A stretch of 64,000 nt of DNA from Acidobacteriota bacterium (lineage in GTDB: Bacteria > Actinomycetota > Acidimicrobiia > Acidimicrobiales > Ilumatobacteraceae). Positions 1-64,000 of this stretch are shown piece after piece; positions within the stretch are counted from its first letter, which is position 1, and the number at the start of each line of letters is the position of its first letter. The stretch spans positions 3,223-67,222 of the forward strand of contig JAGWXX010000001.1 in the NCBI GenBank assembly GCA_018969685.1. Direction: 5' to 3'. Made by a program: the position numbers and the translations under genes. Below the pieces are notes generated by a model. The model did not search any database and had not been told where the DNA came from. It saw nothing but the letters and a program-made list of their open reading frames with translations.

Positions 1-342
1 CGCCGCTACCTCGGGCTGATGGCGGTGTGCGACGCGGTGGTCGGCAATTCGTCGAGCGGCCTGATCGAGGCGCCGGCCCTGCGCGCTCCGACGGTGAACG
101 TCGGCGACCGCCAGAAGGGCCGCCTGCGCGCCGCGTCGGTCGTCGACTGCGAACCCGAGCGCGGCGAGGTCGCCGCCGCACTGCGACGGGTGCTCGACCC
201 CGCGTTCCGCGGGTCGCTGCCCGGGCAGCCCTCGCGCTACGGCATCGGCGACGCCGCCGTGCGCATCCGAGAGGTGCTCGCGACGACAGACTTGTCCGGC
301 ATCACCATGAAGCACTTCCACGACTGGAGCGAGCCGTCGTGA
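1..342 (+). CDS. neuC: UDP-N-acetylglucosamine 2-epimerase (hydrolysing), NeuC/LegG family; C-terminal fragment, 5' end outside the window
   Basis: Frame of ORF 19..342 stays open to the window edge. The tail carries [27 protein letters not shown], typical of hydrolysing 2-epimerases. The stop overlaps the next start (GTGA 339-342). Confidence 0.7.
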
Positions 343-1412
343 CCGCCGGACCCTTCGTCATCGCCGAGGCCGGCGTGAACCACAACGGCTCCGTCGACCG
401 CGCGCTCGCCATGGTGGACGTCGCCGCCGACGCCGGCGCCGACGCCGTCAAGTTCCAGACGTTCACCGCCACCGCGATGATCGCAGCACACGCGCCGAAG
501 GCCGACTACCAGGTGCAGGCGACGGGATCCGGCCAGAGCCAGCAGGAGATGATCGCGGCACTCGAGCTGTCGGCTGGTGCGCACCGGCTGCTCAAGGACC
601 GGTGCGCCGAGCGGGGCATCGAATTCCTCTCGACGCCGTTCGACCACGGCAGCCTCGTCCTCCTCGTCGACGGCCTCGGCATGCGGACCATCAAGGTGCC
701 GTCGGGCGAGGTCACCAACGCGCCCTTCCTCCTCGAGGTCGGGCGGCGGGCGGAGCGCGTCATCCTCAGCACGGGCATGTGCACGCTCGACGAGGTGCGT
801 GCCGCGCTGAAGGTGCTGTCGTTCGCGTTCGACGAGTCGCGCGGCGGTGCGCCCGACCGCGCGACGGTCGCGTCGCCACTCGACGCCGGCGACCGCGCGC
901 GCCTCGCCGGTCGCGTCACCGTGCTGCAGTGCACGACCGAGTACCCCGCCCCGGTCGCGGAGGCGAACCTCCTCGCGATGGTGGCGATGCAGGAGGCGTT
1001 CGGACTGCCGGTCGGCTACTCCGACCACACCGTCGGCGCGACCGCCGCCGTGGCGGCCGTCGCGCTCGGCGCGACGATGATCGAGAAGCACTTCACGCTC
1101 GACCGGACGCTTCCCGGCCCCGACCACGCCGCGTCCCTCGAGCCCGCCGAGCTCGCCGCGTACGTCGCCGCCGTGCGCGACGCGCGGGCCGCACTGGGGA
1201 GCGCGACCAAGGCTCCCTCCGCATCCGAGGCGAAGAACATCCCCATCGCCCGCAAGAGCGTCGTCGCCAGCCGGCCCATCGCCGCCGGCGAGGTGCTCGG
1301 GCCGGAGAACATGACGACGAAGCGTCCCGCGACCGGGCGCGACCCCTTCGACTACTTCGAGCTGCTCGGCACCGTCGCGCCGCGCGACTTCGGAACGGAC
1401 GACCTGCTGTGA
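339..1412 (+). CDS. neuB: Nonulosonic acid synthase (NeuB/LegI family)
   Basis: GTG 339 is in the frame of ORF 27..1412. Motifs: [27 protein letters not shown], plus a C-terminal SAF-like domain ([15 protein letters not shown]). The upstream part of that ORF is Arg/Pro-rich non-coding-looking sequence. Confidence 0.9.
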
Positions 1413-2047
1413 GCGGCACGATCGTCGTCGGCGCCGGCGGGCACGCCAAGGTCGTGGCCGAGGCGCTGGCAGCGGCCGGGCTGCCTGTGCGGGGATTCGT
1501 CGACCCGTCGCTGCCGGTCGGCACGTCGGTCGTGCACGGCGCGGTGCTCGGCGACGACGGGTGGCTCGCCGCGGTGTCCGCGCACGAGCGGATCGTCGCC
1601 GTCGGCATCGGCGCGACGTCGTCGGTGGCCCTCCGCCGGAAGGTCGTCGGCGCACTGCTCGCCGGCGGCGCGACCGTCACGGGGTGCCGGCACCCGTCGG
1701 CGGTCGTCGCGGCGTCCGCGACGGTCGATCCGACCGCGCAGATCCTCGCCCTCGCTCTGGTCAACCCGTCGGCAATGGTCGGCGCGCACGCAGTCGTCTA
1801 CAGCGGCGCAGTGGTCGAGCACGACTGCACCGTCGGCGCGTTCGCCTACCTCTCGCCGCGCGCCGTGCTGTGCGGCGGCGCCCGGGTCGGCGAGGGCGCG
1901 TTCATCGGCGCAGCCGCGACCGTGCTGCCGGGCGTGTCGGTCGGCGAGGGCGCAACCGTCGCCGCAGGGGCCGTCGTGGTGGACGACGTGCCGGCCGGCA
2001 CGACCGCGGTGGGCGTTCCCGCGCGGGTCGTAGACTCCCCGCGATGA
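1409..2047 (+). CDS. neuD: Sugar acetyltransferase, NeuD/PglD family (left-handed beta-helix)
   Basis: GTG 1409 (GTGA overlap). [13 protein letters not shown]-domain followed by hexapeptide repeats ([31 protein letters not shown]). Confidence 0.8.
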
Positions 2048-3084
2048 GGGATTGGCGCTCGGCGCTCGTCTCCCCCTCCGGCACCATGCGCGACGCGGTC
2101 GCGGCGATGAGCGAGAGCGGCTGGCAGATCGCCCTCGTGGCCGACGCATCGGGGCGCCTCCTCGGCGTGCTGACCGACGGCGACATCCGGCGGGCGCTGC
2201 TGCACGGCCGCGAGCTCGCCTCGCCCATCGCGGAGGTGATGAACCCGTCGCCGGTCACGATGCCGGCGGGCAGCTCCAGCGCCGCGGTGAAGGCCACGAT
2301 GTCGCGCGACCTCCTGCACTTCGTGCCGCTCATCGACGCGGAGGGCCGCGTCACCGGCATCGCCACGATCGACGACCTCGTCGGCGAGCAGGAGCGCCCC
2401 AACCCCGTCGTGATCATGGCGGGCGGGCTCGGCAAGCGCCTCCACCCGCTCACCGAGAACTACCCGAAGCCGATGCTCCACGTGGGCGACCGCCCGATCC
2501 TCGAGACGATCGTCACCTCGTTCGCCGACCAGGGCTTCCGCGACATCCACCTGGCGGTGAACTTCCGCAGCGACATCGTCGAGTCGCACTTCGGCGACGG
2601 CTCACGGTTCGGCGTGCGCATCACGTACATCCGCGAGCCGCGGCCGCTGGGCACGGCCGGCGCGCTCTCGCTGCTCGACCCGAAGCCCGAGCTGCCGGTG
2701 ATCGTGATGAACGGCGACCTCCTCACGCGCATGTCGTGCGACGCCCTGCTCGAGTTCCACGCGCGCAGCGCCGCCGACGCGACGATGGTGGTGCGCGAGG
2801 CGTCGTTCGACCTCCCGTTCGGCGTGGTCACCGTCGAGGGCGCGTCGATCGTGCAGATCGCCGAGAAGCCGCAGCGCACCTACCTCGTCAACGCCGGCAT
2901 CTACGTCATCTCGCCCGGCCTGCTGCGGTCGATCCCCGCCGACGAATACCTCGACATGCCCGCGCTGTTCGACGGCGCCATCTCGGACGGCCGCAAGACC
3001 GTGGCGTTCCCGCTGCACGAGTACTGGATCGACATCGGCCGGCTCGAGGAGCTCGAGCGCGCGCAGGCCGAGTGGAACCAGTGA
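2044..3084 (+). CDS. ptmE: CBS-domain sugar-1-phosphate nucleotidyltransferase (PtmE-like)
   Basis: ATG 2044 (ATGA overlap). N-terminal CBS pair, then [23 protein letters not shown] nucleotidyltransferase motif and a GTAGAL region. Confidence 0.8.
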
Positions 3085-3100
3085 CCCGGGTGGCTGCCGG

Positions 3101-3805
3101 GTGATCGACGGACTCCGCGTCCTCGCGGTCGTCCCCGCGAGGGGAGGCTCGAAGGGCATCCCCGGGAAGAACCTCGCCGAGGTCGGCGGCGTCCCGATGC
3201 TCGAACTCGCCGTGCGCTGCGCACGGCAGTCGCGCCACGTCGACGAAGTGGCCGTCACGTCGGACGACGCCGCGATCCTCGCGCGCGCCGGCGCGCTGCC
3301 CGGCGTCACGGTCGTCCGCCGCCCCGCCGAACTGGCCACCGACGACGTCGCGATGGCACCGGTGGTTGCGCACGCCGTCGGCGAGTGCGCACCGTGCGAC
3401 GTCGTCGTGCTGCTGCAGCCCACGTCCCCGCTGCGCGAGCCGGGCGACGTCGACGGCGCGCTCGAGCTGCTCGTGTCGCGCGGCGCCGGATCGGTCGTGT
3501 CGGTCGCACCCGTCGCGACGTCGCCGTGGTGGATGTACGTGGTGGACGGGGACGGCCGCATGTCGCCCGTGCTGCCGAAGTCGACTGCCGCGACGCGCCA
3601 GGAGCTCCCCGACGTCGTCGCGGTGAACGGCGCCGTGTACGCCGTGCGCACGGAGCGGTTCCTCGCGGCACCCGCCTTCGTCGACGCCGACACGCTCGCC
3701 TACCCGATGCCGCGCGAGCGGTCGATCGACGTGGACACGCCCGCCGACCTCGCGGTCGCGCGGGCCCTCGCCTCGGGCCGTCCGGTAGCCTCGGGCGACG
3801 CGTGA
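3101..3805 (+). CDS. neuA: CMP-nonulosonic acid synthetase (acylneuraminate cytidylyltransferase family)
   Basis: AVVPARGGSKGIPGKN and LLQPTSPLR motifs of the CMP-sugar-acid synthetase fold. Confidence 0.85.
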   Translation: MIDGLRVLAVVPARGGSKGIPGKNLAEVGGVPMLELAVRCARQSRHVDEVAVTSDDAAILARAGALPGVTVVRRPAELATDDVAMAPVVAHAVGECAPCDVVVLLQPTSPLREPGDVDGALELLVSRGAGSVVSVAPVATSPWWMYVVDGDGRMSPVLPKSTAATRQELPDVVAVNGAVYAVRTERFLAAPAFVDADTLAYPMPRERSIDVDTPADLAVARALASGRPVASGDA

Positions 3806-3821
3806 GTCGCTGGAGGGCCCC

Positions 3822-4934
3822 GTGAGCGACCTGTATTGGTGCACCAACTGCCTGAACATGTCCACGCGCCCGCGCATCAGCTTCGACGATCGCGGCTGGT
3901 GCAACGCCTGCCAGTGGGTCGAGGAGAAGCAGACCCTCGACTGGGGCGCCCGGCAGCGCGAGCTCGAGGCGCTCCTGGCGCGCCACAAGCGCACCGACGG
4001 GCGCTTCGACTGCGCGACGACCGTGAGCGGCGGCAAGGACGGGTCGTACGTGTCGTACAACGTCCAGCACCGGCACGGCATGAACCCGCTCGCGATCACC
4101 GTCACCCCGGCCCTCGCCCTCGAGCTGGGGAACCGCAACCTCCGCAACTTCATCGAGTCGGGCTACAACCACCTGCAGGTCAACGCCGACCCCACGGTGA
4201 TGCGGATCCTCAACCGCGAGGGCTTCCTGCTCACGGGGTTCCCGTACTTCGGATGGCTGATGGCGATGCAGGCCGCGCCGATCCGCACCGCGATCAACCT
4301 CGGCATCGGGCTGATCTTCTATGGCGAGGACGGCGAGGTCGAGTACGGCGGGTCGACGGCGCTCAAGAACCGTGCGATCTACGACATCGACTTCATGCGC
4401 CGCATCTACCTCGAGGGCGGGCAGGACAAGGTGCTGAAGGCCTCCGGCATCCCGCTGGAGAAGCTCTACTTCTTCATGTTCCCCACCGAGGAGGAGCTCG
4501 CGGGGCGCCGGCTCGAGATCGCGCACTGGTCGTACTTCGAGTCCTGGGACCCGTACCGCAACTACCTCGTCGCCAAGGAGCACTGCGGGCTGGAGGAGGC
4601 CGAAGCCTCGAACTCCGGCACATTCACGAACTTCGCGCAGAACGATCAGGCGCTCTACGCGCTGCACACCTACGTCATGTACCTCAAGTTCGGCTTCGGC
4701 CGCGCCACGCAGGACGTGGGCATCGAGATCCGCAGGGGCGCCATGTCGCGCGACCAGGGCGTCAACCTCGTGCGGCTCTACGACGGCCACTATCCCGAGG
4801 AGTACGTTGAGCTCTACCTCGACTACTACGGCATGGACCGGGCCGAGTTCGACGCGGCGCTGGACCGGTGGGCCAACACCGACCTGTTCGAGAAGCGCAG
4901 CGGCCGCTGGGCGCCGACGTTCGAGGTCAGGTAA
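3822..4934 (+). CDS. N-acetyl sugar amidotransferase (WbpG/PseA-like, acetamidino group formation)
   Basis: N-terminal Cys pairs CTNC...CNAC and a PP-loop-like VSGGKDGS. Followed directly by HisH and HisF paralogues, the usual partners of this family. Confidence 0.8.
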   Translation: MSDLYWCTNCLNMSTRPRISFDDRGWCNACQWVEEKQTLDWGARQRELEALLARHKRTDGRFDCATTVSGGKDGSYVSYNVQHRHGMNPLAITVTPALALELGNRNLRNFIESGYNHLQVNADPTVMRILNREGFLLTGFPYFGWLMAMQAAPIRTAINLGIGLIFYGEDGEVEYGGSTALKNRAIYDIDFMRRIYLEGGQDKVLKASGIPLEKLYFFMFPTEEELAGRRLEIAHWSYFESWDPYRNYLVAKEHCGLEEAEASNSGTFTNFAQNDQALYALHTYVMYLKFGFGRATQDVGIEIRRGAMSRDQGVNLVRLYDGHYPEEYVELYLDYYGMDRAEFDAALDRWANTDLFEKRSGRWAPTFEVR

Positions 4935-4941
4935 CGGCCCC

Positions 4942-5556
4942 GTGACACTCCCCGTCGTCATCGTGGACTACGGGATGGGCAACCTCTTCTCGGTGGCCAG
5001 TGCGCTGCGCTACCTCGGCGCCGAGCCGTCGATCAGCAGCGACCCCGAGGTGGTCGCCCGCTCGCCGCACACGATCCTCCCGGGGGTCGGCTCGTTCCGT
5101 CTGGCGATGGACCGCATCCGCGCCGGTGCGCTCGACGAGGCGATGCACTCCTCGCTGGGCGCGGGCGGCAGGCTGCTGGGCATCTGCCTCGGCATGCAGC
5201 TGCTCGGCGCGTCCTCCATCGAGGACGGCACGACCGCCGGGCTCGGCCTCGTGCCCAACGTCGTCGCGCGGCTCGACGACTCCGGCGGGCTCAAGGTGCC
5301 GCACGTCGGATTCAACGAGGTCCACGTCACCGAGCGCTCCGGGTTGTTCGCGGACCTCCCCGAGAAGCCGCACTTCTACTTCGTCCACTCGTTCCGGATG
5401 GAGGAGGGCTCGCTCTCGTGCCCGCGCGCGACGTGCGACTACGGCGGGCGCTTCCTCGCGGCGTTCGATGCGGGGCAGGTGAGCGGCACCCAGTTCCACC
5501 CCGAGAAGAGCCAGTCGGCCGGGCTCACCGTGATCAGGAACTTCCTCCGCCGATGA
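4942..5556 (+). CDS. Class I glutamine amidotransferase, HisH paralogue
   Basis: GTG 4942. Motifs: VVIVDYGMGNLFSV, nucleophile GICLGMQLL, FHPEKS. Confidence 0.9.
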   Translation: MTLPVVIVDYGMGNLFSVASALRYLGAEPSISSDPEVVARSPHTILPGVGSFRLAMDRIRAGALDEAMHSSLGAGGRLLGICLGMQLLGASSIEDGTTAGLGLVPNVVARLDDSGGLKVPHVGFNEVHVTERSGLFADLPEKPHFYFVHSFRMEEGSLSCPRATCDYGGRFLAAFDAGQVSGTQFHPEKSQSAGLTVIRNFLRR

Positions 5557-6362
5557 CCGCACTCAAGAAGCGGCTGATGTTCGCGCTGCTGTACGACGGC
5601 GGGAACTTCATGCTCAGCAGGAATTTCCGGCTGCAGCGCGTCGGCGACATCGAGTGGCTCGAGCGCAACTACAACTTCCGCGAGACCGCGCTGTCGATCG
5701 ACGAACTCGTGATCCTGAACGTCGAGCGCGGGCGCGCTTCGATGGACGGCTTCCTCTCGCACGTCAAGCGGCTGAACGACGACTGCTTCGTGCCGATCAC
5801 CGCGGGCGGCGGCGTGCGCTCCGTCGACGACGCGCGCGTGCTCCTCCGCTCCGGCGCCGACAAGGTGGCGATCAACACCGTCCTCTGGACGGATCCGGCG
5901 CTGGTCGCCGGGCTCGCGAGCGAGTTCGGCCGCCAGTGCCTCGTCGCGTCGGTGGACGTGAGGTCCACGGCGGACGGCCACCGCGCCGTCGTGGCGAACG
6001 GCACCGAGGAGCTCCCCATGCCCGCCGCCGAGTGGCTCTCGCGCGTCGCCACGATGCCGATTGGCGAGATCTTCCTCACCTCCGTCGACCGCGACGGCAC
6101 CGGCCAGGGCTTCGACGACGCGGTCCTCGACCTCGTGCCGCCCGATCTGCCGGTGCCCCTGATCGTCGCGGGCGGCGCCGGCAAGGCCGAGCACTTCGCC
6201 GCACCGCTCCAGCGCGACGAGGTCGGCGCCGCGTGCACGGCGCACCTCTTCAACTTCGTCGGGCAGAGCCTCGCGACGTCGCGCGCCCACCTGCGCGGCG
6301 CGGGCGTCGACCTCGTGGAGTGGGACCCGGACCTCCTGCGCGGCCTCGCCGGTAGCGTCTGA
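5553..6362 (+). CDS. HisF-like cyclase/ammonia-channel subunit paralogue (TIM barrel)
   Basis: ATG 5553 (ATGA overlap). Motifs: PITAGGGVRS, ADKVAINT, SVDRDGTGQGFD. Confidence 0.85.
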   Translation: MTALKKRLMFALLYDGGNFMLSRNFRLQRVGDIEWLERNYNFRETALSIDELVILNVERGRASMDGFLSHVKRLNDDCFVPITAGGGVRSVDDARVLLRSGADKVAINTVLWTDPALVAGLASEFGRQCLVASVDVRSTADGHRAVVANGTEELPMPAAEWLSRVATMPIGEIFLTSVDRDGTGQGFDDAVLDLVPPDLPVPLIVAGGAGKAEHFAAPLQRDEVGAACTAHLFNFVGQSLATSRAHLRGAGVDLVEWDPDLLRGLAGSV

Positions 6363-6370
6363 GCCGACGC

Positions 6371-7393
6371 ATGCTGGTCCGCAAGTTCCGTCCCTTCACG
6401 TGCGACGTGATCGTCGTCGACGGCATGTGGGGCGTCGGCAAGACCGCAGTGACCTCCGTCATTGGCTCCATGCCGCGGGTTGAGAAGATGCGCATTGAAC
6501 CGGTGCATGAATACGCGTGCATCCTCCACCACCTCGGACGGATGTCCGCCGACGCCGCGGGCTTCCTCATCTCGACGTACGCCGACCACGACCAGTACCA
6601 CAACCTGATCGGACGCGAGGTCAACTTCCGCCCGGGCGACGCCTCGGGCACGGGGAACACCCCGGGGAGCACCCTGCGGTACCTCCGGCGCATGTTCGCC
6701 GACGACGGCGACCACGTGGTTGCCGGAATCAACTCGCGCAACATCGCCCACCAGGCGGTCACCCACCAGGTGCTGCCCGTTGCCGGGCCGATCTTCGACG
6801 CCTTCGGCGACCGGCTGCGGATGCTGCACATCGTGCGCCACCCGGTCCACCTCGTGCGCTACTGGCGCGACTACCTCGCCGACCTCGACCGCGAGCGCGA
6901 GTTCACGGTGTCGGTCGACCATGGGGGCGCGAAGGTGCCCTGGTGGGCCGCGGGGTGGGCCGACCGCTGGGAGGGGATGTCGACCATCGACCGGACGGTC
7001 GCGTCCCTCATCGAGGTGTACCGGTCGATCTTCGCCGCAGTCGACGCACGCGGTGGCGACCCGAGGCTGCTGGTGCTGTCCTTCGAGGACGTCGTCATGC
7101 GCCCTGCGCCCTCGTTCGCGGCCATCTCGTCGTTCCTCGGTCGGCCGCTCGGGCGCCGGACCGACGGCATCCTCGTCCGTGAACGCATCCCGCGCCCCAC
7201 CATCACGCACGGCCGCGCGTTCTCCGTGCACAACTGGGCGTCGTCGGGCGAGGCCACCGAGGCCGAGATCTACGCCGCGGAGCTCGCGCTCGTGACCGGC
7301 GCAGCGAGCCCCGCGCTCGTCGACGGATTCCTCGAGCTGGTCGAGGAGTACGACCGGCGCCACCCCTGCGAGCTCGCGGGACTGCGACCGTGA
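6371..7393 (+). CDS. Sulfotransferase-like P-loop protein (hypothetical)
   Basis: DGMWGVGKT (5'-phosphosulfate-binding-like loop), LHIVRHPVHLVRYW (3'-phosphate-binding-like) and LLVLSFEDVVMRP...FLG. Motif-level assignment only. Confidence 0.45.
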   Translation: MLVRKFRPFTCDVIVVDGMWGVGKTAVTSVIGSMPRVEKMRIEPVHEYACILHHLGRMSADAAGFLISTYADHDQYHNLIGREVNFRPGDASGTGNTPGSTLRYLRRMFADDGDHVVAGINSRNIAHQAVTHQVLPVAGPIFDAFGDRLRMLHIVRHPVHLVRYWRDYLADLDREREFTVSVDHGGAKVPWWAAGWADRWEGMSTIDRTVASLIEVYRSIFAAVDARGGDPRLLVLSFEDVVMRPAPSFAAISSFLGRPLGRRTDGILVRERIPRPTITHGRAFSVHNWASSGEATEAEIYAAELALVTGAASPALVDGFLELVEEYDRRHPCELAGLRP

Positions 7394-8541
7394 CGCGGGC
7401 CGCGGCGCGGCTCTCCGCGATCGGGCGCGTGCTCCTTCCGCCGCGCCGGGCGCAGGTGGCGATCGTCGACGCAGAGGGAGCCGACGACCTGCTGGCCTAC
7501 GTGCGCGAGGAATCGACGGCCATCGTCGACCTGCGGCGCAGGCACCTGAACGCGTGGGTGCTCGCACGGACGGTGCTGCGCGGGCGGCGCTCGATGCTCG
7601 ACTACGCCGCGGCGTACCTCCGCACCGTGAAGCCGGCCGTGGTGCTGACGATGATCGACACCACGCCGCTCTTCTACCGGCTCAAGGCCCGGTGGCCGTC
7701 CGCCACCTACGTCTCGGTCCAGAACGGGTGGCGCGCGCACGAGTTCGTGCGCGACCTCCGCGCCGAGGGCGGCGAGCCGCTGGTCGCGGACCGCGTCCTG
7801 TGCTTCGGCGAGGCGGCGGCCAGCCTCTACCGCGAGCACATCGGCGCCGAGCCGGTGGTCATCGGCAGCCTCCGCAACAACGCCGCGCCGCAGGTCGCGG
7901 CAGGGACCGGCCGGGGAACCGTCGCGCTCATCTCGACGCTGCGCGACAAGGTCGACCTCGACTCCTGGATGGTCGGCTACGACGGCGAGCCGCTCGTGCG
8001 CTACCGCGAGGTCTTCGACCGGCGGCTGCAGCTCGCCTCGTGGGTGGCCGAGTTCTGCAGGTCGGCCCGCCTCCATCTCCGCGTGGTCGGCAAGGACCTC
8101 GACTCCGCCCGCGAGCGGGGTTTCTACCGGGACCTGCTCGGCCCGGAGGGCGACGGCTGGAGCTTCGCCGCACGGCGCGGTCCGCAGAGCAGCTACGACG
8201 AGATCTCGCGGGCGCGCATCGTGGTGTCGACCAGCAGCACCCTCGGCTACGAGGCACTTGCACGCGGCATCCGCACGGCGTTCTTCATGCTCGACGCCGA
8301 GCTCCCGGGCCGGTTCGGCGACCGGTTCGGCTGGCCCCTGCCACTGGGCGACGACGGCCCGCTGTGGGCGAACCGGCTCGACCGGGACGCCGTCGCGGAG
8401 GTGCTCGGAGGCCTCCACCGAATGAACGACGTCGAGTGGTCGCACGCCCTGCGCGAATGGGTGCCGCGGCTGATCGACCACGACCCCGGCAACACCCGGC
8501 TCCGCGCGCTGCTCGGTTCGCTCGGCGTGGGGAGGTCGTGA
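7390..8541 (+). CDS. Hypothetical protein, possible GT-B-like glycosyl/nonulosonyl transferase
   Basis: GTG 7390 (GTGA overlap). Coding-like high-GC3 frame. RIVVSTSSTLGYEALARGIRTAF resembles the donor-binding half of GT-B or capsule-type transferases. No confident family. Confidence 0.35.
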   Translation: MTRAAARLSAIGRVLLPPRRAQVAIVDAEGADDLLAYVREESTAIVDLRRRHLNAWVLARTVLRGRRSMLDYAAAYLRTVKPAVVLTMIDTTPLFYRLKARWPSATYVSVQNGWRAHEFVRDLRAEGGEPLVADRVLCFGEAAASLYREHIGAEPVVIGSLRNNAAPQVAAGTGRGTVALISTLRDKVDLDSWMVGYDGEPLVRYREVFDRRLQLASWVAEFCRSARLHLRVVGKDLDSARERGFYRDLLGPEGDGWSFAARRGPQSSYDEISRARIVVSTSSTLGYEALARGIRTAFFMLDAELPGRFGDRFGWPLPLGDDGPLWANRLDRDAVAEVLGGLHRMNDVEWSHALREWVPRLIDHDPGNTRLRALLGSLGVGRS

Positions 8542-9713
8542 TGGGCCTCCCCCGCCTCCTGTTCCTCGTCGAGAGCCCGTTCAGCGGGAGGGACGCCGAG
8601 CGATTCGGCATCGACGTGCTCTCCGAGTCGTTCGAGGTCACGGTGGTCGACGCCACGGCGGCGGTGTCGCCGTCGTTCTGGCGGGCGTACCACGGGGTGC
8701 AATCGGACGATCCCCGCATCGCAACGGTGACGAACGAAGCCGAACTGGAGTGGGTGTTCGCGTCGCGCGCACCGGCGGCCGTCATCAGCAACCTCGGCCT
8801 CAACAGCTTCCGGCGGAAGGTCTACGCACTCGCCAGGGAGAGCGGCGCCGTCACCCTGCGGTTCCAGCTGGGCTCGATCCCCGGCGACGTGGTCATCGCC
8901 GAGTCCACGAGGAAGCGGTTCGAGGTGCGCGTGCGGCAGCTGCGGTCGCCGCGGGAATTCCTCCCCGCCCTGCTCCGCTCGCTCGCGAGGCGCATCAGGC
9001 CGGTGCCCGTCCCGGCTCTGTACGTCGCCGGCGGCAGCGCGGTGTCGACGGCGTGGCCCGAGCGGCGGACCCGGACGATCCACGCGCACAGCATGGACGT
9101 CGACGCCTACCGTGCCGCCGCGGCGGACCCGCGGTCGGACGGAGCGCCGATCGTGCTCTACCTCGACCAGCACCTCGGCCTGCACTCCGACTACGAGCAC
9201 AACGGTGTGAGCAGGCCGGTCGATCCGGAGCGCTTCTATCCGGCGCTGCGAGGCTTCTTCGCCCACGTGACGGCGGCGACCGGTCTACCCGTCACGGTCG
9301 CACTGCACCCGCGCGCGCCGCGCGAGACGGCGCACGAGCGCTTCGGCGACGTCGCCATCGCCGACGCGCCGACCTCCGTGCTGGCCCGCCGCACCGCGCT
9401 CTTCCTCGGGCACGGATCGACCGCGCTCTCGTACGCGGTCCTCTCGCACCGGCCCGCGCTGCTGATCGGCGGCGACGAGCTCATGTCGTCGTGGTTCGGC
9501 CACCACGTCAGGTCGTTCGCCGACGCGCTCGGCGCGCCGATCGTCGCCGTCGACGCAGGCGCCGATGCGGTTGCTGCCGCGATCCGGCCGGTCGACGAGG
9601 AGCGGTACCGTCGGTACGCCCACGACCACCTCACCAGCGTGCCGGACGACCCCCGGCCGACCTGGCGGATCGTGGCCGACGAACTCCTGGCCGAACTGGA
9701 GCAGCGCCGATGA
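8541..9713 (+). CDS. Hypothetical protein, possible GT-B-like/capsule-polymer transferase
   Basis: ATG 8541 overlaps the previous stop by 1 nt (TGATG). ALFLGHGSTALSYAVLSHRPALLIG motif. No confident family. Confidence 0.35.
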   Translation: MGLPRLLFLVESPFSGRDAERFGIDVLSESFEVTVVDATAAVSPSFWRAYHGVQSDDPRIATVTNEAELEWVFASRAPAAVISNLGLNSFRRKVYALARESGAVTLRFQLGSIPGDVVIAESTRKRFEVRVRQLRSPREFLPALLRSLARRIRPVPVPALYVAGGSAVSTAWPERRTRTIHAHSMDVDAYRAAAADPRSDGAPIVLYLDQHLGLHSDYEHNGVSRPVDPERFYPALRGFFAHVTAATGLPVTVALHPRAPRETAHERFGDVAIADAPTSVLARRTALFLGHGSTALSYAVLSHRPALLIGGDELMSSWFGHHVRSFADALGAPIVAVDAGADAVAAAIRPVDEERYRRYAHDHLTSVPDDPRPTWRIVADELLAELEQRR

Positions 9714-10633
9714 CCGCCATCCTCTTCTCCACCTCCACCTTCAACCTCGACCTCGTGCCCGACCGCGCGGCACTCGAGCGCGCCGGCGTCGAGCTGCGCA
9801 CCAATCCGTTCCGCCGCAAGCTCACCGAGGACGAGGCGATCGACCTGCTGTCCGACGGGGTGGTCGGCGTCGTGGCGGGCCTCGAGCCGCTCACCGGCCG
9901 CGTGCTCGCATCCGCACCATCGTTGCGGGCCATTGCGCGGGTCGGCATCGGCCTCGACTCCGTCGACCTCCCGGCCGCGGAGCGGCTCGGCATCGAGGTC
10001 ATGAACACGCCCGACCCGCCCGCGCGCGCCGTCGCCGAGCTGACGCTCGGGCACATCCTGTCGCTGCTGCGCCGCATCTCGCTCGTCGACCGCCGACTGC
10101 ACGAGGGCACGTGGTCGCCCGAAATGGGGTCGCTGCTGTCGGGCCGCACCGTCGGCTTCATCGGCTTCGGCAGGATCGGGCGCCGCCTCGCGCGGCTGCT
10201 CGAGCCGTTCGAGGTCGACATCCTCGTCCACGACCCGGCGGCCGTCGACGTCCGGTTCGAGCGGACGGACATCGACGACCTGCTCGCGCGCAGCACCGTC
10301 GTCACGCTGCACGTGCCGTACGGACCCGACACGCACCACATCATCGACGGCGCCCGGCTCGCGCTGATGCGGCCCGACGCGATCCTCGTCAACGTCGCGC
10401 GCGGCGGGCTCGTCGACGAGGCCGCCCTCGCCGACGCCATCAGCCGCGAGGCCATCGCCGGTGCGGCACTCGACTGCTTCGCCGACGAGCCGTACCGCGG
10501 TCCGCTCGCCGGAATGGAGCGAGTGCAGATGACCGCCCACATGGGCACGTACGCGCGCGAGACCCGCGACCAGATGGAGCGCGAGGCCGCGACGAAGATC
10601 GTCGAGTGCCTGCGCCGACTCGGCGCAATCTGA
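9710..10633 (+). CDS. D-isomer-specific 2-hydroxyacid dehydrogenase (phosphoglycerate/glycerate dehydrogenase-like)
   Basis: ATG 9710 (ATGA overlap). NAD motif GFIGFGRIGRRLARLL, ILVNVARGGLVDE and a His-containing TAHMG tail. Confidence 0.85.
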   Translation: MTAILFSTSTFNLDLVPDRAALERAGVELRTNPFRRKLTEDEAIDLLSDGVVGVVAGLEPLTGRVLASAPSLRAIARVGIGLDSVDLPAAERLGIEVMNTPDPPARAVAELTLGHILSLLRRISLVDRRLHEGTWSPEMGSLLSGRTVGFIGFGRIGRRLARLLEPFEVDILVHDPAAVDVRFERTDIDDLLARSTVVTLHVPYGPDTHHIIDGARLALMRPDAILVNVARGGLVDEAALADAISREAIAGAALDCFADEPYRGPLAGMERVQMTAHMGTYARETRDQMEREAATKIVECLRRLGAI

Positions 10634-10672
10634 CGCGAACCGTCGGGGCGCAGGGGCTCCGGTAGCCTCGTA

Positions 10673-10691
10673 GTGGCCGCGCAACGGCCAC
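10673..10691 (+). other. Stem-loop GTGGCCG-CGCAA-CGGCCAC in the only sizeable intergenic gap of the glycan operon
   Basis: Perfect 7-bp stem seen directly in sequence, 2 nt upstream of the GGGAG SD of the aldolase gene. No U-tract. Confidence 0.3.
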
Positions 10692-10701
10692 TGGGAGCGC
10701 G

Positions 10702-11463
10702 ATGAACCGTCTGCAGGCAATCCGCGAGGTCCGGAACCGGCTCGCCGCGGGCGGAGCCACCGTCGGATCGTGGATGCAGCTGGCCGACACGAACGTCGCC
10801 GAGCTGCTCGCGAGCGGCGGCTACGACTGGATCGCCCTCGACTGCGAGCACGCGCACTTCTCGTTGTCGTCCTATCCCGATCTCTTCCGCGCGATCGAGG
10901 CGGGCGGCGCGCTTCCGATGGCACGGGTCGCCACGCCTGCGGTCATCAATTGCCGGCAGGCACTGGATGCCGGCGCGGCCGGTGTCGTCATTCCGATGGT
11001 CACCTCGGCCGAGCAGATCCGTGCGCTCGTCAGCGGGTGCCACTGGCCACCGAAGGGCACCCGCGGCGTCGGCCTCACGCGCGCCAACCGGTTCGGCATG
11101 GACTTCGACGCGTACGTCGCCGAGGCGCAGGAGGCGCTGGTGGTGGCGCAGATCGAGCACGTCGACGCCATCGCGGAGCTGCCCGCCATTGCGCGCGTCG
11201 AGGGACTCGACGCCGTGATGATCGGCCCCTACGACCTGTCGGCCTCGCTCGGCTGCACCGGCGAGCTCACGAACCCGAGGGTGCTCGACGCCATCGAACG
11301 GATCCGATCGGCGTGCCGCGAGCACGGGATGCCCGTCGGCACGCACGTCGTCACGCCCGATCCGGATGCGCTCCGCACGCGCATCGCCGAGGGATACCAG
11401 TTCGTCGCGTACGGCGTGGACACCACCTTTCTCCGCTCGGTCAGCGGCCGGCCGACGGCGTGA
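10702..11463 (+). CDS. HpcH/HpaI-family class II (pyruvate-dependent) aldolase
   Basis: SD GGGAG upstream. Motifs: GYDWIALDCEHA, VVIPMV, AQIEH, MIGPYDLS. Confidence 0.85.
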   Translation: MNRLQAIREVRNRLAAGGATVGSWMQLADTNVAELLASGGYDWIALDCEHAHFSLSSYPDLFRAIEAGGALPMARVATPAVINCRQALDAGAAGVVIPMVTSAEQIRALVSGCHWPPKGTRGVGLTRANRFGMDFDAYVAEAQEALVVAQIEHVDAIAELPAIARVEGLDAVMIGPYDLSASLGCTGELTNPRVLDAIERIRSACREHGMPVGTHVVTPDPDALRTRIAEGYQFVAYGVDTTFLRSVSGRPTA

Positions 11464-11473
11464 GCGCGGCGAG

Positions 11474-12538
11474 ATGAACGCAGCCGCCCGCCATCCGCTG
11501 CGCGTCGGCATCGCGGGCTACGGCATCGTGGGCAAGCGGCGGCGCGAGTGCTGCGACCGTCACCCCGACCTGCAGGTCGTCGCGGTCTGCGACCGATACT
11601 TCGACGGTCCGGGCACCATGCCCGACGGCGTGCGCCACTGGCGCACCTACGAGGAGCTGCTCGCCGAGGACCTCGACGCCCTCGTCGTGTGCATGACGAA
11701 CGACATCGCCGCCGAGGTCGTCGTCGCGGCGATGGAGCGCGGCCTGCACGTCCTGTGCGAGAAGCCGCCGGGACGCAACATGGCCGACATCGGGCGCGTC
11801 GTGGCCGCCGAGCGGCTGCACCCCGAGGTGCGCCTGATGTACGGCTTCAACCACCGCTACCACGAGTCGGTGCAGGACGCGCTGCGCATCGTCCGCTCGG
11901 GCGAGCTCGGCCGCATCGTCAACATGCGCGGCGTGTACGGCAAGTCGAAGCTGATCACCTTCAACCAGCCCGACTGGCGGGCGAAGCGCGAGATCGCCGG
12001 CGGCGGTGTGCTGCTCGACCAGGGCATCCACATGGTCGACCTGATGCGGCTCTTCGGCGGCGAGTTCGACGAGGTGCAGAGCGTCGTGTCGAACGGCCAC
12101 TGGGGCTACGACGTCGAGGACAACGCCTATGCCCTGATGCGGTCGCGCGCGACCGGCGTGGTCGCAATGATCAACTCGAGCGCGACGCAGTGGCGACACC
12201 AGTTCCACCTCGACATCACCCTGCAGCGCGGCGGCATCGTGCTGCGAGGCATCCTCAGCGGATCGAAGAGCTACGGCGCCGAGACGATGACCGTCGTGGT
12301 GGCCGACCCCGACCGCGACAACGGCGACCCGCGCGAGACGCTCACCACCTACGTCAACGATCCCTCGTGGGACACCGAGGTCGCCGTGTGGGCCGGCGCC
12401 GTCGCCACCGGTGCGCCGATCGAGGGCGGCTCGGCGACCGACGCGCTGCGCACGATGCACCTCGTGCACCAGATCTACTGGGCCGACCGGACGTGGCGGG
12501 AGCGGTACGCGATCCCCGATCCCGGCCCGCTTCCATGA
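11474..12538 (+). CDS. Gfo/Idh/MocA-family NAD(P)-dependent oxidoreductase
   Basis: LRVGIAGYGIVGKRR Rossmann start, LCEKPP motif, GGGVLLDQGIHMVDL. Confidence 0.85.
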   Translation: MNAAARHPLRVGIAGYGIVGKRRRECCDRHPDLQVVAVCDRYFDGPGTMPDGVRHWRTYEELLAEDLDALVVCMTNDIAAEVVVAAMERGLHVLCEKPPGRNMADIGRVVAAERLHPEVRLMYGFNHRYHESVQDALRIVRSGELGRIVNMRGVYGKSKLITFNQPDWRAKREIAGGGVLLDQGIHMVDLMRLFGGEFDEVQSVVSNGHWGYDVEDNAYALMRSRATGVVAMINSSATQWRHQFHLDITLQRGGIVLRGILSGSKSYGAETMTVVVADPDRDNGDPRETLTTYVNDPSWDTEVAVWAGAVATGAPIEGGSATDALRTMHLVHQIYWADRTWRERYAIPDPGPLP

Positions 12539-13329
12539 CCGGCGGAACACCTTCCGGCATCGCGCACGGCGACGCCGACCTGCTCGAGGTCGCCCGGGCC
12601 TGCGTTGCGCGCGCAGCCGCGGCACTGGCTGCCGCGGACCGGGGCGAGATGGCGCGCATCACCGACCGGCAGCTCGGGGAGCGCGAGGTGAAGCTGGCCG
12701 CCGACGCCGCCCTCGACCGCGTCGTCGCCGGCGCGCTGTCGGGCACCGGCATCCCCGTCGTGAGCGAGGAGGACGCCGCGTCGCACGCCACCGATCCGGC
12801 CGGCACCGCGTGGATCGTCGATCCGCTGGACGGCAGCTACAACTTCTCGCGCGGACTCGGACCCTCGATGATCTCGGTGGCGCTGTGGCGCGCGGGGACT
12901 CCGATCTTCGGCGTCCTGCACGAGGTCGACGCCGGCCGCACCTGGTGGGGCGGCCCCGGCATCCCGTCGCGCGGCGAGCAGGGACCGATCGCCGTGTCGA
13001 CCGAGAACGCGATGCCGCGCTGCACGGTCTGCACGGGCTTCCCCAGCCGCTTTCCCGTCGGCGATGACGGCGCGGTGCAGGCCTACGTGCGCTCGATCGC
13101 GGCGTTCGGCAAGGTGCGCATGCTCGGCTCGGCTGCGGCGTCGCTGCTGCGCGTGGCCCGCGGCAGCGCCGAGGTCTACTTCGAGCGGCACATCATGCTG
13201 TGGGACGTCGCCGCGGGGCTCGCGATCGTCGCCGGCGCGGGCGGCTCGTGGACGGCCGAGCCCCTGGCCTTCGACCGGGGCTGCACCGTGGTCGCCACGA
13301 ACGGGCGCGTCGAGTTCGGCGCCCCGTGA
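12535..13329 (+). CDS. Inositol-monophosphatase-superfamily phosphatase (SuhB/CysQ-like)
   Basis: ATG 12535 (ATGA overlap). Motifs: VVSEED, WIVDPLDGSYNF, LWDVAAGLAIVAGAGG. Confidence 0.8.
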   Translation: MTGGTPSGIAHGDADLLEVARACVARAAAALAAADRGEMARITDRQLGEREVKLAADAALDRVVAGALSGTGIPVVSEEDAASHATDPAGTAWIVDPLDGSYNFSRGLGPSMISVALWRAGTPIFGVLHEVDAGRTWWGGPGIPSRGEQGPIAVSTENAMPRCTVCTGFPSRFPVGDDGAVQAYVRSIAAFGKVRMLGSAAASLLRVARGSAEVYFERHIMLWDVAAGLAIVAGAGGSWTAEPLAFDRGCTVVATNGRVEFGAP

Positions 13330-15128
13330 CCGTGCCGCCCACTCCGCCGCCGCCTACGACCTCGCTGCGCATCGCCGACCGCTTCGACGGCGGCGCCGAC
13401 GTCGCCTGGCGCGAGTTCGGAGACGGACCGCTGCACTCCCTGCCCACGATGCTTCGCCGCGACGACGGCACGGTGCGCGACGCCCTGCTCGACGTGCTGC
13501 ACGCCGCGTCGGAGGTGCGCGTCGGGGGGCGCAGCGTCGTCGAGCACCTGACGATCGGCGACCGGCCGAGCCACTGGTGGATGGGCCTCGTGCACGCCAA
13601 GCGCTGGGGCGAGGTGGGCGTGCTCGCCGACCTCGCCAAGGTGCTGGTGCTCGGCGATCTCGTCGCGTCGCTCGCGCCCGACGAGGTGACCGTGGCGCTC
13701 GACGACCCGTCCGTCGCGGCCGCCGCCGCGGCCACCGTGCGCCGCGCCGCGCCGCGGGCCCGCGTCACCATGACGGGTCCCGAACCCCGCCGGACTCGCG
13801 CCGTGGCGCTGCACCTGCGCGCCGTCGTGCACCTCGTGCGCCAGATGACGTGGCGTCACAGCGCGCCGGGCGCTGGTGTGGACGGAGCGGGGGCGCGAAT
13901 CGCCATGGCCGACTACCTCTTCCGCCTGCCCGCGACGGTGCTGGACGGCGGTGCGTATTCGTCGCGCTACTGGGGTCCGCTCCCGTCCGTCATCGGCGAC
14001 GCGGGTGCGTCGGTCACGTGGCTGCACCGCTTCACGCCCCACGACGGCATCCGGAGGCTGCGCGATGCGCGCCGGCTCGTGCGCCGGCTGAACGCTGCGG
14101 GCGAGCGGCACCACCTGCTGGACGGCGCGACGCCCGCAACGGCGGCGCGCGCCGCGGTGCGCTACGTGCGCCTGCTGCGCGCGTCACGCCGCCTGCACGC
14201 CGCCGCCGGAGCGTTCGTCACGGAGCGGGCCGACCTCCGGCCGATCCTCGGTCGGGAGTGGGACGGGTCGTTCCGCGGCTCGCACGCGATGAGCTGCGCG
14301 CTGCTGACCGAGCGGATCGCGGAGGTGGCCGCATCGCTGCCGCCGCACGCGCGAGGGATCTACATCATGGAGAACCAGCCGTGGGAGTTCGCGCTGCAGC
14401 ACGCATGGCGCAGCGCCGGCCACGGTCCGCTCGTCGGCGTGGCGCACTCCACCGTGCGCCACTGGGACCTGCGCTACCACGGCGCACGACGCGCACCGAT
14501 CGGCTCGCCGGACGGCCCGCCCGCGCCCGACCTCGTCGCGGTGAACGGCCCCGCCGCCCGGGCGGCGCTCGAGGCCAGCGGCATGGACCCGGACCGCATC
14601 GTCGAGGTGGAGGCGCTGATGTACCTCTACCTCGGGTCGCTCGCGCGCAGCGACGACGCGCGCGGCGTGGTGGTGCTCGGCGAACTCGACGCCGTGCACA
14701 CGCAGCGCCTCGTCGACGCCGTCGCCACCGTGCTGCCGCGCACCGATGGATCGGTGCCCGTGACGTTCAAGCCGCACCCGCTGACGCCGTCCTCGGCGTT
14801 CGCCATCCCCGACCGGCGCATCGTGCCGACCACGGCCGACATCGGCGGGCTGCTCGCAGGGGCGCGCTGCACGGTCGTCGGCGCGAGCGGCTCGGCGGTG
14901 CTCGAGTCGGCGTGCCTCGGCATTCCGGTCGTCGCGCTGCTGAACGCCGACGACCTCGAGCTGCTGCCCGTGTCGTCGCACCCGCTGCTCGCGACCGTCG
15001 AGTCGCCCGCCGCGCTCGCCGACGCGGTGGTCGCCGCGCTCGCACGGCCCACGGGCGACCCGTCCACCGTCGACGGCACGTTCCACCTCGACGCGGCGCT
15101 GCCGCGCTGGCGACGGGTGCTCGCGTGA
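13326..15128 (+). CDS. Large hypothetical surface-carbohydrate biosynthesis protein (GT-B-like C-terminus)
   Basis: GTG 13326 (GTGA overlap). About 600 aa. IYIMENQPWEFAL and VVGASGSAVLESACLGIPVVAL motifs. Family not recognised with confidence. Confidence 0.4.
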   Translation: MTVPPTPPPPTTSLRIADRFDGGADVAWREFGDGPLHSLPTMLRRDDGTVRDALLDVLHAASEVRVGGRSVVEHLTIGDRPSHWWMGLVHAKRWGEVGVLADLAKVLVLGDLVASLAPDEVTVALDDPSVAAAAAATVRRAAPRARVTMTGPEPRRTRAVALHLRAVVHLVRQMTWRHSAPGAGVDGAGARIAMADYLFRLPATVLDGGAYSSRYWGPLPSVIGDAGASVTWLHRFTPHDGIRRLRDARRLVRRLNAAGERHHLLDGATPATAARAAVRYVRLLRASRRLHAAAGAFVTERADLRPILGREWDGSFRGSHAMSCALLTERIAEVAASLPPHARGIYIMENQPWEFALQHAWRSAGHGPLVGVAHSTVRHWDLRYHGARRAPIGSPDGPPAPDLVAVNGPAARAALEASGMDPDRIVEVEALMYLYLGSLARSDDARGVVVLGELDAVHTQRLVDAVATVLPRTDGSVPVTFKPHPLTPSSAFAIPDRRIVPTTADIGGLLAGARCTVVGASGSAVLESACLGIPVVALLNADDLELLPVSSHPLLATVESPAALADAVVAALARPTGDPSTVDGTFHLDAALPRWRRVLA

Positions 15129-15793
15129 GCGTGCCGCCGCCGTCCGACCTCGAGGGCGACGACGTCGTCGCGCACTGCGCCGGGGACATTGCCGACCTGC
15201 TCGCTGCGGCGGCGGACCTCACCGGCCGCGCGGTGCTGGCCGTGTGCGGCGGCAGCGCGGCGGAGCGCGTGCTGCGGCAGATTGCGCGCGATGCGCGCGG
15301 TCTGGGCCGGGTCACCGTGCTGCTCGCCGACGAGCGCTGCACCTCCGAGGGCGGCGACGACCGCAACGAGACGATGGTGCGCGCCGCGCTCGCCGGCTCC
15401 GGCGCGACGGTGATGGGCGTCGGTCCCGCGGACGACCCCGCCGTCGCCGCCGCGTCGTACGACGCGCGCACCGCGCACCTGCGCATCGACGTCGCGCTGG
15501 TGAGCCTCGCCGACGACGGGCACGTGGCCAGCCTCTTCCCGGGGCATCCCGCGCTCGACGACGCGCGCGGCATCGTGCCCGTGACCGGGAGCCCCAAGCC
15601 GCCGGCGAACCGCCTCAGCATGTCGGTCGTCCGGTTGCGCGGCGCGCACCACCGGCTGGTCGTCGCGATCGGCGGCGCGAAGCACGGCGCGGTCGAGCTG
15701 CTGCGGTCCGGCGGGCGCGGTCCGGCGGCGCTGATCGAACCGACGCGTTGGTATCTTGATCGGGCCGCATCACACGACGGTGCCGCGCGATGA
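15125..15793 (+). CDS. 6-phosphogluconolactonase / NagB-superfamily protein
   Basis: GTG 15125 (GTGA overlap). Motifs: AVCGGSAAE, LLADERC, SLADDGHVASLFPGHP, GSPKPPANRLSMS. Confidence 0.7.
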   Translation: MSVPPPSDLEGDDVVAHCAGDIADLLAAAADLTGRAVLAVCGGSAAERVLRQIARDARGLGRVTVLLADERCTSEGGDDRNETMVRAALAGSGATVMGVGPADDPAVAAASYDARTAHLRIDVALVSLADDGHVASLFPGHPALDDARGIVPVTGSPKPPANRLSMSVVRLRGAHHRLVVAIGGAKHGAVELLRSGGRGPAALIEPTRWYLDRAASHDGAAR

Positions 15794-15814
15794 ACGGGTG
15801 CGAGGTGTAGCCGG

Positions 15815-16594
15815 ATGAAGACCGTGATCCTCTGCGGCGGGTTTGGCACCCGCATCCGGGACGTGTCGTCCGACGTTCCCAAGCCGATGATCCCGGTCGG
15901 CAACCGCCCCATTCTCTGGCACGTCATGCGCCACTACGCCCACTTCGGGCACCGCGAGTTCGTGCTGTGCCTCGGCCACCAGGGCGACGTGATCAAGGAC
16001 TTCTTCCTCAACTACCGGGCGCGCACCAGCACCCTCACCGTCGACTTCGCCCGCGACGGTGCGACGACGTACCACGCATCCGAGCCCGACATCGACTGGT
16101 CGGTCACGCTCGTCGACACCGGCCACGGCACGATGACCGGCGGCCGGGTCCGGCGCATCGAGCCCTGGGTGCGGGGCGAGCGCTTCATGCTCACGTACGG
16201 CGACGGGCTGAGCGACGTCGACCTCGGTGCGCTCGTGGCCTTCCACGAACGGCAGGGCACCGTCGCGACCGTGACCGGCGTGCGCCCACCGGGCCGCTTC
16301 GGCGAGCTCGTCTCGTCGTCCGACGGGCGCGCAACCGAGTTCAACGAGAAGCCGCAGGCCACCGGCGGGCTCATCTCGGGCGGGTTCTTCGTCCTCGAGC
16401 CGTCGTTCTTCGGGCACCTCGACGCCCGCGACGACCTCGTCCTCGAGGAGCAGCCCATGCGCTCGCTCGTCGCCGCGAAGCAGCTGTCGGTGTTCCAGCA
16501 CGACGGGTTCTGGCAGTGCATGGACACCCACCGCGACTGGACCCTGCTGAACCAGATGGCCGAGCGCGGGAACCAGCCGTGGAAAGTCTGGTAG
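15815..16594 (+). CDS. rfbF: Glucose-1-phosphate cytidylyltransferase
   Basis: MKTVILCGGFGTRIRD...PKPMIPVG, GGFFVLEP, FWQCMDT motifs. Confidence 0.9.
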   Translation: MKTVILCGGFGTRIRDVSSDVPKPMIPVGNRPILWHVMRHYAHFGHREFVLCLGHQGDVIKDFFLNYRARTSTLTVDFARDGATTYHASEPDIDWSVTLVDTGHGTMTGGRVRRIEPWVRGERFMLTYGDGLSDVDLGALVAFHERQGTVATVTGVRPPGRFGELVSSSDGRATEFNEKPQATGGLISGGFFVLEPSFFGHLDARDDLVLEEQPMRSLVAAKQLSVFQHDGFWQCMDTHRDWTLLNQMAERGNQPWKVW

Positions 16595-17655
16595 CGGCGC
16601 TCGCCGCGCTGGCCGGACGGCGCGTCCTCGTCACCGGCGACACGGGCTTCAAGGGCTCGTGGCTCTCGCTGTGGCTGCACGACCTCGGCTGCGAGGTGCA
16701 CGGTTACGCGCTGCCGCCCGACGGTCCGACGTCGCACTTCGGGCAGCTCGGGCTCGCCGGGCTGATCCACCACGTCGACGGCGACGTACGCGACGCCGAC
16801 CGCCTCGCGCGGGCCTTCCGCGACGCACGGCCGGAGGTGGTGATCCACCTCGCCGCGCAGCCGATCGTGCGCCGCTCGTACCGCGACCCGAAGGAGACGT
16901 TCGACACGAACGTGGCAGGCGGCGTGAACCTGCTGGAGTGCGTCCGGGCATCGGACGACGTGGCGGCTCTGGTGTTCGCCACGTCCGACAAGTGCTACCG
17001 GAACGTCGAGACGGCGCGCGGCTACGTCGAGGACGACCGTCTCGGCGGGCACGACCCCTACAGCGCGTCGAAGGCGGCGGCCGAGCTGGTCTTCGCGTCG
17101 TACCTCGACTCGTTCTTCCGCGCACGGCCGGGCACGGGTGCGGCGACCTCGCGCGCGGGCAACGTCATCGGCGGCGGCGACTGGGCCGAGGACCGCATCA
17201 TCCCGGACTGCATCCGCGCGCTGTCGGCCGGCCGACCGGTGCGCATCCGCTCGCCGCGCGCGACGCGGCCGTGGCAGCACGTGCTCGAGCCGCTGTCGGG
17301 ATACCTCGTCCTCGCGGCCGCGCTGCTGCGAGACCCCTCGGCGCACGAGGGCAGCTGGAACTTCGGGCCTCCAGAGTCGGCGGTGCACACGGTGGGCGAC
17401 GTCGTCGACCTCGTGATCGAGGGCTGGGGTTCGGGCAGCGTGGAGATCGAGCCCGCGCCGCCCGGCCTGCACGAGGCCGGCCTGCTCAGCCTGAACTGCG
17501 ACAAGGCGCGCGACGGCCTCGGCTGGTCTCCGCGCTGGGACTTCGCGACCACCGTGGCGCGCACGGTCGAGTGGTACCGCCTGCAGCACGACGGCGCGCC
17601 GGCGATCGAGCTCACCCGCCGCCACCTATCGTCGTACCTGGAGGTGCCCGCATGA
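16579..17655 (+). CDS. rfbG: CDP-glucose 4,6-dehydratase
   Basis: GTG 16579 is in the frame of ORF 15967..17655 (16-nt overlap with rfbF). Motifs: VLVTGDTGFKGSWL, TSDKCY, YSASKAA. Confidence 0.9.
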   Translation: MESLVAALAALAGRRVLVTGDTGFKGSWLSLWLHDLGCEVHGYALPPDGPTSHFGQLGLAGLIHHVDGDVRDADRLARAFRDARPEVVIHLAAQPIVRRSYRDPKETFDTNVAGGVNLLECVRASDDVAALVFATSDKCYRNVETARGYVEDDRLGGHDPYSASKAAAELVFASYLDSFFRARPGTGAATSRAGNVIGGGDWAEDRIIPDCIRALSAGRPVRIRSPRATRPWQHVLEPLSGYLVLAAALLRDPSAHEGSWNFGPPESAVHTVGDVVDLVIEGWGSGSVEIEPAPPGLHEAGLLSLNCDKARDGLGWSPRWDFATTVARTVEWYRLQHDGAPAIELTRRHLSSYLEVPA

Positions 17656-18101
17656 TCGACGGCGTCACGATCACGCCCCTGCGCCAGATCCACGACGAGC
17701 GCGGCAAGGTGATGCACATGCTGCGGTCGACCGACCCGCACTTCCGGGAGTTCGGCGAGATCTACTTTTCGTGCGTGTACTCCGGCGTCGTCAAGGCGTG
17801 GCACGTGCACGACCGGATGGTGCTGAACTACGCGGTGCCCGTCGGCAAGATCAAGTTCGTCCTGTACGACGACCGCGAGGGGAGCCCGACGCGCGGCGAG
17901 GTGCAGGAGATCTTCATGGGGCCCGACCACTACTGCCTGGTGACGGTGCCGCCGCTGGTGTGGAACGGCTTCAAGGGCGTGGGGGGCGAGATGGCGGTGG
18001 TCGCCAACTGCGCGTCCATCCCCCACGACCCCGCCGAGATCCGCCGCCTCGCGCCCGACGACCCGTCGATTCCCTACGACTGGTCGCTCGTGCACCGATG
18101 A
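17652..18101 (+). CDS. Cupin-fold sugar-nucleotide epimerase (RfbC-like)
   Basis: ATG 17652 (ATGA overlap). DERGKVMHMLR...GEIYFSCVYSGVVKAWHVH pattern of 4-keto-6-deoxy-sugar epimerase cupins. Confidence 0.7.
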   Translation: MIDGVTITPLRQIHDERGKVMHMLRSTDPHFREFGEIYFSCVYSGVVKAWHVHDRMVLNYAVPVGKIKFVLYDDREGSPTRGEVQEIFMGPDHYCLVTVPPLVWNGFKGVGGEMAVVANCASIPHDPAEIRRLAPDDPSIPYDWSLVHR

Positions 18102-19051
18102 CCGCACGCACCCTCGTCACCGGCGGGTTCGGGGCGATCGGCGGGCGGCTCGTCGCGCACCTCGCACGACAGGGAACCCCGGTGCGCGTCGGTGCGCGTC
18201 GCGCCGCACCCGCGTGGGCCGCGGACGTCGACACGGTGCAGATGGACCTGGAGCACCCGGCCGACTGGTCGCGCGCGCTCGACGGCGTGGGCGCCATCGT
18301 GCACCTCGCGGCGCTGAACGACCGCGACGCGAAGGCCGACCCCGCGCGCGCGAGGCGCGTCGGCGTGGACGGCACCGCTCAGCTGCTCGAGCAGGCCGTG
18401 CGCCACGGCGTCGGACGATTCGTGTTCATGTCGACCGCGCACGTGTACGGCACGCCGTACACCGGCCGCATCGACGAGTCGACGCCGACCGCGCCCTCGT
18501 CGCCCTACGCCGAGACGCACCTCGAGGCGGAGCGGCTGGTGGAGCGCGCGCACGTGGACGGTGCGCTCGTGGGCGTGCGGCTGCGCTGCTCGAACGGGTT
18601 CGGCCGGCCCGCGTCGCCCGACGCCGCGATCTGGCAGGTGGTGTTCAACGACCTGTGCCGCCAGGCCGCCACGACGAACGCGCTCGTGCTGGCCTCGCCC
18701 GGGCTGCAGCACCGCAACTTCATCCCCTTCGGGGAGGTGGCGGGCGCCATCGCCCACGTGCTCGACGCGCCCGCCGAGGTGCTGGGCGACGGGCTCTTCA
18801 ACCTCGGCTCGCCGCGGTCGATGCGCATCCTCGACGTCGCGCACCTCGTGCGCGACCGCGCTCGCGCCGTGCTGGGCACGGAGCCGTCGCTGCAGGTGCC
18901 GGCGGCGAGCGGACCCGTCGACGACCAGCCCGTCGACTTCGTCATCGACAAGCTGGCAGCCACCGGGGCGCCGCTGCGGGGCGACCTCGAGTCGGAGGTG
19001 GACGACCTGCTGCGCTGGTGCGCGCGCGAGTTCGGCGGGGTGCGCGCGTGA
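18098..19051 (+). CDS. NAD-dependent sugar-nucleotide epimerase/4-ketoreductase (extended SDR)
   Basis: ATG 18098 (ATGA overlap). TLVTGGFGAIGGRL Rossmann motif, FMSTAHVYG, NFIPFGEVA region. Confidence 0.8.
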   Translation: MTARTLVTGGFGAIGGRLVAHLARQGTPVRVGARRAAPAWAADVDTVQMDLEHPADWSRALDGVGAIVHLAALNDRDAKADPARARRVGVDGTAQLLEQAVRHGVGRFVFMSTAHVYGTPYTGRIDESTPTAPSSPYAETHLEAERLVERAHVDGALVGVRLRCSNGFGRPASPDAAIWQVVFNDLCRQAATTNALVLASPGLQHRNFIPFGEVAGAIAHVLDAPAEVLGDGLFNLGSPRSMRILDVAHLVRDRARAVLGTEPSLQVPAASGPVDDQPVDFVIDKLAATGAPLRGDLESEVDDLLRWCAREFGGVRA

Positions 19052-19938
19052 CCCGCGTGTCGGTGGTGGTGCCCACCTACAACCACGCGCGGTTCATCGG
19101 CGACGCGCTGCGCTCGGTGGTGGCGCAGACCTTCGGCGACTGGGAGGCCGTCGTCGTCAACAACTTCTCGACCGACGACACGGTCGACGTGGTGCAGGGC
19201 ATCGGCGACCCCCGCATCCGCCTCGTCGACTTCGCGAACCACGGCATCATCGCCGCGGGCCGCAACGAGGGCATACGGCTCGCGACCGGCGACTACGTGG
19301 CGTTCCTCGACTCGGACGACGCCTGGCACCCCGGGAAGCTCGCGCGCTGCATTGCGGAGCTGGACGCCGGCGCCGACCTCGTCTGCCATGCCGAGCGCTG
19401 GACGGGCGGCGGTCGCCCCGAGCGCGAGGTGCGCTACGGGCCGGCGGAGATGGCCGCCTACCGCCCGCTGCTGCTTCGGCAGAATTGCATCTCCACGTCG
19501 GCCACGGTGGTGCGGCGGTCGGTGCTGGAGCGCGTCGGCGCGTTCGACCCGCGTCCCGAGTTCGTGACCGCCGAGGACTACGAGCTGTGGCTGCGCATCG
19601 CGCGCACCGGCTGCGACATCCGGTTCGTCGACGAGGTGCTGGGGGAGTACCGGCGCCACGAGGGCAACGCGAGCGGCGCGGTGCTGCGCCACTACCGCGC
19701 CGAGCGTGCGGTGGTCGAGCACCACCTCGCCGGAGCGACGGACGTCGGGTTCGCGGCGCGGCGCCGGCGCATCGCGCGCACCGTGTACACGGCGGGGCGC
19801 GGATTCCAGGCTGCGGGCCGCCGCGGTGCCGCGCTGCGCATGTTCGCCGGCGCGCTCGCGCGCTGGCCCTTCGAGCCGCGCACGTGGGCGGCACTCGCGC
19901 TGCTGGCCGTCCCCGGCCGCACGCGGATCGGCGGCTGA
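19048..19938 (+). CDS. Family-2 glycosyltransferase (GT-A fold)
   Basis: GTG 19048 (GTGA overlap). Motifs: VSVVVPTYNHARFI, FLDSDD, AEDYELWLR. Confidence 0.85.
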   Translation: MTRVSVVVPTYNHARFIGDALRSVVAQTFGDWEAVVVNNFSTDDTVDVVQGIGDPRIRLVDFANHGIIAAGRNEGIRLATGDYVAFLDSDDAWHPGKLARCIAELDAGADLVCHAERWTGGGRPEREVRYGPAEMAAYRPLLLRQNCISTSATVVRRSVLERVGAFDPRPEFVTAEDYELWLRIARTGCDIRFVDEVLGEYRRHEGNASGAVLRHYRAERAVVEHHLAGATDVGFAARRRRIARTVYTAGRGFQAAGRRGAALRMFAGALARWPFEPRTWAALALLAVPGRTRIGG

Positions 19939-19940
19939 CC

Positions 19941-20915
19941 GTGGACCTGCGCGCGCTGTACGCGCCCGCCCACGTGACGCACTGGTCGCTGGCGCGCCAC
20001 GCGCTCGTCGAGGCGCTGCGGTCGTGCGGCGCCACCGGCGGCGCCACCGTGCTGCTGCCGTCGTTCGTGTGCCGCGACCTGCTGGGCGCCGTCGCCGCGG
20101 CAGGCGCCCGCCACGCCTACTACGACGTCGACGAGCGCCTGCAGCCCGGGGACCTGCCCGCCGGCGCGCGCGCAGTGCTGGCCGTCGACTACTTCGGGTT
20201 CGCCGCGCCGATGGAGCCGTTCCGCGACTACTGCCGCGCACAGGGGGCCGTGCTCATCGAGGACAACGCGCACGGACTGCTCAGCCGCGACGCGGACGGC
20301 GCGCTGCTCGGCACGCGCGGCGACCTCGGCATCCTCAGCATGCGCAAGTCGCTCCGCCTCGCCGACGGCGGCGCGCTGCTCGACTGCCGGCCCGGTGCCG
20401 CGCACGACGAGCCCGCGTGCGACCCGGACGCGGGACAGGGGGGCGCGGGCATCCGCGCCGCGGTGGCGTCCGTCGAGCGGCGAACCGGACTTCCCGTGAT
20501 GGCCGCGATGCGGGCGGGCGTCCGTGCCGCACGCCGGGCTGCGGGCCGTCCCGCGCTGCCGTCGTCGGGCGACGAGGACGAGCGGCGCGTGCCCGGCGAC
20601 ACCGCGATCTCGTGCTCGTCGCTCGATCGGCTCTCGCGCGCGGATGCGCCGCACGAGGCCGAGCGCCGCCGCGAGCTGTGGCGCGAGGTGACGGCCGATC
20701 TCGACGGCGCGCGCGGCGTGCGGCTCATCCATGACCGGCTGCCCGACGGGAGCGTGCCGTACGGTGTCGCCGTGCACGCCGACAGCGACGACGTCCTGCG
20801 CGCCGTGGCGCGGCGGCACCGCGCGACCGCGATGACCTGGCCCGCGCTGCCCGCCGACGTGGCGCCGACCGCGCCGGCGCACTACCGCGACGTGAGGCTG
20901 GTGAACTTCCTGTGA
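19941..20915 (+). CDS. DegT/DnrJ/EryC1-like PLP-dependent enzyme, short divergent form
   Basis: GTG 19941. VLLPSFVCRDLLGAV, VLIEDNAHGL and GDLGILSMRKS (candidate PLP lysine). Lacks the usual N-terminal ~40 aa and has an atypical Arg/Ala-rich C-terminal half. Confidence 0.55.
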   Translation: MDLRALYAPAHVTHWSLARHALVEALRSCGATGGATVLLPSFVCRDLLGAVAAAGARHAYYDVDERLQPGDLPAGARAVLAVDYFGFAAPMEPFRDYCRAQGAVLIEDNAHGLLSRDADGALLGTRGDLGILSMRKSLRLADGGALLDCRPGAAHDEPACDPDAGQGGAGIRAAVASVERRTGLPVMAAMRAGVRAARRAAGRPALPSSGDEDERRVPGDTAISCSSLDRLSRADAPHEAERRRELWREVTADLDGARGVRLIHDRLPDGSVPYGVAVHADSDDVLRAVARRHRATAMTWPALPADVAPTAPAHYRDVRLVNFL

Positions 20916-22954
20916 GCAGCCCGCAGCGCTGGACCATGCTCGGCGACGCCGACGAGGCGCGCTGGCAGCGCGCGCTGGACGCGCACCCGGGCGCGCCGGT
21001 GTTCCAGCACTGGGGGTGGGGCGAGTTCCAGCGCGGCGGAGGGTGGACCCCGATGCGCCTCATCAGCGAGCCGCGCGACCCGTCGCGCGAGACCGCGGCG
21101 GTGGCGCAGGTGCTGGGCCGCCGGATGCCGGAGGGCACCATGTTCGCCTGGGTGCCGGGCGGCCCGCTGGTGTCCGAGCCGTCGCGCACCGCCGAGATGA
21201 TGCAGACCCTGCACCGCACCCTGCTCGACGAGTTCGGCCGCTGCTACACGCGCTGCAACGTGATGGCGCCGCACGACAAGGGCACGTTCATGATGACGAA
21301 CGCGTCGATGCGGCGCCCGAACCGCCCGGTGAACAGCCGCTACTCGGTGTTCGTCGACCTCACCGCCCCGCACGACGCGTGGCTGAAGTCGATCCGCAAG
21401 AAGCACCGCTACGAGGTGAAGCGCGCCGAGCACTCGTCGCTCGAGTGGACGTTCTCGACCGACGACCTGTCGCTCAGCCTGCTGGCCGACGTGCTGCGCC
21501 AGATGGTCGAGGAAAAGCGCATCGACGTGCCGATCTACTCGTTCCCGCAGCTGGCCGCGATGCGCGGTGCGCTCGGCGACTCGATGACCGTGGTCGTCGG
21601 CCTGCACGATGGCCAGCCCGCCGCCGGCGCGCTCGTGCTGTCGCTGGGCGGCCGTTCGCACTACCTCGCCGCCGGCTCGACGCACGCAGGCCGCAAGGTG
21701 AGCGCGTCGTACGCGATGATGTCGCGCCTCTACCAGCACCTGCAGACGAAGGGGCTCACGACGCTCGACCTCGGCGGCATCGCGCCGAGCAACCGCCGCG
21801 CGGTGGGCGTCGACCACTTCAAGCTGGGATTCGGCGGCGAGGTGGTCGAGTACCTCGGCGAATGGGAGATCGGCTCGGTGCCGGCGCGGCTGCTCGGCAA
21901 CGCCGCCGTGCGCCGCATCATCCGCTCGAGCCGGCCCGCGAAGCCCGAGAAGACCGAGCCGCAGTCGACCGAGTGGTCGACGTGGGAGGGAACCGACCGC
22001 GAGTGGGACGAGGGGCTCATGCACCTGCCCCACTATTCCGTGTACCAGAGCAGCCGCTGGGGCGAGCACCGCAAGGCGTTCGGCTGGCGGCCGATCAAGC
22101 TCGTCGCGCGGCGCAACGGCACCGTGGCGACGATGGTGCAGGTGCAGACGCGCCGCTACTCGCGACTGACGGGCCTGGCGTGGGCGCCGGGCGGACCGGT
22201 GGGCGACGTCGCATCGTGCGGCCCGCTGCTGCGCCGCGCGATCGCGCAGGAGATGGGCGTCCGGTTCGTGCTGCACCGCCTGAACCTCACGCGTCCGCAC
22301 AGCGACGAGGACGCGTTCCGCCTCGAGCGGCTGGGGTGGTCGACGAGCCGCGTGCCGATCCTCTCGGGCCTCAGCCTCGTGTACGACCTGGTGGGGCCCG
22401 ACCGCGAGGCGGCGCTGACGAAGAACTGGCGCCACAACCTGCGGCGCGCGCAGAAGCGGCCGATCACCAGCTACCTGTGGACCAATCCGTCGGCCGACGA
22501 GATGAAGACGGTGTACGACTCGATGCACGCCTACAAGGGCATCGAGCACCTCGCCGGCCAGAACACCGTCGACTCGATGGGCTCGCTGATCGGGCTGTTC
22601 GGCGGGGACTGCCTGGTCGTGCGCTGCGACGACGAGGACGGGAGCTTCCTCGCGCTGCGTGGCGCGCTGGTGATGGGCGACTGGGCGTGGGACACGTTTG
22701 CCGCGTCGACCCCGCAGGGCCGCAAGCTCTACGCCTCGTACCACGCGTTCTGGACGCTCATGGAGTGCTGCCGCGAGCGCGGCGTGCGCAACTACGACAT
22801 GGGCGGCATCGACCCCATCGGCAACCGCGGCGTCTACGACTTCAAGCAGGGCACCGGCGCGGTGCCCACGCGGTTCCTCGGCGAGTGGGAGTTCTCGCAG
22901 CCCCGGCTGCTCGGCCTCATCGCCGGCCAGCGCATCGCCAAGAGGCTCGGCTGA
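20912..22954 (+). CDS. Tandem-duplicated FemAB/CelD-like acyl(aminoacyl)transferase, two modules in one 680-aa protein
   Basis: GTG 20912 (GTGA overlap). The two halves repeat the same motif series: FQHWGWGEFQRGGGWTP / YQSSRWGEHRKAFGWRP, IRKKHRYEVKRAEH / KNWRHNLRRAQKR, LDLGGIAP..FKLGFGGE..LGEWE / YDMGGIDP..FKQGTGAV..LGEWE. Confidence 0.65.
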   Translation: MSSPQRWTMLGDADEARWQRALDAHPGAPVFQHWGWGEFQRGGGWTPMRLISEPRDPSRETAAVAQVLGRRMPEGTMFAWVPGGPLVSEPSRTAEMMQTLHRTLLDEFGRCYTRCNVMAPHDKGTFMMTNASMRRPNRPVNSRYSVFVDLTAPHDAWLKSIRKKHRYEVKRAEHSSLEWTFSTDDLSLSLLADVLRQMVEEKRIDVPIYSFPQLAAMRGALGDSMTVVVGLHDGQPAAGALVLSLGGRSHYLAAGSTHAGRKVSASYAMMSRLYQHLQTKGLTTLDLGGIAPSNRRAVGVDHFKLGFGGEVVEYLGEWEIGSVPARLLGNAAVRRIIRSSRPAKPEKTEPQSTEWSTWEGTDREWDEGLMHLPHYSVYQSSRWGEHRKAFGWRPIKLVARRNGTVATMVQVQTRRYSRLTGLAWAPGGPVGDVASCGPLLRRAIAQEMGVRFVLHRLNLTRPHSDEDAFRLERLGWSTSRVPILSGLSLVYDLVGPDREAALTKNWRHNLRRAQKRPITSYLWTNPSADEMKTVYDSMHAYKGIEHLAGQNTVDSMGSLIGLFGGDCLVVRCDDEDGSFLALRGALVMGDWAWDTFAASTPQGRKLYASYHAFWTLMECCRERGVRNYDMGGIDPIGNRGVYDFKQGTGAVPTRFLGEWEFSQPRLLGLIAGQRIAKRLG

Positions 22955-22956
22955 CC

Positions 22957-24084
22957 GTGCTGCTCTACGCGGTCCAGGCCGCGTTGCTGGGCGCACTCGC
23001 GTGGATCCTCGTCGCGCCCCACTGCCGTCGGCGACTCGTGCCAACCGCAGCCGTGGCGCTGTGGGCGGTGGGCGTGACGGCGATCTTCCGCCGCTACGGC
23101 GCCGACGGGCTGCTCGATTTCTACTCGAACGACCAGCGCTACCACCAGTTCCTCGTCGGCAAGCTGGAGTGGGGCGGCAGGCCGCTGCTGTTCAGCGACA
23201 TCGAGGAGCGCCGCTACACGTACCTCGGCTGGGCCTGGCTCGGCCGCGCCGTCGGCTTCGACGAGGTGCTCGTGCTGAAGTTCGTGGCGCTGGTGTGCTC
23301 GCTCGTCACCTACCGCATCGTCGAGCGCGAGTTGGACACGTCGGGTGCCGGCGCGAAGCTGCGCTGGGTGTGGCTCACCACCGGCCCGGTGATGCTGTTC
23401 TTCAGCCTGCTCGCATTGCGCGAGACGATGCTGGCCATGTCACTGACCTACCTGTTCGTGGGGCGCAACCCGTCGCTGCGGCTGGCGGCGTTCGTGAACG
23501 CGTTCATCCTGCGGCCGCACCTGGGCATCGCGCTCGCCGCGGGCTGGGGGCTGGTGTGGGCGGTGCGGCGCATCCCTGCCGCGTGGCACTCGGTGCGCCT
23601 CGCCGTCACGGCGGTGACCTCGGCGCTGCTGGGGGCGTGGCTGCTCGCCGTGATCGGCCGCGTGGTGGGCTCGTGGACGCCACCGGAGTCCCCATTTCCG
23701 CCCGACAAGGACGCGGTGTTCGGCATCCTCGCCAACCTGACCGGGCTGCAGTTCCTGCTGGTCGACACCGTGACGATCGAGCGGTCGCTGACGAACCTCG
23801 TCGTCACCCGGGCGCTCTTCTTCGAGACCATCGCGGTGCCGACGCTGTTCGCGCTGTCGCTGTTCGTGCCGTTCGTGCGCTTCGAGCGCCTGCGGCTGTG
23901 GGTGCTGGCCAGCTTCGTGATCTACCTGGGCGTCATCACCGGCACCGACTTCACGTCGTTCCGCCAGACCCTGCCGTTCATGCCGACGATGGGGCTGCTG
24001 GTGGTGCACGGGTGGCTGGAGCTGCGCGAGGGACGAAGCGACGCGGCACCTTCGTCACCCCACCAACTCGTCGCGCAGCGCTGA
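22957..24084 (+). CDS. Polytopic membrane protein, O-antigen polymerase/ligase-like (Wzy-type candidate)
   Basis: GTG 22957. About 10 hydrophobic segments with one larger loop. Last gene of the glycan operon. Function assigned by context only. Confidence 0.45.
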   Translation: MLLYAVQAALLGALAWILVAPHCRRRLVPTAAVALWAVGVTAIFRRYGADGLLDFYSNDQRYHQFLVGKLEWGGRPLLFSDIEERRYTYLGWAWLGRAVGFDEVLVLKFVALVCSLVTYRIVERELDTSGAGAKLRWVWLTTGPVMLFFSLLALRETMLAMSLTYLFVGRNPSLRLAAFVNAFILRPHLGIALAAGWGLVWAVRRIPAAWHSVRLAVTAVTSALLGAWLLAVIGRVVGSWTPPESPFPPDKDAVFGILANLTGLQFLLVDTVTIERSLTNLVVTRALFFETIAVPTLFALSLFVPFVRFERLRLWVLASFVIYLGVITGTDFTSFRQTLPFMPTMGLLVVHGWLELREGRSDAAPSSPHQLVAQR

Positions 24085-25509
24085 CATCCTGCTCGGGCCC
24101 GCCCGGAGGTCGCCCTCGCGCCGTGCGACGCGCTCGTACGACCGCCACTCCTCCGTGACCGCGGACGAGTCCCCGCGCGACGCGTGGGCGCGCATCCGCA
24201 GCTCCACCAGCCCCTCGTGGTTGCGGAGCACCGACAGTCCGCGCCCCGTCGCCCAGAACACGTCGTCGATGTCGCCGTGCTCCAGCGCCGCACGGGCCAG
24301 CGCCTCGGTCGCACGGACCACGAGCAGCACCAGCGACGACGTGATCCCCTCCGTGTCCGGCCACAGGTAGCCCGAGCCGGCGAACGGCAGGTCGCGCACC
24401 CGACCCAGTGCCGTCCGCAATTCGTCGCCGTCATCCGGCGAGCGTCGGAACCGCACGAGCGCGGACTCCAGCAGCTCGGCGTCCGACACGACGCTCGGCG
24501 CGAGCCGCAGGCGGTCGTCCGGCGATCGGTCGAGCAGCAGCCGGCCGTCGCTGGTTCCGAGCGACCTGCGCAGATCCGACACGACGTTGTTGAACGTCGC
24601 GCCCCGCACCTCGGCATCCCACATGGCCGTGCGCGCAGCCGATCGTGTCGGCCGGTCCCGGTGGGTGACCAACCACGCCAGCAGTTCCAAGGATCGACCG
24701 CGGGGAAACGTCACCGGCGCGCCGGTCGCGTCCTCCACCTCGACCGGGCCGAGTACGCGGACGACGAAGGTCGGTTGGACCGCCGCGCGCTCGTACCACG
24801 TCGTCGGCACCAATGGACGGGATGCCTCGACGATCAGCCCTGCGGTGCCGTCGTCGTGCGGAACCGCCGGCGCATCCTCGGCCGGGGTCGGGCCCGCCAC
24901 CACCCAGTCGCCGGCGAACGGCATCGCCCCGGAGACGTCTACTCCTGCGTGCCGCGCACCCCTGTCCGCGGATGCAAGTGTGGCAGTGAGGCGCAGCGAC
25001 GCCGCCCGGCTCAATGGCGGCACCACCGCGTCGAGATCGGCGGCGGCGAGTCGCACATTGCGTGCGAGCCCGACCGCACCGACCACCGCTGCAGCACCCG
25101 TCACCGTCGACACGATGGCCACGGGGATCTCGACGGATCCTCGGACCGCCACCGGAGCGTGCGGCGCCGGGGCGTCGTGGATCTGGCCGCCGCCGGGGAC
25201 CGCGACGCACGCCCACACCGCCGCGACGAACACCGAGGGGGCGCCCGCAGCAGACACGGTCGTGGCCTGCGGCGACCTGCCACCGAGTCGGGCGGCGACT
25301 GCGGCAAGGGTGCCGACCGCGAACCACACCCACGCGATCCAGACGACCGCCACCACGGAGCCACCGACGATGCCCGCCACGTCGAAGGGGACCCGCGCCG
25401 CGGCGAGATCCGCAACGGTCGCACGCGGGCCGAGCCCGCCCACCACGAGCACCGCCGGCGTTCCCGCCAGGAACGTCGCCCCGGACACCACCACCAGTGG
25501 CGGTGTCAC
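24055..25509 (-). CDS. Membrane-anchored SARP-type regulator (about 4 TM helices + OmpR-like winged helix + BTAD)
   Basis: GTG 25509 (GTGA overlap with upstream tadE-like stop). Hydrophobic N-terminal ~170 aa, then VVRVLGPVEV...RSLELLAWLV...VVSDLRRSL winged helix and a BTAD-like helical repeat (GLVELRMRAHASRGD). Confidence 0.7.
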   Translation of the reverse strand: MTPPLVVVSGATFLAGTPAVLVVGGLGPRATVADLAAARVPFDVAGIVGGSVVAVVWIAWVWFAVGTLAAVAARLGGRSPQATTVSAAGAPSVFVAAVWACVAVPGGGQIHDAPAPHAPVAVRGSVEIPVAIVSTVTGAAAVVGAVGLARNVRLAAADLDAVVPPLSRAASLRLTATLASADRGARHAGVDVSGAMPFAGDWVVAGPTPAEDAPAVPHDDGTAGLIVEASRPLVPTTWYERAAVQPTFVVRVLGPVEVEDATGAPVTFPRGRSLELLAWLVTHRDRPTRSAARTAMWDAEVRGATFNNVVSDLRRSLGTSDGRLLLDRSPDDRLRLAPSVVSDAELLESALVRFRRSPDDGDELRTALGRVRDLPFAGSGYLWPDTEGITSSLVLLVVRATEALARAALEHGDIDDVFWATGRGLSVLRNHEGLVELRMRAHASRGDSSAVTEEWRSYERVARREGDLRAGPSRMSALRDELVG

Positions 25510-25871
25510 GGCTCGCTCACCGGCTCGGCGGAACGCTCCGCGGCGACCCGTCGCTCCTCCACGCCGAGCAGGGCCAGCAACGGGAGTCGCACGACGATCG
25601 TCGTCCGGACGGTCACGCGCCGCTCCGACGCAGTCACCTCCCCGTCGATGCCATGGCCGGACAGGTACGCGCGCGCGGCGGAGAGCGCGGCGGGACGGTC
25701 GACCGACGGCGAGCCGCTGCGCAGCGACTCGAGGTGCTGCACCCCCGCGCGCGCCGCGTTCTCCGCGTGGTCGCCCGCCGCCACGGCGGCCGCCACGACG
25801 CGTCCCCCATCGACCGCCAGTGCCGTGCACGCGACGAACCCCATTGCGAGCGCCACCACGAGCGCGGACAC
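25506..25871 (-). CDS. TadE-like pseudopilin (Rv3654c-type)
   Basis: GTG 25871 preceded by GGAGGAAGG SD. N-terminus EEGSVSALVVALAMGF hydrophobic helix typical of TadE/TadF-like proteins. Confidence 0.65.
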   Translation of the reverse strand: MSALVVALAMGFVACTALAVDGGRVVAAAVAAGDHAENAARAGVQHLESLRSGSPSVDRPAALSAARAYLSGHGIDGEVTASERRVTVRTTIVVRLPLLALLGVEERRVAAERSAEPVSEP

Positions 25872-25897
25872 CGAACCTTCCTCCGTCCCCCGGTGCG

Positions 25898-26296
25898 TCA
25901 CCCCGCCCTCCACAGGTCGATCACCTCCGTCGATCGCGCCTCGAGCCGGCGCGTCCGCACCCCGAGCAGCTCCAGTCCCGCGATCCGGACCGTGCATTCG
26001 ATCTCGACCATGACGGCCCGCACCGACGAGTCGCCGTCGACTGCGACGTTCACCAGGGGCTCGGTGCACGACGAGCCGGAGCCGACGAGGTCGTCCCGTA
26101 CCGCGCGCTCGCCGACGTCCTCCATGCGGTCGGTGCGCACCATCGACGCCGCGCGCGCCCCCTGGTCGGCCGCGTGCCGCAACTGCACGAGCGCCTCCGC
26201 CGAGCGGCCCGCGTGCACCACCGACATCACCAGCACGACGAGCAATGGCGCCAGGAGCACCATCTCGACCGTCGCGCTTCCCCGTTCGGCCGTCAC
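25898..26296 (-). CDS. TadE-family pilus assembly protein
   Basis: GTG 26296 (GTGA overlap with upstream stop). ERGSATVEMVLLAPLLVVLVM signature N-terminus. Confidence 0.75.
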   Translation of the reverse strand: MTAERGSATVEMVLLAPLLVVLVMSVVHAGRSAEALVQLRHAADQGARAASMVRTDRMEDVGERAVRDDLVGSGSSCTEPLVNVAVDGDSSVRAVMVEIECTVRIAGLELLGVRTRRLEARSTEVIDLWRAG

Positions 26297-26706
26297 CGTT
26301 CGTCCTCGTACCGGTACCGCTCGAGGGGCTCGCGGACGGAACGGACCGCGGTCCGCGGGAGGAACGGGGCGATCGGCGGGACGTCGATCCACACCGACAC
26401 CTCGATCCACTCCCCATCGACGAGCGCCACCGGCTCGCGCGCCGTCCGCGAGGACAGGCTGACGACGGTCGCCGACGCGACCGCCACCGCCTCCTCGCCG
26501 CTGCCGCCACGCGCGGCCCCTGCTGCCGCGCCGCGGGACGCGGCGACCGCCGCGACCTGCGCCCCGTGCAGGAACGCCGCCGCGTGCACCGCGATCATCA
26601 GCACCGCGAAGACCAGCGGAACGGCGATCACCGTTTCGGCGGATGTCTCGCCGCGCTCGACGGACGGCTCAGCCAAGGTCGAGGGAATTCGCCTTGTCAC
26701 GGACAC
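26293..26706 (-). CDS. TadE-family pilus assembly protein
   Basis: ERGETSAETVIAVPLVFAVLMI N-terminus. Start uncertain: GTG 26706 or 26700, or TTG 26676, which would overlap flp by only 8 nt. Confidence 0.65.
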   Translation of the reverse strand: MSVTRRIPSTLAEPSVERGETSAETVIAVPLVFAVLMIAVHAAAFLHGAQVAAVAASRGAAAGAARGGSGEEAVAVASATVVSLSSRTAREPVALVDGEWIEVSVWIDVPPIAPFLPRTAVRSVREPLERYRYEDER

Positions 26707-26854
26707 GGTCGGTGATGGTGGCTGCGACGGCGATGGCGAGCGCCACGAGGGCCGCCGCCATCACGATGGTCGTGGCACTCACCTCTCCGCGCTCGACGTC
26801 GTGCTCGGCGGAGGCGCGGAGGCGGATCCAGAGGTACCGGGCGATGTGCTGCAT
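26669..26854 (-). CDS. flp: Flp-family type IVb prepilin (61 aa)
   Basis: ATG 26854 with GAAGGGA SD. Charged leader, then ERG/EVSATTIVMAAALVALAIAVAA hydrophobic core. Lies between tadC and the tadE genes. Confidence 0.7.
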   Translation of the reverse strand: MQHIARYLWIRLRASAEHDVERGEVSATTIVMAAALVALAIAVAATITDRVRDKANSLDLG

Positions 26855-26899
26855 GTCATGGTTCCCTTCGTGTGGTTGATGGTGCGATGTGTGGATCGA

Positions 26900-27703
26900 T
26901 CACGTCCCGACGACGAGGTGCGACAGCGCCGGATAGACGATGAGCGCGAGAAACCCGACGAAGACGAGCACCATCGGGATCCCCATCCGCTCCGTCGCCG
27001 CGTGCGCCGACGCCTCGATCTCGTCGCCGATCCGCGCCCGCATCGCCTCGGACCGCGCAACGAGCGACTCGCGGATCCGCGCACCGTGCGAGCCGGCCAG
27101 ATCGATGCTGTCCGCAAGCTCCACCAGCTGGTCGATGCCGAGGCGCCGCCCGAGCGCGCGCAATTCCTGCCACGGCGAACGTCCCGTGTCGCGGGACCGT
27201 GCCAGGGACTCGCGGAGCAGCACGAAGGCTTCCGAGCCGCCGGCCCGGGCCGAGGCGGTGAGGGCGGTTTCCAGTCCCGCACCACCTGCGAGCAGCACCG
27301 TCGTCAGGTCGAGGAAGCTCGACAGCGCGTGGACGAACTGCCGCCTCCGCCGGAGCGCGCTGCGGCGCACCGCGGCGTCGGGCGCGACAAACCCCGCCAC
27401 GGAGCCGACGAGGGTCGCAAGGGTGACGAGCGGCAACGACGGTCCGGTGCCGGCCACGCGGAGCAGGACGGCGACCGCCACCACCGACGCTGCGCCGACG
27501 ATCGCGCCGAGGACCTGGCGCACGACGAGATCGTCCGCCACCAGACCGAGCACCTCCAGGTCGGCGCGCCGGCGCCTCAGTGCGGACCTCGCAACCCGCT
27601 CGCGGGTGCGAGCGACCGCGAACGGGATCTCCTCCGTCGCACCTCGCGCCAGGACGGCGAGACCGAGGCCCGCCCCCGCGCCGGCCACCACTGCACCGAT
27701 CAC
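26900..27703 (-). CDS. tadC: Type II secretion system F-family membrane protein (TadC)
   Basis: GTG 27703 (GTGA overlap). T2SSF-like cytoplasmic domain flanked by TM helices (MGIPMVLVFVGFLALIVYPAL at the C-terminus). Confidence 0.8.
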   Translation of the reverse strand: MIGAVVAGAGAGLGLAVLARGATEEIPFAVARTRERVARSALRRRRADLEVLGLVADDLVVRQVLGAIVGAASVVAVAVLLRVAGTGPSLPLVTLATLVGSVAGFVAPDAAVRRSALRRRRQFVHALSSFLDLTTVLLAGGAGLETALTASARAGGSEAFVLLRESLARSRDTGRSPWQELRALGRRLGIDQLVELADSIDLAGSHGARIRESLVARSEAMRARIGDEIEASAHAATERMGIPMVLVFVGFLALIVYPALSHLVVGT

Positions 27704-28530
27704 GATCGCGCCCCGACGAAGCGTTCCGGCACGTCGACCCGGGACATGCGGGCCATCCACCACAGCGAGACCGCGAACACGCCGAGGATCCCCGTGAGCA
27801 CCACCTGCCCCGTCGCCGTCGAATAGGGCCCGAGGTACTCGCGGTTGAAGGCGGCGAGGCCCACGACGAACGTCGCGACCACCGCTGCGACGATGCGCAC
27901 CGAGCTGCGGGTGCGCGCCCGCCCCACCCAGATCCGTCCTCGCATGCGGCTCTCCTCCCGTGCGCACTGGGCGACTCGCCCGAGGAGCTGGCGGAGGTCG
28001 CGCGCCTCGTGGTCGGCCGCAGTGGCCAGCGCCGCCACGACGAAGTCGGCGGTCGGGTGGTCGACGTCGTCGGCGAAGCGCCGCATCGCGTCCGACAGCC
28101 CGCGGTACGGCACGGTCGCAACGAGGCGCTGCACCGCGGGTGCGATCTCCGCGGGCGCACGACCGCTCGTCGCCGCCACCGCCTCCTCCAATCCGCGGGC
28201 GCCGGCGAGCGTGTCGCGGATCTGCTCGGTCCACGACGCGATCGCCTCCACGAGTGCTCCCTCGTCGCGCGCACTCTGGCGGTGACGGCCGATACCCGGC
28301 GCAAGTGCCGTCGCGACGCCGGCCGCGACGGCCAGCACCGGCCACCGCACCGCCACCCAGGTGACAGCCACCGCGGACGACACGAGGACGACACGGGCCG
28401 GTCCGGGCCGGCTCCGGTCCGTCCGTGCCACGAGACCCACGAGCGACGAACGTCCACGGAGCGCACCGAGCACGACGAGCAGGCCGAGGCCGGCCACCGA
28501 CCCGGCGAGTGCTGCGACGAGCTGGCTCAC
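27700..28530 (-). CDS. tadB: Type II secretion system F-family membrane protein (TadB)
   Basis: GTG 28530 (GTGA overlap with tadA stop). N-terminal TM, central soluble domain, C-terminal TM pair. Confidence 0.8.
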   Translation of the reverse strand: MSQLVAALAGSVAGLGLLVVLGALRGRSSLVGLVARTDRSRPGPARVVLVSSAVAVTWVAVRWPVLAVAAGVATALAPGIGRHRQSARDEGALVEAIASWTEQIRDTLAGARGLEEAVAATSGRAPAEIAPAVQRLVATVPYRGLSDAMRRFADDVDHPTADFVVAALATAADHEARDLRQLLGRVAQCAREESRMRGRIWVGRARTRSSVRIVAAVVATFVVGLAAFNREYLGPYSTATGQVVLTGILGVFAVSLWWMARMSRVDVPERFVGARS

Positions 28531-29813
28531 GACGCGTGCGCCCGTCCGAGGCCGTGCTCGAGCAGCAGGTCCCGCGTCGCGCGCCGCAACGGGTAGCCGG
28601 ATCCGTCGGGGCCCACCACCTCGTTGGTCGCCACCATCGCCCCGTCGGCGTCGACGACCTCGCGCACCGACTGCACGCGACGCACGCCGTCGCGCACTCC
28701 GAGGTGCACGACGAAATGGACGGCACCGGCGAGCATCAGGTTGACCGTCTCGATCGGGAGACCCGTGTCCGCCATGGACACGTAGGCCGCGAGCTTGGCG
28801 AGCGCGGTCCTCGACGAGTCGGCGTGCATCGTGCACATCGATCCGTCGTTGCCCTGGCTCATCGCGAGGAGCATCGGGAAGGCCTCCGCGCCCCGTACCT
28901 CGCCGACGATGACCCGATCGGGATCCATCCGCAGCGCCATCCGCGCGAGATCGGAGAGCGTGACCTCGCCCCGTCCCTCGATGTTCGGGGGCCGCGACTG
29001 CAGTGCGTCGTGGTCGGGATGCCGGTCGGCGAAGCGGTCGATGGCCAGCTCGTAGGAGTCCTCTATCGTCACGATCCGCTCGGTGCGCGGCACCTCGTTG
29101 ATCAAGGCACGGAGCAGCGTCGTCTTCCCCGTCCCGGTGCCGCCCGCGATGACGAGGTTCCGGCGCGCCCGCACCGCCGATGCGAGCAGGGAGGACGTCC
29201 GTCGGTCGAGCATGCCGAGCGCGACGAGTTCGTCGAGGGACGACAGTTCGTACCGGTGGCGGCGGACGACGAGGCTCGGCCGGCGGGACACCTCCATCAC
29301 GGCGAACAATCGGGAGCCGTCGGGGAGCTGCACGTTCACGTCCGGAGATCCCGCGTCGAAGCGGCGCTCGGAGGCGCCCAGCCGTGTCGCGGCCCGCCGG
29401 ACCAGGTCGATGAGCTCCGCATCCGAGTCGACGATCGGCTCCCGCTCCTCGCGGCGGCCGTCGCGGAGCCGCACCCACACCGGCTCGCACCCGCGCACGT
29501 GCACGTCGCCGACGTCGGGATCGTCGAGGAGCACCTGCAGGCGCCCCAACCCGACGACCGACGCGACGGCATCGTCGACGATGGCCGCCTCGAGCGACGG
29601 TTCGAGCTCCGGCGAGCCGTCGCGGCGGCGACGCTGATTGATGGTCGCAATCTCGGCGACGGCGGCGAGCCGCGCGATCTCGCGCTCCTCACTCGGGTCG
29701 AGGCCGCGTCCCGCGAGTTCATGGCGCGCCACCACCTCGTCGCTGAGGACGTCGGCGATCCGCGCCCGAACCGCCGCGGCCTCCGCGGTCGCGCCAGGCC
29801 GCCGCCGCGTCAC
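28527..29813 (-). CDS. tadA: Tad/CpaF secretion ATPase
   Basis: GTG 29813 (GTGA overlap). Walker A IAGGTGTGKTTLLRAL, RIVTIEDSYEL, RVIVGEVRGAEA, GSMCTMHA motifs. Confidence 0.9.
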   Translation of the reverse strand: MTRRRPGATAEAAAVRARIADVLSDEVVARHELAGRGLDPSEEREIARLAAVAEIATINQRRRRDGSPELEPSLEAAIVDDAVASVVGLGRLQVLLDDPDVGDVHVRGCEPVWVRLRDGRREEREPIVDSDAELIDLVRRAATRLGASERRFDAGSPDVNVQLPDGSRLFAVMEVSRRPSLVVRRHRYELSSLDELVALGMLDRRTSSLLASAVRARRNLVIAGGTGTGKTTLLRALINEVPRTERIVTIEDSYELAIDRFADRHPDHDALQSRPPNIEGRGEVTLSDLARMALRMDPDRVIVGEVRGAEAFPMLLAMSQGNDGSMCTMHADSSRTALAKLAAYVSMADTGLPIETVNLMLAGAVHFVVHLGVRDGVRRVQSVREVVDADGAMVATNEVVGPDGSGYPLRRATRDLLLEHGLGRAHAS

Positions 29814-30481
29814 GGTGCCACCACGGTCGCCACCCGGATCGATCCGGCACCCGCCAGCTGCAGCGCGAGGCGCGCCGTGGCCACGAAGGTGAGGATTGCG
29901 TCGTCGGTCCCGTCGTCGCGGTGCTGCACCGCCCACACGAGGACGGGCTCGTCGACCATCAGTGGAGGTCGCGCTTCGAGCATCGTCGGGTCGGGCGCGA
30001 CCGCGAGCAGGACGCGGTCTCCGGGGGCGAGGTCGGGCGGGAACGAACCTGCCTCGACCAGCGCGGGGACGAGCACGTCGTCGGGCCCGAGCGCCGGCTG
30101 CGCCGCCACCATGACCCGAGGAATCGGATCACCCGGGGCGATCGGCCCCCTCGTACTGCCACCCACGAGGTCGCCGGCATCCTCCGCCGACACGAACGCA
30201 CCCGCGATCGCCCGCGGCACCGCCACGGCGACGAGGTCGCCGGACTCGATCGGTCGACCGGCCTCGAGCCTCCGCGAGGAACCCGCCACCATCACGGCCT
30301 CGGACCCCGCCCGTTGCAGCCAGAGCGACCCGAGCACCCCCGCGGCGACGAGCGCGGCGCCGAGGACGAGTTCGGACCGTCGGCGCGCGTGACGCGGGGG
30401 CGCGACCTCCCCGTCGCCGTCGTATGCCGGTGCGGACGCCGTCCGACCCTCCACTCCCCGACGAACCTGCGCTCGAACCAT
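29810..30481 (-). CDS. SAF-domain pilus assembly protein (CpaB/RcpC-like), membrane anchored
   Basis: ATG 30481 with AGGAGG SD. One N-terminal TM (LVLGAALVAAGVLGSLWL) followed by a SAF-like segment (RRLEAGRPIESGDL). First gene of the Tad operon. Confidence 0.65.
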   Translation of the reverse strand: MVRAQVRRGVEGRTASAPAYDGDGEVAPPRHARRRSELVLGAALVAAGVLGSLWLQRAGSEAVMVAGSSRRLEAGRPIESGDLVAVAVPRAIAGAFVSAEDAGDLVGGSTRGPIAPGDPIPRVMVAAQPALGPDDVLVPALVEAGSFPPDLAPGDRVLLAVAPDPTMLEARPPLMVDEPVLVWAVQHRDDGTDDAILTFVATARLALQLAGAGSIRVATVVAP

Positions 30482-30646
30482 CGCGGTGCCTCCTGTCGTC
30501 CCGCGTCGCGGAACGGATCCGATGTGGAGATCGGGGCGAGTCCACTGGAAGCAGTACCTGACGCGCGAACCACGACCTCGCACGTGCGGTGCACCACCGG
30601 CACCACTCACCAGCCGCCCCGCGCCGCCCCGTAGCCTTCACTCGTC

Positions 30647-31645
30647 ATGACCGGCACCGCCACGCCCCCCGCCGCGCGCCCCTCGGCCAACGAGCCCTGC
30701 TGGTGCGGCAGCGGCCGCAAGTACAAGCGCTGCCACCGTCCGCTCGAGGGTCGGGTGCTGCCCGGCACGGTCAGCCCCATGCGCAGCGTGCCCGACCACA
30801 TCGCCAAGCCGCCCTATGCCGCCACCGGCACCGTCGCCCGCATGCCCGAGTCGGCGGTGAAGACTCCCGACGTCATCGCGCGCATGCGCATCGCCGGTGC
30901 GACGGCCGCGGAGGTGCTGCGGCTCGCGGGCGAGTTCGTGCGCCCCGGCATCACCACCGACGCCATCGACGAGTACGTCCACGCCCTGTGCATCGAGCGC
31001 GGCGCGTACCCGAGCCCGCTCAATTACTCGGGCTACCCGAAGAGCGTCTGCACCTCGGTCAACGAAGTCATCTGCCACGGCATCCCCGACTCGCGCGTGC
31101 TGGAGGAGGGCGACATCGTCAACCTCGACGTCACCTGCTACGTCGGCGGCGTGCACGGCGACACCAACGCCACCTTCGCGGTCGGCGAGATCGACGACGA
31201 GAGCCGGCACCTCATCGCCGTCACCGAGGAGTGCACGTGGCTCGGCATCGAGGCCGTGCAGCCCGGCAAGCCGCTCAGCGAGATCGGCCGGGCCATCGAG
31301 GCCCGCGCCAAGCGCGACCACCTCGGCGTGGTGCGCGCCTTCATCGGCCACGGCATCGGCGAGCAGTTCCACACCGACATCCAGGTGCTGCACTACTACG
31401 ACCCGCGCAACTCCACCGTCATGCGCCCCGGCATGACCTTCACGATCGAGCCGATGATCACCCTGGGCACCTGGCAGCACCGCATGTGGGACGACGACTG
31501 GACCGCCGTCACCGCCGACGGCAGGAGGACCGCGCAGTTCGAGCACACCGTGCTCGTCACCGACGACGGGGTGGAGGTGCTGACCGGGGGCCCCGGTGCC
31601 GCGTCGCCGTGCGCCCCGTGGGCGCGGGGCGGCGCCACGGCATGA
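30647..31645 (+). CDS. map: Type I methionine aminopeptidase with N-terminal SEC-C zinc-binding motif
   Basis: [13 protein letters not shown] near the N-terminus. Metal ligands in [30 protein letters not shown]. Confidence 0.9.
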
Positions 31646-32574
31646 TCGACGCCGTCGACGCGGGCCGCTACCTGCGCTTCGACCGCGACGAATGGGCCGC
31701 GCTGCGCGCCCAGACCCCGCTGACGCTGGAGGAGTCCGACCTCGCCGAGCTGCGCGGCATCAACGACCGCATCGACCTCGACGAGGTCGTCGCCGTCTAC
31801 CTGCCGCTCACCCGCCTGCTGAACCTGTACGTCAGCGCGACGCAGACCCTGCACCGCGTGTCGGCCACGTTCCTCGGCACCATCGCGCCGAAGGTGCCGT
31901 ACGTCATCGGCGTGGCGGGCAGCGTCGCGGTGGGCAAGAGCACGTCGGCGCGCATCCTGCAGGCGCTGCTCAGCCACTGGCCCGAGCACCCGCGCGTCGA
32001 GCTGGTCACCACCGACGGCTTCCTGCACACGAACGCCGTGCTCACCGAGCGCGGCATCATGGACCGCAAGGGCTTCCCCGAGAGCTACGACACCAAGCGC
32101 CTCGTGCAGTTCCTGCGCGACCTGAAGAGCGGCGCGGCCGAGGTGTCGGCACCCGTCTACAGCCACGTCGTCTACGACATCGTGCCCGGCGACGAGCAGG
32201 TGGTGCGCCAGCCCGACATCCTCATCCTCGAGGGGCTCAACGTGCTGCAGGTGCCGGTCGGCGCCGGCGAGTACGTGAGCGACTACTTCGACTTCTCCAT
32301 CTACCTCGACGCCGACGAGCGCGACATCGAGGACTGGTTCGTCCAGCGCTTCTTCGCGCTGCGCGCCACCGTGTTCCAGGATCCGTCGAGCTTCTTCCGC
32401 CACTTCGCCGACATGACCGACCAGGCCGCCGAGCGGATGGCTCGCGACGTGTGGCACTCCATCAACGGACGCAACCTGCGGGAGAACATCGCCCCCACGC
32501 GGTCGCGCGCGTCGCTCGTCATCCACAAGGGCGCCGACCACCGGATGCACGAGGTGCACCTGCGCCGGCTCTAG
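31642..32574 (+). CDS. coaA: Type I pantothenate kinase
   Basis: ATG 31642 (ATGA overlap). P-loop [34 protein letters not shown] motifs. Confidence 0.9.
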
Positions 32575-32936
32575 CGGTGCAGCGCGTTGAGGTAGTTGTA
32601 GACGGTGATGCGCGAGACGCCCATGGCGTCTGCGACGTCCTCCACCGCGCGGCGCAGGATGAAGGCGCCGCGCTCGTCGAGCATGCGGATGGCGGCCTGC
32701 TTGTCGCGCCGCGACAGGTCGGGCAGGCGCGCCCCCAGTTCGCGCTCGACCCCGTCGATCAGCCGGTCGAGCGCGCCGTGCAGGGCCGGCAGGCGCACCG
32801 CGGCGACCACCTCGCCCTCCCACTCGATCGCCACGTCCGACGCCGTGCGCGCGGCCACCGGCACGAGCGACGCGCCGGTGGCGTCGAGCAGCGGCTGCAG
32901 CATCGCGGCGACGCGGTCGTGCGCGGCTCCGCTCAC
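32571..32936 (-). CDS. Small helix-turn-helix transcriptional regulator
   Basis: GTG 32936 (GTGA overlap with upstream gene). C-terminal [22 protein letters not shown]. Confidence 0.55.
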
Positions 32937-33175
32937 TCGTCGCCCTCCGCCCGCGCCACGTCGACGCTGACGTAGGTCGCACCATGGCCGTAGGCCGCGC
33001 GGAGCAGGTCGGCCACCACCGCCGGCACCGCCGACTCGGCCGCCGTGAACGACGTGGCGAACGGGCCGAAGTCGACGGTCAATCCGTGCGACTCGACGGC
33101 CGCGACCGCGGCGGTGACGTGCGGCCCGGGCGCACCCTCGACGAACGGCTCGACCGTGAACTCGACGATCAACAT
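32933..33175 (-). CDS. MTH1187/YkoF-family (thiamine-binding-like) small protein
   Basis: 80 aa, MLIVEFTVEPF... beta-alpha-beta ferredoxin-like pattern. GGGGAGG SD upstream. Confidence 0.6.
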   Translation of the reverse strand: MLIVEFTVEPFVEGAPGPHVTAAVAAVESHGLTVDFGPFATSFTAAESAVPAVVADLLRAAYGHGATYVSVDVARAEGDE

Positions 33176-33253
33176 TCGCGCCTCCCCGCTCGGCGCACCA
33201 TCCTACGCAGCGCGACCGCAGCGCGGCCGGGCGACGCCGGCGGCGACCCGGCG

Positions 33254-33259
33254 TAGTGT
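33254..33259 (+). promoter_or_regulatory. Candidate -10 hexamer TAGTGT for a leaderless M20 amidohydrolase mRNA
   Basis: TANNNT hexamer 7 nt upstream of ATG 33267. No SD in between. Confidence 0.35.
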
Positions 33260-33266
33260 CGGCGCC

Positions 33267-34526
33267 ATGAGCGACACCACCGCACCCGCCTCCGAGCGCC
33301 ACGGCGCGAGCGACGAGCTGCGCGCGCACGCGTCCGACGTGCTCGGCTTCGCGCGCGACATCCGCCGCGACCTCCACCGCTGGCCCGAGCTCGGCAACGA
33401 CCTGCCGGTCACCCGCGACCGCGTGCTGCAGTCGCTGGAGGGCCTCGGGCTCGACGTCACGCTGCACTCCACCACCAGCGGCATCGCGGCCCTGCTCACC
33501 GGTGCGAAGCCCGGCCCCACCGTCATGCTGCGCGGCGACATGGACGCACTCGAGATGCCCGAGGACACCGGTCTCGACTACGCCTCCAGGGTCGACGGCG
33601 CCATGCACGCCTGCGGCCACGACACCCACGTCGCGATGCTCGCCGGCGCGGCGCGCATGCTCTCCGAGCGGCGCGCCGACCTACCCGGTCGCGTGCTGTT
33701 CATGTTCCAGCCGGGCGAGGAGGGGCACGGCGGTGCGAAGCTCATGCTCGACGAGGGGCTGCTCGACCTGCCGCCGCTCGCCGACGGCACGCCGTCCCCG
33801 GTCACCGCCGCCTATGCGCTGCACATCACCTCGGCCATGCCGCGGGGCTTCGTCGGCAGCCGCGGCGGCCCGGTGATGGCGTCCAGCGACGAGCTGCGCA
33901 TCGTCGTCACCGGCAAGGGCGGCCACGCGTCCGAGCCGTTCCGCGCCATCGACCCCATCCCCGTGGCGTGCGAGATCGTGCAGGCGCTGCAGACGGCGGT
34001 CACGCGGCGATTCGACATCTTCGACCCGACGGTCGTCACCGTCGCCAAGCTCACCGCCGGCACCGCGCACAACGTCATCCCCGAGACGGCCACCATCGAG
34101 GGCACCATCCGCGCCATCAGCGCGCACACGCGCAGCGCCGTGCACGACACGATCCGCCGCGTGGCCGAGGGCGTCGCCTCGGCGCACGGCACGTCCGTGA
34201 CGGTCGAGGTCGACCTCGGCTACCCCGTCACGGTCAACGACGGGCCGTCCGCCGACTTCGCGCTCGACGTGGCCTCCGCGGTCGTCGACCCGCGCGCCGT
34301 CGTGCGGCTGCCGCACCCCGTGATGGGCGCCGAGGACTTCAGCTACGTGCTCGAGCAGCGCCCCGGCGCGATGCTCTTCCTCGGCGGCACCGAGCCGGGA
34401 CGCGACCCGCGCACCGCGGCGCCGAACCACTCCAACCGCGTGGTGTTCGACGAGGAGGCCATGGTCGACGGCATGGCCATGTACTCGGCCCTCGCCATGC
34501 GCACGCTCGGCACCCGCCTCGGCTGA
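33267..34526 (+). CDS. M20D-family amidohydrolase (N-acyl-amino acid/hippurate hydrolase-like)
   Basis: HACGHDTH, FQPGEEG, TVAKLTAGTAHNVIPE, GAEDFS motifs. Confidence 0.85.
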   Translation: MSDTTAPASERHGASDELRAHASDVLGFARDIRRDLHRWPELGNDLPVTRDRVLQSLEGLGLDVTLHSTTSGIAALLTGAKPGPTVMLRGDMDALEMPEDTGLDYASRVDGAMHACGHDTHVAMLAGAARMLSERRADLPGRVLFMFQPGEEGHGGAKLMLDEGLLDLPPLADGTPSPVTAAYALHITSAMPRGFVGSRGGPVMASSDELRIVVTGKGGHASEPFRAIDPIPVACEIVQALQTAVTRRFDIFDPTVVTVAKLTAGTAHNVIPETATIEGTIRAISAHTRSAVHDTIRRVAEGVASAHGTSVTVEVDLGYPVTVNDGPSADFALDVASAVVDPRAVVRLPHPVMGAEDFSYVLEQRPGAMLFLGGTEPGRDPRTAAPNHSNRVVFDEEAMVDGMAMYSALAMRTLGTRLG

Positions 34527-34527
34527 C

Positions 34528-35775
34528 GTGGCGCGCGGCTGGCAGGAGCCGGGCGGCGCGCGGCCGCTCGAGGGGATCGTCGTCCTCGACTTCACGCGCG
34601 TGCTCTCCGGGCCGCACGCGACGCGCATCCTCGCCGACCTCGGCGCCGACGTCGTCAAGGTCGAGCCCCCGACGGGCGACCTCACCCGGTTCACCGCGCC
34701 GCGCGTGAACTCGACCTCCACCTACTTCGCGCAGCAGAATGCCGGCAAGCGCAACGTCTCCATCGACGTCACGCGCCCCGAGGGGGCCGACGTGGTGCGG
34801 CGCATCGCGCTGCGCTGCGACGCCGTGGTCGAGAACTTCCGCCACGGCGTCATGGACCGCCTCGGCCTCGACTGGGCGTCGCTGTCGGCGGCCAACCCCC
34901 GGCTCGTCTACGCGTCGATCACGGGCTACGGATCCGACGGGCCGTGGACGGACCGCCGCGCCTTCGCGCCCACCGTCGGCGCCGAGTCGGGCATCACCCG
35001 CAGCCAGGGCGACGCGCGCGGCGGGTCGTACGCCAACGACCCGCACAGCCACGCCGACGTCTACACCGGCGTGCACGCGGCGCTCGCCGTGGTCGCCGCG
35101 CTCTACCAGCGCGAGCGCACCGGCACGGGCCAGCACCTCGACGTGTCCATGGCCGAGGTCATGCTCTACGACAACGAGCACGCGCACGACCAGCTGTGGC
35201 GCGCACCCGTCCCCCCGGGCACCATCCGTTCGTTCCAGCCGGGCGACTACCCCGTGCTCGCCGCTGCCGACGGCTCGCGCTTCGTCGTATCCGGCCACCC
35301 CGCCGAGCGCGGCACGTTCGAGCTGTACCTCGCCGCGGTCGGCCGCGGCGACCTCGCCGCCGACCCACGGTTCGCCGACCCTGCCGACCGGCTCGCCCAC
35401 CTCCCCGACCTCGTGGCCGTGCTCGCACAGTGGGCCGCCACCATGCCGAGCGCCGCCGCAGCCGAGGAGGTGCTGGCCGCGCACGGCCTCGCCTCCGGTG
35501 CGCTGCGCAGCGCCCGTGAACTCGCCGACACGGCGTGGTCGGCCGCGCGCGGCGCGACCGTGCACATCGACGACCGGGGCTCGGGCACGATCGAACTGCC
35601 GAACAGCCCGTGGCACTTCTCGCGGTCGGACACCTCGCTGCACGGGCCGGTGCGCTACCGCGGCGAGGACAACCGCGACGTGCTGGTGCGCCTCGCCGGC
35701 CTGTCGGACGCCGACGTCGACCGCCTCGAGCGCGACGGCGTGCTGTCGTCGCGCGTGCCCGCGCCGGGCGCGTGA
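34528..35775 (+). CDS. Family III CoA-transferase (CaiB/BaiF)
   Basis: GTG 34528, 1 nt after the previous stop. LEGIVVLDFTRVLSGPHATRILADLGADVVKVE and ENFRHGVMDRLGL motifs. Confidence 0.85.
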   Translation: MARGWQEPGGARPLEGIVVLDFTRVLSGPHATRILADLGADVVKVEPPTGDLTRFTAPRVNSTSTYFAQQNAGKRNVSIDVTRPEGADVVRRIALRCDAVVENFRHGVMDRLGLDWASLSAANPRLVYASITGYGSDGPWTDRRAFAPTVGAESGITRSQGDARGGSYANDPHSHADVYTGVHAALAVVAALYQRERTGTGQHLDVSMAEVMLYDNEHAHDQLWRAPVPPGTIRSFQPGDYPVLAAADGSRFVVSGHPAERGTFELYLAAVGRGDLAADPRFADPADRLAHLPDLVAVLAQWAATMPSAAAAEEVLAAHGLASGALRSARELADTAWSAARGATVHIDDRGSGTIELPNSPWHFSRSDTSLHGPVRYRGEDNRDVLVRLAGLSDADVDRLERDGVLSSRVPAPGA

Positions 35776-35787
35776 CGCGAAGCCGCG

Positions 35788-36234
35788 TCAGCGGCCCGAG
35801 TGCCCGAATCCGCCGCCGCGGTCCTCGCCGCGCAGCTCGGCGACGGGGTTCCACGACACCCGCTCGACGCGCTGCACCAACAGCTGCGCGATGCGGTCGC
35901 CGCGCCGCACCTGGTAGTCGTCCGAAGGGTCGAGGTTGATCACCACCGCCTGCAACTCGCCGCGGTAGCCCGAGTCGATGACGCCGGGCGTGTTCGCCAG
36001 CGCCACGCCGTGCCGCAGTGCGAGCCCGCTGCGCGGCACCACGAGCCCCACCCAGCCGTCGGGGATCGCCACCGCGATGCCCGTCGGCACGAGCACGCGA
36101 CCGCCGCGCGCCGGCACCAGCGCATCGGTGCGCGCGCGCAGGTCGAGCCCGGCGTCGCCCGCCCGCGCGTACGAGGGGAGCGGCAGGTCGGGGTCGAGCT
36201 GCACGATGTCGATGCGCAGGTCGCCGTCCGCCAC
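35788..36234 (-). CDS. dut: dUTP diphosphatase
   Basis: [33 protein letters not shown] motifs. Start taken as GTG 36234 (TAGGGT hexamer 7 nt upstream); an in-frame GTG at 36258 is the alternative. Confidence 0.9.
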
Positions 36235-36241
36235 GCCGCAG

Positions 36242-36247
36242 ACCCTA
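36242..36247 (-). promoter_or_regulatory. Candidate -10 hexamer TAGGGT for leaderless dut
   Basis: TANNNT on the minus strand, 7 nt upstream of GTG 36234. No SD. Confidence 0.35.
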
Positions 36248-36265
36248 GGTCGCCGCACCGTGCCG

Positions 36266-36271
36266 TAGATT
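36266..36271 (+). promoter_or_regulatory. Candidate -10 hexamer TAGATT for leaderless orn
   Basis: TANNNT 7 nt upstream of GTG 36279. No SD. Confidence 0.35.
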
Positions 36272-36278
36272 GCCCGTC

Positions 36279-36866
36279 GTGCTGGTGTGGATGGACCTCG
36301 AGATGACGGGGCTCGATCCCGACCGCGACGTCATCGTCGAGATCGCCACCGTCGTCACCGACGACGAATTGCAGGTCGTTGCCGAGGGCCCGGACCTGAT
36401 CATCCACCAGCCCGACGACGTGCTCGCCCGCATGTCCGAGGTGGTGCGTGCGATGCACGAGAAGTCGGGCCTCCTGCCGGCGATCCGCGCGTCGGCCACG
36501 ACGCTGGCGGAGGCCGGGGCCGCCACCCTCGACTTCATCCGCGCGCACGTTCCCAACGCCCGCAGCGTGCCGCTGTGCGGCAACTCCATCGGCACCGACC
36601 GCCGCTTCCTCGCACGCCACCTCCCCGCAATCGAGGACTACCTGCACTACCGCAGCGTCGACGTCTCGACCATCAAGGAGCTCGTGCGCCGCTGGTATCC
36701 GTCGGTCGACCGTCCGCGCAAGACCGGCACCCACCGCGCACTCGACGACGTTCGCGCCAGCATCGACGAGCTGCGCTTCTACCGCGGCGCGGTGTTCGCG
36801 TCAGCGGACGGCCACGCGGCGCCCGCGCCACTCGACGCTGCCACCGAGGGCGCGCAGCGCGACTGA
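36279..36866 (+). CDS. orn: Oligoribonuclease
   Basis: [45 protein letters not shown] DEDDh motifs. The ORF opens at TTG 36270, but GTG 36279 fits the leaderless promoter. Confidence 0.9.
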
Positions 36867-37838
36867 GCGCGCCACCATCGCGGTGAAGAACGCGAGGTGC
36901 AGCGGGTACAGGGCCGCACCGACCGGCCCGTAGCGGCCCGCGCGGCGCGACAGCGCCAGCACCTGCACGGCGCTGGGCACCCACAGCCACGGCGACACGA
37001 ACAGACCCCCGCCCAGCGACGCGCACCACGCCACCGCGAGCACCGTCACCAGCGGGTCGGTGCGCCCGAGCCCCGCGCCGATGCTGCGCGTGAAGCCGCG
37101 CACCACGCCGGCCACGCCGTCGGGGTACATGCGGTAGCGGGCCGCCGACGGCATGGCCACGTGCGACGCCACGTCCCCGAAGGTGCGGCCGAGCGCGAGG
37201 TCCTCCACCAGCGCACCGCGCACGGACGGATGGCCGTGCCCGCCGAGCGCCAGGTACCGGGCGCGCGAGCACGCAAGCACCGGCCCGAATGCCAGCGGCT
37301 GGCGCCGGCCGAAGGGGCGCGCCGCCATGATGGCGAGCAGGTTGAACAGCATCGACGCGTGCTCGCCCGGCCGTTCGACGGCGTGCCACGGCTGGACGCT
37401 CGTCAGCCGGTCCGGGTGGCTGCGCACCATCGCCGCCAGCGCATCGAGCGCGCCTGGTGCGAGGCGGACGTCGGCATCCACCATCACCACCGTGCCGTGG
37501 CTCGCCGCCTCGACGCCGCGCTGGCAGGCCCACGGCTTGCCCAACCAGCCGTCCGGCCTGGGTCCCGCCTGCAGCACCGTCGCCCCCGCACCACGCGCGA
37601 GGAGTGCCGTGGCGTCGGTCGACTCGTCGTCGACGACGATCACCTCGTCACCCGCGCGCGCGTGCAGCGACGCGACGCACGCAGCGACGTTGCCCTCCTC
37701 GTTGCGCGCCGGCACCACCACGCTCACGGGCGCGCGATCCGCGTCCGCCGCGGCGGCGAAACGCGGCAGGCGCCGCGCCAGCCACCAGCCGACGGCGTGT
37801 CCGACCAGCCAGATCAGCGCGCCGGTGCGACCTTCCAT
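36801..37838 (-). CDS. Membrane-bound family-2 glycosyltransferase (CrtQ-like architecture)
   Basis: ATG 37838. N-terminal TM, VSVVVPARNEE, VVDDESTD, VDADV motifs and C-terminal TM helices. The 3' end overlaps orn by 66 nt. Confidence 0.65.
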   Translation of the reverse strand: MEGRTGALIWLVGHAVGWWLARRLPRFAAAADADRAPVSVVVPARNEEGNVAACVASLHARAGDEVIVVDDESTDATALLARGAGATVLQAGPRPDGWLGKPWACQRGVEAASHGTVVMVDADVRLAPGALDALAAMVRSHPDRLTSVQPWHAVERPGEHASMLFNLLAIMAARPFGRRQPLAFGPVLACSRARYLALGGHGHPSVRGALVEDLALGRTFGDVASHVAMPSAARYRMYPDGVAGVVRGFTRSIGAGLGRTDPLVTVLAVAWCASLGGGLFVSPWLWVPSAVQVLALSRRAGRYGPVGAALYPLHLAFFTAMVARSVALRALGGSVEWRGRRVAVR

Positions 37839-37881
37839 CGGTTCGTCATCGTAGGTGCGGCCGCCGCAGCGGACGATGGGG

Positions 37882-38652
37882 TCAGTGCGCGGAGGCCGGG
37901 GGCGGCTCGCGCCACGGGGCGATCTCGATCGCCGACGCCATCGTCCCGCCCTCCACCATGTGCCGCAGCACCGTGCGGTCCTCCTCCACGAGCCGCGCGA
38001 TGCGCACCTCCTGGCCCGGCGCGATCGCCGCATGGTGCTCGACGGTGGCGCGCAGCGGCAGCGCCGGCCCGCCTGTCGCAGCGAGCTCCTCCACCACGGC
38101 CTCCCAGTACACGGCGTTGTTCATGTGGCCCACCGCATCGATGTCCGTGGCCCGCACCTGCATCGCGGGCAGCGCGTCCCAGTCGACGGACGGCAGCCCC
38201 TTGCCCACCCGCAGCGTCGCGCGGACGCGGCGCCCGCCGCTCGCCTCCTCCACCAGCGGGACGAAGTCGTCGGGCAGGGGCAGCAACCGCATCGTGGCGA
38301 GGTCGACGTGCACCCACAGCGCGGCGGCCTCGATGCGCCGACCGCCCGCCGACGCAATGGTCGTGCGGCGCTCCGCCCAGTGCGAGCCGTAGCCGCCGCA
38401 CCACGTGCGGATCGCGACGTCCTCCATGTAGCGGGGGAGCCCGGTCACCCACATCTCGGTCCGTCGCACGACCCAGCCGTGCGCGTCCGAGTACCGGCCG
38501 TCGACCGCGTCGTCGTTCGCGACGTCCTGCAGGTAGCGCGCCGCCGCGTCGAGCCGCAGTCGTGCGCCGGCATCGACGTCGCCGAGCCTCACCCGTCGCG
38601 ACGTCGCGTAGATCCGTCCCCGCCCGGGCTCGGGGACGGGCCCGTCGGTCAC
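37882..38652 (-). CDS. Acyl-ACP thioesterase-family protein (double hot-dog)
   Basis: RVRLGDVDAGARLRLDAAARYLQDVA and ATDIDAVGHMNNAVYWE motifs. Start GTG 38652 (TAGCGT hexamer 8 nt upstream) or GTG 38676. Confidence 0.65.
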   Translation of the reverse strand: MTDGPVPEPGRGRIYATSRRVRLGDVDAGARLRLDAAARYLQDVANDDAVDGRYSDAHGWVVRRTEMWVTGLPRYMEDVAIRTWCGGYGSHWAERRTTIASAGGRRIEAAALWVHVDLATMRLLPLPDDFVPLVEEASGGRRVRATLRVGKGLPSVDWDALPAMQVRATDIDAVGHMNNAVYWEAVVEELAATGGPALPLRATVEHHAAIAPGQEVRIARLVEEDRTVLRHMVEGGTMASAIEIAPWREPPPASAH

Positions 38653-38694
38653 GGCAACCGACGCTAGCGACCGCACCCGTCGGACGGTGCTCGG

Positions 38695-38700
38695 TAGTCT
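38695..38700 (+). promoter_or_regulatory. Candidate -10 hexamer TAGTCT for leaderless tlpA-ccdA
   Basis: TANNNT 6 nt upstream of ATG 38707. No SD. Confidence 0.35.
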
Positions 38701-38706
38701 CGCCGC

Positions 38707-39231
38707 ATGCGGCGCGTGCTCTCCGTCGGCTGCGCGTTCCTCGCCGCAGTCGCACTTGCCGGTTGCGGCGGCTCGTCCCCCGAAGGTGCCGCGTCGATCG
38801 CGACCAACGCCGTCGTCTCGGGGGAGCCCCTCGCGGTGGTCGAGCTGCTCGACCTCGGGGACGAGCTCCGTTCGACGGCGGAGTTCACCGGTCGTCCCCT
38901 GGTCGTCAACTTCTGGTACGCCTCGTGCGAGCCGTGCAGGCGCGAGATGCCGCTGCTGGCGGAGTTCTTCGACGAGCGCGGGGACGAGGTCGCGGTGCTG
39001 GGCGTCAACATGGGCGATCCCCGGACCGTCGCAGCCAACTTCGCCGAGAACCACCGCGTCGGGTTTCCGGTGCTGCTCGACGACGAGGGCGTGCTGTCGT
39101 CGGCGATGAAGATCGGGCTCGCGCCGACGACCCTCTTCGTGTCGGCCGACGGCACCGTGGTCGAGCAGGTGGCGGGCGAGCTGACGCGCGACGAGCTCGA
39201 CGACGCCGTCGCGCGGATCAAGGGTCCGTGA
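38707..39231 (+). CDS. Thioredoxin-fold thiol:disulfide oxidoreductase lipoprotein (TlpA/ResA-like)
   Basis: Lipobox LAGC, active site WYASCEPC, redoxin fold. Confidence 0.8.
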   Translation: MRRVLSVGCAFLAAVALAGCGGSSPEGAASIATNAVVSGEPLAVVELLDLGDELRSTAEFTGRPLVVNFWYASCEPCRREMPLLAEFFDERGDEVAVLGVNMGDPRTVAANFAENHRVGFPVLLDDEGVLSSAMKIGLAPTTLFVSADGTVVEQVAGELTRDELDDAVARIKGP

Positions 39232-40070
39232 TGCAGGGCGACTTCGCCTATTCGTTCATGGTCGGCGTGCTCGCAGCGGTGAACCCGTGCGGCTTCGTGC
39301 TCCTGCCCACGTGGCTGCTCTACTTCCTCGGCATCGAGGGCGACGTGCGCAGGGCTCCCGTGTCGCGCGCCCTCGCGGTGAGCGCGGCGATGTCGGCGGG
39401 CCTCGTCGGCGTGTTCCTCGTCGTCGGCCTCGTCACGCGCCTGTTCACCCAGTCCATCGCCGCCCACGCGCAGTGGCTGGGCTTCGCGGTGGGCGTCGCC
39501 CTGGTCGTCGCCGGTGCGGCGATGCTCGCCGGCTGGAAGCCCTCCCTCGCCGTGCCCGGTCTCTCGCCCCGTCGCGACCGGTCCCTCCTCGGCGTCGCCG
39601 CATTCGGCGCCGCATACGCGGTTGCATCCATCGGCTGCACGATCGGCCTGCTCACCAGCGCGGTGATGGGCGGCGTGACGCGCCACGGCTTCCTGCCCGG
39701 CGTCATCGGCGTGGTGCTCTACGGCCTCGGGATGTCCCTGCTCGTCACGGCGCTGACCGTCGCGCTCGCCCTCGCCCGGCAGGGCATGGTGCGCGTGCTG
39801 CGTGCGTGGATGCGCCACGCCAACCGGCTCGCCGGCGTCGCGCTGGTGGCGTCGGGGCTGTATCTCTGCCGGTACTGGTACGGCAGCATCGATCCGTCCG
39901 CCACCACGGGCGGCGGAGCCGTGTCGTCGTGGCAGTCGTCGCTTGCGGGTTTCCTGCAGTCGCAGGGTGCGTGGCGCCTCGCGGCCGCCTTCGGGCTCGT
40001 CATCGGCCTGCCGGTGGCGTGGTCGCTCCTGCGCTCGCGTGCGGGTGCCGCTGCTGCGCCGGAGGCGTGA
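39231..40070 (+). CDS. ccdA: Cytochrome c biogenesis thiol-reductant transporter CcdA (DsbD core)
   Basis: ATG 39231 (TGATG junction). AAVNPCGFVLLP and ASIGCTIGLL, the two conserved membrane Cys motifs. Confidence 0.85.
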   Translation: MQGDFAYSFMVGVLAAVNPCGFVLLPTWLLYFLGIEGDVRRAPVSRALAVSAAMSAGLVGVFLVVGLVTRLFTQSIAAHAQWLGFAVGVALVVAGAAMLAGWKPSLAVPGLSPRRDRSLLGVAAFGAAYAVASIGCTIGLLTSAVMGGVTRHGFLPGVIGVVLYGLGMSLLVTALTVALALARQGMVRVLRAWMRHANRLAGVALVASGLYLCRYWYGSIDPSATTGGGAVSSWQSSLAGFLQSQGAWRLAAAFGLVIGLPVAWSLLRSRAGAAAAPEA

Positions 40071-40080
40071 CCGCCGGTCG

Positions 40081-40716
40081 TCAGGGGGCGAGTCGCGCGA
40101 CCGACCAGCCTGCGGCGGTGCGCTCGTAGCGGAACCGGTCGTGCAGGCGGTTGGGGCGTCCCTGCCAGAACTCGAACGACTCGGGCCGTACCAGCCATCC
40201 TCCCCACCAGTCGGGGCGGGGTACGTCGCGTCCGGCGAACCTTGCCGCCGCCTCCGCGGCCAGGCGCTCGAGATCGTCCCGCGACGCGATGACCGACGAC
40301 TGCGGGGACGCCCAGGCGCCCTCCTGCGACCCGCGCGGACGCGACGCGAAGTAGGCGTCGCTCTCCGCGTCGGGCATCACCGACGCCGTGCCCCGGATGC
40401 GCACCTGGCGGTGCAGGTCCAGCCACGCGAAGACCAGCGACACCCTGCCGTGACCGGCCAGCTGTGCGCCCTTCGTGCTGTCGCGGTTGCTGTAGAACGC
40501 CACGCCGCGCTCGTCGAAGCCGCGCGCGAGCACGACCCGCGAGTCGGGGCCTCCGTCCGCACCGATGGTGGACAGCGTCATCGCATTCGGCTCGGTGACA
40601 CCCGCGCCCTCGGCCTCGTCGTACCAGCGTCGCCACTGGCGGACCGGGTCGGCGTCGAGGTCCGACCGACGGAGGCCGGCCGACTCGTACTGCACGCGGC
40701 GGTCGCGCAGGGACAC
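40081..40716 (-). CDS. pdxH: Pyridoxamine 5'-phosphate oxidase
   Basis: GTG 40716. EPNAMTLSTIG, RVVLARGFD, FYSNRDSTKG, FEFWQGRPNRLHDRFRY motifs. Confidence 0.9.
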   Translation of the reverse strand: MSLRDRRVQYESAGLRRSDLDADPVRQWRRWYDEAEGAGVTEPNAMTLSTIGADGGPDSRVVLARGFDERGVAFYSNRDSTKGAQLAGHGRVSLVFAWLDLHRQVRIRGTASVMPDAESDAYFASRPRGSQEGAWASPQSSVIASRDDLERLAAEAAARFAGRDVPRPDWWGGWLVRPESFEFWQGRPNRLHDRFRYERTAAGWSVARLAP

Positions 40717-40721
40717 CCCGG

Positions 40722-42014
40722 CTACCTCGGACGGATGACGGTCGTGCCGCGCATGTAGCGGTGCAGCACCTCGGGCACGGCCACGCTGCCGTCGGGCTGC
40801 CGGAAGTTCTCGACGATGGCCGCCCACACGCGCGGCACCGCCAGCGCCGAGGCGTTGAGCGTGTGGGCCACCTCGGTGCCCTTCTGGCCCGCGCGACGGA
40901 ACCGGATCTCCGCGCGCCGTGCCTGGTAGTCCCCGAACCAGCTCACCGAGCTGACCTCGAGCCACGCGTCGCAGCCGGGTGCGTACACCTCGACGTCGAA
41001 GCTCCTGTGGTGGCTCTGCCCCATGTCGCCCGTGCACACCTCGATGGTGCGGTGCGGCAGCCCCAGCCCGTCGATGGCGCGCACCACGCGGTCGCGCAGC
41101 TCCTCCAGCATCCCCAGCGCCTGCTCGGGGGTCGTCACCGCGAGGATCTCGACCTTGTCGAACTCGTGCGCGCGCAGCATGCCGCGCGTGTCGCGGCCGG
41201 CCGATCCGGCCTCGCGGCGGTAGCACGACGTGTGCGCCATGTAGCGCGCGGGCAGCTCCTCTGCGTCGAGGATCTCCCCCGCGTGGATCGAGGTCAGCGA
41301 CGACTCGGCGGTCGGGATGCACCACAGTCCGTCCCGCTCGATGGCGTAGGCGTCCTCGGCGAACTTCGGGAGCTGCCCCGTTGCGGTCAGCGTCGCCGTG
41401 GTGACGAGCGACGGGGGGCGGATCTCCTCGAAGGCGTCGGCGTTCGCGTCCAGTGCGTACTGGCACAGGGCTCGGGCGAGCGTCGCGCCGGCACCGCGCT
41501 GCATCGTGAACATCGCGCCGCTGATCTTCACCGCGCGCTCGTTGTCGAGGATGCCGAGCGCGGTGGCGGTCTCCCAGTGCGGCACGCGCTGGTGCTCGGC
41601 GAACTCCGCCGGCATGCGGTGCGGCCCGGAGACGACGGGGTTGTCGACGTCGCTCGTGCCGACCACCGCGTCCTCGTGCGGCACGTTGGGCAGGGAGAGC
41701 AGGACGTCGCGCAGCGCGGTGCTCACCTCGTCGTGCTCCGACTCGAGGGCCTTCTCAGCCTCGCCCAGGTTCCTGCTCTCCGCCATGGCGGCGTCGGCGG
41801 CAGGTGCGTCGCCCGCCCGGCGCAGCGCCGCCACCTGCTTGCTGAGGTCGTTGATCCGCGCGCGGGCCTCGTCGCGTTCCTTGACGATGTCGCGCAGGCG
41901 CAGGTCCAGCCTCGCGCACCTCTCCAGCTCCTCGAGCAGCGCCGGCTTGCGACGTCGCTCCATCAACGAACGGACCCGCTCGGGATCGGTGCGGAGCATG
42001 CGGACGTCGATCAC
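40722..42014 (-). CDS. serS: Seryl-tRNA synthetase
   Basis: GTG 42014 (MIDVRMLRTDPE). N-terminal coiled coil and class II motifs (CYRREAGS, GSALAVPR-like NASALAVPRVW). Confidence 0.95.
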   Translation of the reverse strand: MIDVRMLRTDPERVRSLMERRRKPALLEELERCARLDLRLRDIVKERDEARARINDLSKQVAALRRAGDAPAADAAMAESRNLGEAEKALESEHDEVSTALRDVLLSLPNVPHEDAVVGTSDVDNPVVSGPHRMPAEFAEHQRVPHWETATALGILDNERAVKISGAMFTMQRGAGATLARALCQYALDANADAFEEIRPPSLVTTATLTATGQLPKFAEDAYAIERDGLWCIPTAESSLTSIHAGEILDAEELPARYMAHTSCYRREAGSAGRDTRGMLRAHEFDKVEILAVTTPEQALGMLEELRDRVVRAIDGLGLPHRTIEVCTGDMGQSHHRSFDVEVYAPGCDAWLEVSSVSWFGDYQARRAEIRFRRAGQKGTEVAHTLNASALAVPRVWAAIVENFRQPDGSVAVPEVLHRYMRGTTVIRPR

Positions 42015-42041
42015 CGACGGTTGAGGCTAGCGGTGCACGCC

Positions 42042-42047
42042 TACGCT
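42042..42047 (+). promoter_or_regulatory. Candidate -10 hexamer TACGCT for a leaderless ABC transporter operon
   Basis: TANNNT 6 nt upstream of GTG 42054, with TTGAGG 15 nt further upstream. The whole serS/ABC divergent gap is only 39 nt. Confidence 0.3.
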
Positions 42048-42053
42048 GGTCCC

Positions 42054-42959
42054 GTGGCCGACGATCCGCTCGACCTCGTCGTCTCCTCGGTCCGCATCAG
42101 GTACGGCACGACGGTCGCGGTGCACGACGCCAGCTTCCGTGCCCGGCGCGGAGAGGTCACGGCCGTGGTGGGGCCGAACGGCGCCGGCAAGACCTCCACG
42201 ATCGAGGCCTGCGAGGGGTTTCACTCCGTCGACGCGGGCGCCATCTCGGTGCTCGGCCTCGATCCGCGCCGGGACCGCGCGCGGTTGGCGCCGCGGACCG
42301 GCGTCATGCTGCAGCAGGGCGGCATCTACCCCACGGCGCGCGTCGGCGAGACGGTCCGGTTGTTCTGCGCGCTGCACGGTTCGGTCGTCGATCCGGACGA
42401 CCTGCTGGGACGGTTGGGGCTCGCCGCCCTCGCGTCGCGGCCGTGGCGGAGGCTCAGCGGCGGCGAGCAGCAGCGGTTGTCGCTCGCCCTTGCCCTCGCC
42501 GCCCGACCCGACGTCGCGTTCCTCGACGAGCCCACCAACGCGCTCGACCTCGACGCGCGGGCGGTCGTCCGCACCGTCGTGCGCGAGCTCGCCTCGTCGG
42601 GGGCAATCGTCGTCGTCGCCACCCACGAGCTCGCCGAGGCCGAGCGGTTCGCCGACTCCGTCGTCGTCTTCGACGGGGGCCGGACGATCGGACAGTTCGG
42701 GATGGAGGACGTCAGGCGCGGTGACGGCGTCCGGGTGCGGCTCGACCGGCCGGTCGACCGGGCACGACTCGTCCACGTCGTCGGCGACGTCGTCGACGAG
42801 GGCGACGGTTGGTGGCGCGTCCCTGCACGGTCCGACGTCGGTCCGGTGGTCGCGGCGCTCCAGCCGCTCGCGGCGGCGGGCGAAGCGGCGATCCTCGACG
42901 TCACCGGCTCGACGGGTGGACTCGAGTCGTACGTGCAACGGGTGCTCGGGCGGGGTTGA
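42054..42959 (+). CDS. ABC transporter ATP-binding protein
   Basis: Walker A GPNGAGKTS, signature LSGGEQQRL, Walker B AFLDEP. Confidence 0.85.
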   Translation: MADDPLDLVVSSVRIRYGTTVAVHDASFRARRGEVTAVVGPNGAGKTSTIEACEGFHSVDAGAISVLGLDPRRDRARLAPRTGVMLQQGGIYPTARVGETVRLFCALHGSVVDPDDLLGRLGLAALASRPWRRLSGGEQQRLSLALALAARPDVAFLDEPTNALDLDARAVVRTVVRELASSGAIVVVATHELAEAERFADSVVVFDGGRTIGQFGMEDVRRGDGVRVRLDRPVDRARLVHVVGDVVDEGDGWWRVPARSDVGPVVAALQPLAAAGEAAILDVTGSTGGLESYVQRVLGRG

Positions 42960-42961
42960 GC

Positions 42962-43678
42962 GTGCTGTCGTCGTACGTGCGCTTCGAGCTGCGCCTGCTG
43001 CTCCGCAATCCGGAGCAGTTGCTGCTCGTGCTCGCCATCCCGGCCGGCCTGCTGGTGTTCTTCGGCACGGTCGACGTGCTGCCCGACCCGACGTCGCTGC
43101 CGTTCCTGGTGCCGGGAGTCCTCTCGCTCGCGGTCCTCTCCAGCACGATGACGGGACTCGGCATCGCCACGGGTTTCCAGCGCTCGTCGCTCGCGCTCAA
43201 GCGGCTCGGCGCGACGCCGCTGGGCGCCCGACGGCTCGTGCTCGGCAAGTCGATCGCGACGGGCACCGTCGTGGCGCTGCAGCTCGCGGTGCTGGGCGCG
43301 ATCGGCGTCGCCCTGGGCTGGCGCCCGGCGGCATCCGGCGTTCCGATCGCCCTCCTCGCAGCCGCACTCGGCGGCCTCGCGTGCGCCGGCATCGGCATCG
43401 GCATCGCCGGGCGCCTCCGTGCGGAGGTGACGCTCGCCGCCCTCAACGCGCTGTACCTGGTCATGCTCCTTGCCAGCGGGTTCGTGCTCGACACCGTCCA
43501 CTTGCCGCGCCTCGTCGCCGCAGCCATCGAGTTCAGCCCCGCCACGGCCATGACGTCCGCCCTCCGTGGCGCCCTCGCCGGCTCCGGGGTGGATGCAGGG
43601 GACTGGGCCGTCCTCGCGACCTGGGCCGTCGCCGCCCCCCTCCTCGCCGCGCGCAGCTTTCGGTGGGACGCGGACTAA
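42962..43678 (+). CDS. ABC-2-type transporter permease
   Basis: Six hydrophobic segments directly after the ATPase. Start GTG 42962 or TTG 42956 (TTGA overlap). Confidence 0.7.
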   Translation: MLSSYVRFELRLLLRNPEQLLLVLAIPAGLLVFFGTVDVLPDPTSLPFLVPGVLSLAVLSSTMTGLGIATGFQRSSLALKRLGATPLGARRLVLGKSIATGTVVALQLAVLGAIGVALGWRPAASGVPIALLAAALGGLACAGIGIGIAGRLRAEVTLAALNALYLVMLLASGFVLDTVHLPRLVAAAIEFSPATAMTSALRGALAGSGVDAGDWAVLATWAVAAPLLAARSFRWDAD

Positions 43679-43697
43679 TCCGCGCCGCCCGGGCGAC

Positions 43698-44597
43698 CTA
43701 GCGCTTCGGCTCCGCAGCGGGCTGCGTGCGGCCGAACTCCGCCTGCACGTGCTCGAACGTCAACGTGTCGTCGTCGGTGCGCCGGAGCGCCTGCTCCGTG
43801 CCGAACCTCCGCGAGAAGTTCCGGATGAACAGCGCCACCACGATCGTCCAGAGGAAGATGCTGCCGCCCGTCTTCATGATCGCGCCCGCGACCTGCTGGT
43901 CGACGGTGGCCGAGATCCCCCACACGCGAACGGGGATGTCGTAGTGCCGGTAGACGACGCCCTCGGCGAACGTCAGCCACGCCGCAGGGACCGTCGGCAC
44001 CACCGACATGAGGAAGAGATAGATCATCTTCGGTGCCGGACCGATCTGCCACGAGCGGTCGGGGCCGACCATCGGCACCCACATGGCGAGTCCGGTCGCC
44101 ACCACGAGCACGTGCAGCCCGTAGTGCAGCGGGCCGTTGGAGACGCTCCGGTTCACCAGTGCGGGAATGTGGGTGATCATGATCACGCCGTTGAACAGGA
44201 CCCCCGCGACCACGGGCCGGCAGAGGAAGCGCACCACGGTCCGCACCCTCCCCGTGCCGACGATCGCGTCGAAGAGCCATGCGGGCGTCGCAAGCCATAC
44301 CAACGGGGGGACGAAGTACGACAGCACCATGTGCTGGAACATGTGCACCGAGTAGAGGTACTCCTCGGCGATGTCGTGCACCGGCCAGTCGCTGGCGAGC
44401 CAGAGCATCCCGATGGCCGCGGCGAACGCGGCGATCTGCCGGCCAGTCACCAGCGGCCGGTCGGTGGTCGAACGCGGACCGATCACTCGGATCGCGTAGA
44501 CGTAGCTGCCGGCGAGGAAGGCCATCAGCAGCCACACCTCGGGGTGCGCCTGGAAGCGCCAGGGACTCAGGTCCAGCGTCGCCGCCTCAGCGAGCAC
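43698..44597 (-). CDS. ctaG: Cytochrome c oxidase assembly factor CtaG (caa3/Bacillus type)
   Basis: Polytopic membrane protein with SVHMFQHMVLSYFVPPLV motif. Last gene of the cta operon. Confidence 0.8.
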   Translation of the reverse strand: MLAEAATLDLSPWRFQAHPEVWLLMAFLAGSYVYAIRVIGPRSTTDRPLVTGRQIAAFAAAIGMLWLASDWPVHDIAEEYLYSVHMFQHMVLSYFVPPLVWLATPAWLFDAIVGTGRVRTVVRFLCRPVVAGVLFNGVIMITHIPALVNRSVSNGPLHYGLHVLVVATGLAMWVPMVGPDRSWQIGPAPKMIYLFLMSVVPTVPAAWLTFAEGVVYRHYDIPVRVWGISATVDQQVAGAIMKTGGSIFLWTIVVALFIRNFSRRFGTEQALRRTDDDTLTFEHVQAEFGRTQPAAEPKR

Positions 44598-44607
44598 GGC
44601 CGGTCCG

Positions 44608-44907
44608 TCAGGCGATGAAGAACTTGAAGGTGGACAGCGCCGCGGCGTACACGAAGATCGCGAGGAAGAGTCCGGCGTAGAACATCACGCTGAAGACCCG
44701 CTTGTCGAACTTCAGGTGCATGAAGTAGCTGACGACCATCGTGAACTTCACCACCATCATCACCATCAGCGCGGGCATGAACAGGGGCCCGAAGTCGACG
44801 TAGTACGTGGACACCTCCAGCGCCGTGATGGCCGCGAGGATCAGCGCGATCCGCACATATCCGGCGTTGGACATTCCGTGCTCTTCGTGTGCGTGCTGTT
44901 CGGTCAT
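44608..44907 (-). CDS. ctaF: Cytochrome c oxidase subunit IV (small, Bacillus CtaF-like)
   Basis: ATG 44907. 99 aa, three hydrophobic helices (YVRIALILAAITALEV..., VVKFTMVVSYFMHL). Sits immediately after ctaE. Confidence 0.7.
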   Translation of the reverse strand: MTEQHAHEEHGMSNAGYVRIALILAAITALEVSTYYVDFGPLFMPALMVMMVVKFTMVVSYFMHLKFDKRVFSVMFYAGLFLAIFVYAAALSTFKFFIA

Positions 44908-44912
44908 GGGGG

Positions 44913-45509
44913 TCACACCGGGATGAGGTAGATGAGGGTGAAGATGACGATCCACACGATGTCGACGAAGTGCCAGTACAGGCCGATCATCTCCACCGTC
45001 TCCGACTTGCTGCCGGGGATCCTGTTTCGCCTGACCATCGCCACCAGGGCGAAGAGCATGATGATGCCGACGGTCACGTGGACGCCGTGGAACCCCGTCA
45101 GGACGTAGAAGCTCGACGCGAAGAGGCTCGTGGAGAATCCGAGGCCCTCGTTGTAGAAGGCGGTGAACTCGTACACCTGCCCGCCCACGAACGTGGCGCC
45201 CAGGAGTGCGGTGACCGTCAGCCACAGCACCGTGGACCGGTCGTCGGCCTTGGCCGCGGCCGAGACGGCCAGCACCATCGTCAGCGAGCTCATCAGCAGG
45301 ACGAAGCTGCTCACCGAGGTGAACGGGATGTCGAAGACCTGCATCGGGGTCGGACCCTCGCCGACCCGTCCGCGGTACAGCATGTAGGTCGAGATCAGCC
45401 CGCCGAAGAGCAGGCACTCCGACCCGAGGAACAGCCACATCCCCAACTTGATGTTGGAGATGCCGGTCGACCCGTGCTGGGCGCCGTGCTCCTGCACCAG
45501 TTCAGCCAT
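44913..45509 (-). CDS. ctaE: Cytochrome c oxidase subunit III
   Basis: GMWLFLGSECLLFG, FYVLTGFHGVHVTVG, GLYWHFVDIVW motifs. Confidence 0.9.
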   Translation of the reverse strand: MAELVQEHGAQHGSTGISNIKLGMWLFLGSECLLFGGLISTYMLYRGRVGEGPTPMQVFDIPFTSVSSFVLLMSSLTMVLAVSAAAKADDRSTVLWLTVTALLGATFVGGQVYEFTAFYNEGLGFSTSLFASSFYVLTGFHGVHVTVGIIMLFALVAMVRRNRIPGSKSETVEMIGLYWHFVDIVWIVIFTLIYLIPV

Positions 45510-47481
45510 GGCGCACCACCTCGGTCGACGGGGCCGCCGGCGGATCCACGTCCTCGTCGCGGGCGGTCGACGGTTCGATCGCCCAGCCGAAGCAACCCAG
45601 CACGACGATCAGCCCGCCGACGATGGCGACCGGAATCGAATAGATGAGGCCGAAGGCAATCACCGGAAGGCCGAGTGCCAGGACGATCGGCCAGTACGAG
45701 GGCGACGGCATGTGGATGTGCGCGTCCTTGTTGCGCTCCATCTCGGCGAGGATCTCCTCGGCCCCCTGCACCTTGCGGATCTCGCCGCTCTGGTGGTCCT
45801 CCGCGTACTTGCGGTGGAAGAACTCGTCGAGGTGCCCGACGGTGGGGATGCTGTCGAAGTTGTGCTCCTTGGGCGGATTCGAGGTCATCCACTCGAGGCT
45901 GCGCGCGTCCCACGGGTCGAGCGGCGCCTGCGCACCCCTGCGGGCCGTGACCAGGACGTTGATGAAGAAGAAGAGCACGCCGACCGCGAGGATGATCGAC
46001 CCGATCGACGCCACGAGGTTCCAGAAGGCGAGGTTGAAGAAGCCCTCCCCCGCACGTGCCTCGGTCCAGATGTACATGCGCCGCGGCTGGCCCTGCAGCC
46101 CGAGGATGTGCATCGGCCCGAAGGTCAGGTTCATGCCGATCGCCATGAGCCAGAAGTTCCAGTTGCCGATGCGCTCGCTCAGCAGCTTCCCGAACATCTT
46201 CGGCCACCAGTAGTACATGCCCGAGAAGATGCCGAAGATCGCCCCGCCGAACAGCACGTAGTGGAAGTGGGCGACGATGTAGTAGGTGTCCGTCTGCTGC
46301 GTGTCCGAGGGCGCGACCGCGTGCGTGACGCCCGACAGGCCGCCCACCGTGAACAGCACGATCAGGGCGATCGCGAACTTCATCGCCACCGTGAACTGGA
46401 GCTTCCCGCCCCACAGCGTCATGGTCCAGTTGACGACCTTGACGCCGGTGGGCACCGCGATGGCCATCGTCGCCACCGAGAACACCGCCACCGACACCGG
46501 CCCGAGACCCGAGGCGAACATGTGGTGCGCCCACACGCCCCAGCCCACGAAGCCGATCGCGGCTCCAGAGAACACGACGAACGGGTAGCCGAACAGCGGC
46601 TTGCGGGAGAAGACCGGCAGGACCTCGGAGATGATGCCGAAGCTCGGGAGGATGAGGATGTACACCTCGGGGTGCCCGAAGATCCAGAACAGGTGCTGCC
46701 ACAGCAGCGGGTCGGCCCCTGCCGCCACGTCGAAGAACGTCGCGCCGAAGTTGCGCTGGAACATCAGCAGGAACAGCGCGACGGTGATGACCGGCATGGC
46801 GAAGAGCAGCAGGAACTGCACGACGGTCGCCATCCACGTGAAGACCGGCATCTTCATCAGGCTCATGCCCGGTGCGCGCATGTTGAGCACGGTGACGATC
46901 AGGTTCACCGCACCGGTCAGCGACGCGATGCCGGTGATCTGCAGGCCGAGCGCCCAGAAGTCGACGCCGTGCGACGGCGAGAAGACCGGGCCCGAGTTCG
47001 GGGCGTACATGAACCACCCGCCGTCCGCCGCGCCGCCGAGGAACCAGGCGAGGTTGAGGAAGATGCCGCCGAAGAGGAACGCCCAGAAGCCGAACGCGTT
47101 GATCCGCGGGAATGCGACGTCTCGCGCACCGACCTGCAGCGGGATGAAGTAGTTCGCGAACGCGCTGACCATCGGCATCACGAAGAGGAACACCATCGTC
47201 GTGGCGTGCATCGTGAACATCTGGTTGTACAGGTCGGCGTTGAGCACCCGGCCGTCCGGCAGCGCGAGCTGCAGGCGGATCAGCACCGCCTCGAGGCCGC
47301 CCACGACGAAGAAGAAGAGCGCCGTTGCGCCGTACATGATGCCGAGCTTCTTGTGGTCGACGGTGAAGAGCCACGACCGCCAGCCGTGCTGGGTCGTCAC
47401 CGGGCGCTTCAGGGCGCCCAACGACGCGGACGGGATGGCCGGCACCGTGGCGGGTGCCGAGGGGCGTTCGATGATGGCCAT
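45502..47481 (-). CDS. ctaD: Cytochrome c oxidase subunit I (A-type) with two-helix C-terminal extension
   Basis: All ligand motifs present (FTMHATTM, WIFGHPEVY, WAHHMF, VAHFHYV). 659 aa, with a C-terminal MPSPSYWPIVLALGLPV... hairpin. Confidence 0.95.
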   Translation of the reverse strand: MAIIERPSAPATVPAIPSASLGALKRPVTTQHGWRSWLFTVDHKKLGIMYGATALFFFVVGGLEAVLIRLQLALPDGRVLNADLYNQMFTMHATTMVFLFVMPMVSAFANYFIPLQVGARDVAFPRINAFGFWAFLFGGIFLNLAWFLGGAADGGWFMYAPNSGPVFSPSHGVDFWALGLQITGIASLTGAVNLIVTVLNMRAPGMSLMKMPVFTWMATVVQFLLLFAMPVITVALFLLMFQRNFGATFFDVAAGADPLLWQHLFWIFGHPEVYILILPSFGIISEVLPVFSRKPLFGYPFVVFSGAAIGFVGWGVWAHHMFASGLGPVSVAVFSVATMAIAVPTGVKVVNWTMTLWGGKLQFTVAMKFAIALIVLFTVGGLSGVTHAVAPSDTQQTDTYYIVAHFHYVLFGGAIFGIFSGMYYWWPKMFGKLLSERIGNWNFWLMAIGMNLTFGPMHILGLQGQPRRMYIWTEARAGEGFFNLAFWNLVASIGSIILAVGVLFFFINVLVTARRGAQAPLDPWDARSLEWMTSNPPKEHNFDSIPTVGHLDEFFHRKYAEDHQSGEIRKVQGAEEILAEMERNKDAHIHMPSPSYWPIVLALGLPVIAFGLIYSIPVAIVGGLIVVLGCFGWAIEPSTARDEDVDPPAAPSTEVVRHG

Positions 47482-47496
47482 GTCGGTGCTCCGTCC

Positions 47497-48720
47497 TTAC
47501 TTCAGCGTCACGAGGTAGGCGACCAGTTTCTCGATGTCCGACTCCGTCAGCGCGAGATACGGCATGCCGCGGTACTTGCCGCCCGTTCCTGCGAGCAGCG
47601 CGGGGTTCGCGTACATCGGCTTCATCTCGGGCGCGTTGCGGAGCCAGCCGCGCAGGTCGGTCTGGTTCAGGCAGTCCTCCGAGACGCCGGCCAGGTACTT
47701 CGACCCGAAGTCGGCGGGTGACGCCTCCCACACGTCCCTGCGGCACGCGGGGGTGAGGAGGTCGAACATCGCGCCGGCAAACGTGTTGCGCGACATCAGC
47801 TTGGAGAGGTTCGGCGCGGCGCCCGACACGACGTTCTCGTCGGGCGCGGCGATCGCCGGCGACCCGTCGGCGCGCTCGAGGCCGTTGACCTGGTGGCATC
47901 GCACGCACTGGTTGAGGAACACCGCCTCGCCTTCCTTCGCGAGGCCGTCGGCGGGCGACTCGTACGGTGCCAGCTGCTGCGCCACCCAGGCGGCGAAGTC
48001 CTCCTTGCTGAGCGCCACCGCCTCCATCCGCATGTTCGCGTGCGACAGGCCGCAGAACTCGGTGCACTGCCCCGCGTAGATGCCGGGCTCGTCGGCCTCG
48101 ATGCGATTGAGGTGGACGCGGCCCGGGACGGCGTCGCGCTTGCCGTTCAGGCGGGGGATCCAGTACGAGTGGATCACGTCGCGACTGGTCTGGCGGAGCA
48201 TGACCTTCGTGCCGACGGGGATGACCAGCTGACCGGAGGTGATGATCGGCTGGGTGATGCCGAACTCCTCCTGGACCGGATAGTCGTACTCCCACCACCA
48301 CTGCTGGCCGGTGACGTTGATGACCATCTCGGTGTCGTCCGTCTTGGAGAGGTCGAACACCGTGCGCACCGTGAAGACGCCGATCACCGCGAGGATCAGC
48401 GCCGGGATGATCGTCAGCGTGATCTCCAGCACGGGCTTGCCGTGCGTCTGCTTCGGGATCGCCTGGCCTCGGTCGCGGAAGCGGAAGATCGCCCAACCCA
48501 CTGCGGCGGCGACGATCAGGCCGACGATGCCTGCCACGGCGAAGACCGGCCGCTGCAGGTCGTCGATCATCTGCGCGTTCGGGCCGGCCGGATCCCACGT
48601 GTCCTGCGGCGCGTTGCTGGCGCAGCCCGCGAGCGCGACCAGCGCGAGGGCCGGAAGCACTCGACGACGCATGGACCCGAGCCTATTGACGGCGGTCGGA
48701 CGCGGACGGGCGGAGGTCAT
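47497..48720 (-). CDS. ctaC: Cytochrome c oxidase subunit II with fused C-terminal cytochrome c domain (caa3 type)
   Basis: ATG 48720 (ATGA overlap with upstream gene); alternative ATG 48672. Lipobox LAGC, CuA site HSYWIP...CTEFCGLSHANM and haem c motif CVRCH. Confidence 0.9.
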   Translation of the reverse strand: MTSARPRPTAVNRLGSMRRRVLPALALVALAGCASNAPQDTWDPAGPNAQMIDDLQRPVFAVAGIVGLIVAAAVGWAIFRFRDRGQAIPKQTHGKPVLEITLTIIPALILAVIGVFTVRTVFDLSKTDDTEMVINVTGQQWWWEYDYPVQEEFGITQPIITSGQLVIPVGTKVMLRQTSRDVIHSYWIPRLNGKRDAVPGRVHLNRIEADEPGIYAGQCTEFCGLSHANMRMEAVALSKEDFAAWVAQQLAPYESPADGLAKEGEAVFLNQCVRCHQVNGLERADGSPAIAAPDENVVSGAAPNLSKLMSRNTFAGAMFDLLTPACRRDVWEASPADFGSKYLAGVSEDCLNQTDLRGWLRNAPEMKPMYANPALLAGTGGKYRGMPYLALTESDIEKLVAYLVTLK

Positions 48721-49826
48721 GGAACGATCACCTCGATCGACTGCCCCTCGATGCCGGCGACCTCGAGCACGTAGGCACCGGGTTCGAGGGATGGCTTGGG
48801 GATGGTCAGCGTGAGCAGCTGCTCTGCGCCGCTGGGAATGAGCTGCGTGCACTGCTCGACTTCCTCCACGACGCCCTCGGCGACCGGCGCCGTGCCCAGT
48901 CGTGCGACGAGGCGGAAGTCGCCCTCCGTCTTGTTGCGGAAGATGATCGACGACGGGTTCGAGCGGGGAATCGTGATGCGGTCGGTCTCTGCGGGGTTGC
49001 CCTGGACCCGCGCCACGAGCGTGCCTTCGACGAACTCCACCGTCGCAATGACGGCGCTTCGCGACGACACGCCGAGCAACGCGTGCTTGTCGCCGTACTT
49101 GTCCTTCTCGGGGCCGCACGTGCGGTGGGTGTAGTGGCCCTCGGACTTCGCCTCCACCAGCTCCGCCCGGATTCCGGACGACGCGCCGCCCACGCCGCCA
49201 GCGACGAGCCCGACGGCGCCGACCGCGCAGACGCCGGCAACCAGCGACCGCTTCAAGCCCGGCCGCACCGCGAAGAGGACTCCGCCCACCAGCACCAGCG
49301 ACGCGAACACGATGAACAAGACGGCTCCCGCGCTCTTGCTGACGGCGAGCATGATCCGCGAGAACGAGAGGATCACCACGGCAGACCCGATCGTGGCGAG
49401 CACCGGGAACTCGAGCGGCTGCATGATGCGCCCGCGGAGGTCGGCGTTGTGGGCCGGATCCGCCGAGGCGCGGTCGCTCCACGACTGGACGGTCCATTCG
49501 ACGAACGCCGCCACGACGACGACGACGCCGAGGATCAGCACCGCGGGACGGGTGATCGTGCCCACGAGCACCAGCGCAACACCCGCCGCGGCCATGAACG
49601 GCCACATGCCCGGGGAGGGAACGGCCGACGCCGCGGGCGACGACTCGTCGGGCTCGCCGTCGCGCGACCAGAGGGCGAGCCATGCGGCGAGCGCCACCGC
49701 CGGCACGAATCCGAACAGTGCCGTGGCGCCGATCGACGACGGGTTCACCAGCACCATGAACACCGCGAACGACACGGCTCCCAGCGCCGACAACCCGATG
49801 AAGAACTTGGAACCGGTGGTGAACAT
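48717..49826 (-). CDS. Membrane protein with subunit-IV-like hairpin and C-terminal cupredoxin-like beta domain lacking Cu ligands (hypothetical)
   Basis: 369 aa. Several TM helices including SPGMWPFMAAAGVALVLVG. C-terminal RITIPRSNPSSIIFRNKTEGDF...EPGAYVLEV beta-rich domain. Translationally coupled to ctaC. Confidence 0.5.
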   Translation of the reverse strand: MFTTGSKFFIGLSALGAVSFAVFMVLVNPSSIGATALFGFVPAVALAAWLALWSRDGEPDESSPAASAVPSPGMWPFMAAAGVALVLVGTITRPAVLILGVVVVVAAFVEWTVQSWSDRASADPAHNADLRGRIMQPLEFPVLATIGSAVVILSFSRIMLAVSKSAGAVLFIVFASLVLVGGVLFAVRPGLKRSLVAGVCAVGAVGLVAGGVGGASSGIRAELVEAKSEGHYTHRTCGPEKDKYGDKHALLGVSSRSAVIATVEFVEGTLVARVQGNPAETDRITIPRSNPSSIIFRNKTEGDFRLVARLGTAPVAEGVVEEVEQCTQLIPSGAEQLLTLTIPKPSLEPGAYVLEVAGIEGQSIEVIVP

Positions 49827-49830
49827 GGCC

Positions 49831-50445
49831 CTACTTCTGCACGTAGACGACGAACCACAGCGCGATGAACGCCGTGGCGAGGAAGTACCAGTAGAGCGCG
49901 TGCGCGGTGAAGACGTCGCGGTCGCCGAGTCGGCCCGCGGCGGCGCGGAACATGGCGACGAGCGAGAACGCCACCCCGCTGACGATGAGGGCGAGCACGG
50001 TGCCGGTCACCGCGTAGAACATCGTCTGGTAGGCCCCGTCCATCAGCACGAGCCCCATCTGCACCCAGATCGCTACCTGGGCGTTCACCGCGGCGAGGCC
50101 GAGGAACGCGGTCAGTGCGAGCGCCATCGTGGCGTGCCGCGAATCGTCGCGCTTCGCCGAATACACGGCCCACTGTGCGATCACGCAGATGACCACCATC
50201 GTGATCGCCATCGTGTTCGTCGCGACCTCGGGAACCGGGATGTCGGCCGGAAGCCAGTCGCGGATCATCTTCCCCGACGACGACTCGCGCAGCGGAGCCG
50301 CGTCACGGAAGCGGAACCACGTGCCGAGCATGCCGAACACGAGCATCGAACCCGCAGCCGCAACCGCAACCGTCGCCGACACGACGACGTTGCGCGGCGC
50401 CGCAGGCGCGGCGTCCGGAAAACGGACCTCGAGCGCACCGCTCAT
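49831..50445 (-). CDS. Haem-copper oxidase subunit III-like paralogue
   Basis: ATG 50445 with GGGGGAGG SD (ATGA overlap). FYAVTGTVLALIVSG and HALYWYFLATAFIALWF parallel the CtaE motifs. Confidence 0.65.
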   Translation of the reverse strand: MSGALEVRFPDAAPAAPRNVVVSATVAVAAAGSMLVFGMLGTWFRFRDAAPLRESSSGKMIRDWLPADIPVPEVATNTMAITMVVICVIAQWAVYSAKRDDSRHATMALALTAFLGLAAVNAQVAIWVQMGLVLMDGAYQTMFYAVTGTVLALIVSGVAFSLVAMFRAAAGRLGDRDVFTAHALYWYFLATAFIALWFVVYVQK

Positions 50446-51881
50446 GCTGCCTCCCCCTTGCTCCGCACCACGGCGGCGACGGCGGTCAGCGCGGCGAGGG
50501 CCACGAGGAGGTGCCCGGCCGCGGACGCGCCGTTGAGCAGCGCCACGGCACCGGACGAGTCGTAGTCGACCGAGTCCCACGACGGCTGGTCCATGAACCC
50601 CGCGACGTACATCGGCAGCGACGACAGCACGGTGCCGAGGAAGCCGACGCCCGTCACGACCACCGCGGGACGGACCGCGATACGACGGCCACCCTGCAGA
50701 CCGACCACCCCGCCCCAGGCGGCGAGCGCGAGTCCGTACGCCACGTAGAGGCCGGTGCCTTCGTCGAGGACGGTGCCGCCGACGCCGACCGCCTCGACGG
50801 TCGACAGAGCGTGGCCGACCATGCCCGTCAGCACCATGCCCATGCCCAGGAAGGCCGGCGCAAATCCTGCGCCCAGCTGGCGCACGCCGGAACGCACGGC
50901 GAGCAGCGCCGCCGCCAGCACGGCAAGCACGCCGAGGACCGGCAGGAGGTTGTAGAACGCCCACGGCACGAGGTTGCGGACGGTCTCGCCCGCCGACCCC
51001 TCCGCGTCGAGCTGCACCACCGTCTGCGTGACCGACCCGACCACCGCAGCCGCGACGAGCGCGATGCCCACCTGGAGCGCGGCGCCGAGCGCGCGGGGCG
51101 CACCGGGCGAACGGGGGAGGATGCCGGCGAGGATGCCCGCACCGAGGGCCGCGACGACGTACGACTGCGGCGCACCGAGCGCCCAGCCGAGGTGCCCGGC
51201 AGCGCCCTCCGCGCCGCCGAACGCGAACTGTCCGTACCTGAGGTCGACCGCGACGTAGACCAGCGTGCCGAGCAGCACCGGCAGCGACAGCAGCATCGCA
51301 AAGGACGACACGAAGGCGCCCCACGCAGCGGGCTGTGCGTCGGCAAGGGCTAGGTCCGGGCGACGGGACGCGAAGACCGTGGTGAAGACCGAGAGCGCAA
51401 CGGCGAGCAGGCCGACGACGACGGCGCCCATGCCGAGGAGGTGGAGGTCGAGCATCGACGCCTGCTCCGCGCCGGGACGTCCGTCCACCACGGCCGCCCA
51501 CGCCACCATGACGAGTCCCGCGAGCCACAGCCAGCCGCCGAACGATGCGGTGCGCGCGAGCGCGACGGTTCGGGAGCCGACGAGGCGCGGCACGACGAGC
51601 ACCGCCGTGCCGAGCAGCAGCGGCGCGGCGAACCCGTACAGCGCGGTGCTGCGCAGCAGCGATGCGAACTGGGCGGTCGCCTCGTCCTCGAACACGCGGC
51701 GCGTCGAGTCGATGCGCTCGAGGGAGTACAGGGCCGCGACGACGGCATAGACCAGCAGCCAGATTCCCGCCGGCACGCCGACCACGGCGGCGATCGTCCG
51801 GGAATCGGTCGACACCAACGGCGCGACTGCCGTTGCGCGGTGCGGTGCGGCGGTCGCCGCGGGGGGCTGAACTGCGGTCAT
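50442..51881 (-). CDS. Haem-copper oxidase subunit I-like 12-TM paralogue lacking all canonical His ligands
   Basis: 479 aa. Collinear by-eye similarity to CtaD (VPRLVGSRTVALARTASFGGW, GHLGWALGAPQSY, LYVAYGLALAAWGG) with every ligand His substituted. Confidence 0.6.
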   Translation of the reverse strand: MTAVQPPAATAAPHRATAVAPLVSTDSRTIAAVVGVPAGIWLLVYAVVAALYSLERIDSTRRVFEDEATAQFASLLRSTALYGFAAPLLLGTAVLVVPRLVGSRTVALARTASFGGWLWLAGLVMVAWAAVVDGRPGAEQASMLDLHLLGMGAVVVGLLAVALSVFTTVFASRRPDLALADAQPAAWGAFVSSFAMLLSLPVLLGTLVYVAVDLRYGQFAFGGAEGAAGHLGWALGAPQSYVVAALGAGILAGILPRSPGAPRALGAALQVGIALVAAAVVGSVTQTVVQLDAEGSAGETVRNLVPWAFYNLLPVLGVLAVLAAALLAVRSGVRQLGAGFAPAFLGMGMVLTGMVGHALSTVEAVGVGGTVLDEGTGLYVAYGLALAAWGGVVGLQGGRRIAVRPAVVVTGVGFLGTVLSSLPMYVAGFMDQPSWDSVDYDSSGAVALLNGASAAGHLLVALAALTAVAAVVRSKGEAA

Positions 51882-51939
51882 GGCGCCCCCGACACTAACA
51901 ACGGACGGCCGGAGCGCCCGACCTTGCCCGCTTGCGCAG

Positions 51940-52881
51940 TCACCCGACCAGCACGTCCACCATCACCGCGGCGAAGAGCGCCGTCACGTAGGTGATGGAG
52001 AACGAGAAGACGGACATGGCCCGCTCGGGCGTGGGCCGTCGCGCGATGCTCGCCGTGGCGATCAGGAACGCGGCGCCGAATGACACGGCTGTAGCGCCGT
52101 AGATCCAACCGAGACCCGTCGTCACGAACGGCAGCCACAGCGTCAGCGCCACCACCACGACGGTGTAGGCGACCATCGCACGCACGGTCCGCTGCAGCGG
52201 CGCGACGGCGGGCAGCATCGGCACGCTCGCGGCCCGGTAGTCGTCGGCATGGCGGATGGCCAGCGCCCAGAAGTGCGGCGGGGTCCAGAAGAAGATGACC
52301 GCAAAGAGGATCCACGGCGCCGCCGCGAGGCCGTCGGCCACCGCCGCCCAGCCGACCAGCGCCGGCACCGCCCCCGCCGCGCCGCCGATGACGATGTTCT
52401 GGCGGCTCGTCCGCTTCAACCACAGCGAGTAGACGACGACGTAGAACGCGGTGGCGGAGAGGGCGAGGAGGGCCGCCAGGAGGTTGGCGCCCAGCCACAG
52501 CACCGCGAACGCCGCCACCTCGAGCAGGACCGCGAAGACCATCGCGCGCGCCGGATCGAGCGCGCCCGTGACGAGCGGACGGTGCTGGGTGCGCACCATC
52601 AACCGGTCGATGTCCCGGTCGATCACCATGTTGATGGCGTTCGCACCGCCTGCCGCGAGCGCGCCGCCCGCAACCGTCACCGCCACGAGTCCCCAGCCCG
52701 GCCAGCGACCGGCGGCGAGGACCATCGTCGGGACCGTGGTGACCAGCAGCAGCTCGATGATGCGCGGCTTCGTCAGCGCGACGTAGGCGCGCCACCCTGT
52801 CGCGGCACCGCGCGTCCCGCCGTGCCCGAGCACCAGCGATCCCACGCGCGACGGAACGATGGGCTTCGCGGCTCGCGTCAC
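51940..52881 (-). CDS. ctaB: Protohaem IX farnesyltransferase (haem O synthase)
   Basis: GTG 52881. [44 protein letters not shown] motifs. Confidence 0.9.
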
Positions 52882-52887
52882 CCCGTC

Positions 52888-52893
52888 AGACTA
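52888..52893 (-). promoter_or_regulatory. Candidate -10 hexamer TAGTCT for leaderless ctaB
   Basis: TANNNT on the minus strand, 6 nt upstream of GTG 52881. No SD. Confidence 0.35.
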
Positions 52894-52962
52894 CGAGCGC
52901 CCGCACCTGCCCTTCCATCCGGTTGCGGCACGGCTGCGGCTGCACAACGGCACAATGGGCGC

Positions 52963-53253
52963 GTGACCGACGTCGCAACCGCTCCCGTCGACGAGACCAC
53001 GACGGTCGACGACCGCCCGTGGCTCGTGATCGTCTGGAACGACCCGATCAACCTCATGTCGTACGTCACGTTCGTCCTGCAGAAGCTGTTCGGATACTCG
53101 CTCGAGAAGGCGACCGCGCTGATGCTCGACATCCACCACAAGGGCCGCGCCGTCGTGTCGCAGGGCACGCGCGAGCGCGCGGAGCTCGACGTCTACCGCC
53201 TGCACGAGCACGGGCTCTGGGCGACCATGACGAAGGACGGTGGCGACGCGTGA
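52963..53253 (+). CDS. clpS: ATP-dependent Clp protease adaptor ClpS
   Basis: GTG 52963. [25 protein letters not shown]...HHKGRAVV motif block. Confidence 0.9.
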
Positions 53254-53741
53254 GCGACTTGTCGGGCCCGGTGCGGCGGGAGGGCGACGGGTTCGTGCTC
53301 GGGGTCGACGCCGAGGACCGCGCGACGCTCGTCGGGTTGATCGGCCAGCTGCGCGACGAGATCGCGGCCGACGGCCGCAGCGAGCACCTCCGACGGCTCT
53401 TCCCCGCCGCGTACCACGACCATGCCGAGCACGAGGCCGAGTACCAGCGCCTCGTCCACGAGGACCTCGCGTCGACGCGGCTCGCGTCGCTGGTCACCGT
53501 CGGCGAGGTGCTCGGGTGCGATCCCGGGTCAGACGAGCTCGAACTCGGTGAGGACGACCTTGACGCGCTCATGCGCGCGCTGAACGACCTTCGGCTCGTG
53601 ATCGGCACGCTGCTGGACGTCTCCGAGGACACCGACGCCGGGGACGTCGGCCCCGACGACCCCGACTTCGGGCACTTCCAGCTGTACGGGTACCTCGGAT
53701 GGCTGCTCGAGGGCATCGTGCAGGCGCGGATGGGCGGCTGA
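53250..53741 (+). CDS. DUF2017-like acidic protein, conserved ClpS partner in Actinobacteria
   Basis: GTG 53250 (GTGA overlap with clpS). Acidic 163-aa protein. Assignment by context and composition. Confidence 0.6.
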
Positions 53742-53785
53742 TCCCGACGTCCCCGTGCCCATGCCGAACCGGCGGGGGCGGCTGG

Positions 53786-53791
53786 TAGATT
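53786..53791 (+). promoter_or_regulatory. Candidate -10 hexamer TAGATT for the tRNA cluster
   Basis: TANNNT 33 nt upstream of tRNA-Glu. No clear -35. Confidence 0.25.
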
Positions 53792-53824
53792 TCCCGTGCT
53801 CTTCCAACGGGCGAGCGAACGCTT

Positions 53825-53897
53825 GCCCCCATCGTCTAGTGGCCTAGGACACCACCCTTTCAAGGTGGCGGCACGGGTTCGAATCCCGTTGGGGGTG
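53825..53897 (+). tRNA. tRNA-Glu (anticodon UUC)
   Basis: Cloverleaf read by eye: acceptor GCCCCCA/TGGGGGT, anticodon arm CCACC-CTTTCAA-GGTGG, T arm ACGGG-TTCGAAT-CCCGT. No encoded CCA. Confidence 0.9.
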
Positions 53898-53931
53898 CAG
53901 AAGAAATGGTCAGTCCTGTTCGTCAGGTACT

Positions 53932-54006
53932 GGTCCCGTGGTGAAGTTTGGAGTTCACGCCGGCCTGTCAAGCCGGAGGTCGCGGGTTCAAATCCCGTCG
54001 GGACCG
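53932..54006 (+). tRNA. tRNA-Asp (anticodon GUC)
   Basis: GGTCCCG.../...CGGGACC acceptor, anticodon loop CTGTCAA, T arm GCGGG-TTCAAAT-CCCGT. No encoded CCA. Confidence 0.9.
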
Positions 54007-54029
54007 CTGGGTGGTGCGTGCACCACCTT

Positions 54030-54105
54030 GGTCGGGTAGCTCAGTTGGCAGAGCACGCGCCTGAAAAGCGCGGGGTCACCGGATCGACGCCGGTCCCGAC
54101 CACCA
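54030..54105 (+). tRNA. tRNA-Phe (anticodon GAA), CCA encoded
   Basis: GGTCGGG/CCCGACC acceptor, TAGCTCAGTTGGCAGAGC D arm, anticodon loop CTGAAAA. 3' end ACCA present. Confidence 0.9.
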
Positions 54106-54108
54106 GTT

Positions 54109-54137
54109 CGTCCCGTGCCGTCGATCGTGCACGGACG
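54109..54137. terminator. Stem-loop between converging tRNA-Phe and tesB (possible bidirectional terminator)
   Basis: CGTCC(C)GTGC ... GCACGGACG, a 9-bp stem with a one-base bulge. No U-tract. Confidence 0.3.
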
Positions 54138-54161
54138 GGCGCACGGTCCGCCGCGTCGCGC

Positions 54162-54968
54162 TCAGCGGGTCTTGACGCGGACCAGCGTCTCCTGCGAGAT
54201 CGTGGCCACGTGCTCGCCCGACGACGCGAAGACGTAGCCGAGCGCGAGTCCGCGCGATCCCGCGTACGTCATCGCCGACATCTCGTGCCAGTGCCACTCG
54301 CCGGCGCGCACCGGACGGTGGAACCACACGGCGTGGTCGAGGCTCGCATTGATCAACCGGCCCGCCTCGGCCGCGGCGCCCAGCTCGGGGATGGAGTGGA
54401 TGACGCTCTCCGTCGGCAGGTCGTCCGACATGTAGGCGAGCGCGCAGCGGTTCAGCACGTCGTCGTCGAACTGGTCGACCGTCTGCATCCAGGCGCCGAT
54501 GCGACCGATGCCCCCACGGCGGCCCTGCTCGAGCAGGGACTGGGCGACGGTGCGTCGGCGGATGAAGGGCGTCCATGATCCGTCGTCGAGCCCGTCGGGA
54601 CCTGGCAGTCCGTCGGTGCACGCCGGCAGTGCGGCGCGCAGCGACGGCTCGGCGAGGTGGAACGACGACTCGAGCGTGAGGATCGCCTCGCCGCGCTGGC
54701 TCGCCACGACGCGGCGGGTCGTGAAGCTGCGTCCGTCGCGCGTGCGGTCGACGGCGTACTCGACGGGGAGCGACGGATCGCCCCGACGGATGAACGACGC
54801 GCGCAACGAGTGGCACGGCCGGTCCGCCTCGACCGTCGCCGCCGCGGCGCGCAGCGCCTGCGCGACGATGTGCCCGCCGTAGAGGCCGCCCCAGGGATAG
54901 GGCCACCCCGCGCCGACGAACCGGTCCCCGGAGCGCGCGTCGAGGTCGAACAGGTCGCGCAGCTGCAC
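54162..54968 (-). CDS. tesB: Acyl-CoA thioesterase II
   Basis: Double hot-dog: GGLYGGHIVAQAL, HSLRASFIRRGD, RDGRSFTTRRV, DHAVWFHRP motifs. Confidence 0.85.
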   Translation of the reverse strand: MQLRDLFDLDARSGDRFVGAGWPYPWGGLYGGHIVAQALRAAAATVEADRPCHSLRASFIRRGDPSLPVEYAVDRTRDGRSFTTRRVVASQRGEAILTLESSFHLAEPSLRAALPACTDGLPGPDGLDDGSWTPFIRRRTVAQSLLEQGRRGGIGRIGAWMQTVDQFDDDVLNRCALAYMSDDLPTESVIHSIPELGAAAEAGRLINASLDHAVWFHRPVRAGEWHWHEMSAMTYAGSRGLALGYVFASSGEHVATISQETLVRVKTR

Positions 54969-54983
54969 CCGACCGCCGACCGT

Positions 54984-55415
54984 TCAGCGCACGACGAGGA
55001 TCATCAGCACCTCGCCGGTGACGTGGCTCTCGACCTCGAACTCGCCCGCGGTCGACGCCTCGAATTCGAACACGGTGGGTTCCCCTGCCTCCACCTCGTC
55101 GCCGCCGAGGTCGTAGCCGTGCAGGTGCACCTCGTCGTCCTCGTCCTCGTTCGTCACCGTGATGCGCACGAGCGATCCGAGCGCCACCTCCTCGATGCGG
55201 TCGGGCCCCGAGTCGACGCCGACCTCCACGGAGATCTCGACCGCACCGTCCGACACGGTCGTGGCGGAACCATTGGAGGTGGCGTCGCCGCCGGACGCGG
55301 ACTCCGCCATCTCGGTCGCGTCGACGGCGGCCGGCGCGTCGGCGGAGCCGCCACCCGAACAGGCGGCGAGCGCACTCGCGGCGAGTGCGGCGGCGGCGAC
55401 GCGACGGGGGTTCAC
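54984..55415 (-). CDS. Cupredoxin-like lipoprotein (hypothetical)
   Basis: GTG 55415 (GTGA overlap with pyrE stop). Lipobox LAAC. Beta-rich domain with VHLHGYDL and ESHV His motifs. Confidence 0.55.
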   Translation of the reverse strand: MNPRRVAAAALAASALAACSGGGSADAPAAVDATEMAESASGGDATSNGSATTVSDGAVEISVEVGVDSGPDRIEEVALGSLVRITVTNEDEDDEVHLHGYDLGGDEVEAGEPTVFEFEASTAGEFEVESHVTGEVLMILVVR

Positions 55416-55984
55416 GTCCCGAAACCGTACCCAAGGTCGGGCGCCGTCAGCATGGCGACGAACTCCACGCCGGCCTCGCGCGCCATGGCGGCACACGTGC
55501 CGCCGCGGTCGACGATCGCCGTGGCGAGCACCGGCACCGCGCCGAACTCGCGCACCGCCTGCACCGCCTCCATGATCGACGTGCCCCGCGTCACCGTGTC
55601 CTCCACCACCGCGACGACGTCGCCGGGGCGCAGGGCTCCGGCGACGCGGCCGGTGATGCCGTGGGTCTTGGCCTCCTTGCGCACGCTGAACGAGCGCAGC
55701 GGGCGTCCGCGCACGGCCGCCACCGCCGCGACGCCGAACGCCACGGGGTCGGCGCCCATCGTCAGACCGCCGATCGCCGTCACCTCCGGGGGCAGGAGCG
55801 CGAGCGCCACGTCGGCCACCGCGAGGATCCCGTCGGGATCGCACGCGGTCTGCTTGGTGTCGAGGAACCAGTCGCTCGTGCGGCCGGACTTCAGCGTGAA
55901 CGTGCCGGTGCGCACCGAATGGGCGAGGACGTGGCGGCGGAGCGCCTCGCGGGCGGGGTCGAGCGGCGGCAGCGCCGCACTCAC
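55412..55984 (-). CDS. pyrE: Orotate phosphoribosyltransferase
   Basis: GTG 55984 (GTGA overlap with purB stop). FTLKSGRTSDWF and PRPP loop VVAVVEDTVTRGTS. Confidence 0.9.
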   Translation of the reverse strand: MSAALPPLDPAREALRRHVLAHSVRTGTFTLKSGRTSDWFLDTKQTACDPDGILAVADVALALLPPEVTAIGGLTMGADPVAFGVAAVAAVRGRPLRSFSVRKEAKTHGITGRVAGALRPGDVVAVVEDTVTRGTSIMEAVQAVREFGAVPVLATAIVDRGGTCAAMAREAGVEFVAMLTAPDLGYGFGT

Positions 55985-57285
55985 GCGAGGCCGTCCAGCG
56001 CGTCCACGGCGCGACGGGCGTGGCGAAGGGCCGCGGCCTGGTCGAAGCAGGCCTCGAGTTCGGCTGCGCCGAGCGGCATGCCCGCGGACGACTGCAGCAC
56101 GTCGCGCAGGTGCCGTCCCTCGGCCGTCGCTCGCGACGACGCGTCCTGCACCGTGCGGTACGCCTCGTCCCGCGGCAGCCCGGCGGCGACCAGCGCCAGC
56201 AGCACGGCCTGCGAGTGCGCGAGGCCGCGGCTCGACGCGATGGTCGCGGCCATGCGCGCCCCGTCCACCTCCAGCGACGCCACGAGGCGCGTCATCCGCA
56301 CCGTCGCGTAGTGCGCGAGGAGCGACGAGTCGGGCAGCACCACGCGCTCGACCGACGAGTGCGAGATGTCCCGCTCGTGCCACAGCGCGACGTTCTCCAT
56401 GCCCGCCTGCGCGTTGGCGCGCAGCAGGCGCGAGAGCCCGGTGAGCGTCTCGGCGGAGATCGGGTTGCGCTTGTGCGGCATCGCCGAGCTGCCCTTCTGG
56501 CCGGGCTTGAAGCCCTCGCGGACCTCGCCCACCTCGCTGCGCTGCAGGTGGCGCAGCTCGGTCGCGATCGCGCCGATCGTGGTGCCAAGACTGGCGCACG
56601 CCCAGAGGTACTCGGCGTGGCGGTCGCGGGCGACCACCTGGGTGGCGGGCACGGCGCGCAGGCCGAGGCGCGCCGCCACGACCTGCTCGACCCGCGGATC
56701 GACGTTCGAGTACGTGCCGACCGCGCCCGACAGCTTGCACACCGCCACCGACTCGCGCGCCGCGCGCAGGCGCACGCGGTCGCGGTCGACCTGCAGGGCC
56801 CACAGCGCGACCTTGGCGCCGAACGTCGTCAGTTCGGCGTGCATGCCGTGCGTGCGTCCCATCATCGGGGTGTCGGCGTGCCGGCGCGCGAGCGCGACGA
56901 GCCCGTCCACCAGTCCGTCCGCTGCGTCGAGGATCAGCTCGGCGGCGTCGCGCAGCATCGAGCACCACGCCGTGTCGACGACGTCGGAGCTGGTGAGCCC
57001 GTGGTGCAGCCACGCGCCGTCGGGCATGCCGATGGCGGCCTGCGCGACGTCGACGAAGGCCGCCACGTCGTGGTCGGTGGTGCGCTCGCGCTCCGCGACG
57101 GCGGCGACGAACGCCGCATCCACCCGTGGCGCCCTCGCGCGGCACGCGGCCGCGGCCGCGGCGGGAACCGCGCCGATCTCCGCCTGCGCCTCGGTGGCGC
57201 ACAGCTCGATCTCGAGGTAGCGGGCGAAGCGCGCCTCGTCCGTGAACACCGCCGCCATCTCGGGCAGCGAGTAGCGCGCGATCAT
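55981..57285 (-). CDS. purB: Adenylosuccinate lyase
   Basis: ATG 57285 (ATGA overlap with purA stop). TSSDVVDT, GRTHGMHA, signature GSSAMPHKRNP. Confidence 0.95.
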   Translation of the reverse strand: MIARYSLPEMAAVFTDEARFARYLEIELCATEAQAEIGAVPAAAAAACRARAPRVDAAFVAAVAERERTTDHDVAAFVDVAQAAIGMPDGAWLHHGLTSSDVVDTAWCSMLRDAAELILDAADGLVDGLVALARRHADTPMMGRTHGMHAELTTFGAKVALWALQVDRDRVRLRAARESVAVCKLSGAVGTYSNVDPRVEQVVAARLGLRAVPATQVVARDRHAEYLWACASLGTTIGAIATELRHLQRSEVGEVREGFKPGQKGSSAMPHKRNPISAETLTGLSRLLRANAQAGMENVALWHERDISHSSVERVVLPDSSLLAHYATVRMTRLVASLEVDGARMAATIASSRGLAHSQAVLLALVAAGLPRDEAYRTVQDASSRATAEGRHLRDVLQSSAGMPLGAAELEACFDQAAALRHARRAVDALDGLA

Positions 57286-58553
57286 CCGCGCACCACGCAA
57301 TCGGTGCGGTCGGGACCGGTGCCCACCATCGTCACCGGCACGCCCGTCTCCGACTCGACGAGGTGGATCAGCTCGCGCGCACCGTCCGGCAGGTCTGCGT
57401 CCGTGCGGCAGCCGCGCAAGGGGCCCGCCCAGCCCCCCAGGTCGCGGTACACGGGCTCGACGCGCGCGAGCAGCGCTGCGTCGTCCGGGAATCCGCGAAG
57501 CGGGGCCCCGTCCAGGCGGTACCCGGTGCACACGCGCACGGGCGACGTGCCGTCGAGCACGTCGAGCTTCGTCAGCGCGATCTCGGTCAGCGAGTTGACG
57601 CGCACCGCGTGCCGCAGCATCACGAGGTCGAGCCAGCCCGGCCGCCTGCGGCGCCCGGTGACGGTGCCGAACTCGCGGCCCACCTCGACGATCCGGTCGC
57701 CGACCTCGCCCGTCACCTCGGTGGGAAACGGACCCGCACCGACGCGGGTGGCGTACGCCTTCGCGACGCCGATGACGCGGCCGATCTGCCGCGGACCGAT
57801 GCCCGTGCCCGTGCACGCGCCGCCCGCGGTCGGGTTCGACGACGTCACGAACGGATACGTGCCGTGGTCGAGGTCGAGGAACGTCGCCTGCGCCCCCTCC
57901 AGCAGGATCGACTCGCCCGCCTCGATGGCGTCGTGCAGGAGGTTGACCGTGTCGGCGACGAGCGGGGCGAGCCGCGCGCCGAGCGCGACCTGCTCGCGGA
58001 CCGCCGCATCGACGTCGAACCCCTCGTCGCCCCGCAGGCGCAGCGCCGCGTCGGCCGCAGCCGCGCGCACCCGCACCTCGGCGGCGAACGCCGCCGCGTC
58101 GCGCACCGTGCCGGCGCGGATGCCGGTGCGCATCGCCTTGTCGGCGTACGCCGGGCCGATGCCCTTCAGGGTCGTGCCGATCTTCGCGTCGCCCCGCGAG
58201 GCCTCCTCGAGTGCGTCGATGCGCTGGTGCCACGGGAGGATCAGGTGGGCGAGGCTCGACACCCGCAGCCGGGCGCACGAGACCCCGCGCGACTCGAGCG
58301 CGTCCACCTCGGCGAACAGCGTCGGCAGGTCGACGACGACCCCGTTGCCGATGACGGGCGCGACGTGTCCGTAGAGCACTCCGCTCGGCACGAGCTGCAG
58401 CGCGTAGCGCTCGCCGTCCACCACCACCGTGTGGCCGGCGTTGTGGCCGCCCTGGTAGCGCACCACCATCGAGTGCCGCTCGGCGAGCAGGTCGATGACC
58501 TTCGCCTTGCCTTCGTCGCCCCACTGGGCGCCTACCACCACTGCGACGGGCAT
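57282..58553 (-). CDS. purA: Adenylosuccinate synthetase
   Basis: ATG 58553. VVGAQWGDEGKAKVID, GGHNAGHT, GTTLKGIGPAY, FGTVTGRRRR motifs. Confidence 0.95.
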   Translation of the reverse strand: MPVAVVVGAQWGDEGKAKVIDLLAERHSMVVRYQGGHNAGHTVVVDGERYALQLVPSGVLYGHVAPVIGNGVVVDLPTLFAEVDALESRGVSCARLRVSSLAHLILPWHQRIDALEEASRGDAKIGTTLKGIGPAYADKAMRTGIRAGTVRDAAAFAAEVRVRAAAADAALRLRGDEGFDVDAAVREQVALGARLAPLVADTVNLLHDAIEAGESILLEGAQATFLDLDHGTYPFVTSSNPTAGGACTGTGIGPRQIGRVIGVAKAYATRVGAGPFPTEVTGEVGDRIVEVGREFGTVTGRRRRPGWLDLVMLRHAVRVNSLTEIALTKLDVLDGTSPVRVCTGYRLDGAPLRGFPDDAALLARVEPVYRDLGGWAGPLRGCRTDADLPDGARELIHLVESETGVPVTMVGTGPDRTDCVVRG

Positions 58554-58609
58554 GCCACGCTCCTGCGGATCGTCGGAACGTGACGTGAGCCTATCTGCGC
58601 GACTGCGCG

Positions 58610-61111
58610 CTAGGTCCGGAGTCCCTCCGCGACGCCCACGACGAACTCGTCGCCGGACACGTCCACGAGGATCGAATCGCCGTCCTGTGCGCGCCCCTCG
58701 AGGATGAGCATCGCCGCGGGATCCGCGATCGCCCGCTGGATCAGGCGCTTCAAGGGGCGCGCGCCGAACTGCGCGTCGTAGCCGCGCCCGGCGAGCAGCA
58801 CCCTCGCGGCCGGCGTCACGGCGAGCACGATGCCGCGCCCCGCGGTGCGCTCGATGAGGCGCGCCAGCTGGATCTCGACGATCGCGCCGAGGTCGTCCGG
58901 CGAGAGCTGCCCGAAGCGCACGATCTCGTCGATGCGGTTGACGAACTCGGGCTTGAAGTACTCGACCGGCTCGACCGGCAGGTTGCTGGTCATGATCAGG
59001 ACCGCGTTGGTGAAGTCGACGGTGCGGCCCTGCCCGTCGGTCAGACGGCCGTCGTCGAGCACCTGCAGCAGCACGTTGAACACCTCGGGGTGCGCCTTCT
59101 CGATCTCGTCCAGCAGCACCACGCAGTACGGCCGCCGGCGCACCGCCTCGGTGAGCTGGCCGCCCTCGTCGTAGCCGACGTAGCCCGGTGGCGCGCCGAT
59201 GAGCCGGCTCACCGCGTGCTTCTCCATGTACTCGGCCATGTCGATGCGCACCATCGCGCGCTCGTCGTCGAACAGGAACTCGGCGAGCGCCCGCGCGAGC
59301 TCGGTCTTGCCGACGCCGGTGGGTCCGAGGAACATGAACGAGCCGATCGGCCGGTTCGGGTCCGACAGGCCGGCGCGGCTGCGGCGGATCGCGTTGGCCA
59401 CCGCCGTCACCGCCTCGTCCTGCCCGATGACGCGCTGGTGCAGCAGCTCCTCGAGGTGCACCAGCTTGTGCATCTCGCCCTCCATCAGGCGGCTCACCGG
59501 CACGCCGGTCCACTTCGACACCACCTCGGCGATGTCCTCGGCGTCGACCTCCTCCTTCAGCATCCGCACGCTGGACTGCAGCGCGTCGAGGTGCTCGGTC
59601 GCGACCGCGATCCGCCGCTCGACCTCGGGGATGCGCCCGTACCGGATCTCGGCCGCCTTCTCGAGGTCGGACTCGCGCTCCACCTGCGCGCGCAGGGACT
59701 CGAGCTCCTCCTTGAGCGAGCGGATCGCACCGATCGCCTGCCGCTCGGACTCCCAGTGCTCCTTCATGCGCGCGGAGCGCCCGCGCAGCTCGCCGAGCTC
59801 GTCGTTCAGCGCCTCGAGGCGCTGCGCCGACGCGGCGTCGCTCTCCTTCTCGAGCGCGACGCGCTCGATCTCGAGCTGCAGGATGCGCCGCTCAACGACG
59901 TCGATCTCGGTGGGCATCGAGTCGATCTCGATGCGCAGGCGGCTCGCCGCCTCGTCGACGAGGTCGATCGCCTTGTCCGGGAGGAACCGGCTGGTCAGGT
60001 AGCGGTTCGACAGCACCGCCGCGCTCACGAGCGCGCTGTCCTGTATGCGCACCCCGTGGTGCACCTCGTAGCGCTCCGCGAGCCCGCGGAGGATGGCGAT
60101 CGTGTCCTCGACGCTCGGCTCGCCGACGTACACCTGCTGGAAGCGGCGCTCGAGCGCCGGGTCCTTCTCGACGTGCGTGCGGTACTCGTCCAGCGTCGTG
60201 GCGCCGATCATGCGCAGCTCGCCGCGGGCGAGCAGCGGCTTGATCATGTTGCCGGCGTCCATCGCACCCTCGGCGCCGCCGGCTCCGACCAGCGTGTGCA
60301 CCTCGTCGACGAAGGTGACCACCTCGCCCTGCGAGTCGAGGATCTCCTTCAGCACCGCCTTCAGGCGCTCCTCGAACTCGCCGCGGTACTTCGCACCGGC
60401 GAGCATCGCGCCGAGGTCGAGCGAGATGAGCCGCTTGTTGCGCAGCCCCTCGGGGACGTCGCCGGCCGCGATGCGCCGCGCGAGCCCCTCCACGATCGCC
60501 GTCTTGCCCACGCCCGGCTCGCCGATGAGCACGGGGTTGTTCTTCGTGCGCCGCGACAGCACCTGGATGACGCGCCGGATCTCGTCGTCGCGGCCGATCA
60601 CCGGGTCGATCCTCCCCTCGCGTGCGCGCGCAGTGAGGTCCTGCCCGTACTTCTCGAGCGCCTGGAACTGGTCCTCGGGGTTCTGGCTCGTCACGCGGTG
60701 CGAACCCCGCACGTCGCGCAGGCCCTTGAGCATCTCGTCGCGCGCGACGCCCGTCGCATCGGCCATCGCGAGCAGGAGGTGCTCGACCGAGACGTACTCG
60801 TCGCGGAGCTCTGCGCGGATCGCGTCCGCGTCGGCGAACGTCCTCGCCGCGTCGCGGCTGAACCTCGGCTCCGAGCCGCCCTGCGCGCGGGGCAGCCGCC
60901 CCACCTCTGCGTCCACGCGGTCGCGGACGCCGGCCGCCGCGACTCCCAGCTTCGCAAGCAGGGCCGGCACCGCCGTGTCCGGCTGGCGCAGCAGCGCCGC
61001 CATGAGGTGCGCGGGCGTCACCTCGGGGTTGCCGTGCTCGACGGCCGACTGCAGCGCCGCACCCACGGCCTCGCCCACCTTGATCGTCCACTTCTTCGGA
61101 TCCAGCGTCAC
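58610..61111 (-). CDS. clpB: Chaperone disaggregase ClpB
   Basis: GTG 61111 with GGGAGGAGG SD (GTGA overlap with hspR stop). Two AAA+ modules ([27 protein letters not shown]) and a middle coiled coil. Confidence 0.95.
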
Positions 61112-61494
61112 CGTTCCTCCTCCCGCCTCGTTCCGAGCCTCCTGCCGATCAGCGTGGCGGCGTGTCCGAAGGGCACGATCTCCCTTCGGTTGCGCGCACG
61201 CTCCTCCTGCAGGGCCGCCGCGAGTTGGTCGACCATCTCCCGCAGCCGCGCCACCTCGGCCTCGAGTTCGAGCACGTGGCGGATGCCGTCGATGCTGACG
61301 CCGGCCCCCGCCAGCTCGGCGATCCGCTGCAGCCTGCGGATGTCGGCGTCGCTGTAGCGACGGTTGCCGCCCGAGGTGCGCGCAGGGCGCAGCAGGCCCC
61401 TGCGCTCGTAGATGCGCAGCGTCTGCGGGTGCACGCCCGCGAGCTCGGCCGCGACCGAGATGACGTACACCGCGTGCGTGTCGCGCCCGTTCAC
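61108..61494 (-). CDS. hspR: MerR-family heat-shock repressor HspR
   Basis: GTG 61494 (GTGA overlap with dnaJ stop). [26 protein letters not shown]...GGNRRYS HTH. Confidence 0.85.
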
Positions 61495-62549
61495 CCGCGG
61501 TCCTCCACCTCGGCGAGCCGCTCCAGCGCCTCGCGCTGCGCGTCGGACAGCGTCGCCGGCACCGCGATCTCCACCGTGACGATGAGGTCGCCGGCACCGC
61601 CCTTCGCCGCGATGCCGCGTCCCTTCACCCGGTGGCGCGACCCGGACTGCGTGCCGGGACGCAGTCGCAGCATCACTGGGTCGCCCTGCAACGTCGGCAC
61701 CGGGATGTCGGCGCCCAGCGCTGCCGACGTGTACCGCACCGGCACGGAGACGAGCAGGTTGGCACCGTCACGGCCGAACACCGGGTGCGGCACCACGCGG
61801 CACTCGACCAACAGGTCGCCCGCCGGTCCGCCGTTGCGTCCGGGCGTTCCGCGTCCCTTCAACCTGATGCGCTGCCCGTCCAGCACGCCGGCGGGGATGC
61901 GCACCTTCACCTCGCGCGGCCGGCGCTCGGTGCCGCTGCCGCGGCACGTCGAGCACGGGTACTCGATCACCGCGCCCCGCCCGCCGCAGCGCGGGCACGG
62001 GCTGGAGAACGCGAACGGCCCCTGGTTCTCCTCGACGACGCCGCGCCCGTAGCACTGGGGGCACTGATGGGGCGTCGTCCCGGGCCGCGCACCGGAGCCC
62101 GAGCAGCCCGAGCACGTCGAGTCGGCCGTGAGGTGCAGCGACGTCTCGACGCCCGTCACGGCCTCCTCGAACTGCAGCGTCAGCGCCGCCTCGATGTCCC
62201 CGCCCCGCCGCGGACCCGCGCCGCTGCGCCGCTGCGCGCCGCCGAACATCTGGCTGAAGAGGTCGCCCAGCCCGCCGGCGTCGGCGCCGTCGAAGTTGAA
62301 CGACCCGCCGCGTGGCCCGCCGCTGCTGCGCACCTCGTCGTACTCCTTGCGGCGCGCCTCGTCGCCGAGCACGTCGTACGCCGCCGACACCTCCTTGAAG
62401 CGCTCCTCGGCCGCGGCGTTGTTCGGGTTCGCGTCCGGGTGGTACTGGCGCGCGAGCTTGCGGTACGCGCGCACGATGTCCTTCTGCGGGGCGTCCTTCG
62501 CCACGCCGAGCACCGCGTAGTAGTCCTTGCTGAACCACTCGCGCTGCAC
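61491..62549 (-). CDS. dnaJ: Co-chaperone DnaJ
   Basis: J domain DYYAVLGV...YHPD, G-rich linker, four CxxCxGxG zinc motifs. Confidence 0.95.
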
Positions 62550-62552
62550 GGA

Positions 62553-63101
62553 TCAGCCCTCCACCCGCACCATCGCCGCGCGGAGGACGCGACCCTTCCA
62601 GCGCCAGCCCGTGCGCAGCACCTCCGCCACGACGGGACCACCGTCGCTGCCGCCGTCGCCCGGCTCGTGCACGACCGCCTCGGCAACCGCCGGGTCGTAC
62701 GGCTGCCCCGCGACCTCCAACCGCTCGAGGCCCTGCTTCTGCAGCGCGTCGAGCAGGGGGGTCCACACGGCGTCGACACCGGTCACGCCGTGCGCCAGCG
62801 CGGCCTCGCACGCGTCGAGCACCGGCAGCAGCTGCTCGACGATGCGGCCCGCCGCACGGTCGGCCTCGTCGGCCGCCTGCCCGGCGGCGCGCTTGCGGTA
62901 GTTCTCGAAGTCGGCCTGCAGCCGGACGGCGGCGTCGCGCCACTGGTCCCGCTCGGCGCGCAGCACCTCGACGTCCTCGTCGGACGACGCGACGCCCGGC
63001 TCTCCCGTGGCGCCGGTCGCCCCGCGCTCTCCGCCGTCCGTCGTGGACGCCGCGTCGACCGACGCGTCGTTCCGTCCCGGCTCCGTGGTGTCGTCGCTCA
63101 T
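62553..63101 (-). CDS. grpE: Nucleotide exchange factor GrpE
   Basis: ATG 63101. LQADFENYRKR, LPVLDA, FDPxxH-like YDPAVAEAV, GWRWKGRVLRAAMV. Confidence 0.9.
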   Translation of the reverse strand: MSDDTTEPGRNDASVDAASTTDGGERGATGATGEPGVASSDEDVEVLRAERDQWRDAAVRLQADFENYRKRAAGQAADEADRAAGRIVEQLLPVLDACEAALAHGVTGVDAVWTPLLDALQKQGLERLEVAGQPYDPAVAEAVVHEPGDGGSDGGPVVAEVLRTGWRWKGRVLRAAMVRVEG

Positions 63102-63111
63102 CGGCGTCGCG

Positions 63112-64000
<889 letters not shown>

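Follow-up and report, generated by a model that had tools for sequence, protein, structure and literature searches.

A short DegT-family protein (DegT-short) and the Fem-like transferase encoded directly after it form a widespread conserved cassette, which is not peculiar to the window (the 64,000-nt stretch of DNA that we analyzed), where it lies among the surface-sugar genes of a freshwater actinobacterium. In structure the transferase is closest to FemX and then to Sbb17/Sba18, which all depend on aminoacyl-tRNA. The cassette is best read as aminoacylating an amino sugar of a glycan at the expense of charged tRNA, a reading that the data suggest rather than prove. We put at roughly 0.4 the probability that DegT-short and the Fem protein are a functional pair whose transferase modules aminoacylate an amino sugar of a surface glycan from aminoacyl-tRNA. 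New here are the conserved cassette itself, the fusion of two Fem paralogues, and a DegT-short that keeps the Lys and Asp of its family but has lost elements of the PLP site.

Many O-antigens and capsules contain amino sugars N-acylated with glycyl, alanyl, seryl or aspartyl groups, and we know of few enzymes that attach these amino acids. Fem-type transferases that use aminoacyl-tRNA have known roles in peptidoglycan, in membrane lipids and for a few antibiotics; in the literature searched, no report places one in surface-glycan assembly. The cassette turns up often in metagenomes from freshwater and marine sites and is therefore a concrete, testable candidate for attaching amino acids to surface glycans. 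If the reading is correct, aminoacyl-tRNA, a substrate of translation, decorates cell-surface glycans by way of a widespread, unrecognized cassette, and the two-module fusion is a natural system in which two transfer steps could be separated by point mutation.

The operon and its counterparts in metagenomes

The two genes belong to one co-directional operon, in which the order is RfbF, RfbG, cupin, SDR, GT2, DegT-short, Fem and membrane protein (Table 1). As a sequence-only reading had noted, the TGA stop of DegT-short overlaps the GTG start of the Fem gene (GTGA; CCTGTGAGCA), the stop of 19941-20915 lying within the start of 20912-22954. The same reading had the DegT-like gene following the genes for a CDP-4-keto sugar; it is indeed downstream of them in the same operon, but the cupin, the SDR and GT2 intervene after RfbG. 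The best PDB match of the cupin is 3ejk, annotated 'dTDP sugar isomerase' (E 7e-40), and its counterpart in a Burkholderiales locus is 76% identical. For the SDR the best PDB match is 6wjb (67 bits). A hydropathy scan of GT2 finds no hydrophobic segment, hence no transmembrane helices, and its nearest NCBIfam matches (TuaG, EpsD and WcaA) all score under their cut-offs. The terminal membrane protein matches no family in Pfam or NCBIfam, and the PF01182 gene keeps its position in related loci. No dedicated tRNA or synthetase gene was found in the operon, three tRNA genes lying 30 kb away. Genes for nonulosonic acids sit immediately upstream of the locus, as they do in several related loci.

Table 1. 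Genes and protein modules of the operon, with positions in the window
Feature	Position	Strand	Basis
TIGR04326-family surface carbohydrate biosynthesis protein, 600 aa	13326..15128	+	NCBIfam TIGR04326, 309 bits (cut-off 250)
Glucosamine-6-P isomerase / 6-phosphogluconolactonase-like, 222 aa	15125..15793	+	Pfam PF01182, E 6.6e-36
Glucose-1-phosphate cytidylyltransferase, RfbF type	15815..16594	+	TIGR02623, 310 bits (cut-off 300)
CDP-glucose 4,6-dehydratase, RfbG type	16579..17655	+	TIGR02622, 445 bits (cut-off 278)
RmlC-like cupin, 149 aa, predicted NDP-sugar epimerase or isomerase	17652..18101	+	PF00908, 38.9 bits
Extended SDR, 317 aa, predicted reductase or epimerase	18098..19051	+	PF01370, E 1.5e-35
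Family-2 glycosyltransferase (GT2)	19048..19938	+	PF00535, E 4e-33
DegT-short, DegT/DnrJ/EryC1/StrS-fold, 324 aa	19941..20915	+	partial Pfam match, family alignment, AlphaFold, Foldseek
Fem module 1 (aa 1-332), divergent 'N-type'	20912..21907	+	FK = F303-K304, Lys codon 21821
Inter-module linker (aa 333-351), predicted disordered, variable	21908..21964	+	pLDDT <50
Fem module 2 (aa 352-680), mainstream 'C-type', including stop	21965..22954	+	FK = F644-K645, Lys codon 22844
Polytopic membrane protein, 375 aa, ~8-9 hydrophobic segments, last operon gene	22957..24084	+	hydropathy scan

The pairing is tight elsewhere. Among 67 metagenomic loci that were found by DegT-short alone, 61 have a Fem-like gene starting between -60 and +300 bp from the end of DegT-short, nearly always with a single module; one metagenome scan holds more than 532 DegT-short loci. 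The overlap of stop and start codons recurs in three of the loci (L010, L012 and L014). Counted over loci with enough flank, GT2 (46/58), SDR (34/46), cupin, RfbG (28/35) and RfbF (29/35) lie upstream in 70-83%, while 18 of 27 related loci carry TIGR04326, often the first cassette gene, ahead of the pair. On the 3' side of the Fem gene a membrane protein is kept in 23/39 and a Polysacc_deac_1 gene is found in 21/39. The consensus order is thus TIGR04326, RfbF, RfbG, cupin, SDR, GT2, DegT-short, Fem, (deacetylase), membrane protein, and it recurs across phyla, Burkholderiales and Elusimicrobiota among them. Four loci (L012, L052, L059 and L079) have the DegT-short/Fem pair but lack the CDP-glucose genes.

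These neighborhoods bear on where the acceptor amine comes from. The Fem proteins could be aminoacyl transferases that act on the amine of another sugar of the locus, for instance a de-N-acetylated hexosamine or the diamino precursor of a nonulosonic acid, with DegT-short serving, for example, to modify the transferred aminoacyl group. The upstream nonulosonic-acid genes and the frequent deacetylase would supply such amines. Furthermore, a 2,985-bp contig (L095) carries a GT2::Fem fusion (P0256) that has no DegT-short between its two parts and lies ahead of a deacetylase gene, a PEP-CTERM exopolysaccharide locus lists a deacetylase beside its FemAB gene, and DegT-short itself has an atypical cofactor and substrate site and a missing N-terminal segment. 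However, no polysaccharide deacetylase was found at the window's locus or at the other Ilumatobacteraceae loci with the double form, and the window and many related loci without one keep the codon-overlapping pair; the adjacency of DegT-short and Fem is also much tighter than that of Fem with deacetylase or nonulosonic-acid genes. We therefore regard a separate source of the amine as rather unlikely.

A DegT-family protein with an altered cofactor site

The sequence-only reading was right that the DegT-like enzyme lacks the usual N-terminus: about 45 residues are absent, and the match to Pfam DegT_DnrJ_EryC1 (PF01041; 43.5 bits vs 19.8) places residues 10-147 on profile positions 40-185 of 360 only. 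All NCBIfam DegT-family equivalogs score far under their cut-offs. The short N-terminus is genuine and not a start-codon artefact, because the in-frame stretch upstream falls in the coding frame of GT2 and more than 100 homologues are equally short (320-370 aa).

Across 26 diverse homologues the residues Asp108 (codon 20262), His111, Ser133 and Lys136 (codon 20346) do not vary, and DegT-short is a well-conserved subfamily. Lys136 aligns with the Schiff-base Lys of the solved sugar aminotransferases TlmJ, KdnA and Pcryo_0618, and Asp108 with the Asp of their conserved IED motif, which in the DegT family pairs with the pyridine nitrogen of the cofactor. In the profile alignment to PDB aminotransferases, by contrast, Ala-Arg19-His stands in place of the canonical Ser-Gly-Thr phosphate loop and Cys44-Arg45 in place of the stacking Phe of 'FTF', and two residues are deleted ahead of the Schiff-base Lys. 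The AlphaFold model (pLDDT 93.4) has the architecture of fold type I aminotransferases, and its top Foldseek matches are all DegT-family proteins (probability 1.0, TM 0.6-0.65, identity 13-23%), the best being sugar aminotransferases. With so atypical a site, PLP binding is no more than plausible, and DegT-short may be something other than an ordinary NDP-sugar transaminase.

Other glycan loci, too, encode a DegT-fold enzyme and, after it, an N-acylating one, as in the pairs QdtB/QdtC, WbpE/WbpD and ArnB/ArnA of NDP-sugar pathways. The partners there (QdtC, WbpD, ArnA) draw on acyl-CoA or formyl-THF, being of the left-handed beta-helix or formyltransferase kind; a further difference is that DegT-short is truncated and altered in the cofactor site. 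An Arn-type lipid-carrier pathway fits the locus poorly: unlike ArnC, GT2 has no membrane anchor and scores 21.7 bits with the ArnC model (cut-off 529), and the deacetylase is absent.

Two Fem modules in one chain

The Fem gene is an unbroken frame for 680 aa, which GC3 frame analysis marks as the coding frame. It had been described as two ~330-aa modules of FemAB/FemX/CelD type that share ordered motifs, and this holds well: the halves align over 334 residues with 30% identity (E 3e-29, far beyond chance), and both FemAB (PF02388; 91.9 bits, cut-off 24) and Acetyltransf_6 (PF13480; 73.6 bits, cut-off 22) match two stretches, one per half. The motifs are WGEFQRGGGW, KKHRYEVKRA and LDLGGIAP...FKLGFGG...LGEWE in half 1, and WGEHRKAFGW, KNWRHNLRRA and YDMGGIDP...FKQGTGA...LGEWE in half 2. 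All those listed by the earlier reading are thus present twice, but the basic helix of half 2 fits only K-x-x-R-x-x-x-x-R-A.

Profile matches to FemX of Staphylococcus aureus (E 3e-27) and Weissella viridescens (E 1e-20) align Phe304-Lys305 of FemX with F303-K304 of module 1 and F644-K645 of module 2. Lys305 is the catalytic residue of FemX (PMC12945691). The FK motif is invariant in 30 cassette-associated Fem sequences, both halves retain all seven family-invariant columns, and among fused orthologues the mean identity is 62% for module 1 and 68% for module 2, the linker being the variable part of the alignment. Since the two halves are similarly conserved, neither looks degenerate, and both modules look active.

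Could only one of them be catalytic, the other being a scaffold or substrate-binding domain? The halves do differ at the positions of FemX Lys36 (Q40 vs R387) and Tyr254 (Y251 vs D594), and of the two clades the N-type has diverged further. Nonetheless, the FK motif and invariant residues are present in both, the conservation is even, and single modules of N-type (L009, L098) and of C-type (L010, L014 and others) occur alone in the same cassette position, so that each type is presumably active by itself. A single catalytic module therefore seems improbable to us.

The full-length model is moderately confident (pLDDT 76.7, pTM 0.49). In Foldseek, with this model as query (pLDDT 76.7), W. viridescens FemX ranks first (TM(target) 0.79-0.80, rmsd 3.4-4.2 Å), followed by Sbb17/Sba18, aminoacyl-tRNA-dependent enzymes crystallized with the amino sugar streptothrisamine, and then by FemA and MprF; the top eleven matches are all aminoacyl-tRNA-dependent. 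This argues against the view that the modules are N-acyltransferases of the Acetyltransf_6/CelD kind, which would put ordinary acyl groups from acyl-CoA or an acyl carrier onto an amino sugar. The PF13480 match to both halves is in keeping with such enzymes, as is the tandem GNAT fold, and the G-R-K stretch conserved in both modules (R261/R604) could bind the phosphate of CoA or RNA alike. But the acyl-CoA tandem GNATs come further down the Foldseek list with clearly lower TM (0.4-0.57), the FemAB score exceeds that of Acetyltransf_6, and the FK motif with the FemX catalytic Lys is invariant in the family, which makes acyl-CoA an unlikely donor.

It is far less likely still that the protein is a peptidoglycan interpeptide-bridge enzyme found in a glycan operon by chance, even though FemX/FmhB are its best sequence and structure matches and one source automatically names several homologues 'lipid II:glycine glycyltransferase'. 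The gene is translationally coupled within a glycan operon that keeps its gene order in different phyla, and bacteria of the Burkholderiales and Elusimicrobiota types are, to our knowledge, not expected to make Fem-type bridges. The score with the NCBIfam peptidoglycan FemX equivalog (NF047883) is 61.9 bits against a cut-off of 500, and in the alignment neither Arg211 nor Tyr215 of FemX, which we take to bind UDP-MurNAc-pentapeptide, is conserved in the modules; at Lys36, a further such residue, they have Q40 and R387. Similarly, the XrtA/PEP-CTERM FemAB model (TIGR03019) gives 62 bits against 260.

The double form does not stem from the simple tandem duplication that had been proposed. Its C-half falls within the ordinary single-module enzymes of the cassette (at most 46-48% identity) and its N-half with another single-module clade, a divergent one (at most 36-43%), while the halves are 27-30% identical to each other. 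Because each half is closer to single-module relatives (41-48% identity) than to the other half, the protein is a fusion of two diverged paralogues. The earlier reading knew of no characterized double module in a glycan locus, and the fused form is rare: it falls into a single cluster at 50% identity among 1.84 billion representatives and is restricted to Ilumatobacteraceae-type loci.

A possible route and its known relatives

In the preferred reading, the CDP-glucose genes would yield CDP-4-keto-6-deoxyhexose, which the cupin and/or the SDR might remodel, and DegT-short would add an amino group to a keto sugar of the pathway. Each Fem module would move an aminoacyl group from aminoacyl-tRNA, either to the new amine and then to the alpha-amine of the first residue, or to two different amines, on a nucleotide or lipid carrier, giving a glycan sugar with one or two amide-linked amino acids. 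One module, often together with a polysaccharide deacetylase, would suffice in most bacteria, and in Ilumatobacteraceae two long-diverged versions would act as a fusion and the deacetylase would be dispensed with. Three genes, for the cupin, the SDR and GT2, separate the dehydratase from DegT-short, so that direct 4-transamination of CDP-4-keto-6-deoxyglucose is just one conceivable route among several. Against the preferred reading, the SDR could reduce the 4-keto group, and the deacetylase of about half of the loci could provide the amine instead; the atypical DegT-short site, the loci without CDP-glucose genes and the L095 contig point the same way. Somewhat more tentatively, the cassette would use aminoacyl-tRNA on surface glycans, the substrate of DegT-short might be no nucleotide sugar but, e.g., a lipid-linked sugar or the aminoacyl group, and the fusion would add a dipeptide or two different aminoacyl groups.

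In S. aureus, FmhB, FemA and FemB are successive diverged Fem paralogues that build the pentaglycine bridge on one acceptor, a natural model for sequential action by the two modules here, although they are separate proteins acting on lipid II. Each module resembles FemX (W. viridescens; FmhB of S. aureus) in its double-GNAT fold (TM(target) ~0.8), its ~330 aa, the Phe-Lys motif and the absence of the FemA coiled-coil arm; it differs in the loss of Arg211/Tyr215, in lying in a surface-glycan operon and not among cell-wall genes, and in being one of two in a chain. In exopolysaccharide loci, XrtA/PEP-CTERM FemAB genes (TIGR03019), for whose product we know of no characterized function, often lie beside a polysaccharide deacetylase; the gene table of the PEP-CTERM locus compared has no DegT-like gene beside FemAB.

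Closer in acceptor are the Fem-like proteins Orf11, Sba18 and Sbb17, which count among the top matches by sequence and by structure and act on the sugar amine of streptothrisamine, Orf11 using Gly-tRNA to aminoacylate an amino sugar (PMC12945691). They are single-module enzymes of Streptomyces secondary metabolism (streptothricin-type), with ~20% identity to the window's protein, which by contrast belongs to a surface-glycan cassette with a paired DegT-like protein. A PLP-fold enzyme joined to a Fem-like aminoacyl transferase also occurs in DhpH of dehydrophos biosynthesis, where a PLP domain is fused to a Fem-like tRNA-dependent domain (PMC12945691). We liken the two by description: DhpH has other PLP chemistry, a phosphonate substrate and another pathway, whereas here the partners are separate, translationally coupled genes.

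A DegT-like and Fem gene pair in a glycan operon

Because the G+C content of the window is 73%, genes were called by third-position GC. A single co-directional operon occupies the forward strand from about 339 to 24084, its adjacent genes mostly overlapping by 4 bases or separated by 2, with a nonulosonic-acid block first and the genes that we call the cassette last (TIGR04326, RfbF, RfbG, cupin, SDR, GT2, DegT-short, Fem and membrane protein). Here DegT-short is a truncated 324-aa protein of the DegT/DnrJ/EryC1/StrS fold, and the Fem gene encodes a 680-aa protein of two FemX-like modules, half 1 (N-half) and half 2 (C-half). The sequence-only reading had described a 680-aa protein whose gene overlaps the DegT-like gene through GTGA and which repeats a set of ordered motifs; we find all of these, in a continuous frame. 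Both halves are Fem-like, as it had suggested, with two stretches each for Pfam FemAB (91.9 bits) and Acetyltransf_6 (73.6 bits), and they form two repeat modules, 30% identical over 334 residues (E 3e-29). The DegT-like protein is indeed short at its N-terminus, and it matches the Pfam profile over the central third alone (positions 40-185 of 360); a start-codon artefact was rejected as the cause, since the shortness is a family trait and the start is not mis-called.

Genes of the window, and selected genes of related metagenomic loci (L-numbers)
Locus	Feature	Position	Strand	Remark
Window	NeuB, PglD-like acetyltransferase, CBS-nucleotidyltransferase, CMP-sugar synthetase, 370-aa protein, HisH/HisF-like amidotransferase subunits	339-6362	+	nonulosonic-acid genes, legionaminic/pseudaminic-type
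Window	three consecutive proteins (340, 383, 391 aa)	6371-9713	+	
Window	D-2-hydroxyacid dehydrogenase, HpcH/HpaI-type aldolase (10702-11463), GFO/IDH/MocA oxidoreductase, inositol-monophosphatase-like protein	9710-13329	+	
Window	TIGR04326 protein	13326-15128	+	profile match
Window	6-phosphogluconolactonase-like protein	15125-15793	+	
Window	glucose-1-phosphate cytidylyltransferase	15815-16594	+	TIGR02623 above cut-off
Window	CDP-glucose 4,6-dehydratase	16579-17655	+	TIGR02622 above cut-off
Window	RmlC-like cupin	17652-18101	+	149 aa
Window	extended SDR	18098-19051	+	
Window	GT2	19048-19938	+	
Window	DegT-short	19941-20915	+	
Window	Fem	20912-22954	+	680 aa
Window	polytopic membrane protein	22957-24084	+	375 aa
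Window	479-aa protein	24055-25494	-	convergent with the glycan operon at its end
Window	Tad/Flp pilus locus: TadE-like, two T2SSF proteins, T2SSE ATPase	25506-30454	-	
Window	cytochrome c oxidase operon: CtaG, COX3, COX1 (subunit IV-like tail), COX2 (cytochrome c domain)	43698-48660	-	G+C dips to 0.65-0.67
Window	tRNA-Glu(TTC), tRNA-Asp(GTC), tRNA-Phe(GAA)	53825-54105	+	
L009	Polysacc_deac_1 deacetylase	5682-6395		after single Fem
L012	Polysacc_deac_1 deacetylase	9994-10752		after single Fem
L014	Polysacc_deac_1 deacetylase	6450-7229		after single Fem
L095	P0256, GT2::Fem fusion	511-2442		643 aa

A metagenome scan keyed on DegT-short alone confirmed more than 532 relatives; the best 80 of these were kept for the locus counts given here. 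Every related locus comes from a metagenome or a MAG. Of the 67 loci with 900 bp or more of downstream sequence, 61 have a Fem-like gene that starts -60 to +300 bp from DegT-short. Upstream we find GT2 (46/58 loci), SDR (34/46), cupin (30/43), RfbG (28/35), RfbF (29/35) and TIGR04326 (18/27), and downstream a deacetylase (21/39) and the membrane protein (23/39). Given these associations, the pairing of DegT-short with Fem proposed by the sequence-only reading is very probably a conserved functional unit.

The same arrangement emerges from other searches. A sequence search returned 148 DegT-short homologues of 320-370 aa, and all three contexts inspected have GT2, DegT-short and a single Fem in that order, often preceded by RfbF-RfbG-cupin-SDR and followed either by a polysaccharide deacetylase or by a membrane protein some 375 aa long. 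The species-genome scan gave nine related loci. One belongs to a Burkholderiales MAG and the other eight to MAGs of Ilumatobacteraceae or 'uncultured Acidimicrobium', including two Lake Mendota loci that share 96-99% identity with the window. Gene order in the Ilumatobacteraceae loci is conserved all the way from the HpcH-type aldolase to the membrane protein, at 45-75% protein identity, with Fem in the fused 675-700-aa form every time. The Burkholderiales locus reads cupin, SDR, GT2, DegT-like and Fem, the last a single 334-aa module. Among the best 80 of more than 532 relatives the double Fem occurs in only three loci, all of Ilumatobacteraceae type, and the double module is therefore a lineage-specific elaboration. 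In roughly half of the loci the single Fem gene is succeeded by one for a Polysacc_deac_1 deacetylase, which the window and every double-Fem locus lack; in gene order, the second Fem module may occupy its place. Locus L087 (1-20951) holds three DegT-short matches, one of them partial, together with two Fem-like genes, a hint that one glycan locus may use the pair more than once.

In the literature searched, Fem genes in O-antigen, exopolysaccharide or nonulosonic-acid contexts appear only as gene-table mentions, and we found no description of a conserved DegT-short/Fem cassette in surface-glycan loci, of a distinct truncated DegT subfamily or of a two-paralogue Fem fusion; the protein families involved are already known. 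Neither a plasmid search nor a cluster-member look-up turned up a cultured organism whose glycan structure is known.

Origin and integrity of the two Fem modules

The earlier term 'tandem-duplicated', read as a recent event, has to be given up: the two halves share 27-30% identity, as against 41-48% with their single-module relatives, and a recent tandem duplication is rejected. In a neighbour-joining tree of 85 modules (trimmed alignment, no bootstrap) the C-halves nest in the main single-module clade, with up to 45-48% identity to L061, L029, L022 and L035, and the N-halves fall together with L009, L039, L075 and L079 (33-38% identity), a clade that is smaller and divergent; N-halves and C-halves are about 25-27% identical in this alignment. 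The picture from this unbootstrapped tree is matched by an exhaustive phmmer search against 1.84 billion representatives. The double form makes up only one 50%-identity cluster, and of the other 149 best matches, the C-half is the better-aligned half for about 107 (up to 46% identity) and the N-half for about 42 (up to 43%). Single Fem proteins resembling the N-half also share the cassette position of those resembling the C-half, in the orders DegT - Fem - deacetylase - GT2 (L098) and Fem - deacetylase - GT2 (L096). From the tree, the search and these cassette positions we therefore conclude that the 680-aa protein joins two paralogues that diverged long ago, and that either of them can stand alone elsewhere. 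In another fusion, P0256, an N-type Fem part is joined to a cassette-type GT2 part 37% identical to the window GT2, with a polysaccharide deacetylase next and no DegT-short between the fused parts. It comes from a single short contig, and it may be genuine or may have arisen through a deletion or an assembly artefact; we treat it only as a lead.

Seven columns are invariant in 30 family sequences, both halves included (W45, R261, G289, V300, F303, K304 and G316 in half-1 numbering). Phe304-Lys305 of W. viridescens FemX, in which Lys305 is described as the catalytic residue (PMC12945691), corresponds to F303-K304 by profile alignment and to F644-K645 via the internal alignment. Conservation among 12 fused proteins is about equal in the two halves (62% and 68%). 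The AlphaFold model (pLDDT 76.7, pTM 0.49) shows two modules whose secondary-structure elements follow one another in the same order, with a disordered linker at 333-351; the relative orientation of the modules is unreliable; a mixed alignment of fused and single proteins (A4), in which the singles scattered over both halves, was left out of structure prediction. Probably, then, both modules are catalytic, and activity of only one of them is quite improbable. The acceptor side is unlike that of FemX, as seen at four residues that we take from the mutagenesis literature to act there: nothing conserved matches Arg211 or Tyr215, and at the positions of Lys36 and Tyr254 half 1 has Q40 and Y251, half 2 R387 and D594. 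Structures of the K36M and Y254F FemX mutants are among the PDB matches.

Predicted chemistry of the cassette

DegT-short is modelled with a pLDDT of 93.4, and its closest folds are all DegT-family sugar aminotransferases (TM 0.6-0.65, 13-23% identity). Across 26 diverse homologues E107, D108, A110, H111, S133 and K136 never vary; in solved enzymes the residues aligned with D108 and K136 are, respectively, the Asp of the conserved IED motif and the Schiff-base Lys. The E1/ColD-type 3-dehydrases have His where this Lys would be, and the invariant Lys makes such an activity unlikely. Relative to canonical enzymes, the first ~45 residues are gone, Ala-Arg19-His replaces the Ser-Gly-Thr phosphate loop, Cys44-Arg45 replaces the stacking Phe, and the loop ahead of the Lys is two residues shorter. 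Many arginines are invariant (R19, R45, R126, R195, R242 and R243). Catalysis with PLP is plausible; an ordinary NDP-sugar is not assured as the substrate.

In our main reading, to which we give a probability of about 0.42, the cassette would make a CDP-6-deoxyhexose derivative, DegT-short would aminate a keto sugar of that pathway, and the Fem module or modules would N-aminoacylate the amine from aminoacyl-tRNA, the fused enzyme adding two residues, either as a dipeptide or one on each of two amines. This reading is made uncertain chiefly by the parts that the SDR and cupin play, by the loci without CDP-glucose genes and by the frequent deacetylase. For the cupin, a role as FdtA/QdtA-type 3,4-ketoisomerase is unsupported, its matches being the RmlC family and the uncharacterised structure 3ejk.

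The best structural match of the Fem modules is W. viridescens FemX (TM(target) 0.79-0.80), followed by S. aureus FemX, Sbb17 and Sba18, FemA and aminoacyl-phosphatidylglycerol synthases. Sbb17 and Sba18 were deposited as peptide synthases that depend on aminoacyl-tRNA, in complex with the amino-sugar acceptor streptothrisamine; the related Orf11 aminoacylates the streptothrisamine amino sugar from Gly-tRNA, and DhpH couples a PLP domain to a Fem-like domain (PMC12945691). This likeness is a resemblance and not a test of the donor, and on it aminoacyl-tRNA is slightly favoured. Acylation from acyl-CoA is unlikely; tandem GNATs that depend on it rank further down (TM(target) 0.4-0.57). Automatic annotation would make Fem a peptidoglycan-bridge enzyme, which is very improbable given a glycan context conserved across phyla and the failure of equivalog and acceptor-site tests.

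That the acceptor amine is made by DegT-short on a CDP-sugar is a tentative assignment, at somewhat less than even odds. The deacetylase so frequent in these loci could supply an amine by de-N-acetylation, and a source other than DegT-short, though unlikely, would draw support from this. An Arn-like pathway, in which amination is followed by transient N-acylation, transfer to undecaprenyl phosphate and deacylation, is unsupported: the GT2 has no membrane anchor and resembles the TuaG/WcaA type, and the deacetylase is missing at the window locus.

Other genes of the operon and the window

Nonulosonic-acid genes often lie directly upstream of the cassette in other loci too. In the window block, the 370-aa protein has no Pfam match and may form an acetamidino-forming trio with the HisH-like and HisF-like subunits; the dehydratase, aminotransferase and hydrolysing epimerase of the pathway would be expected upstream of the window. 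Pfam at permissive thresholds gives nothing for the 340-, 383- and 391-aa proteins, which could be unrecognised glycosyltransferases or modifying enzymes. Their homologues stand beside nonulosonic-acid genes and the cassette in the unrelated metagenomic loci L020, L054, L073 and L084. The four genes between the nonulosonic-acid block and the cassette, starting with the D-2-hydroxyacid dehydrogenase, are syntenic across Ilumatobacteraceae and in part elsewhere, and their enzymes may be the source of a further acidic sugar or acyl substituent. The 375-aa membrane protein matches no Pfam family even with permissive thresholds. Beyond the operon, the 479-aa protein, also without a Pfam match, has the same place in L002 and L017. 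The tRNA cluster is 30 kb from the Fem gene, with no link to the cassette seen, and the cytochrome c oxidase operon looks like ordinary housekeeping.

Follow-up and report, generated by a model that had tools for sequence, protein, structure and literature searches.

The last gene of a Tad pilus operon

We analysed a window of 64,000 nt (the whole stretch of DNA under study) from a freshwater actinobacterium with a small genome of 1.96 Mb. On its minus strand, a Tad pilus operon runs from a SAF-domain gene through tadA, a tadB-like ORF, tadC, a gene for a Flp-like prepilin and three TadE-like genes to a gene for a 484-aa protein with a SARP-like C-terminal module (Table 1). The tadB-like ORF is named by its position because it gave no Pfam match, and no TadZ/CpaE-type gene was found in the window's tad locus. 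Six gene pairs in a row within the operon are joined by GTGA junctions. The preliminary description of this DNA had the SARP-like gene start in a GTGA overlap on the final tadE-like gene and close the Tad operon, and this is what we observed. Its GTG start (25509-25507) shares bases with the TGA stop (25508-25506) of the tadE-like gene at 25506-25901, and the GTGA at 25509-25506 on the minus strand is the junction of the third tadE-like gene with the SARP-like gene. At the other end, the gene stops with a TGA at 24057-24055, and a converging plus-strand membrane-protein gene (22960-24084) stops with a TGA at 24082-24084. These positions agree with the 30-nt overlap of 3' ends that had been described. 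A scan of 23500-31000 found no terminator-like sites, a scan of the tad locus detected no sigma-70-like promoter, and an Rfam scan found no known RNA families in the tad operon.

The coding status of the gene was assessed from base composition and homology. GC3 tracks the frame of the SARP-like gene from 24055 to ~25400, and above 25509 the tadE frame takes over. The N-terminal region can be aligned with homologues that share the same start, and W57, W60 and W99 are invariant. On these observations, we discarded a non-coding hydrophobic N-terminus, which would have refuted the earlier reading. A homologue search with the 484-aa protein returned 369 homologues at E<=1e-3, and its family comprises 415 cluster representatives at E<=1e-30.

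Table 1 Features of the tad locus in the window, with the evidence used to assign them
Feature	Coordinates	Strand	Evidence
SAF-domain protein	29810-30481	-	Pfam SAF, below cut-off
tadA	28527-29813	-	Pfam T2SSE ATPase
tadB-like ORF	27700-28530	-	Position
tadC	26900-27703	-	Pfam T2SSF
Upstream tad genes (SAF, tadA, tadB-like, tadC)	26900-30481	-	Pfam, GTGA junctions, translations
Flp-like prepilin, 61 aa, contains ERGEVSATTIVMAAALVALAIAV	26669-26854	-	Sequence; 59-82% identical in related loci
Three TadE-like genes (26293-26706, 25898-26296, 25506-25901), GTGA-joined	25506-26706	-	Pfam TadE/Tad and NCBIfam TadE-like, partly below cut-off
SARP-like gene, 484 aa: four-TM anchor, linker, SARP-like wHTH+BTAD module	24055-25509	-	ORF, translation, GC3, homologues
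Membrane domain, residues 1-155, four TM helices	25045-25509	-	Hydropathy, charge counts, AlphaFold helices, invariant W57/W60/W99, LysM in relatives' loop
Juxtamembrane PLSR motif and low-confidence linker, residues 156-244	24778-25044	-	Alignment gaps against 560-680 aa and ~1,100 aa forms; pLDDT
OmpR-type winged helix, residues 245-340	24490-24777	-	AlphaFold, Foldseek to EmbR/AfsR, invariant residues, weak Trans_reg_C in long relatives
BTAD-like all-helical domain, residues 341-484	24058-24489	-	Foldseek; Pfam BTAD in relatives
Overlap (30 nt) of 3' ends, SARP-like gene and converging plus-strand membrane-protein gene	24055-24084		Stop codons
ACACATCGCACCATC, 23 nt upstream of flp ATG; candidate operator or RNA leader element	26878-26892	-	Motif search, related loci
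TTCCAG-N17-CCACATCGG, 46 nt upstream of first tad gene ATG	30522-30550	-	Alignment with related loci

Architecture of the 484-aa protein

Hydropathy placed four hydrophobic segments at residues 5-23, 47-65, 85-103 and 130-148, and the AlphaFold helices at 3-23, 44-75, 83-102 and 136-155 agree with them; both concur with the roughly four N-terminal TM helices proposed before. Basic residues follow TM2 and TM4 in a positive-inside pattern, and loop 3 is 26 aa long. In long relatives, whose TM1-3 align with residues 4-139, a LysM domain (E 1.3e-13) lies between TM3 and TM4. From the sequence we infer a topology with the N-terminus inside, loop 3 outside and the C-terminus inside. Since the LysM domain of the long relatives sits in the loop equivalent to loop 3, the SARP module would be cytoplasmic. 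This location, a prerequisite for DNA binding, is supported by the LysM loop together with the positive-inside pattern.

The C-terminal ~240 aa gave no Pfam, NCBIfam or PDB match even at E<=10 in sequence and profile searches with the protein and its C-terminal half, and Pfam Trans_reg_C (PF00486) and BTAD (PF03704) did not match the 484-aa protein at that threshold either. Matches from the PDB profile search came solely from TM-region noise (DHHC20) and were rejected. Elsewhere in the 1.96-Mb genome, no canonical BTAD was found. The AlphaFold model, with pLDDT mostly 85-96 across the C-terminal half, contains a winged helix made of strands 248-251 and 257-260 and helices 273-282, 289-297 and 306-317, the last of which (TFNNVVSDLRRSLG) is the putative recognition helix. 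The top six Foldseek matches were EmbR (2fez, 2ff4) and the SARP domain of AfsR (8k60, 8hvr), with E 3.5e-6 to 2.3e-5, alignments of 251-258 columns that cover both subdomains, and a TM-score of 0.67-0.68 on AfsR length. With the family profile, relatives of ~1,100 aa are matched at 1e-12 to 1e-43, and those matched at 1e-43 score up to 37.6 bits against Pfam BTAD (cut-off 22.1). Trans_reg_C is weak in the long relatives (E 0.006-0.12), and its order relative to BTAD is correct.

Invariant positions in the family alignment are R284, R289, R293, W297, N308, S311 and R314. AfsR contacts DNA through W74, S91, R94 and K95 (PMC10936776); the invariant W297, S311 and R314, together with R/K315, line up by motif with these four residues. 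Where AfsR has R92, which reads bases, the family has Asp, Glu or Gly, and the net charge of the HTH is only ~+2. The module occupies residues 245-484, behind the four TM helices, and not the N-terminus of a soluble protein as in the usual SARP layout. On the predicted structure, the C-terminal part has a SARP fold; it represents a divergent branch, one that goes undetected by the Pfam models. The "classical SARP module" of the preliminary description therefore stands as a wHTH+BTAD fold through Foldseek and falls as "classical", the Pfam, NCBIfam and PDB sequence searches being blank. Its picture of a polytopic anchor joined to a winged helix and a BTAD fold was borne out by AlphaFold, Foldseek and hydropathy.

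Between anchor and module, we measured a linker of ~90 aa (156-244), longer than the ~70 aa given before. It is mostly low-confidence in the AlphaFold model, with pLDDT <50 at residues 182-218, and both flanks of the relatives' middle domain are kept. As judged by alignment, the linker is a remnant of this middle domain of ~150-400 aa. The 484-aa protein has neither LysM nor middle domain and is a rare minimal or reduced form, the smallest version of the family; lengths of ~480-485 aa occur in two of the 150 best cluster representatives. Six same-length members are 64-94% identical overall and 75-97% identical in the SARP module. A separate second lineage of short members exists, and the middle domain was probably lost twice. 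Conservation is highest in the SARP module (42-57% identity versus 17-28% for the TM domain), and these two domains are what is left once the middle domain is gone. For the middle domain of the longer relatives, a profile search gave no PDB match and the top Foldseek match was an ESX-3 core chain (E 5.4e-4). Because the TM-score of this match is 0.17-0.30, we hold an FtsK/EccC-like identity unconfirmed.

Tad linkage and the CACACAT box

Almost all related loci whose upstream DNA extends far enough showed the order SAF, tadA, tadB, tadC, flp, tadE-like genes and then the SARP-like gene, and the linkage is kept in nearly all of the 63 such loci from Acidimicrobiia. Of 12 distant loci of the class, 9 have it, as do all four loci from other classes and an annotated Streptomyces plasmid. 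The order tadA … tadE … SARP-like gene is shared by two subtypes of Tad locus within the family and extends over the class and the phylum. Conservation of the tad-SARP linkage, on which the preliminary description had made its reading depend, thus held as far as the distant loci, the other classes and the plasmid. Five genomes of the same family lack the SARP-like gene and have only a TadA paralogue of 37-40%; the second copy in the window genome itself is similar, at 39%. The 484-aa protein combines the homologous N-terminal TM domain, the C-terminal wHTH+BTAD and the last place in the tad operon. By sequence comparison, it belongs to a widespread Actinomycetota protein family that closes Tad operons.

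The 15-mer upstream of flp has no other copy in the window with two mismatches allowed, and its 12-mer core is a single site in the 1.96-Mb genome. This 15-mer also occurs in five other genomes, where it precedes the first tad gene. In the window, the TTCCAG-N17 element lies ahead of the first tad gene and aligns with a TTCCAC…ACACATCG arrangement of related loci. ACACAT precedes flp by 38-84 nt in 16 of 26 loci and stands ahead of the first gene in 14 of 18, with a background of 0.13 per kb. At both tad upstream regions, a (G/C)CAC half-site stands ~21 nt before CACACAT, which makes them candidate direct-repeat sites. Within the window genome the CACACAT box is confined to the tad locus. A second genomic ACACATCGC site lies on contig C81, ahead of an ORF without a Pfam domain.

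The box is present where the proteins have TF(N/T)NVVS helices and absent where they have TF(A/S)NVVS(D/E)ARR, a correlation that rests on just one or two evolutionary splits. No clear common motif emerged from loci with the A/S-type recognition helix, only CA/CC-rich leaders. We regard the box as a candidate operator or RNA leader; it may be the latter because the window has it only 23 nt from the flp start codon, and leaders of flp genes tend to be rich in CA.

Proposed function and comparison with known systems

On balance, and with modest confidence, we favour the view that the protein is a membrane-tethered, SARP-type one-component transcription factor that is dedicated to the Tad pilus locus and activates tad/flp. 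The four N-terminal helices would anchor it, with the winged-helix and BTAD module on the cytoplasmic side. If it works like AfsR and other SARPs, the module would recognise phased direct repeats in the tad promoters and bring in RNA polymerase; the leading candidates for such sites are the boxes of CACACAT type that precede flp and the first tad gene. Since the gene is last in the operon and translationally coupled, we propose positive autoregulation. The membrane domain, as the sole other part retained in the minimal form, is the likely input; it could respond to unassembled Flp or pseudopilins or to the TadB/C platform, as PilS senses PilA, and long relatives would add a wall-binding LysM loop. 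We put forward only tentatively that the four-helix domain is itself the sensor of the unassembled Flp/pseudopilin pool or of the TadB/C state, and switches the SARP module on the tad/flp promoters through CACACAT-type direct repeats. If so, the protein would form a single-polypeptide pilus-inventory feedback circuit, and the large family members would have their LysM and secretion-ATPase-like domains as accessories.

Alternatively, the protein could bind no DNA and instead belong to the monoderm Tad machine, either as a structural part or in its assembly. Its TM domain would then sit in the TadB/C platform, and its TPR-like BTAD and winged helix would offer surfaces to other proteins, such as TadA, which could dock there in a locus that lacks TadZ. 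We consider this rather unlikely, and it draws on several of the observations above. The gene closes the operon in every case and is coupled to the pseudopilin genes, although the GTGA coupling is equally compatible with a stoichiometric machine part and a regulator. The locus has no TadZ/CpaE-type gene, the SARP-like gene and the Tad locus are missing together, and the Arg with which AfsR reads bases has no conserved counterpart. Long relatives carry LysM, which binds the wall, and their middle domain is structurally best matched by an ESX-3 secretion-core chain. However, the complete SARP module with its invariant HTH Arg/Ser/Trp signature is the best conserved part and was kept despite loss of the LysM and middle domain, whereas a fold that acts only as a scaffold is not expected to preserve the signature positions. 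A machine part would also leave the conserved box at the two tad upstream regions without explanation.

Control of the converging glycan locus, or of other genes, appears improbable. The 30-nt overlap had been taken as a hint of such regulation, and at least nine related loci have the same membrane-protein and FemAB-like genes downstream of their Tad operon. In most of these, however, the glycan genes are 2.6-4.2 kb distant, so the 3' overlap itself is not conserved. Overlapping 3' ends supply no promoter, no CACACAT site or further copy of the 15-mer was seen there, and distant plasmid relatives have the Tad linkage without this glycan locus; the hint was not upheld. It is very unlikely that the gene is a decaying, functionless remnant left after loss of the LysM and middle domain, as the rarity of the short form and the small genome might suggest, for the ORF is intact with coding-frame GC3 throughout, every family-invariant residue is present, the SARP module is held at high identity among the six same-length members, and a second short lineage is known.

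Regulation and assembly of Tad pili in Gram-positive Actinomycetota are poorly understood, and SARPs are known almost solely as soluble activators of antibiotic clusters. The family described here places a SARP-fold protein in Tad operons from freshwater Acidimicrobiia to Streptomyces plasmids. Annotation pipelines label its members hypothetical or merely "LysM protein", and we found no description in the literature of a SARP/BTAD protein in connection with Tad, pili, LysM or membrane anchoring, and no experiment on family members. It is a conserved, uncharacterised part of Tad systems. The 484-aa form represents the family core of membrane domain and SARP module and indicates which family domains are dispensable; as a core-only form, it offers the simplest construct for studying topology, DNA binding and pilin contact.

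SARP activators (AfsR 8HVR/8K60, EmbR 2FEZ, ActII-ORF4, DnrI) have an OmpR-type winged helix directly joined to an all-helical BTAD, an arrangement that the model of the window protein shows as well, with EmbR and AfsR as its best structural matches. They and the window protein have in common the W…S-x-L-R-R/K signature in helices 2 and 3, and both are actinobacterial. In SARP activators the module is N-terminal, whereas in the window protein it is C-terminal on a four-TM anchor, lacks an NB-ARC/TPR or FHA extension, is missed by PF00486 and PF03704, and differs in its base-reading residues. The window protein is encoded in a pilus operon, SARPs in a biosynthetic cluster. SARPs activate transcription and bind direct repeats, phased by 11 or 22 bp, in a position overlapping the -35 region.

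Among the relatives are the long LysM Tad-operon proteins of Actinomycetota (PGAP "LysM peptidoglycan-binding domain-containing protein"), which are homologous to the window protein in TM1-3 and the C-terminal SARP module and, as in WP_331758255.1 of a Streptomyces anulatus plasmid, hold the same last place after tadE/tadG-like genes. They are ~1,000-1,200 aa long and carry LysM repeats in the loop outside the cell and ~400 aa of cytoplasmic middle domain, neither of which is present in the window protein.

Membrane-anchored OmpR-type winged helices are also found in ToxR-like activators (ToxR, TcpP, CadC, PsaE), several of which control pilus or fimbrial operons. In these, a winged helix at the N-terminus is followed by one TM helix and a periplasmic sensor at the C-terminus, and BTAD is absent, whereas the window protein has the reverse order and four TM helices; the likeness is one of mechanism by analogy, not of homology. 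In the PilS-PilR system, type IVa pilin is controlled through intramembrane sensing of pilin by PilS, a histidine kinase that works via a separate regulator. By the same analogy, the pool of pilin not yet assembled could be detected by a polytopic membrane domain whose gene sits among pilus genes, with feedback on the transcription of pilin. PilS-PilR divides this task between two proteins, whereas the window protein is proposed to unite sensor and DNA-binding module in one polypeptide.

The gene and its place in the Tad operon

We observed that the minus-strand reading frame of the protein ends at 24055 and opens with a GTG at 25509, which overlaps the stop codon (TGA) of the gene before it in a GTGA junction (25509-25506). 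This agrees with the start proposed in the preliminary description, coupled to the last tadE-like gene; the same four-base junction joins six successive gene pairs within the operon. GC3 is maximal in the frame of the gene from 24055 to about 25400, and above 25509 the frame of the tadE-like gene takes over; the longer ORF of 591 aa is therefore unused. Homologues in the family alignment start at the corresponding position and retain W57, W60 and W99. We conclude that the hydrophobic N-terminus is coding. The concern that it might be non-coding was rejected on these grounds together with the in-frame GC3.

Upstream genes of the Tad operon
Feature	Coordinates	Strand	Remark
SAF-domain gene	29810-30481	minus	upstream of the gene
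tadA (T2SSE)		minus	upstream of the gene
tadB-like ORF	27700-28530	minus	between tadA and tadC; assigned by position alone
tadC (T2SSF)		minus	upstream of the gene
Flp-like prepilin, 61 aa	26669-26854	minus	
three TadE-like genes		minus	upstream of the gene

The tadB-like ORF has no Pfam match, and neither a TadZ/CpaE-like gene nor a prepilin peptidase gene was seen in the operon at 26900-30481. Scans of the operon for Rfam families, sigma-70 promoters and terminators were all negative. The window genome (1.96 Mb; completeness 92%) holds one copy of the family, with no SARP-like gene detected elsewhere in it and no canonical BTAD protein.

At its 3′ end, the gene does overlap the converging glycan operon by 30 nt, the plus-strand gene ending at 24084. 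Regulation of the glycan locus, which had been suggested from this overlap, is unsupported because the overlap is not conserved. The converging polytopic membrane-protein gene (22960-24084, plus strand) has no Pfam match. Together with a FemAB/GNAT gene (the pair lies within 20912-24084 of the window) it recurs, convergent and downstream of the Tad operon, in many Ilumatobacteraceae (loci L001, L006, L007, L011, L014, L022, L025, L026 and L033), which amounts to synteny of the glycan locus with the pilus operon. The two genes lie directly adjacent to the Tad operon only in the window, L007 and L053.

A divergent SARP-like module behind a membrane domain

Hydropathy places hydrophobic segments at residues 5-23, 47-65, 85-103 and 130-148, and long helices of the AlphaFold model coincide with all of them, matching the roughly four N-terminal TM helices described earlier. 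The model is mostly of low confidence at residues 156-244 and gives a high-confidence fold for residues 245-484, comprising two short strands, three helices and a wing, then seven helices. Searches of Pfam and NCBIfam with this segment gave nothing up to E = 10, nor did the PDB yield a match by single sequence or 24-member profile. By structure, the six best PDB matches in Foldseek are EmbR and the AfsR SARP domain (E 3.5e-6 to 2.3e-5; 251-258 aligned columns, 18-23% identity; TM-score 0.67-0.68 on AfsR length), followed by generic TPR proteins at E > 0.04. The family profile also matches ~1,100-aa proteins of other families in the class (1e-12 to 1e-43), which bear Pfam BTAD (up to 37.6 bits; cut-off 22.1 bits) and a weak Trans_reg_C in the correct order. 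The absence of sequence matches, the structural match and the homology via intermediates thus point to a divergent SARP; of the "classical SARP module" in the preliminary description, the fold stands and "classical" does not.

By family profile, residues 4-139 (TM1-3) align to the N-terminal end of an open frame of 1,211 aa, and the C-terminal end of that frame matches the SARP module. Long relatives of this kind carry, after TM3, one to three LysM domains (Pfam E 1.3e-13) and a Pro-rich region, then another TM helix, RRLR…RHRR, ~400 cytoplasmic residues and the SARP module. LysM binds peptidoglycan, so the LysM loop must be extracellular; the equivalent loop of our protein (residues 104-129) would then lie outside and its SARP module in the cytoplasm. 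Charge counts for 24 family members agree with this orientation, being basic at the N-terminus, after TM2 and after TM4, and acidic in loop 3.

The protein belongs to a small clade (484-486 aa, 64-94% identical) that lacks LysM and the ~150-250-aa middle domain of the 560-680-aa Ilumatobacteraceae forms and keeps both flanks of that domain (PLSR…, GDW…EASRP). The SARP-module tree groups this clade with 563-567-aa forms as its sister (support 87/84) and puts another short lineage (480-483 aa) outside, so loss of the middle domain took place at least once, probably twice. Against other family members, the SARP module shows 42-57% identity, the TM domain 17-28% and the linker 12-24%. With the SARP module and TM domain both kept after this loss, sequence comparison points to the two as the retained core. 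For the middle domain (residues ~165-410) of P0055, a 656-aa relative, the predicted fold is alpha/beta, and Foldseek matches it best to a chain of the ESX-3 (type VII secretion) core complex (E 5.4e-4), with poor superposition and a low TM-score. This type of cytoplasmic middle domain belongs to the longer members, including the long relatives at L072, L073 and L076, and is absent from the window protein.

Conservation of the linkage to Tad genes

We surveyed 63 related loci, one genome per species, nearly all labelled Ilumatobacteraceae or other Acidimicrobiia, and assessed synteny by tblastn with the proteins of the window. In loci of the first Tad subtype having enough upstream DNA, the order is a divergent map gene, SAF, tadA, tadB, tadC, flp, three tadE-like genes and then the SARP-like gene, whose start often adjoins the last tadE-like gene. 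The second subtype (TadA ~34-41% identical) also has a SARP-like gene, ~4 kb after tadC. Family members, nearly all strong matches, occur in 21 of 26 other Ilumatobacteraceae genomes. In the five without one, the only TadA-like match is a 37-40% paralogue, like the second TadA/CpaF-like ATPase of the window genome (39% identical to window TadA; contig C61, ~13051-13968, L093), so the Tad locus and the SARP-like gene are apparently missing together.

For the weaker matches in the rest of the class, tadA, tadC or tadE lies upstream on the same strand in 9/12 fetched loci; this is also true of all four loci with enough upstream sequence from other classes of the phylum. By PGAP annotation, a Streptomyces anulatus plasmid carries SAF, CpaF, two T2SS-F, a small ORF, two TadE/TadG and a TadG-related gene, then a 1,164-aa homologue named only 'LysM peptidoglycan-binding domain-containing protein'. 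The tad-SARP linkage is thus conserved from the family to other classes. Searching 1.84 billion cluster representatives returned 415 proteins with E ≤ 1e-30 (1,343 with E ≤ 1e-10), mostly 800-1,200 aa long and matching at their C-terminus.

Two loci listed under the same genus, L090 (G008) and L091 (G107), have 50-53% GC compared to ~72% in the window, and their TadA is only 61-63% identical to that of the window, whose genome stands out among its listed kin by its high GC.

Putative DNA-binding signature, candidate box and interpretation

In the AfsR cryo-EM structure, the residues touching DNA are W74, which closes helix 2, and R87, T88, S91, R92, R94 and K95 of the recognition helix (PMC10936776). 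We aligned the motif TAMW(297)…TFNNVVS(311)DLR(314)R(315)SLG to these residues, a correspondence inferred from the motif and not a computed structural alignment. The invariant W297, S311 and R314, together with R/K315, fall on W74, S91, R94 and K95, N307 and N308 fall on R87 and T88, and base-reading R92 is replaced by a variable Asp, Glu or Gly. Helix 2 (RPTRSAARTAxW, three Arg) is nearly invariant; the HTH is mildly basic (~+2) and the BTAD part acidic. These features are compatible with, but do not prove, DNA binding with another specificity.

The window has a single copy of the 15-mer ACACATCGCACCATC, 23 nt ahead of the flp ATG (26878-26892, minus strand), and its 12-mer core is found once in the whole genome. 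Five other genomes (L001, L007, L017, L025, L057) have an identical copy 40-70 nt ahead of their first tad gene, where GGCGGATTGATTGCGATCAAGGGGG, holding a short TTGAT…ATCAA inverted repeat, follows; three more genomes have a two-mismatch variant at that distance. Genomes with the exact 15-mer at the first tad gene have 50-53% GC, compared to 71% here, where it sits in the flp leader. It could be an operator or a 5′-UTR element, and the window box is so near the flp start that it may lie inside the transcript.

ACACAT is the most enriched hexamer of tadC-flp spacers, found 38-84 nt upstream of flp in 16/26 loci and before the first gene in 14/18, against a coding-strand background of 0.13 per kb (63 loci), counts that overstate independence since the loci are related. 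The flp leaders are CA-rich in general. Aligning sites on the box revealed a (G/C)CAC or CCGC element ~21 nt upstream; some flp spacers hold a third copy in between, e.g. GCACATTTGGCACACTCGCACACACATTTGAG, and the first-gene region of the window reads TTCCAG-N17-CCACATCGG (30550-30522, minus strand). SARPs bind repeats that lie one helical turn or two apart (PMC10936776). The box accompanies proteins reading TF(N/T)NVVS and is absent with TF(A/S)NVVS(D/E)ARR, a split that follows one or two clades. The sole other close copy in the genome, GCACATCCCCGCGGCACACATCGCGCCC (contig C81, ~14225-14270; L092, ~1225-1270), directly precedes the in-frame ATG of an ORF without a Pfam domain and may be a second target, or chance.

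We lean towards a membrane-tethered SARP-type activator, in which the membrane domain would act as input and the SARP module would activate the tad and flp promoters. The main alternative, less likely, is a machine component reusing the SARP fold for protein contacts: such a role suits its operon position, its translational coupling and the lack of TadZ in the operon, but explains the invariant HTH signature and the box less well. Decay is unlikely given the intact ORF with its coding-frame GC3, the homologue alignment and the identity of the module.

We found no paper on this family, whose members are publicly named 'hypothetical protein', 'LysM … protein' or by COG-derived SARP labels from JGI. 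New here are the minimal form, the co-absence of gene and locus, the series of domain losses and the CACACAT box in the clade of the window protein. In conclusion, the protein is a new architecture within the SARP kind, not a new kind.
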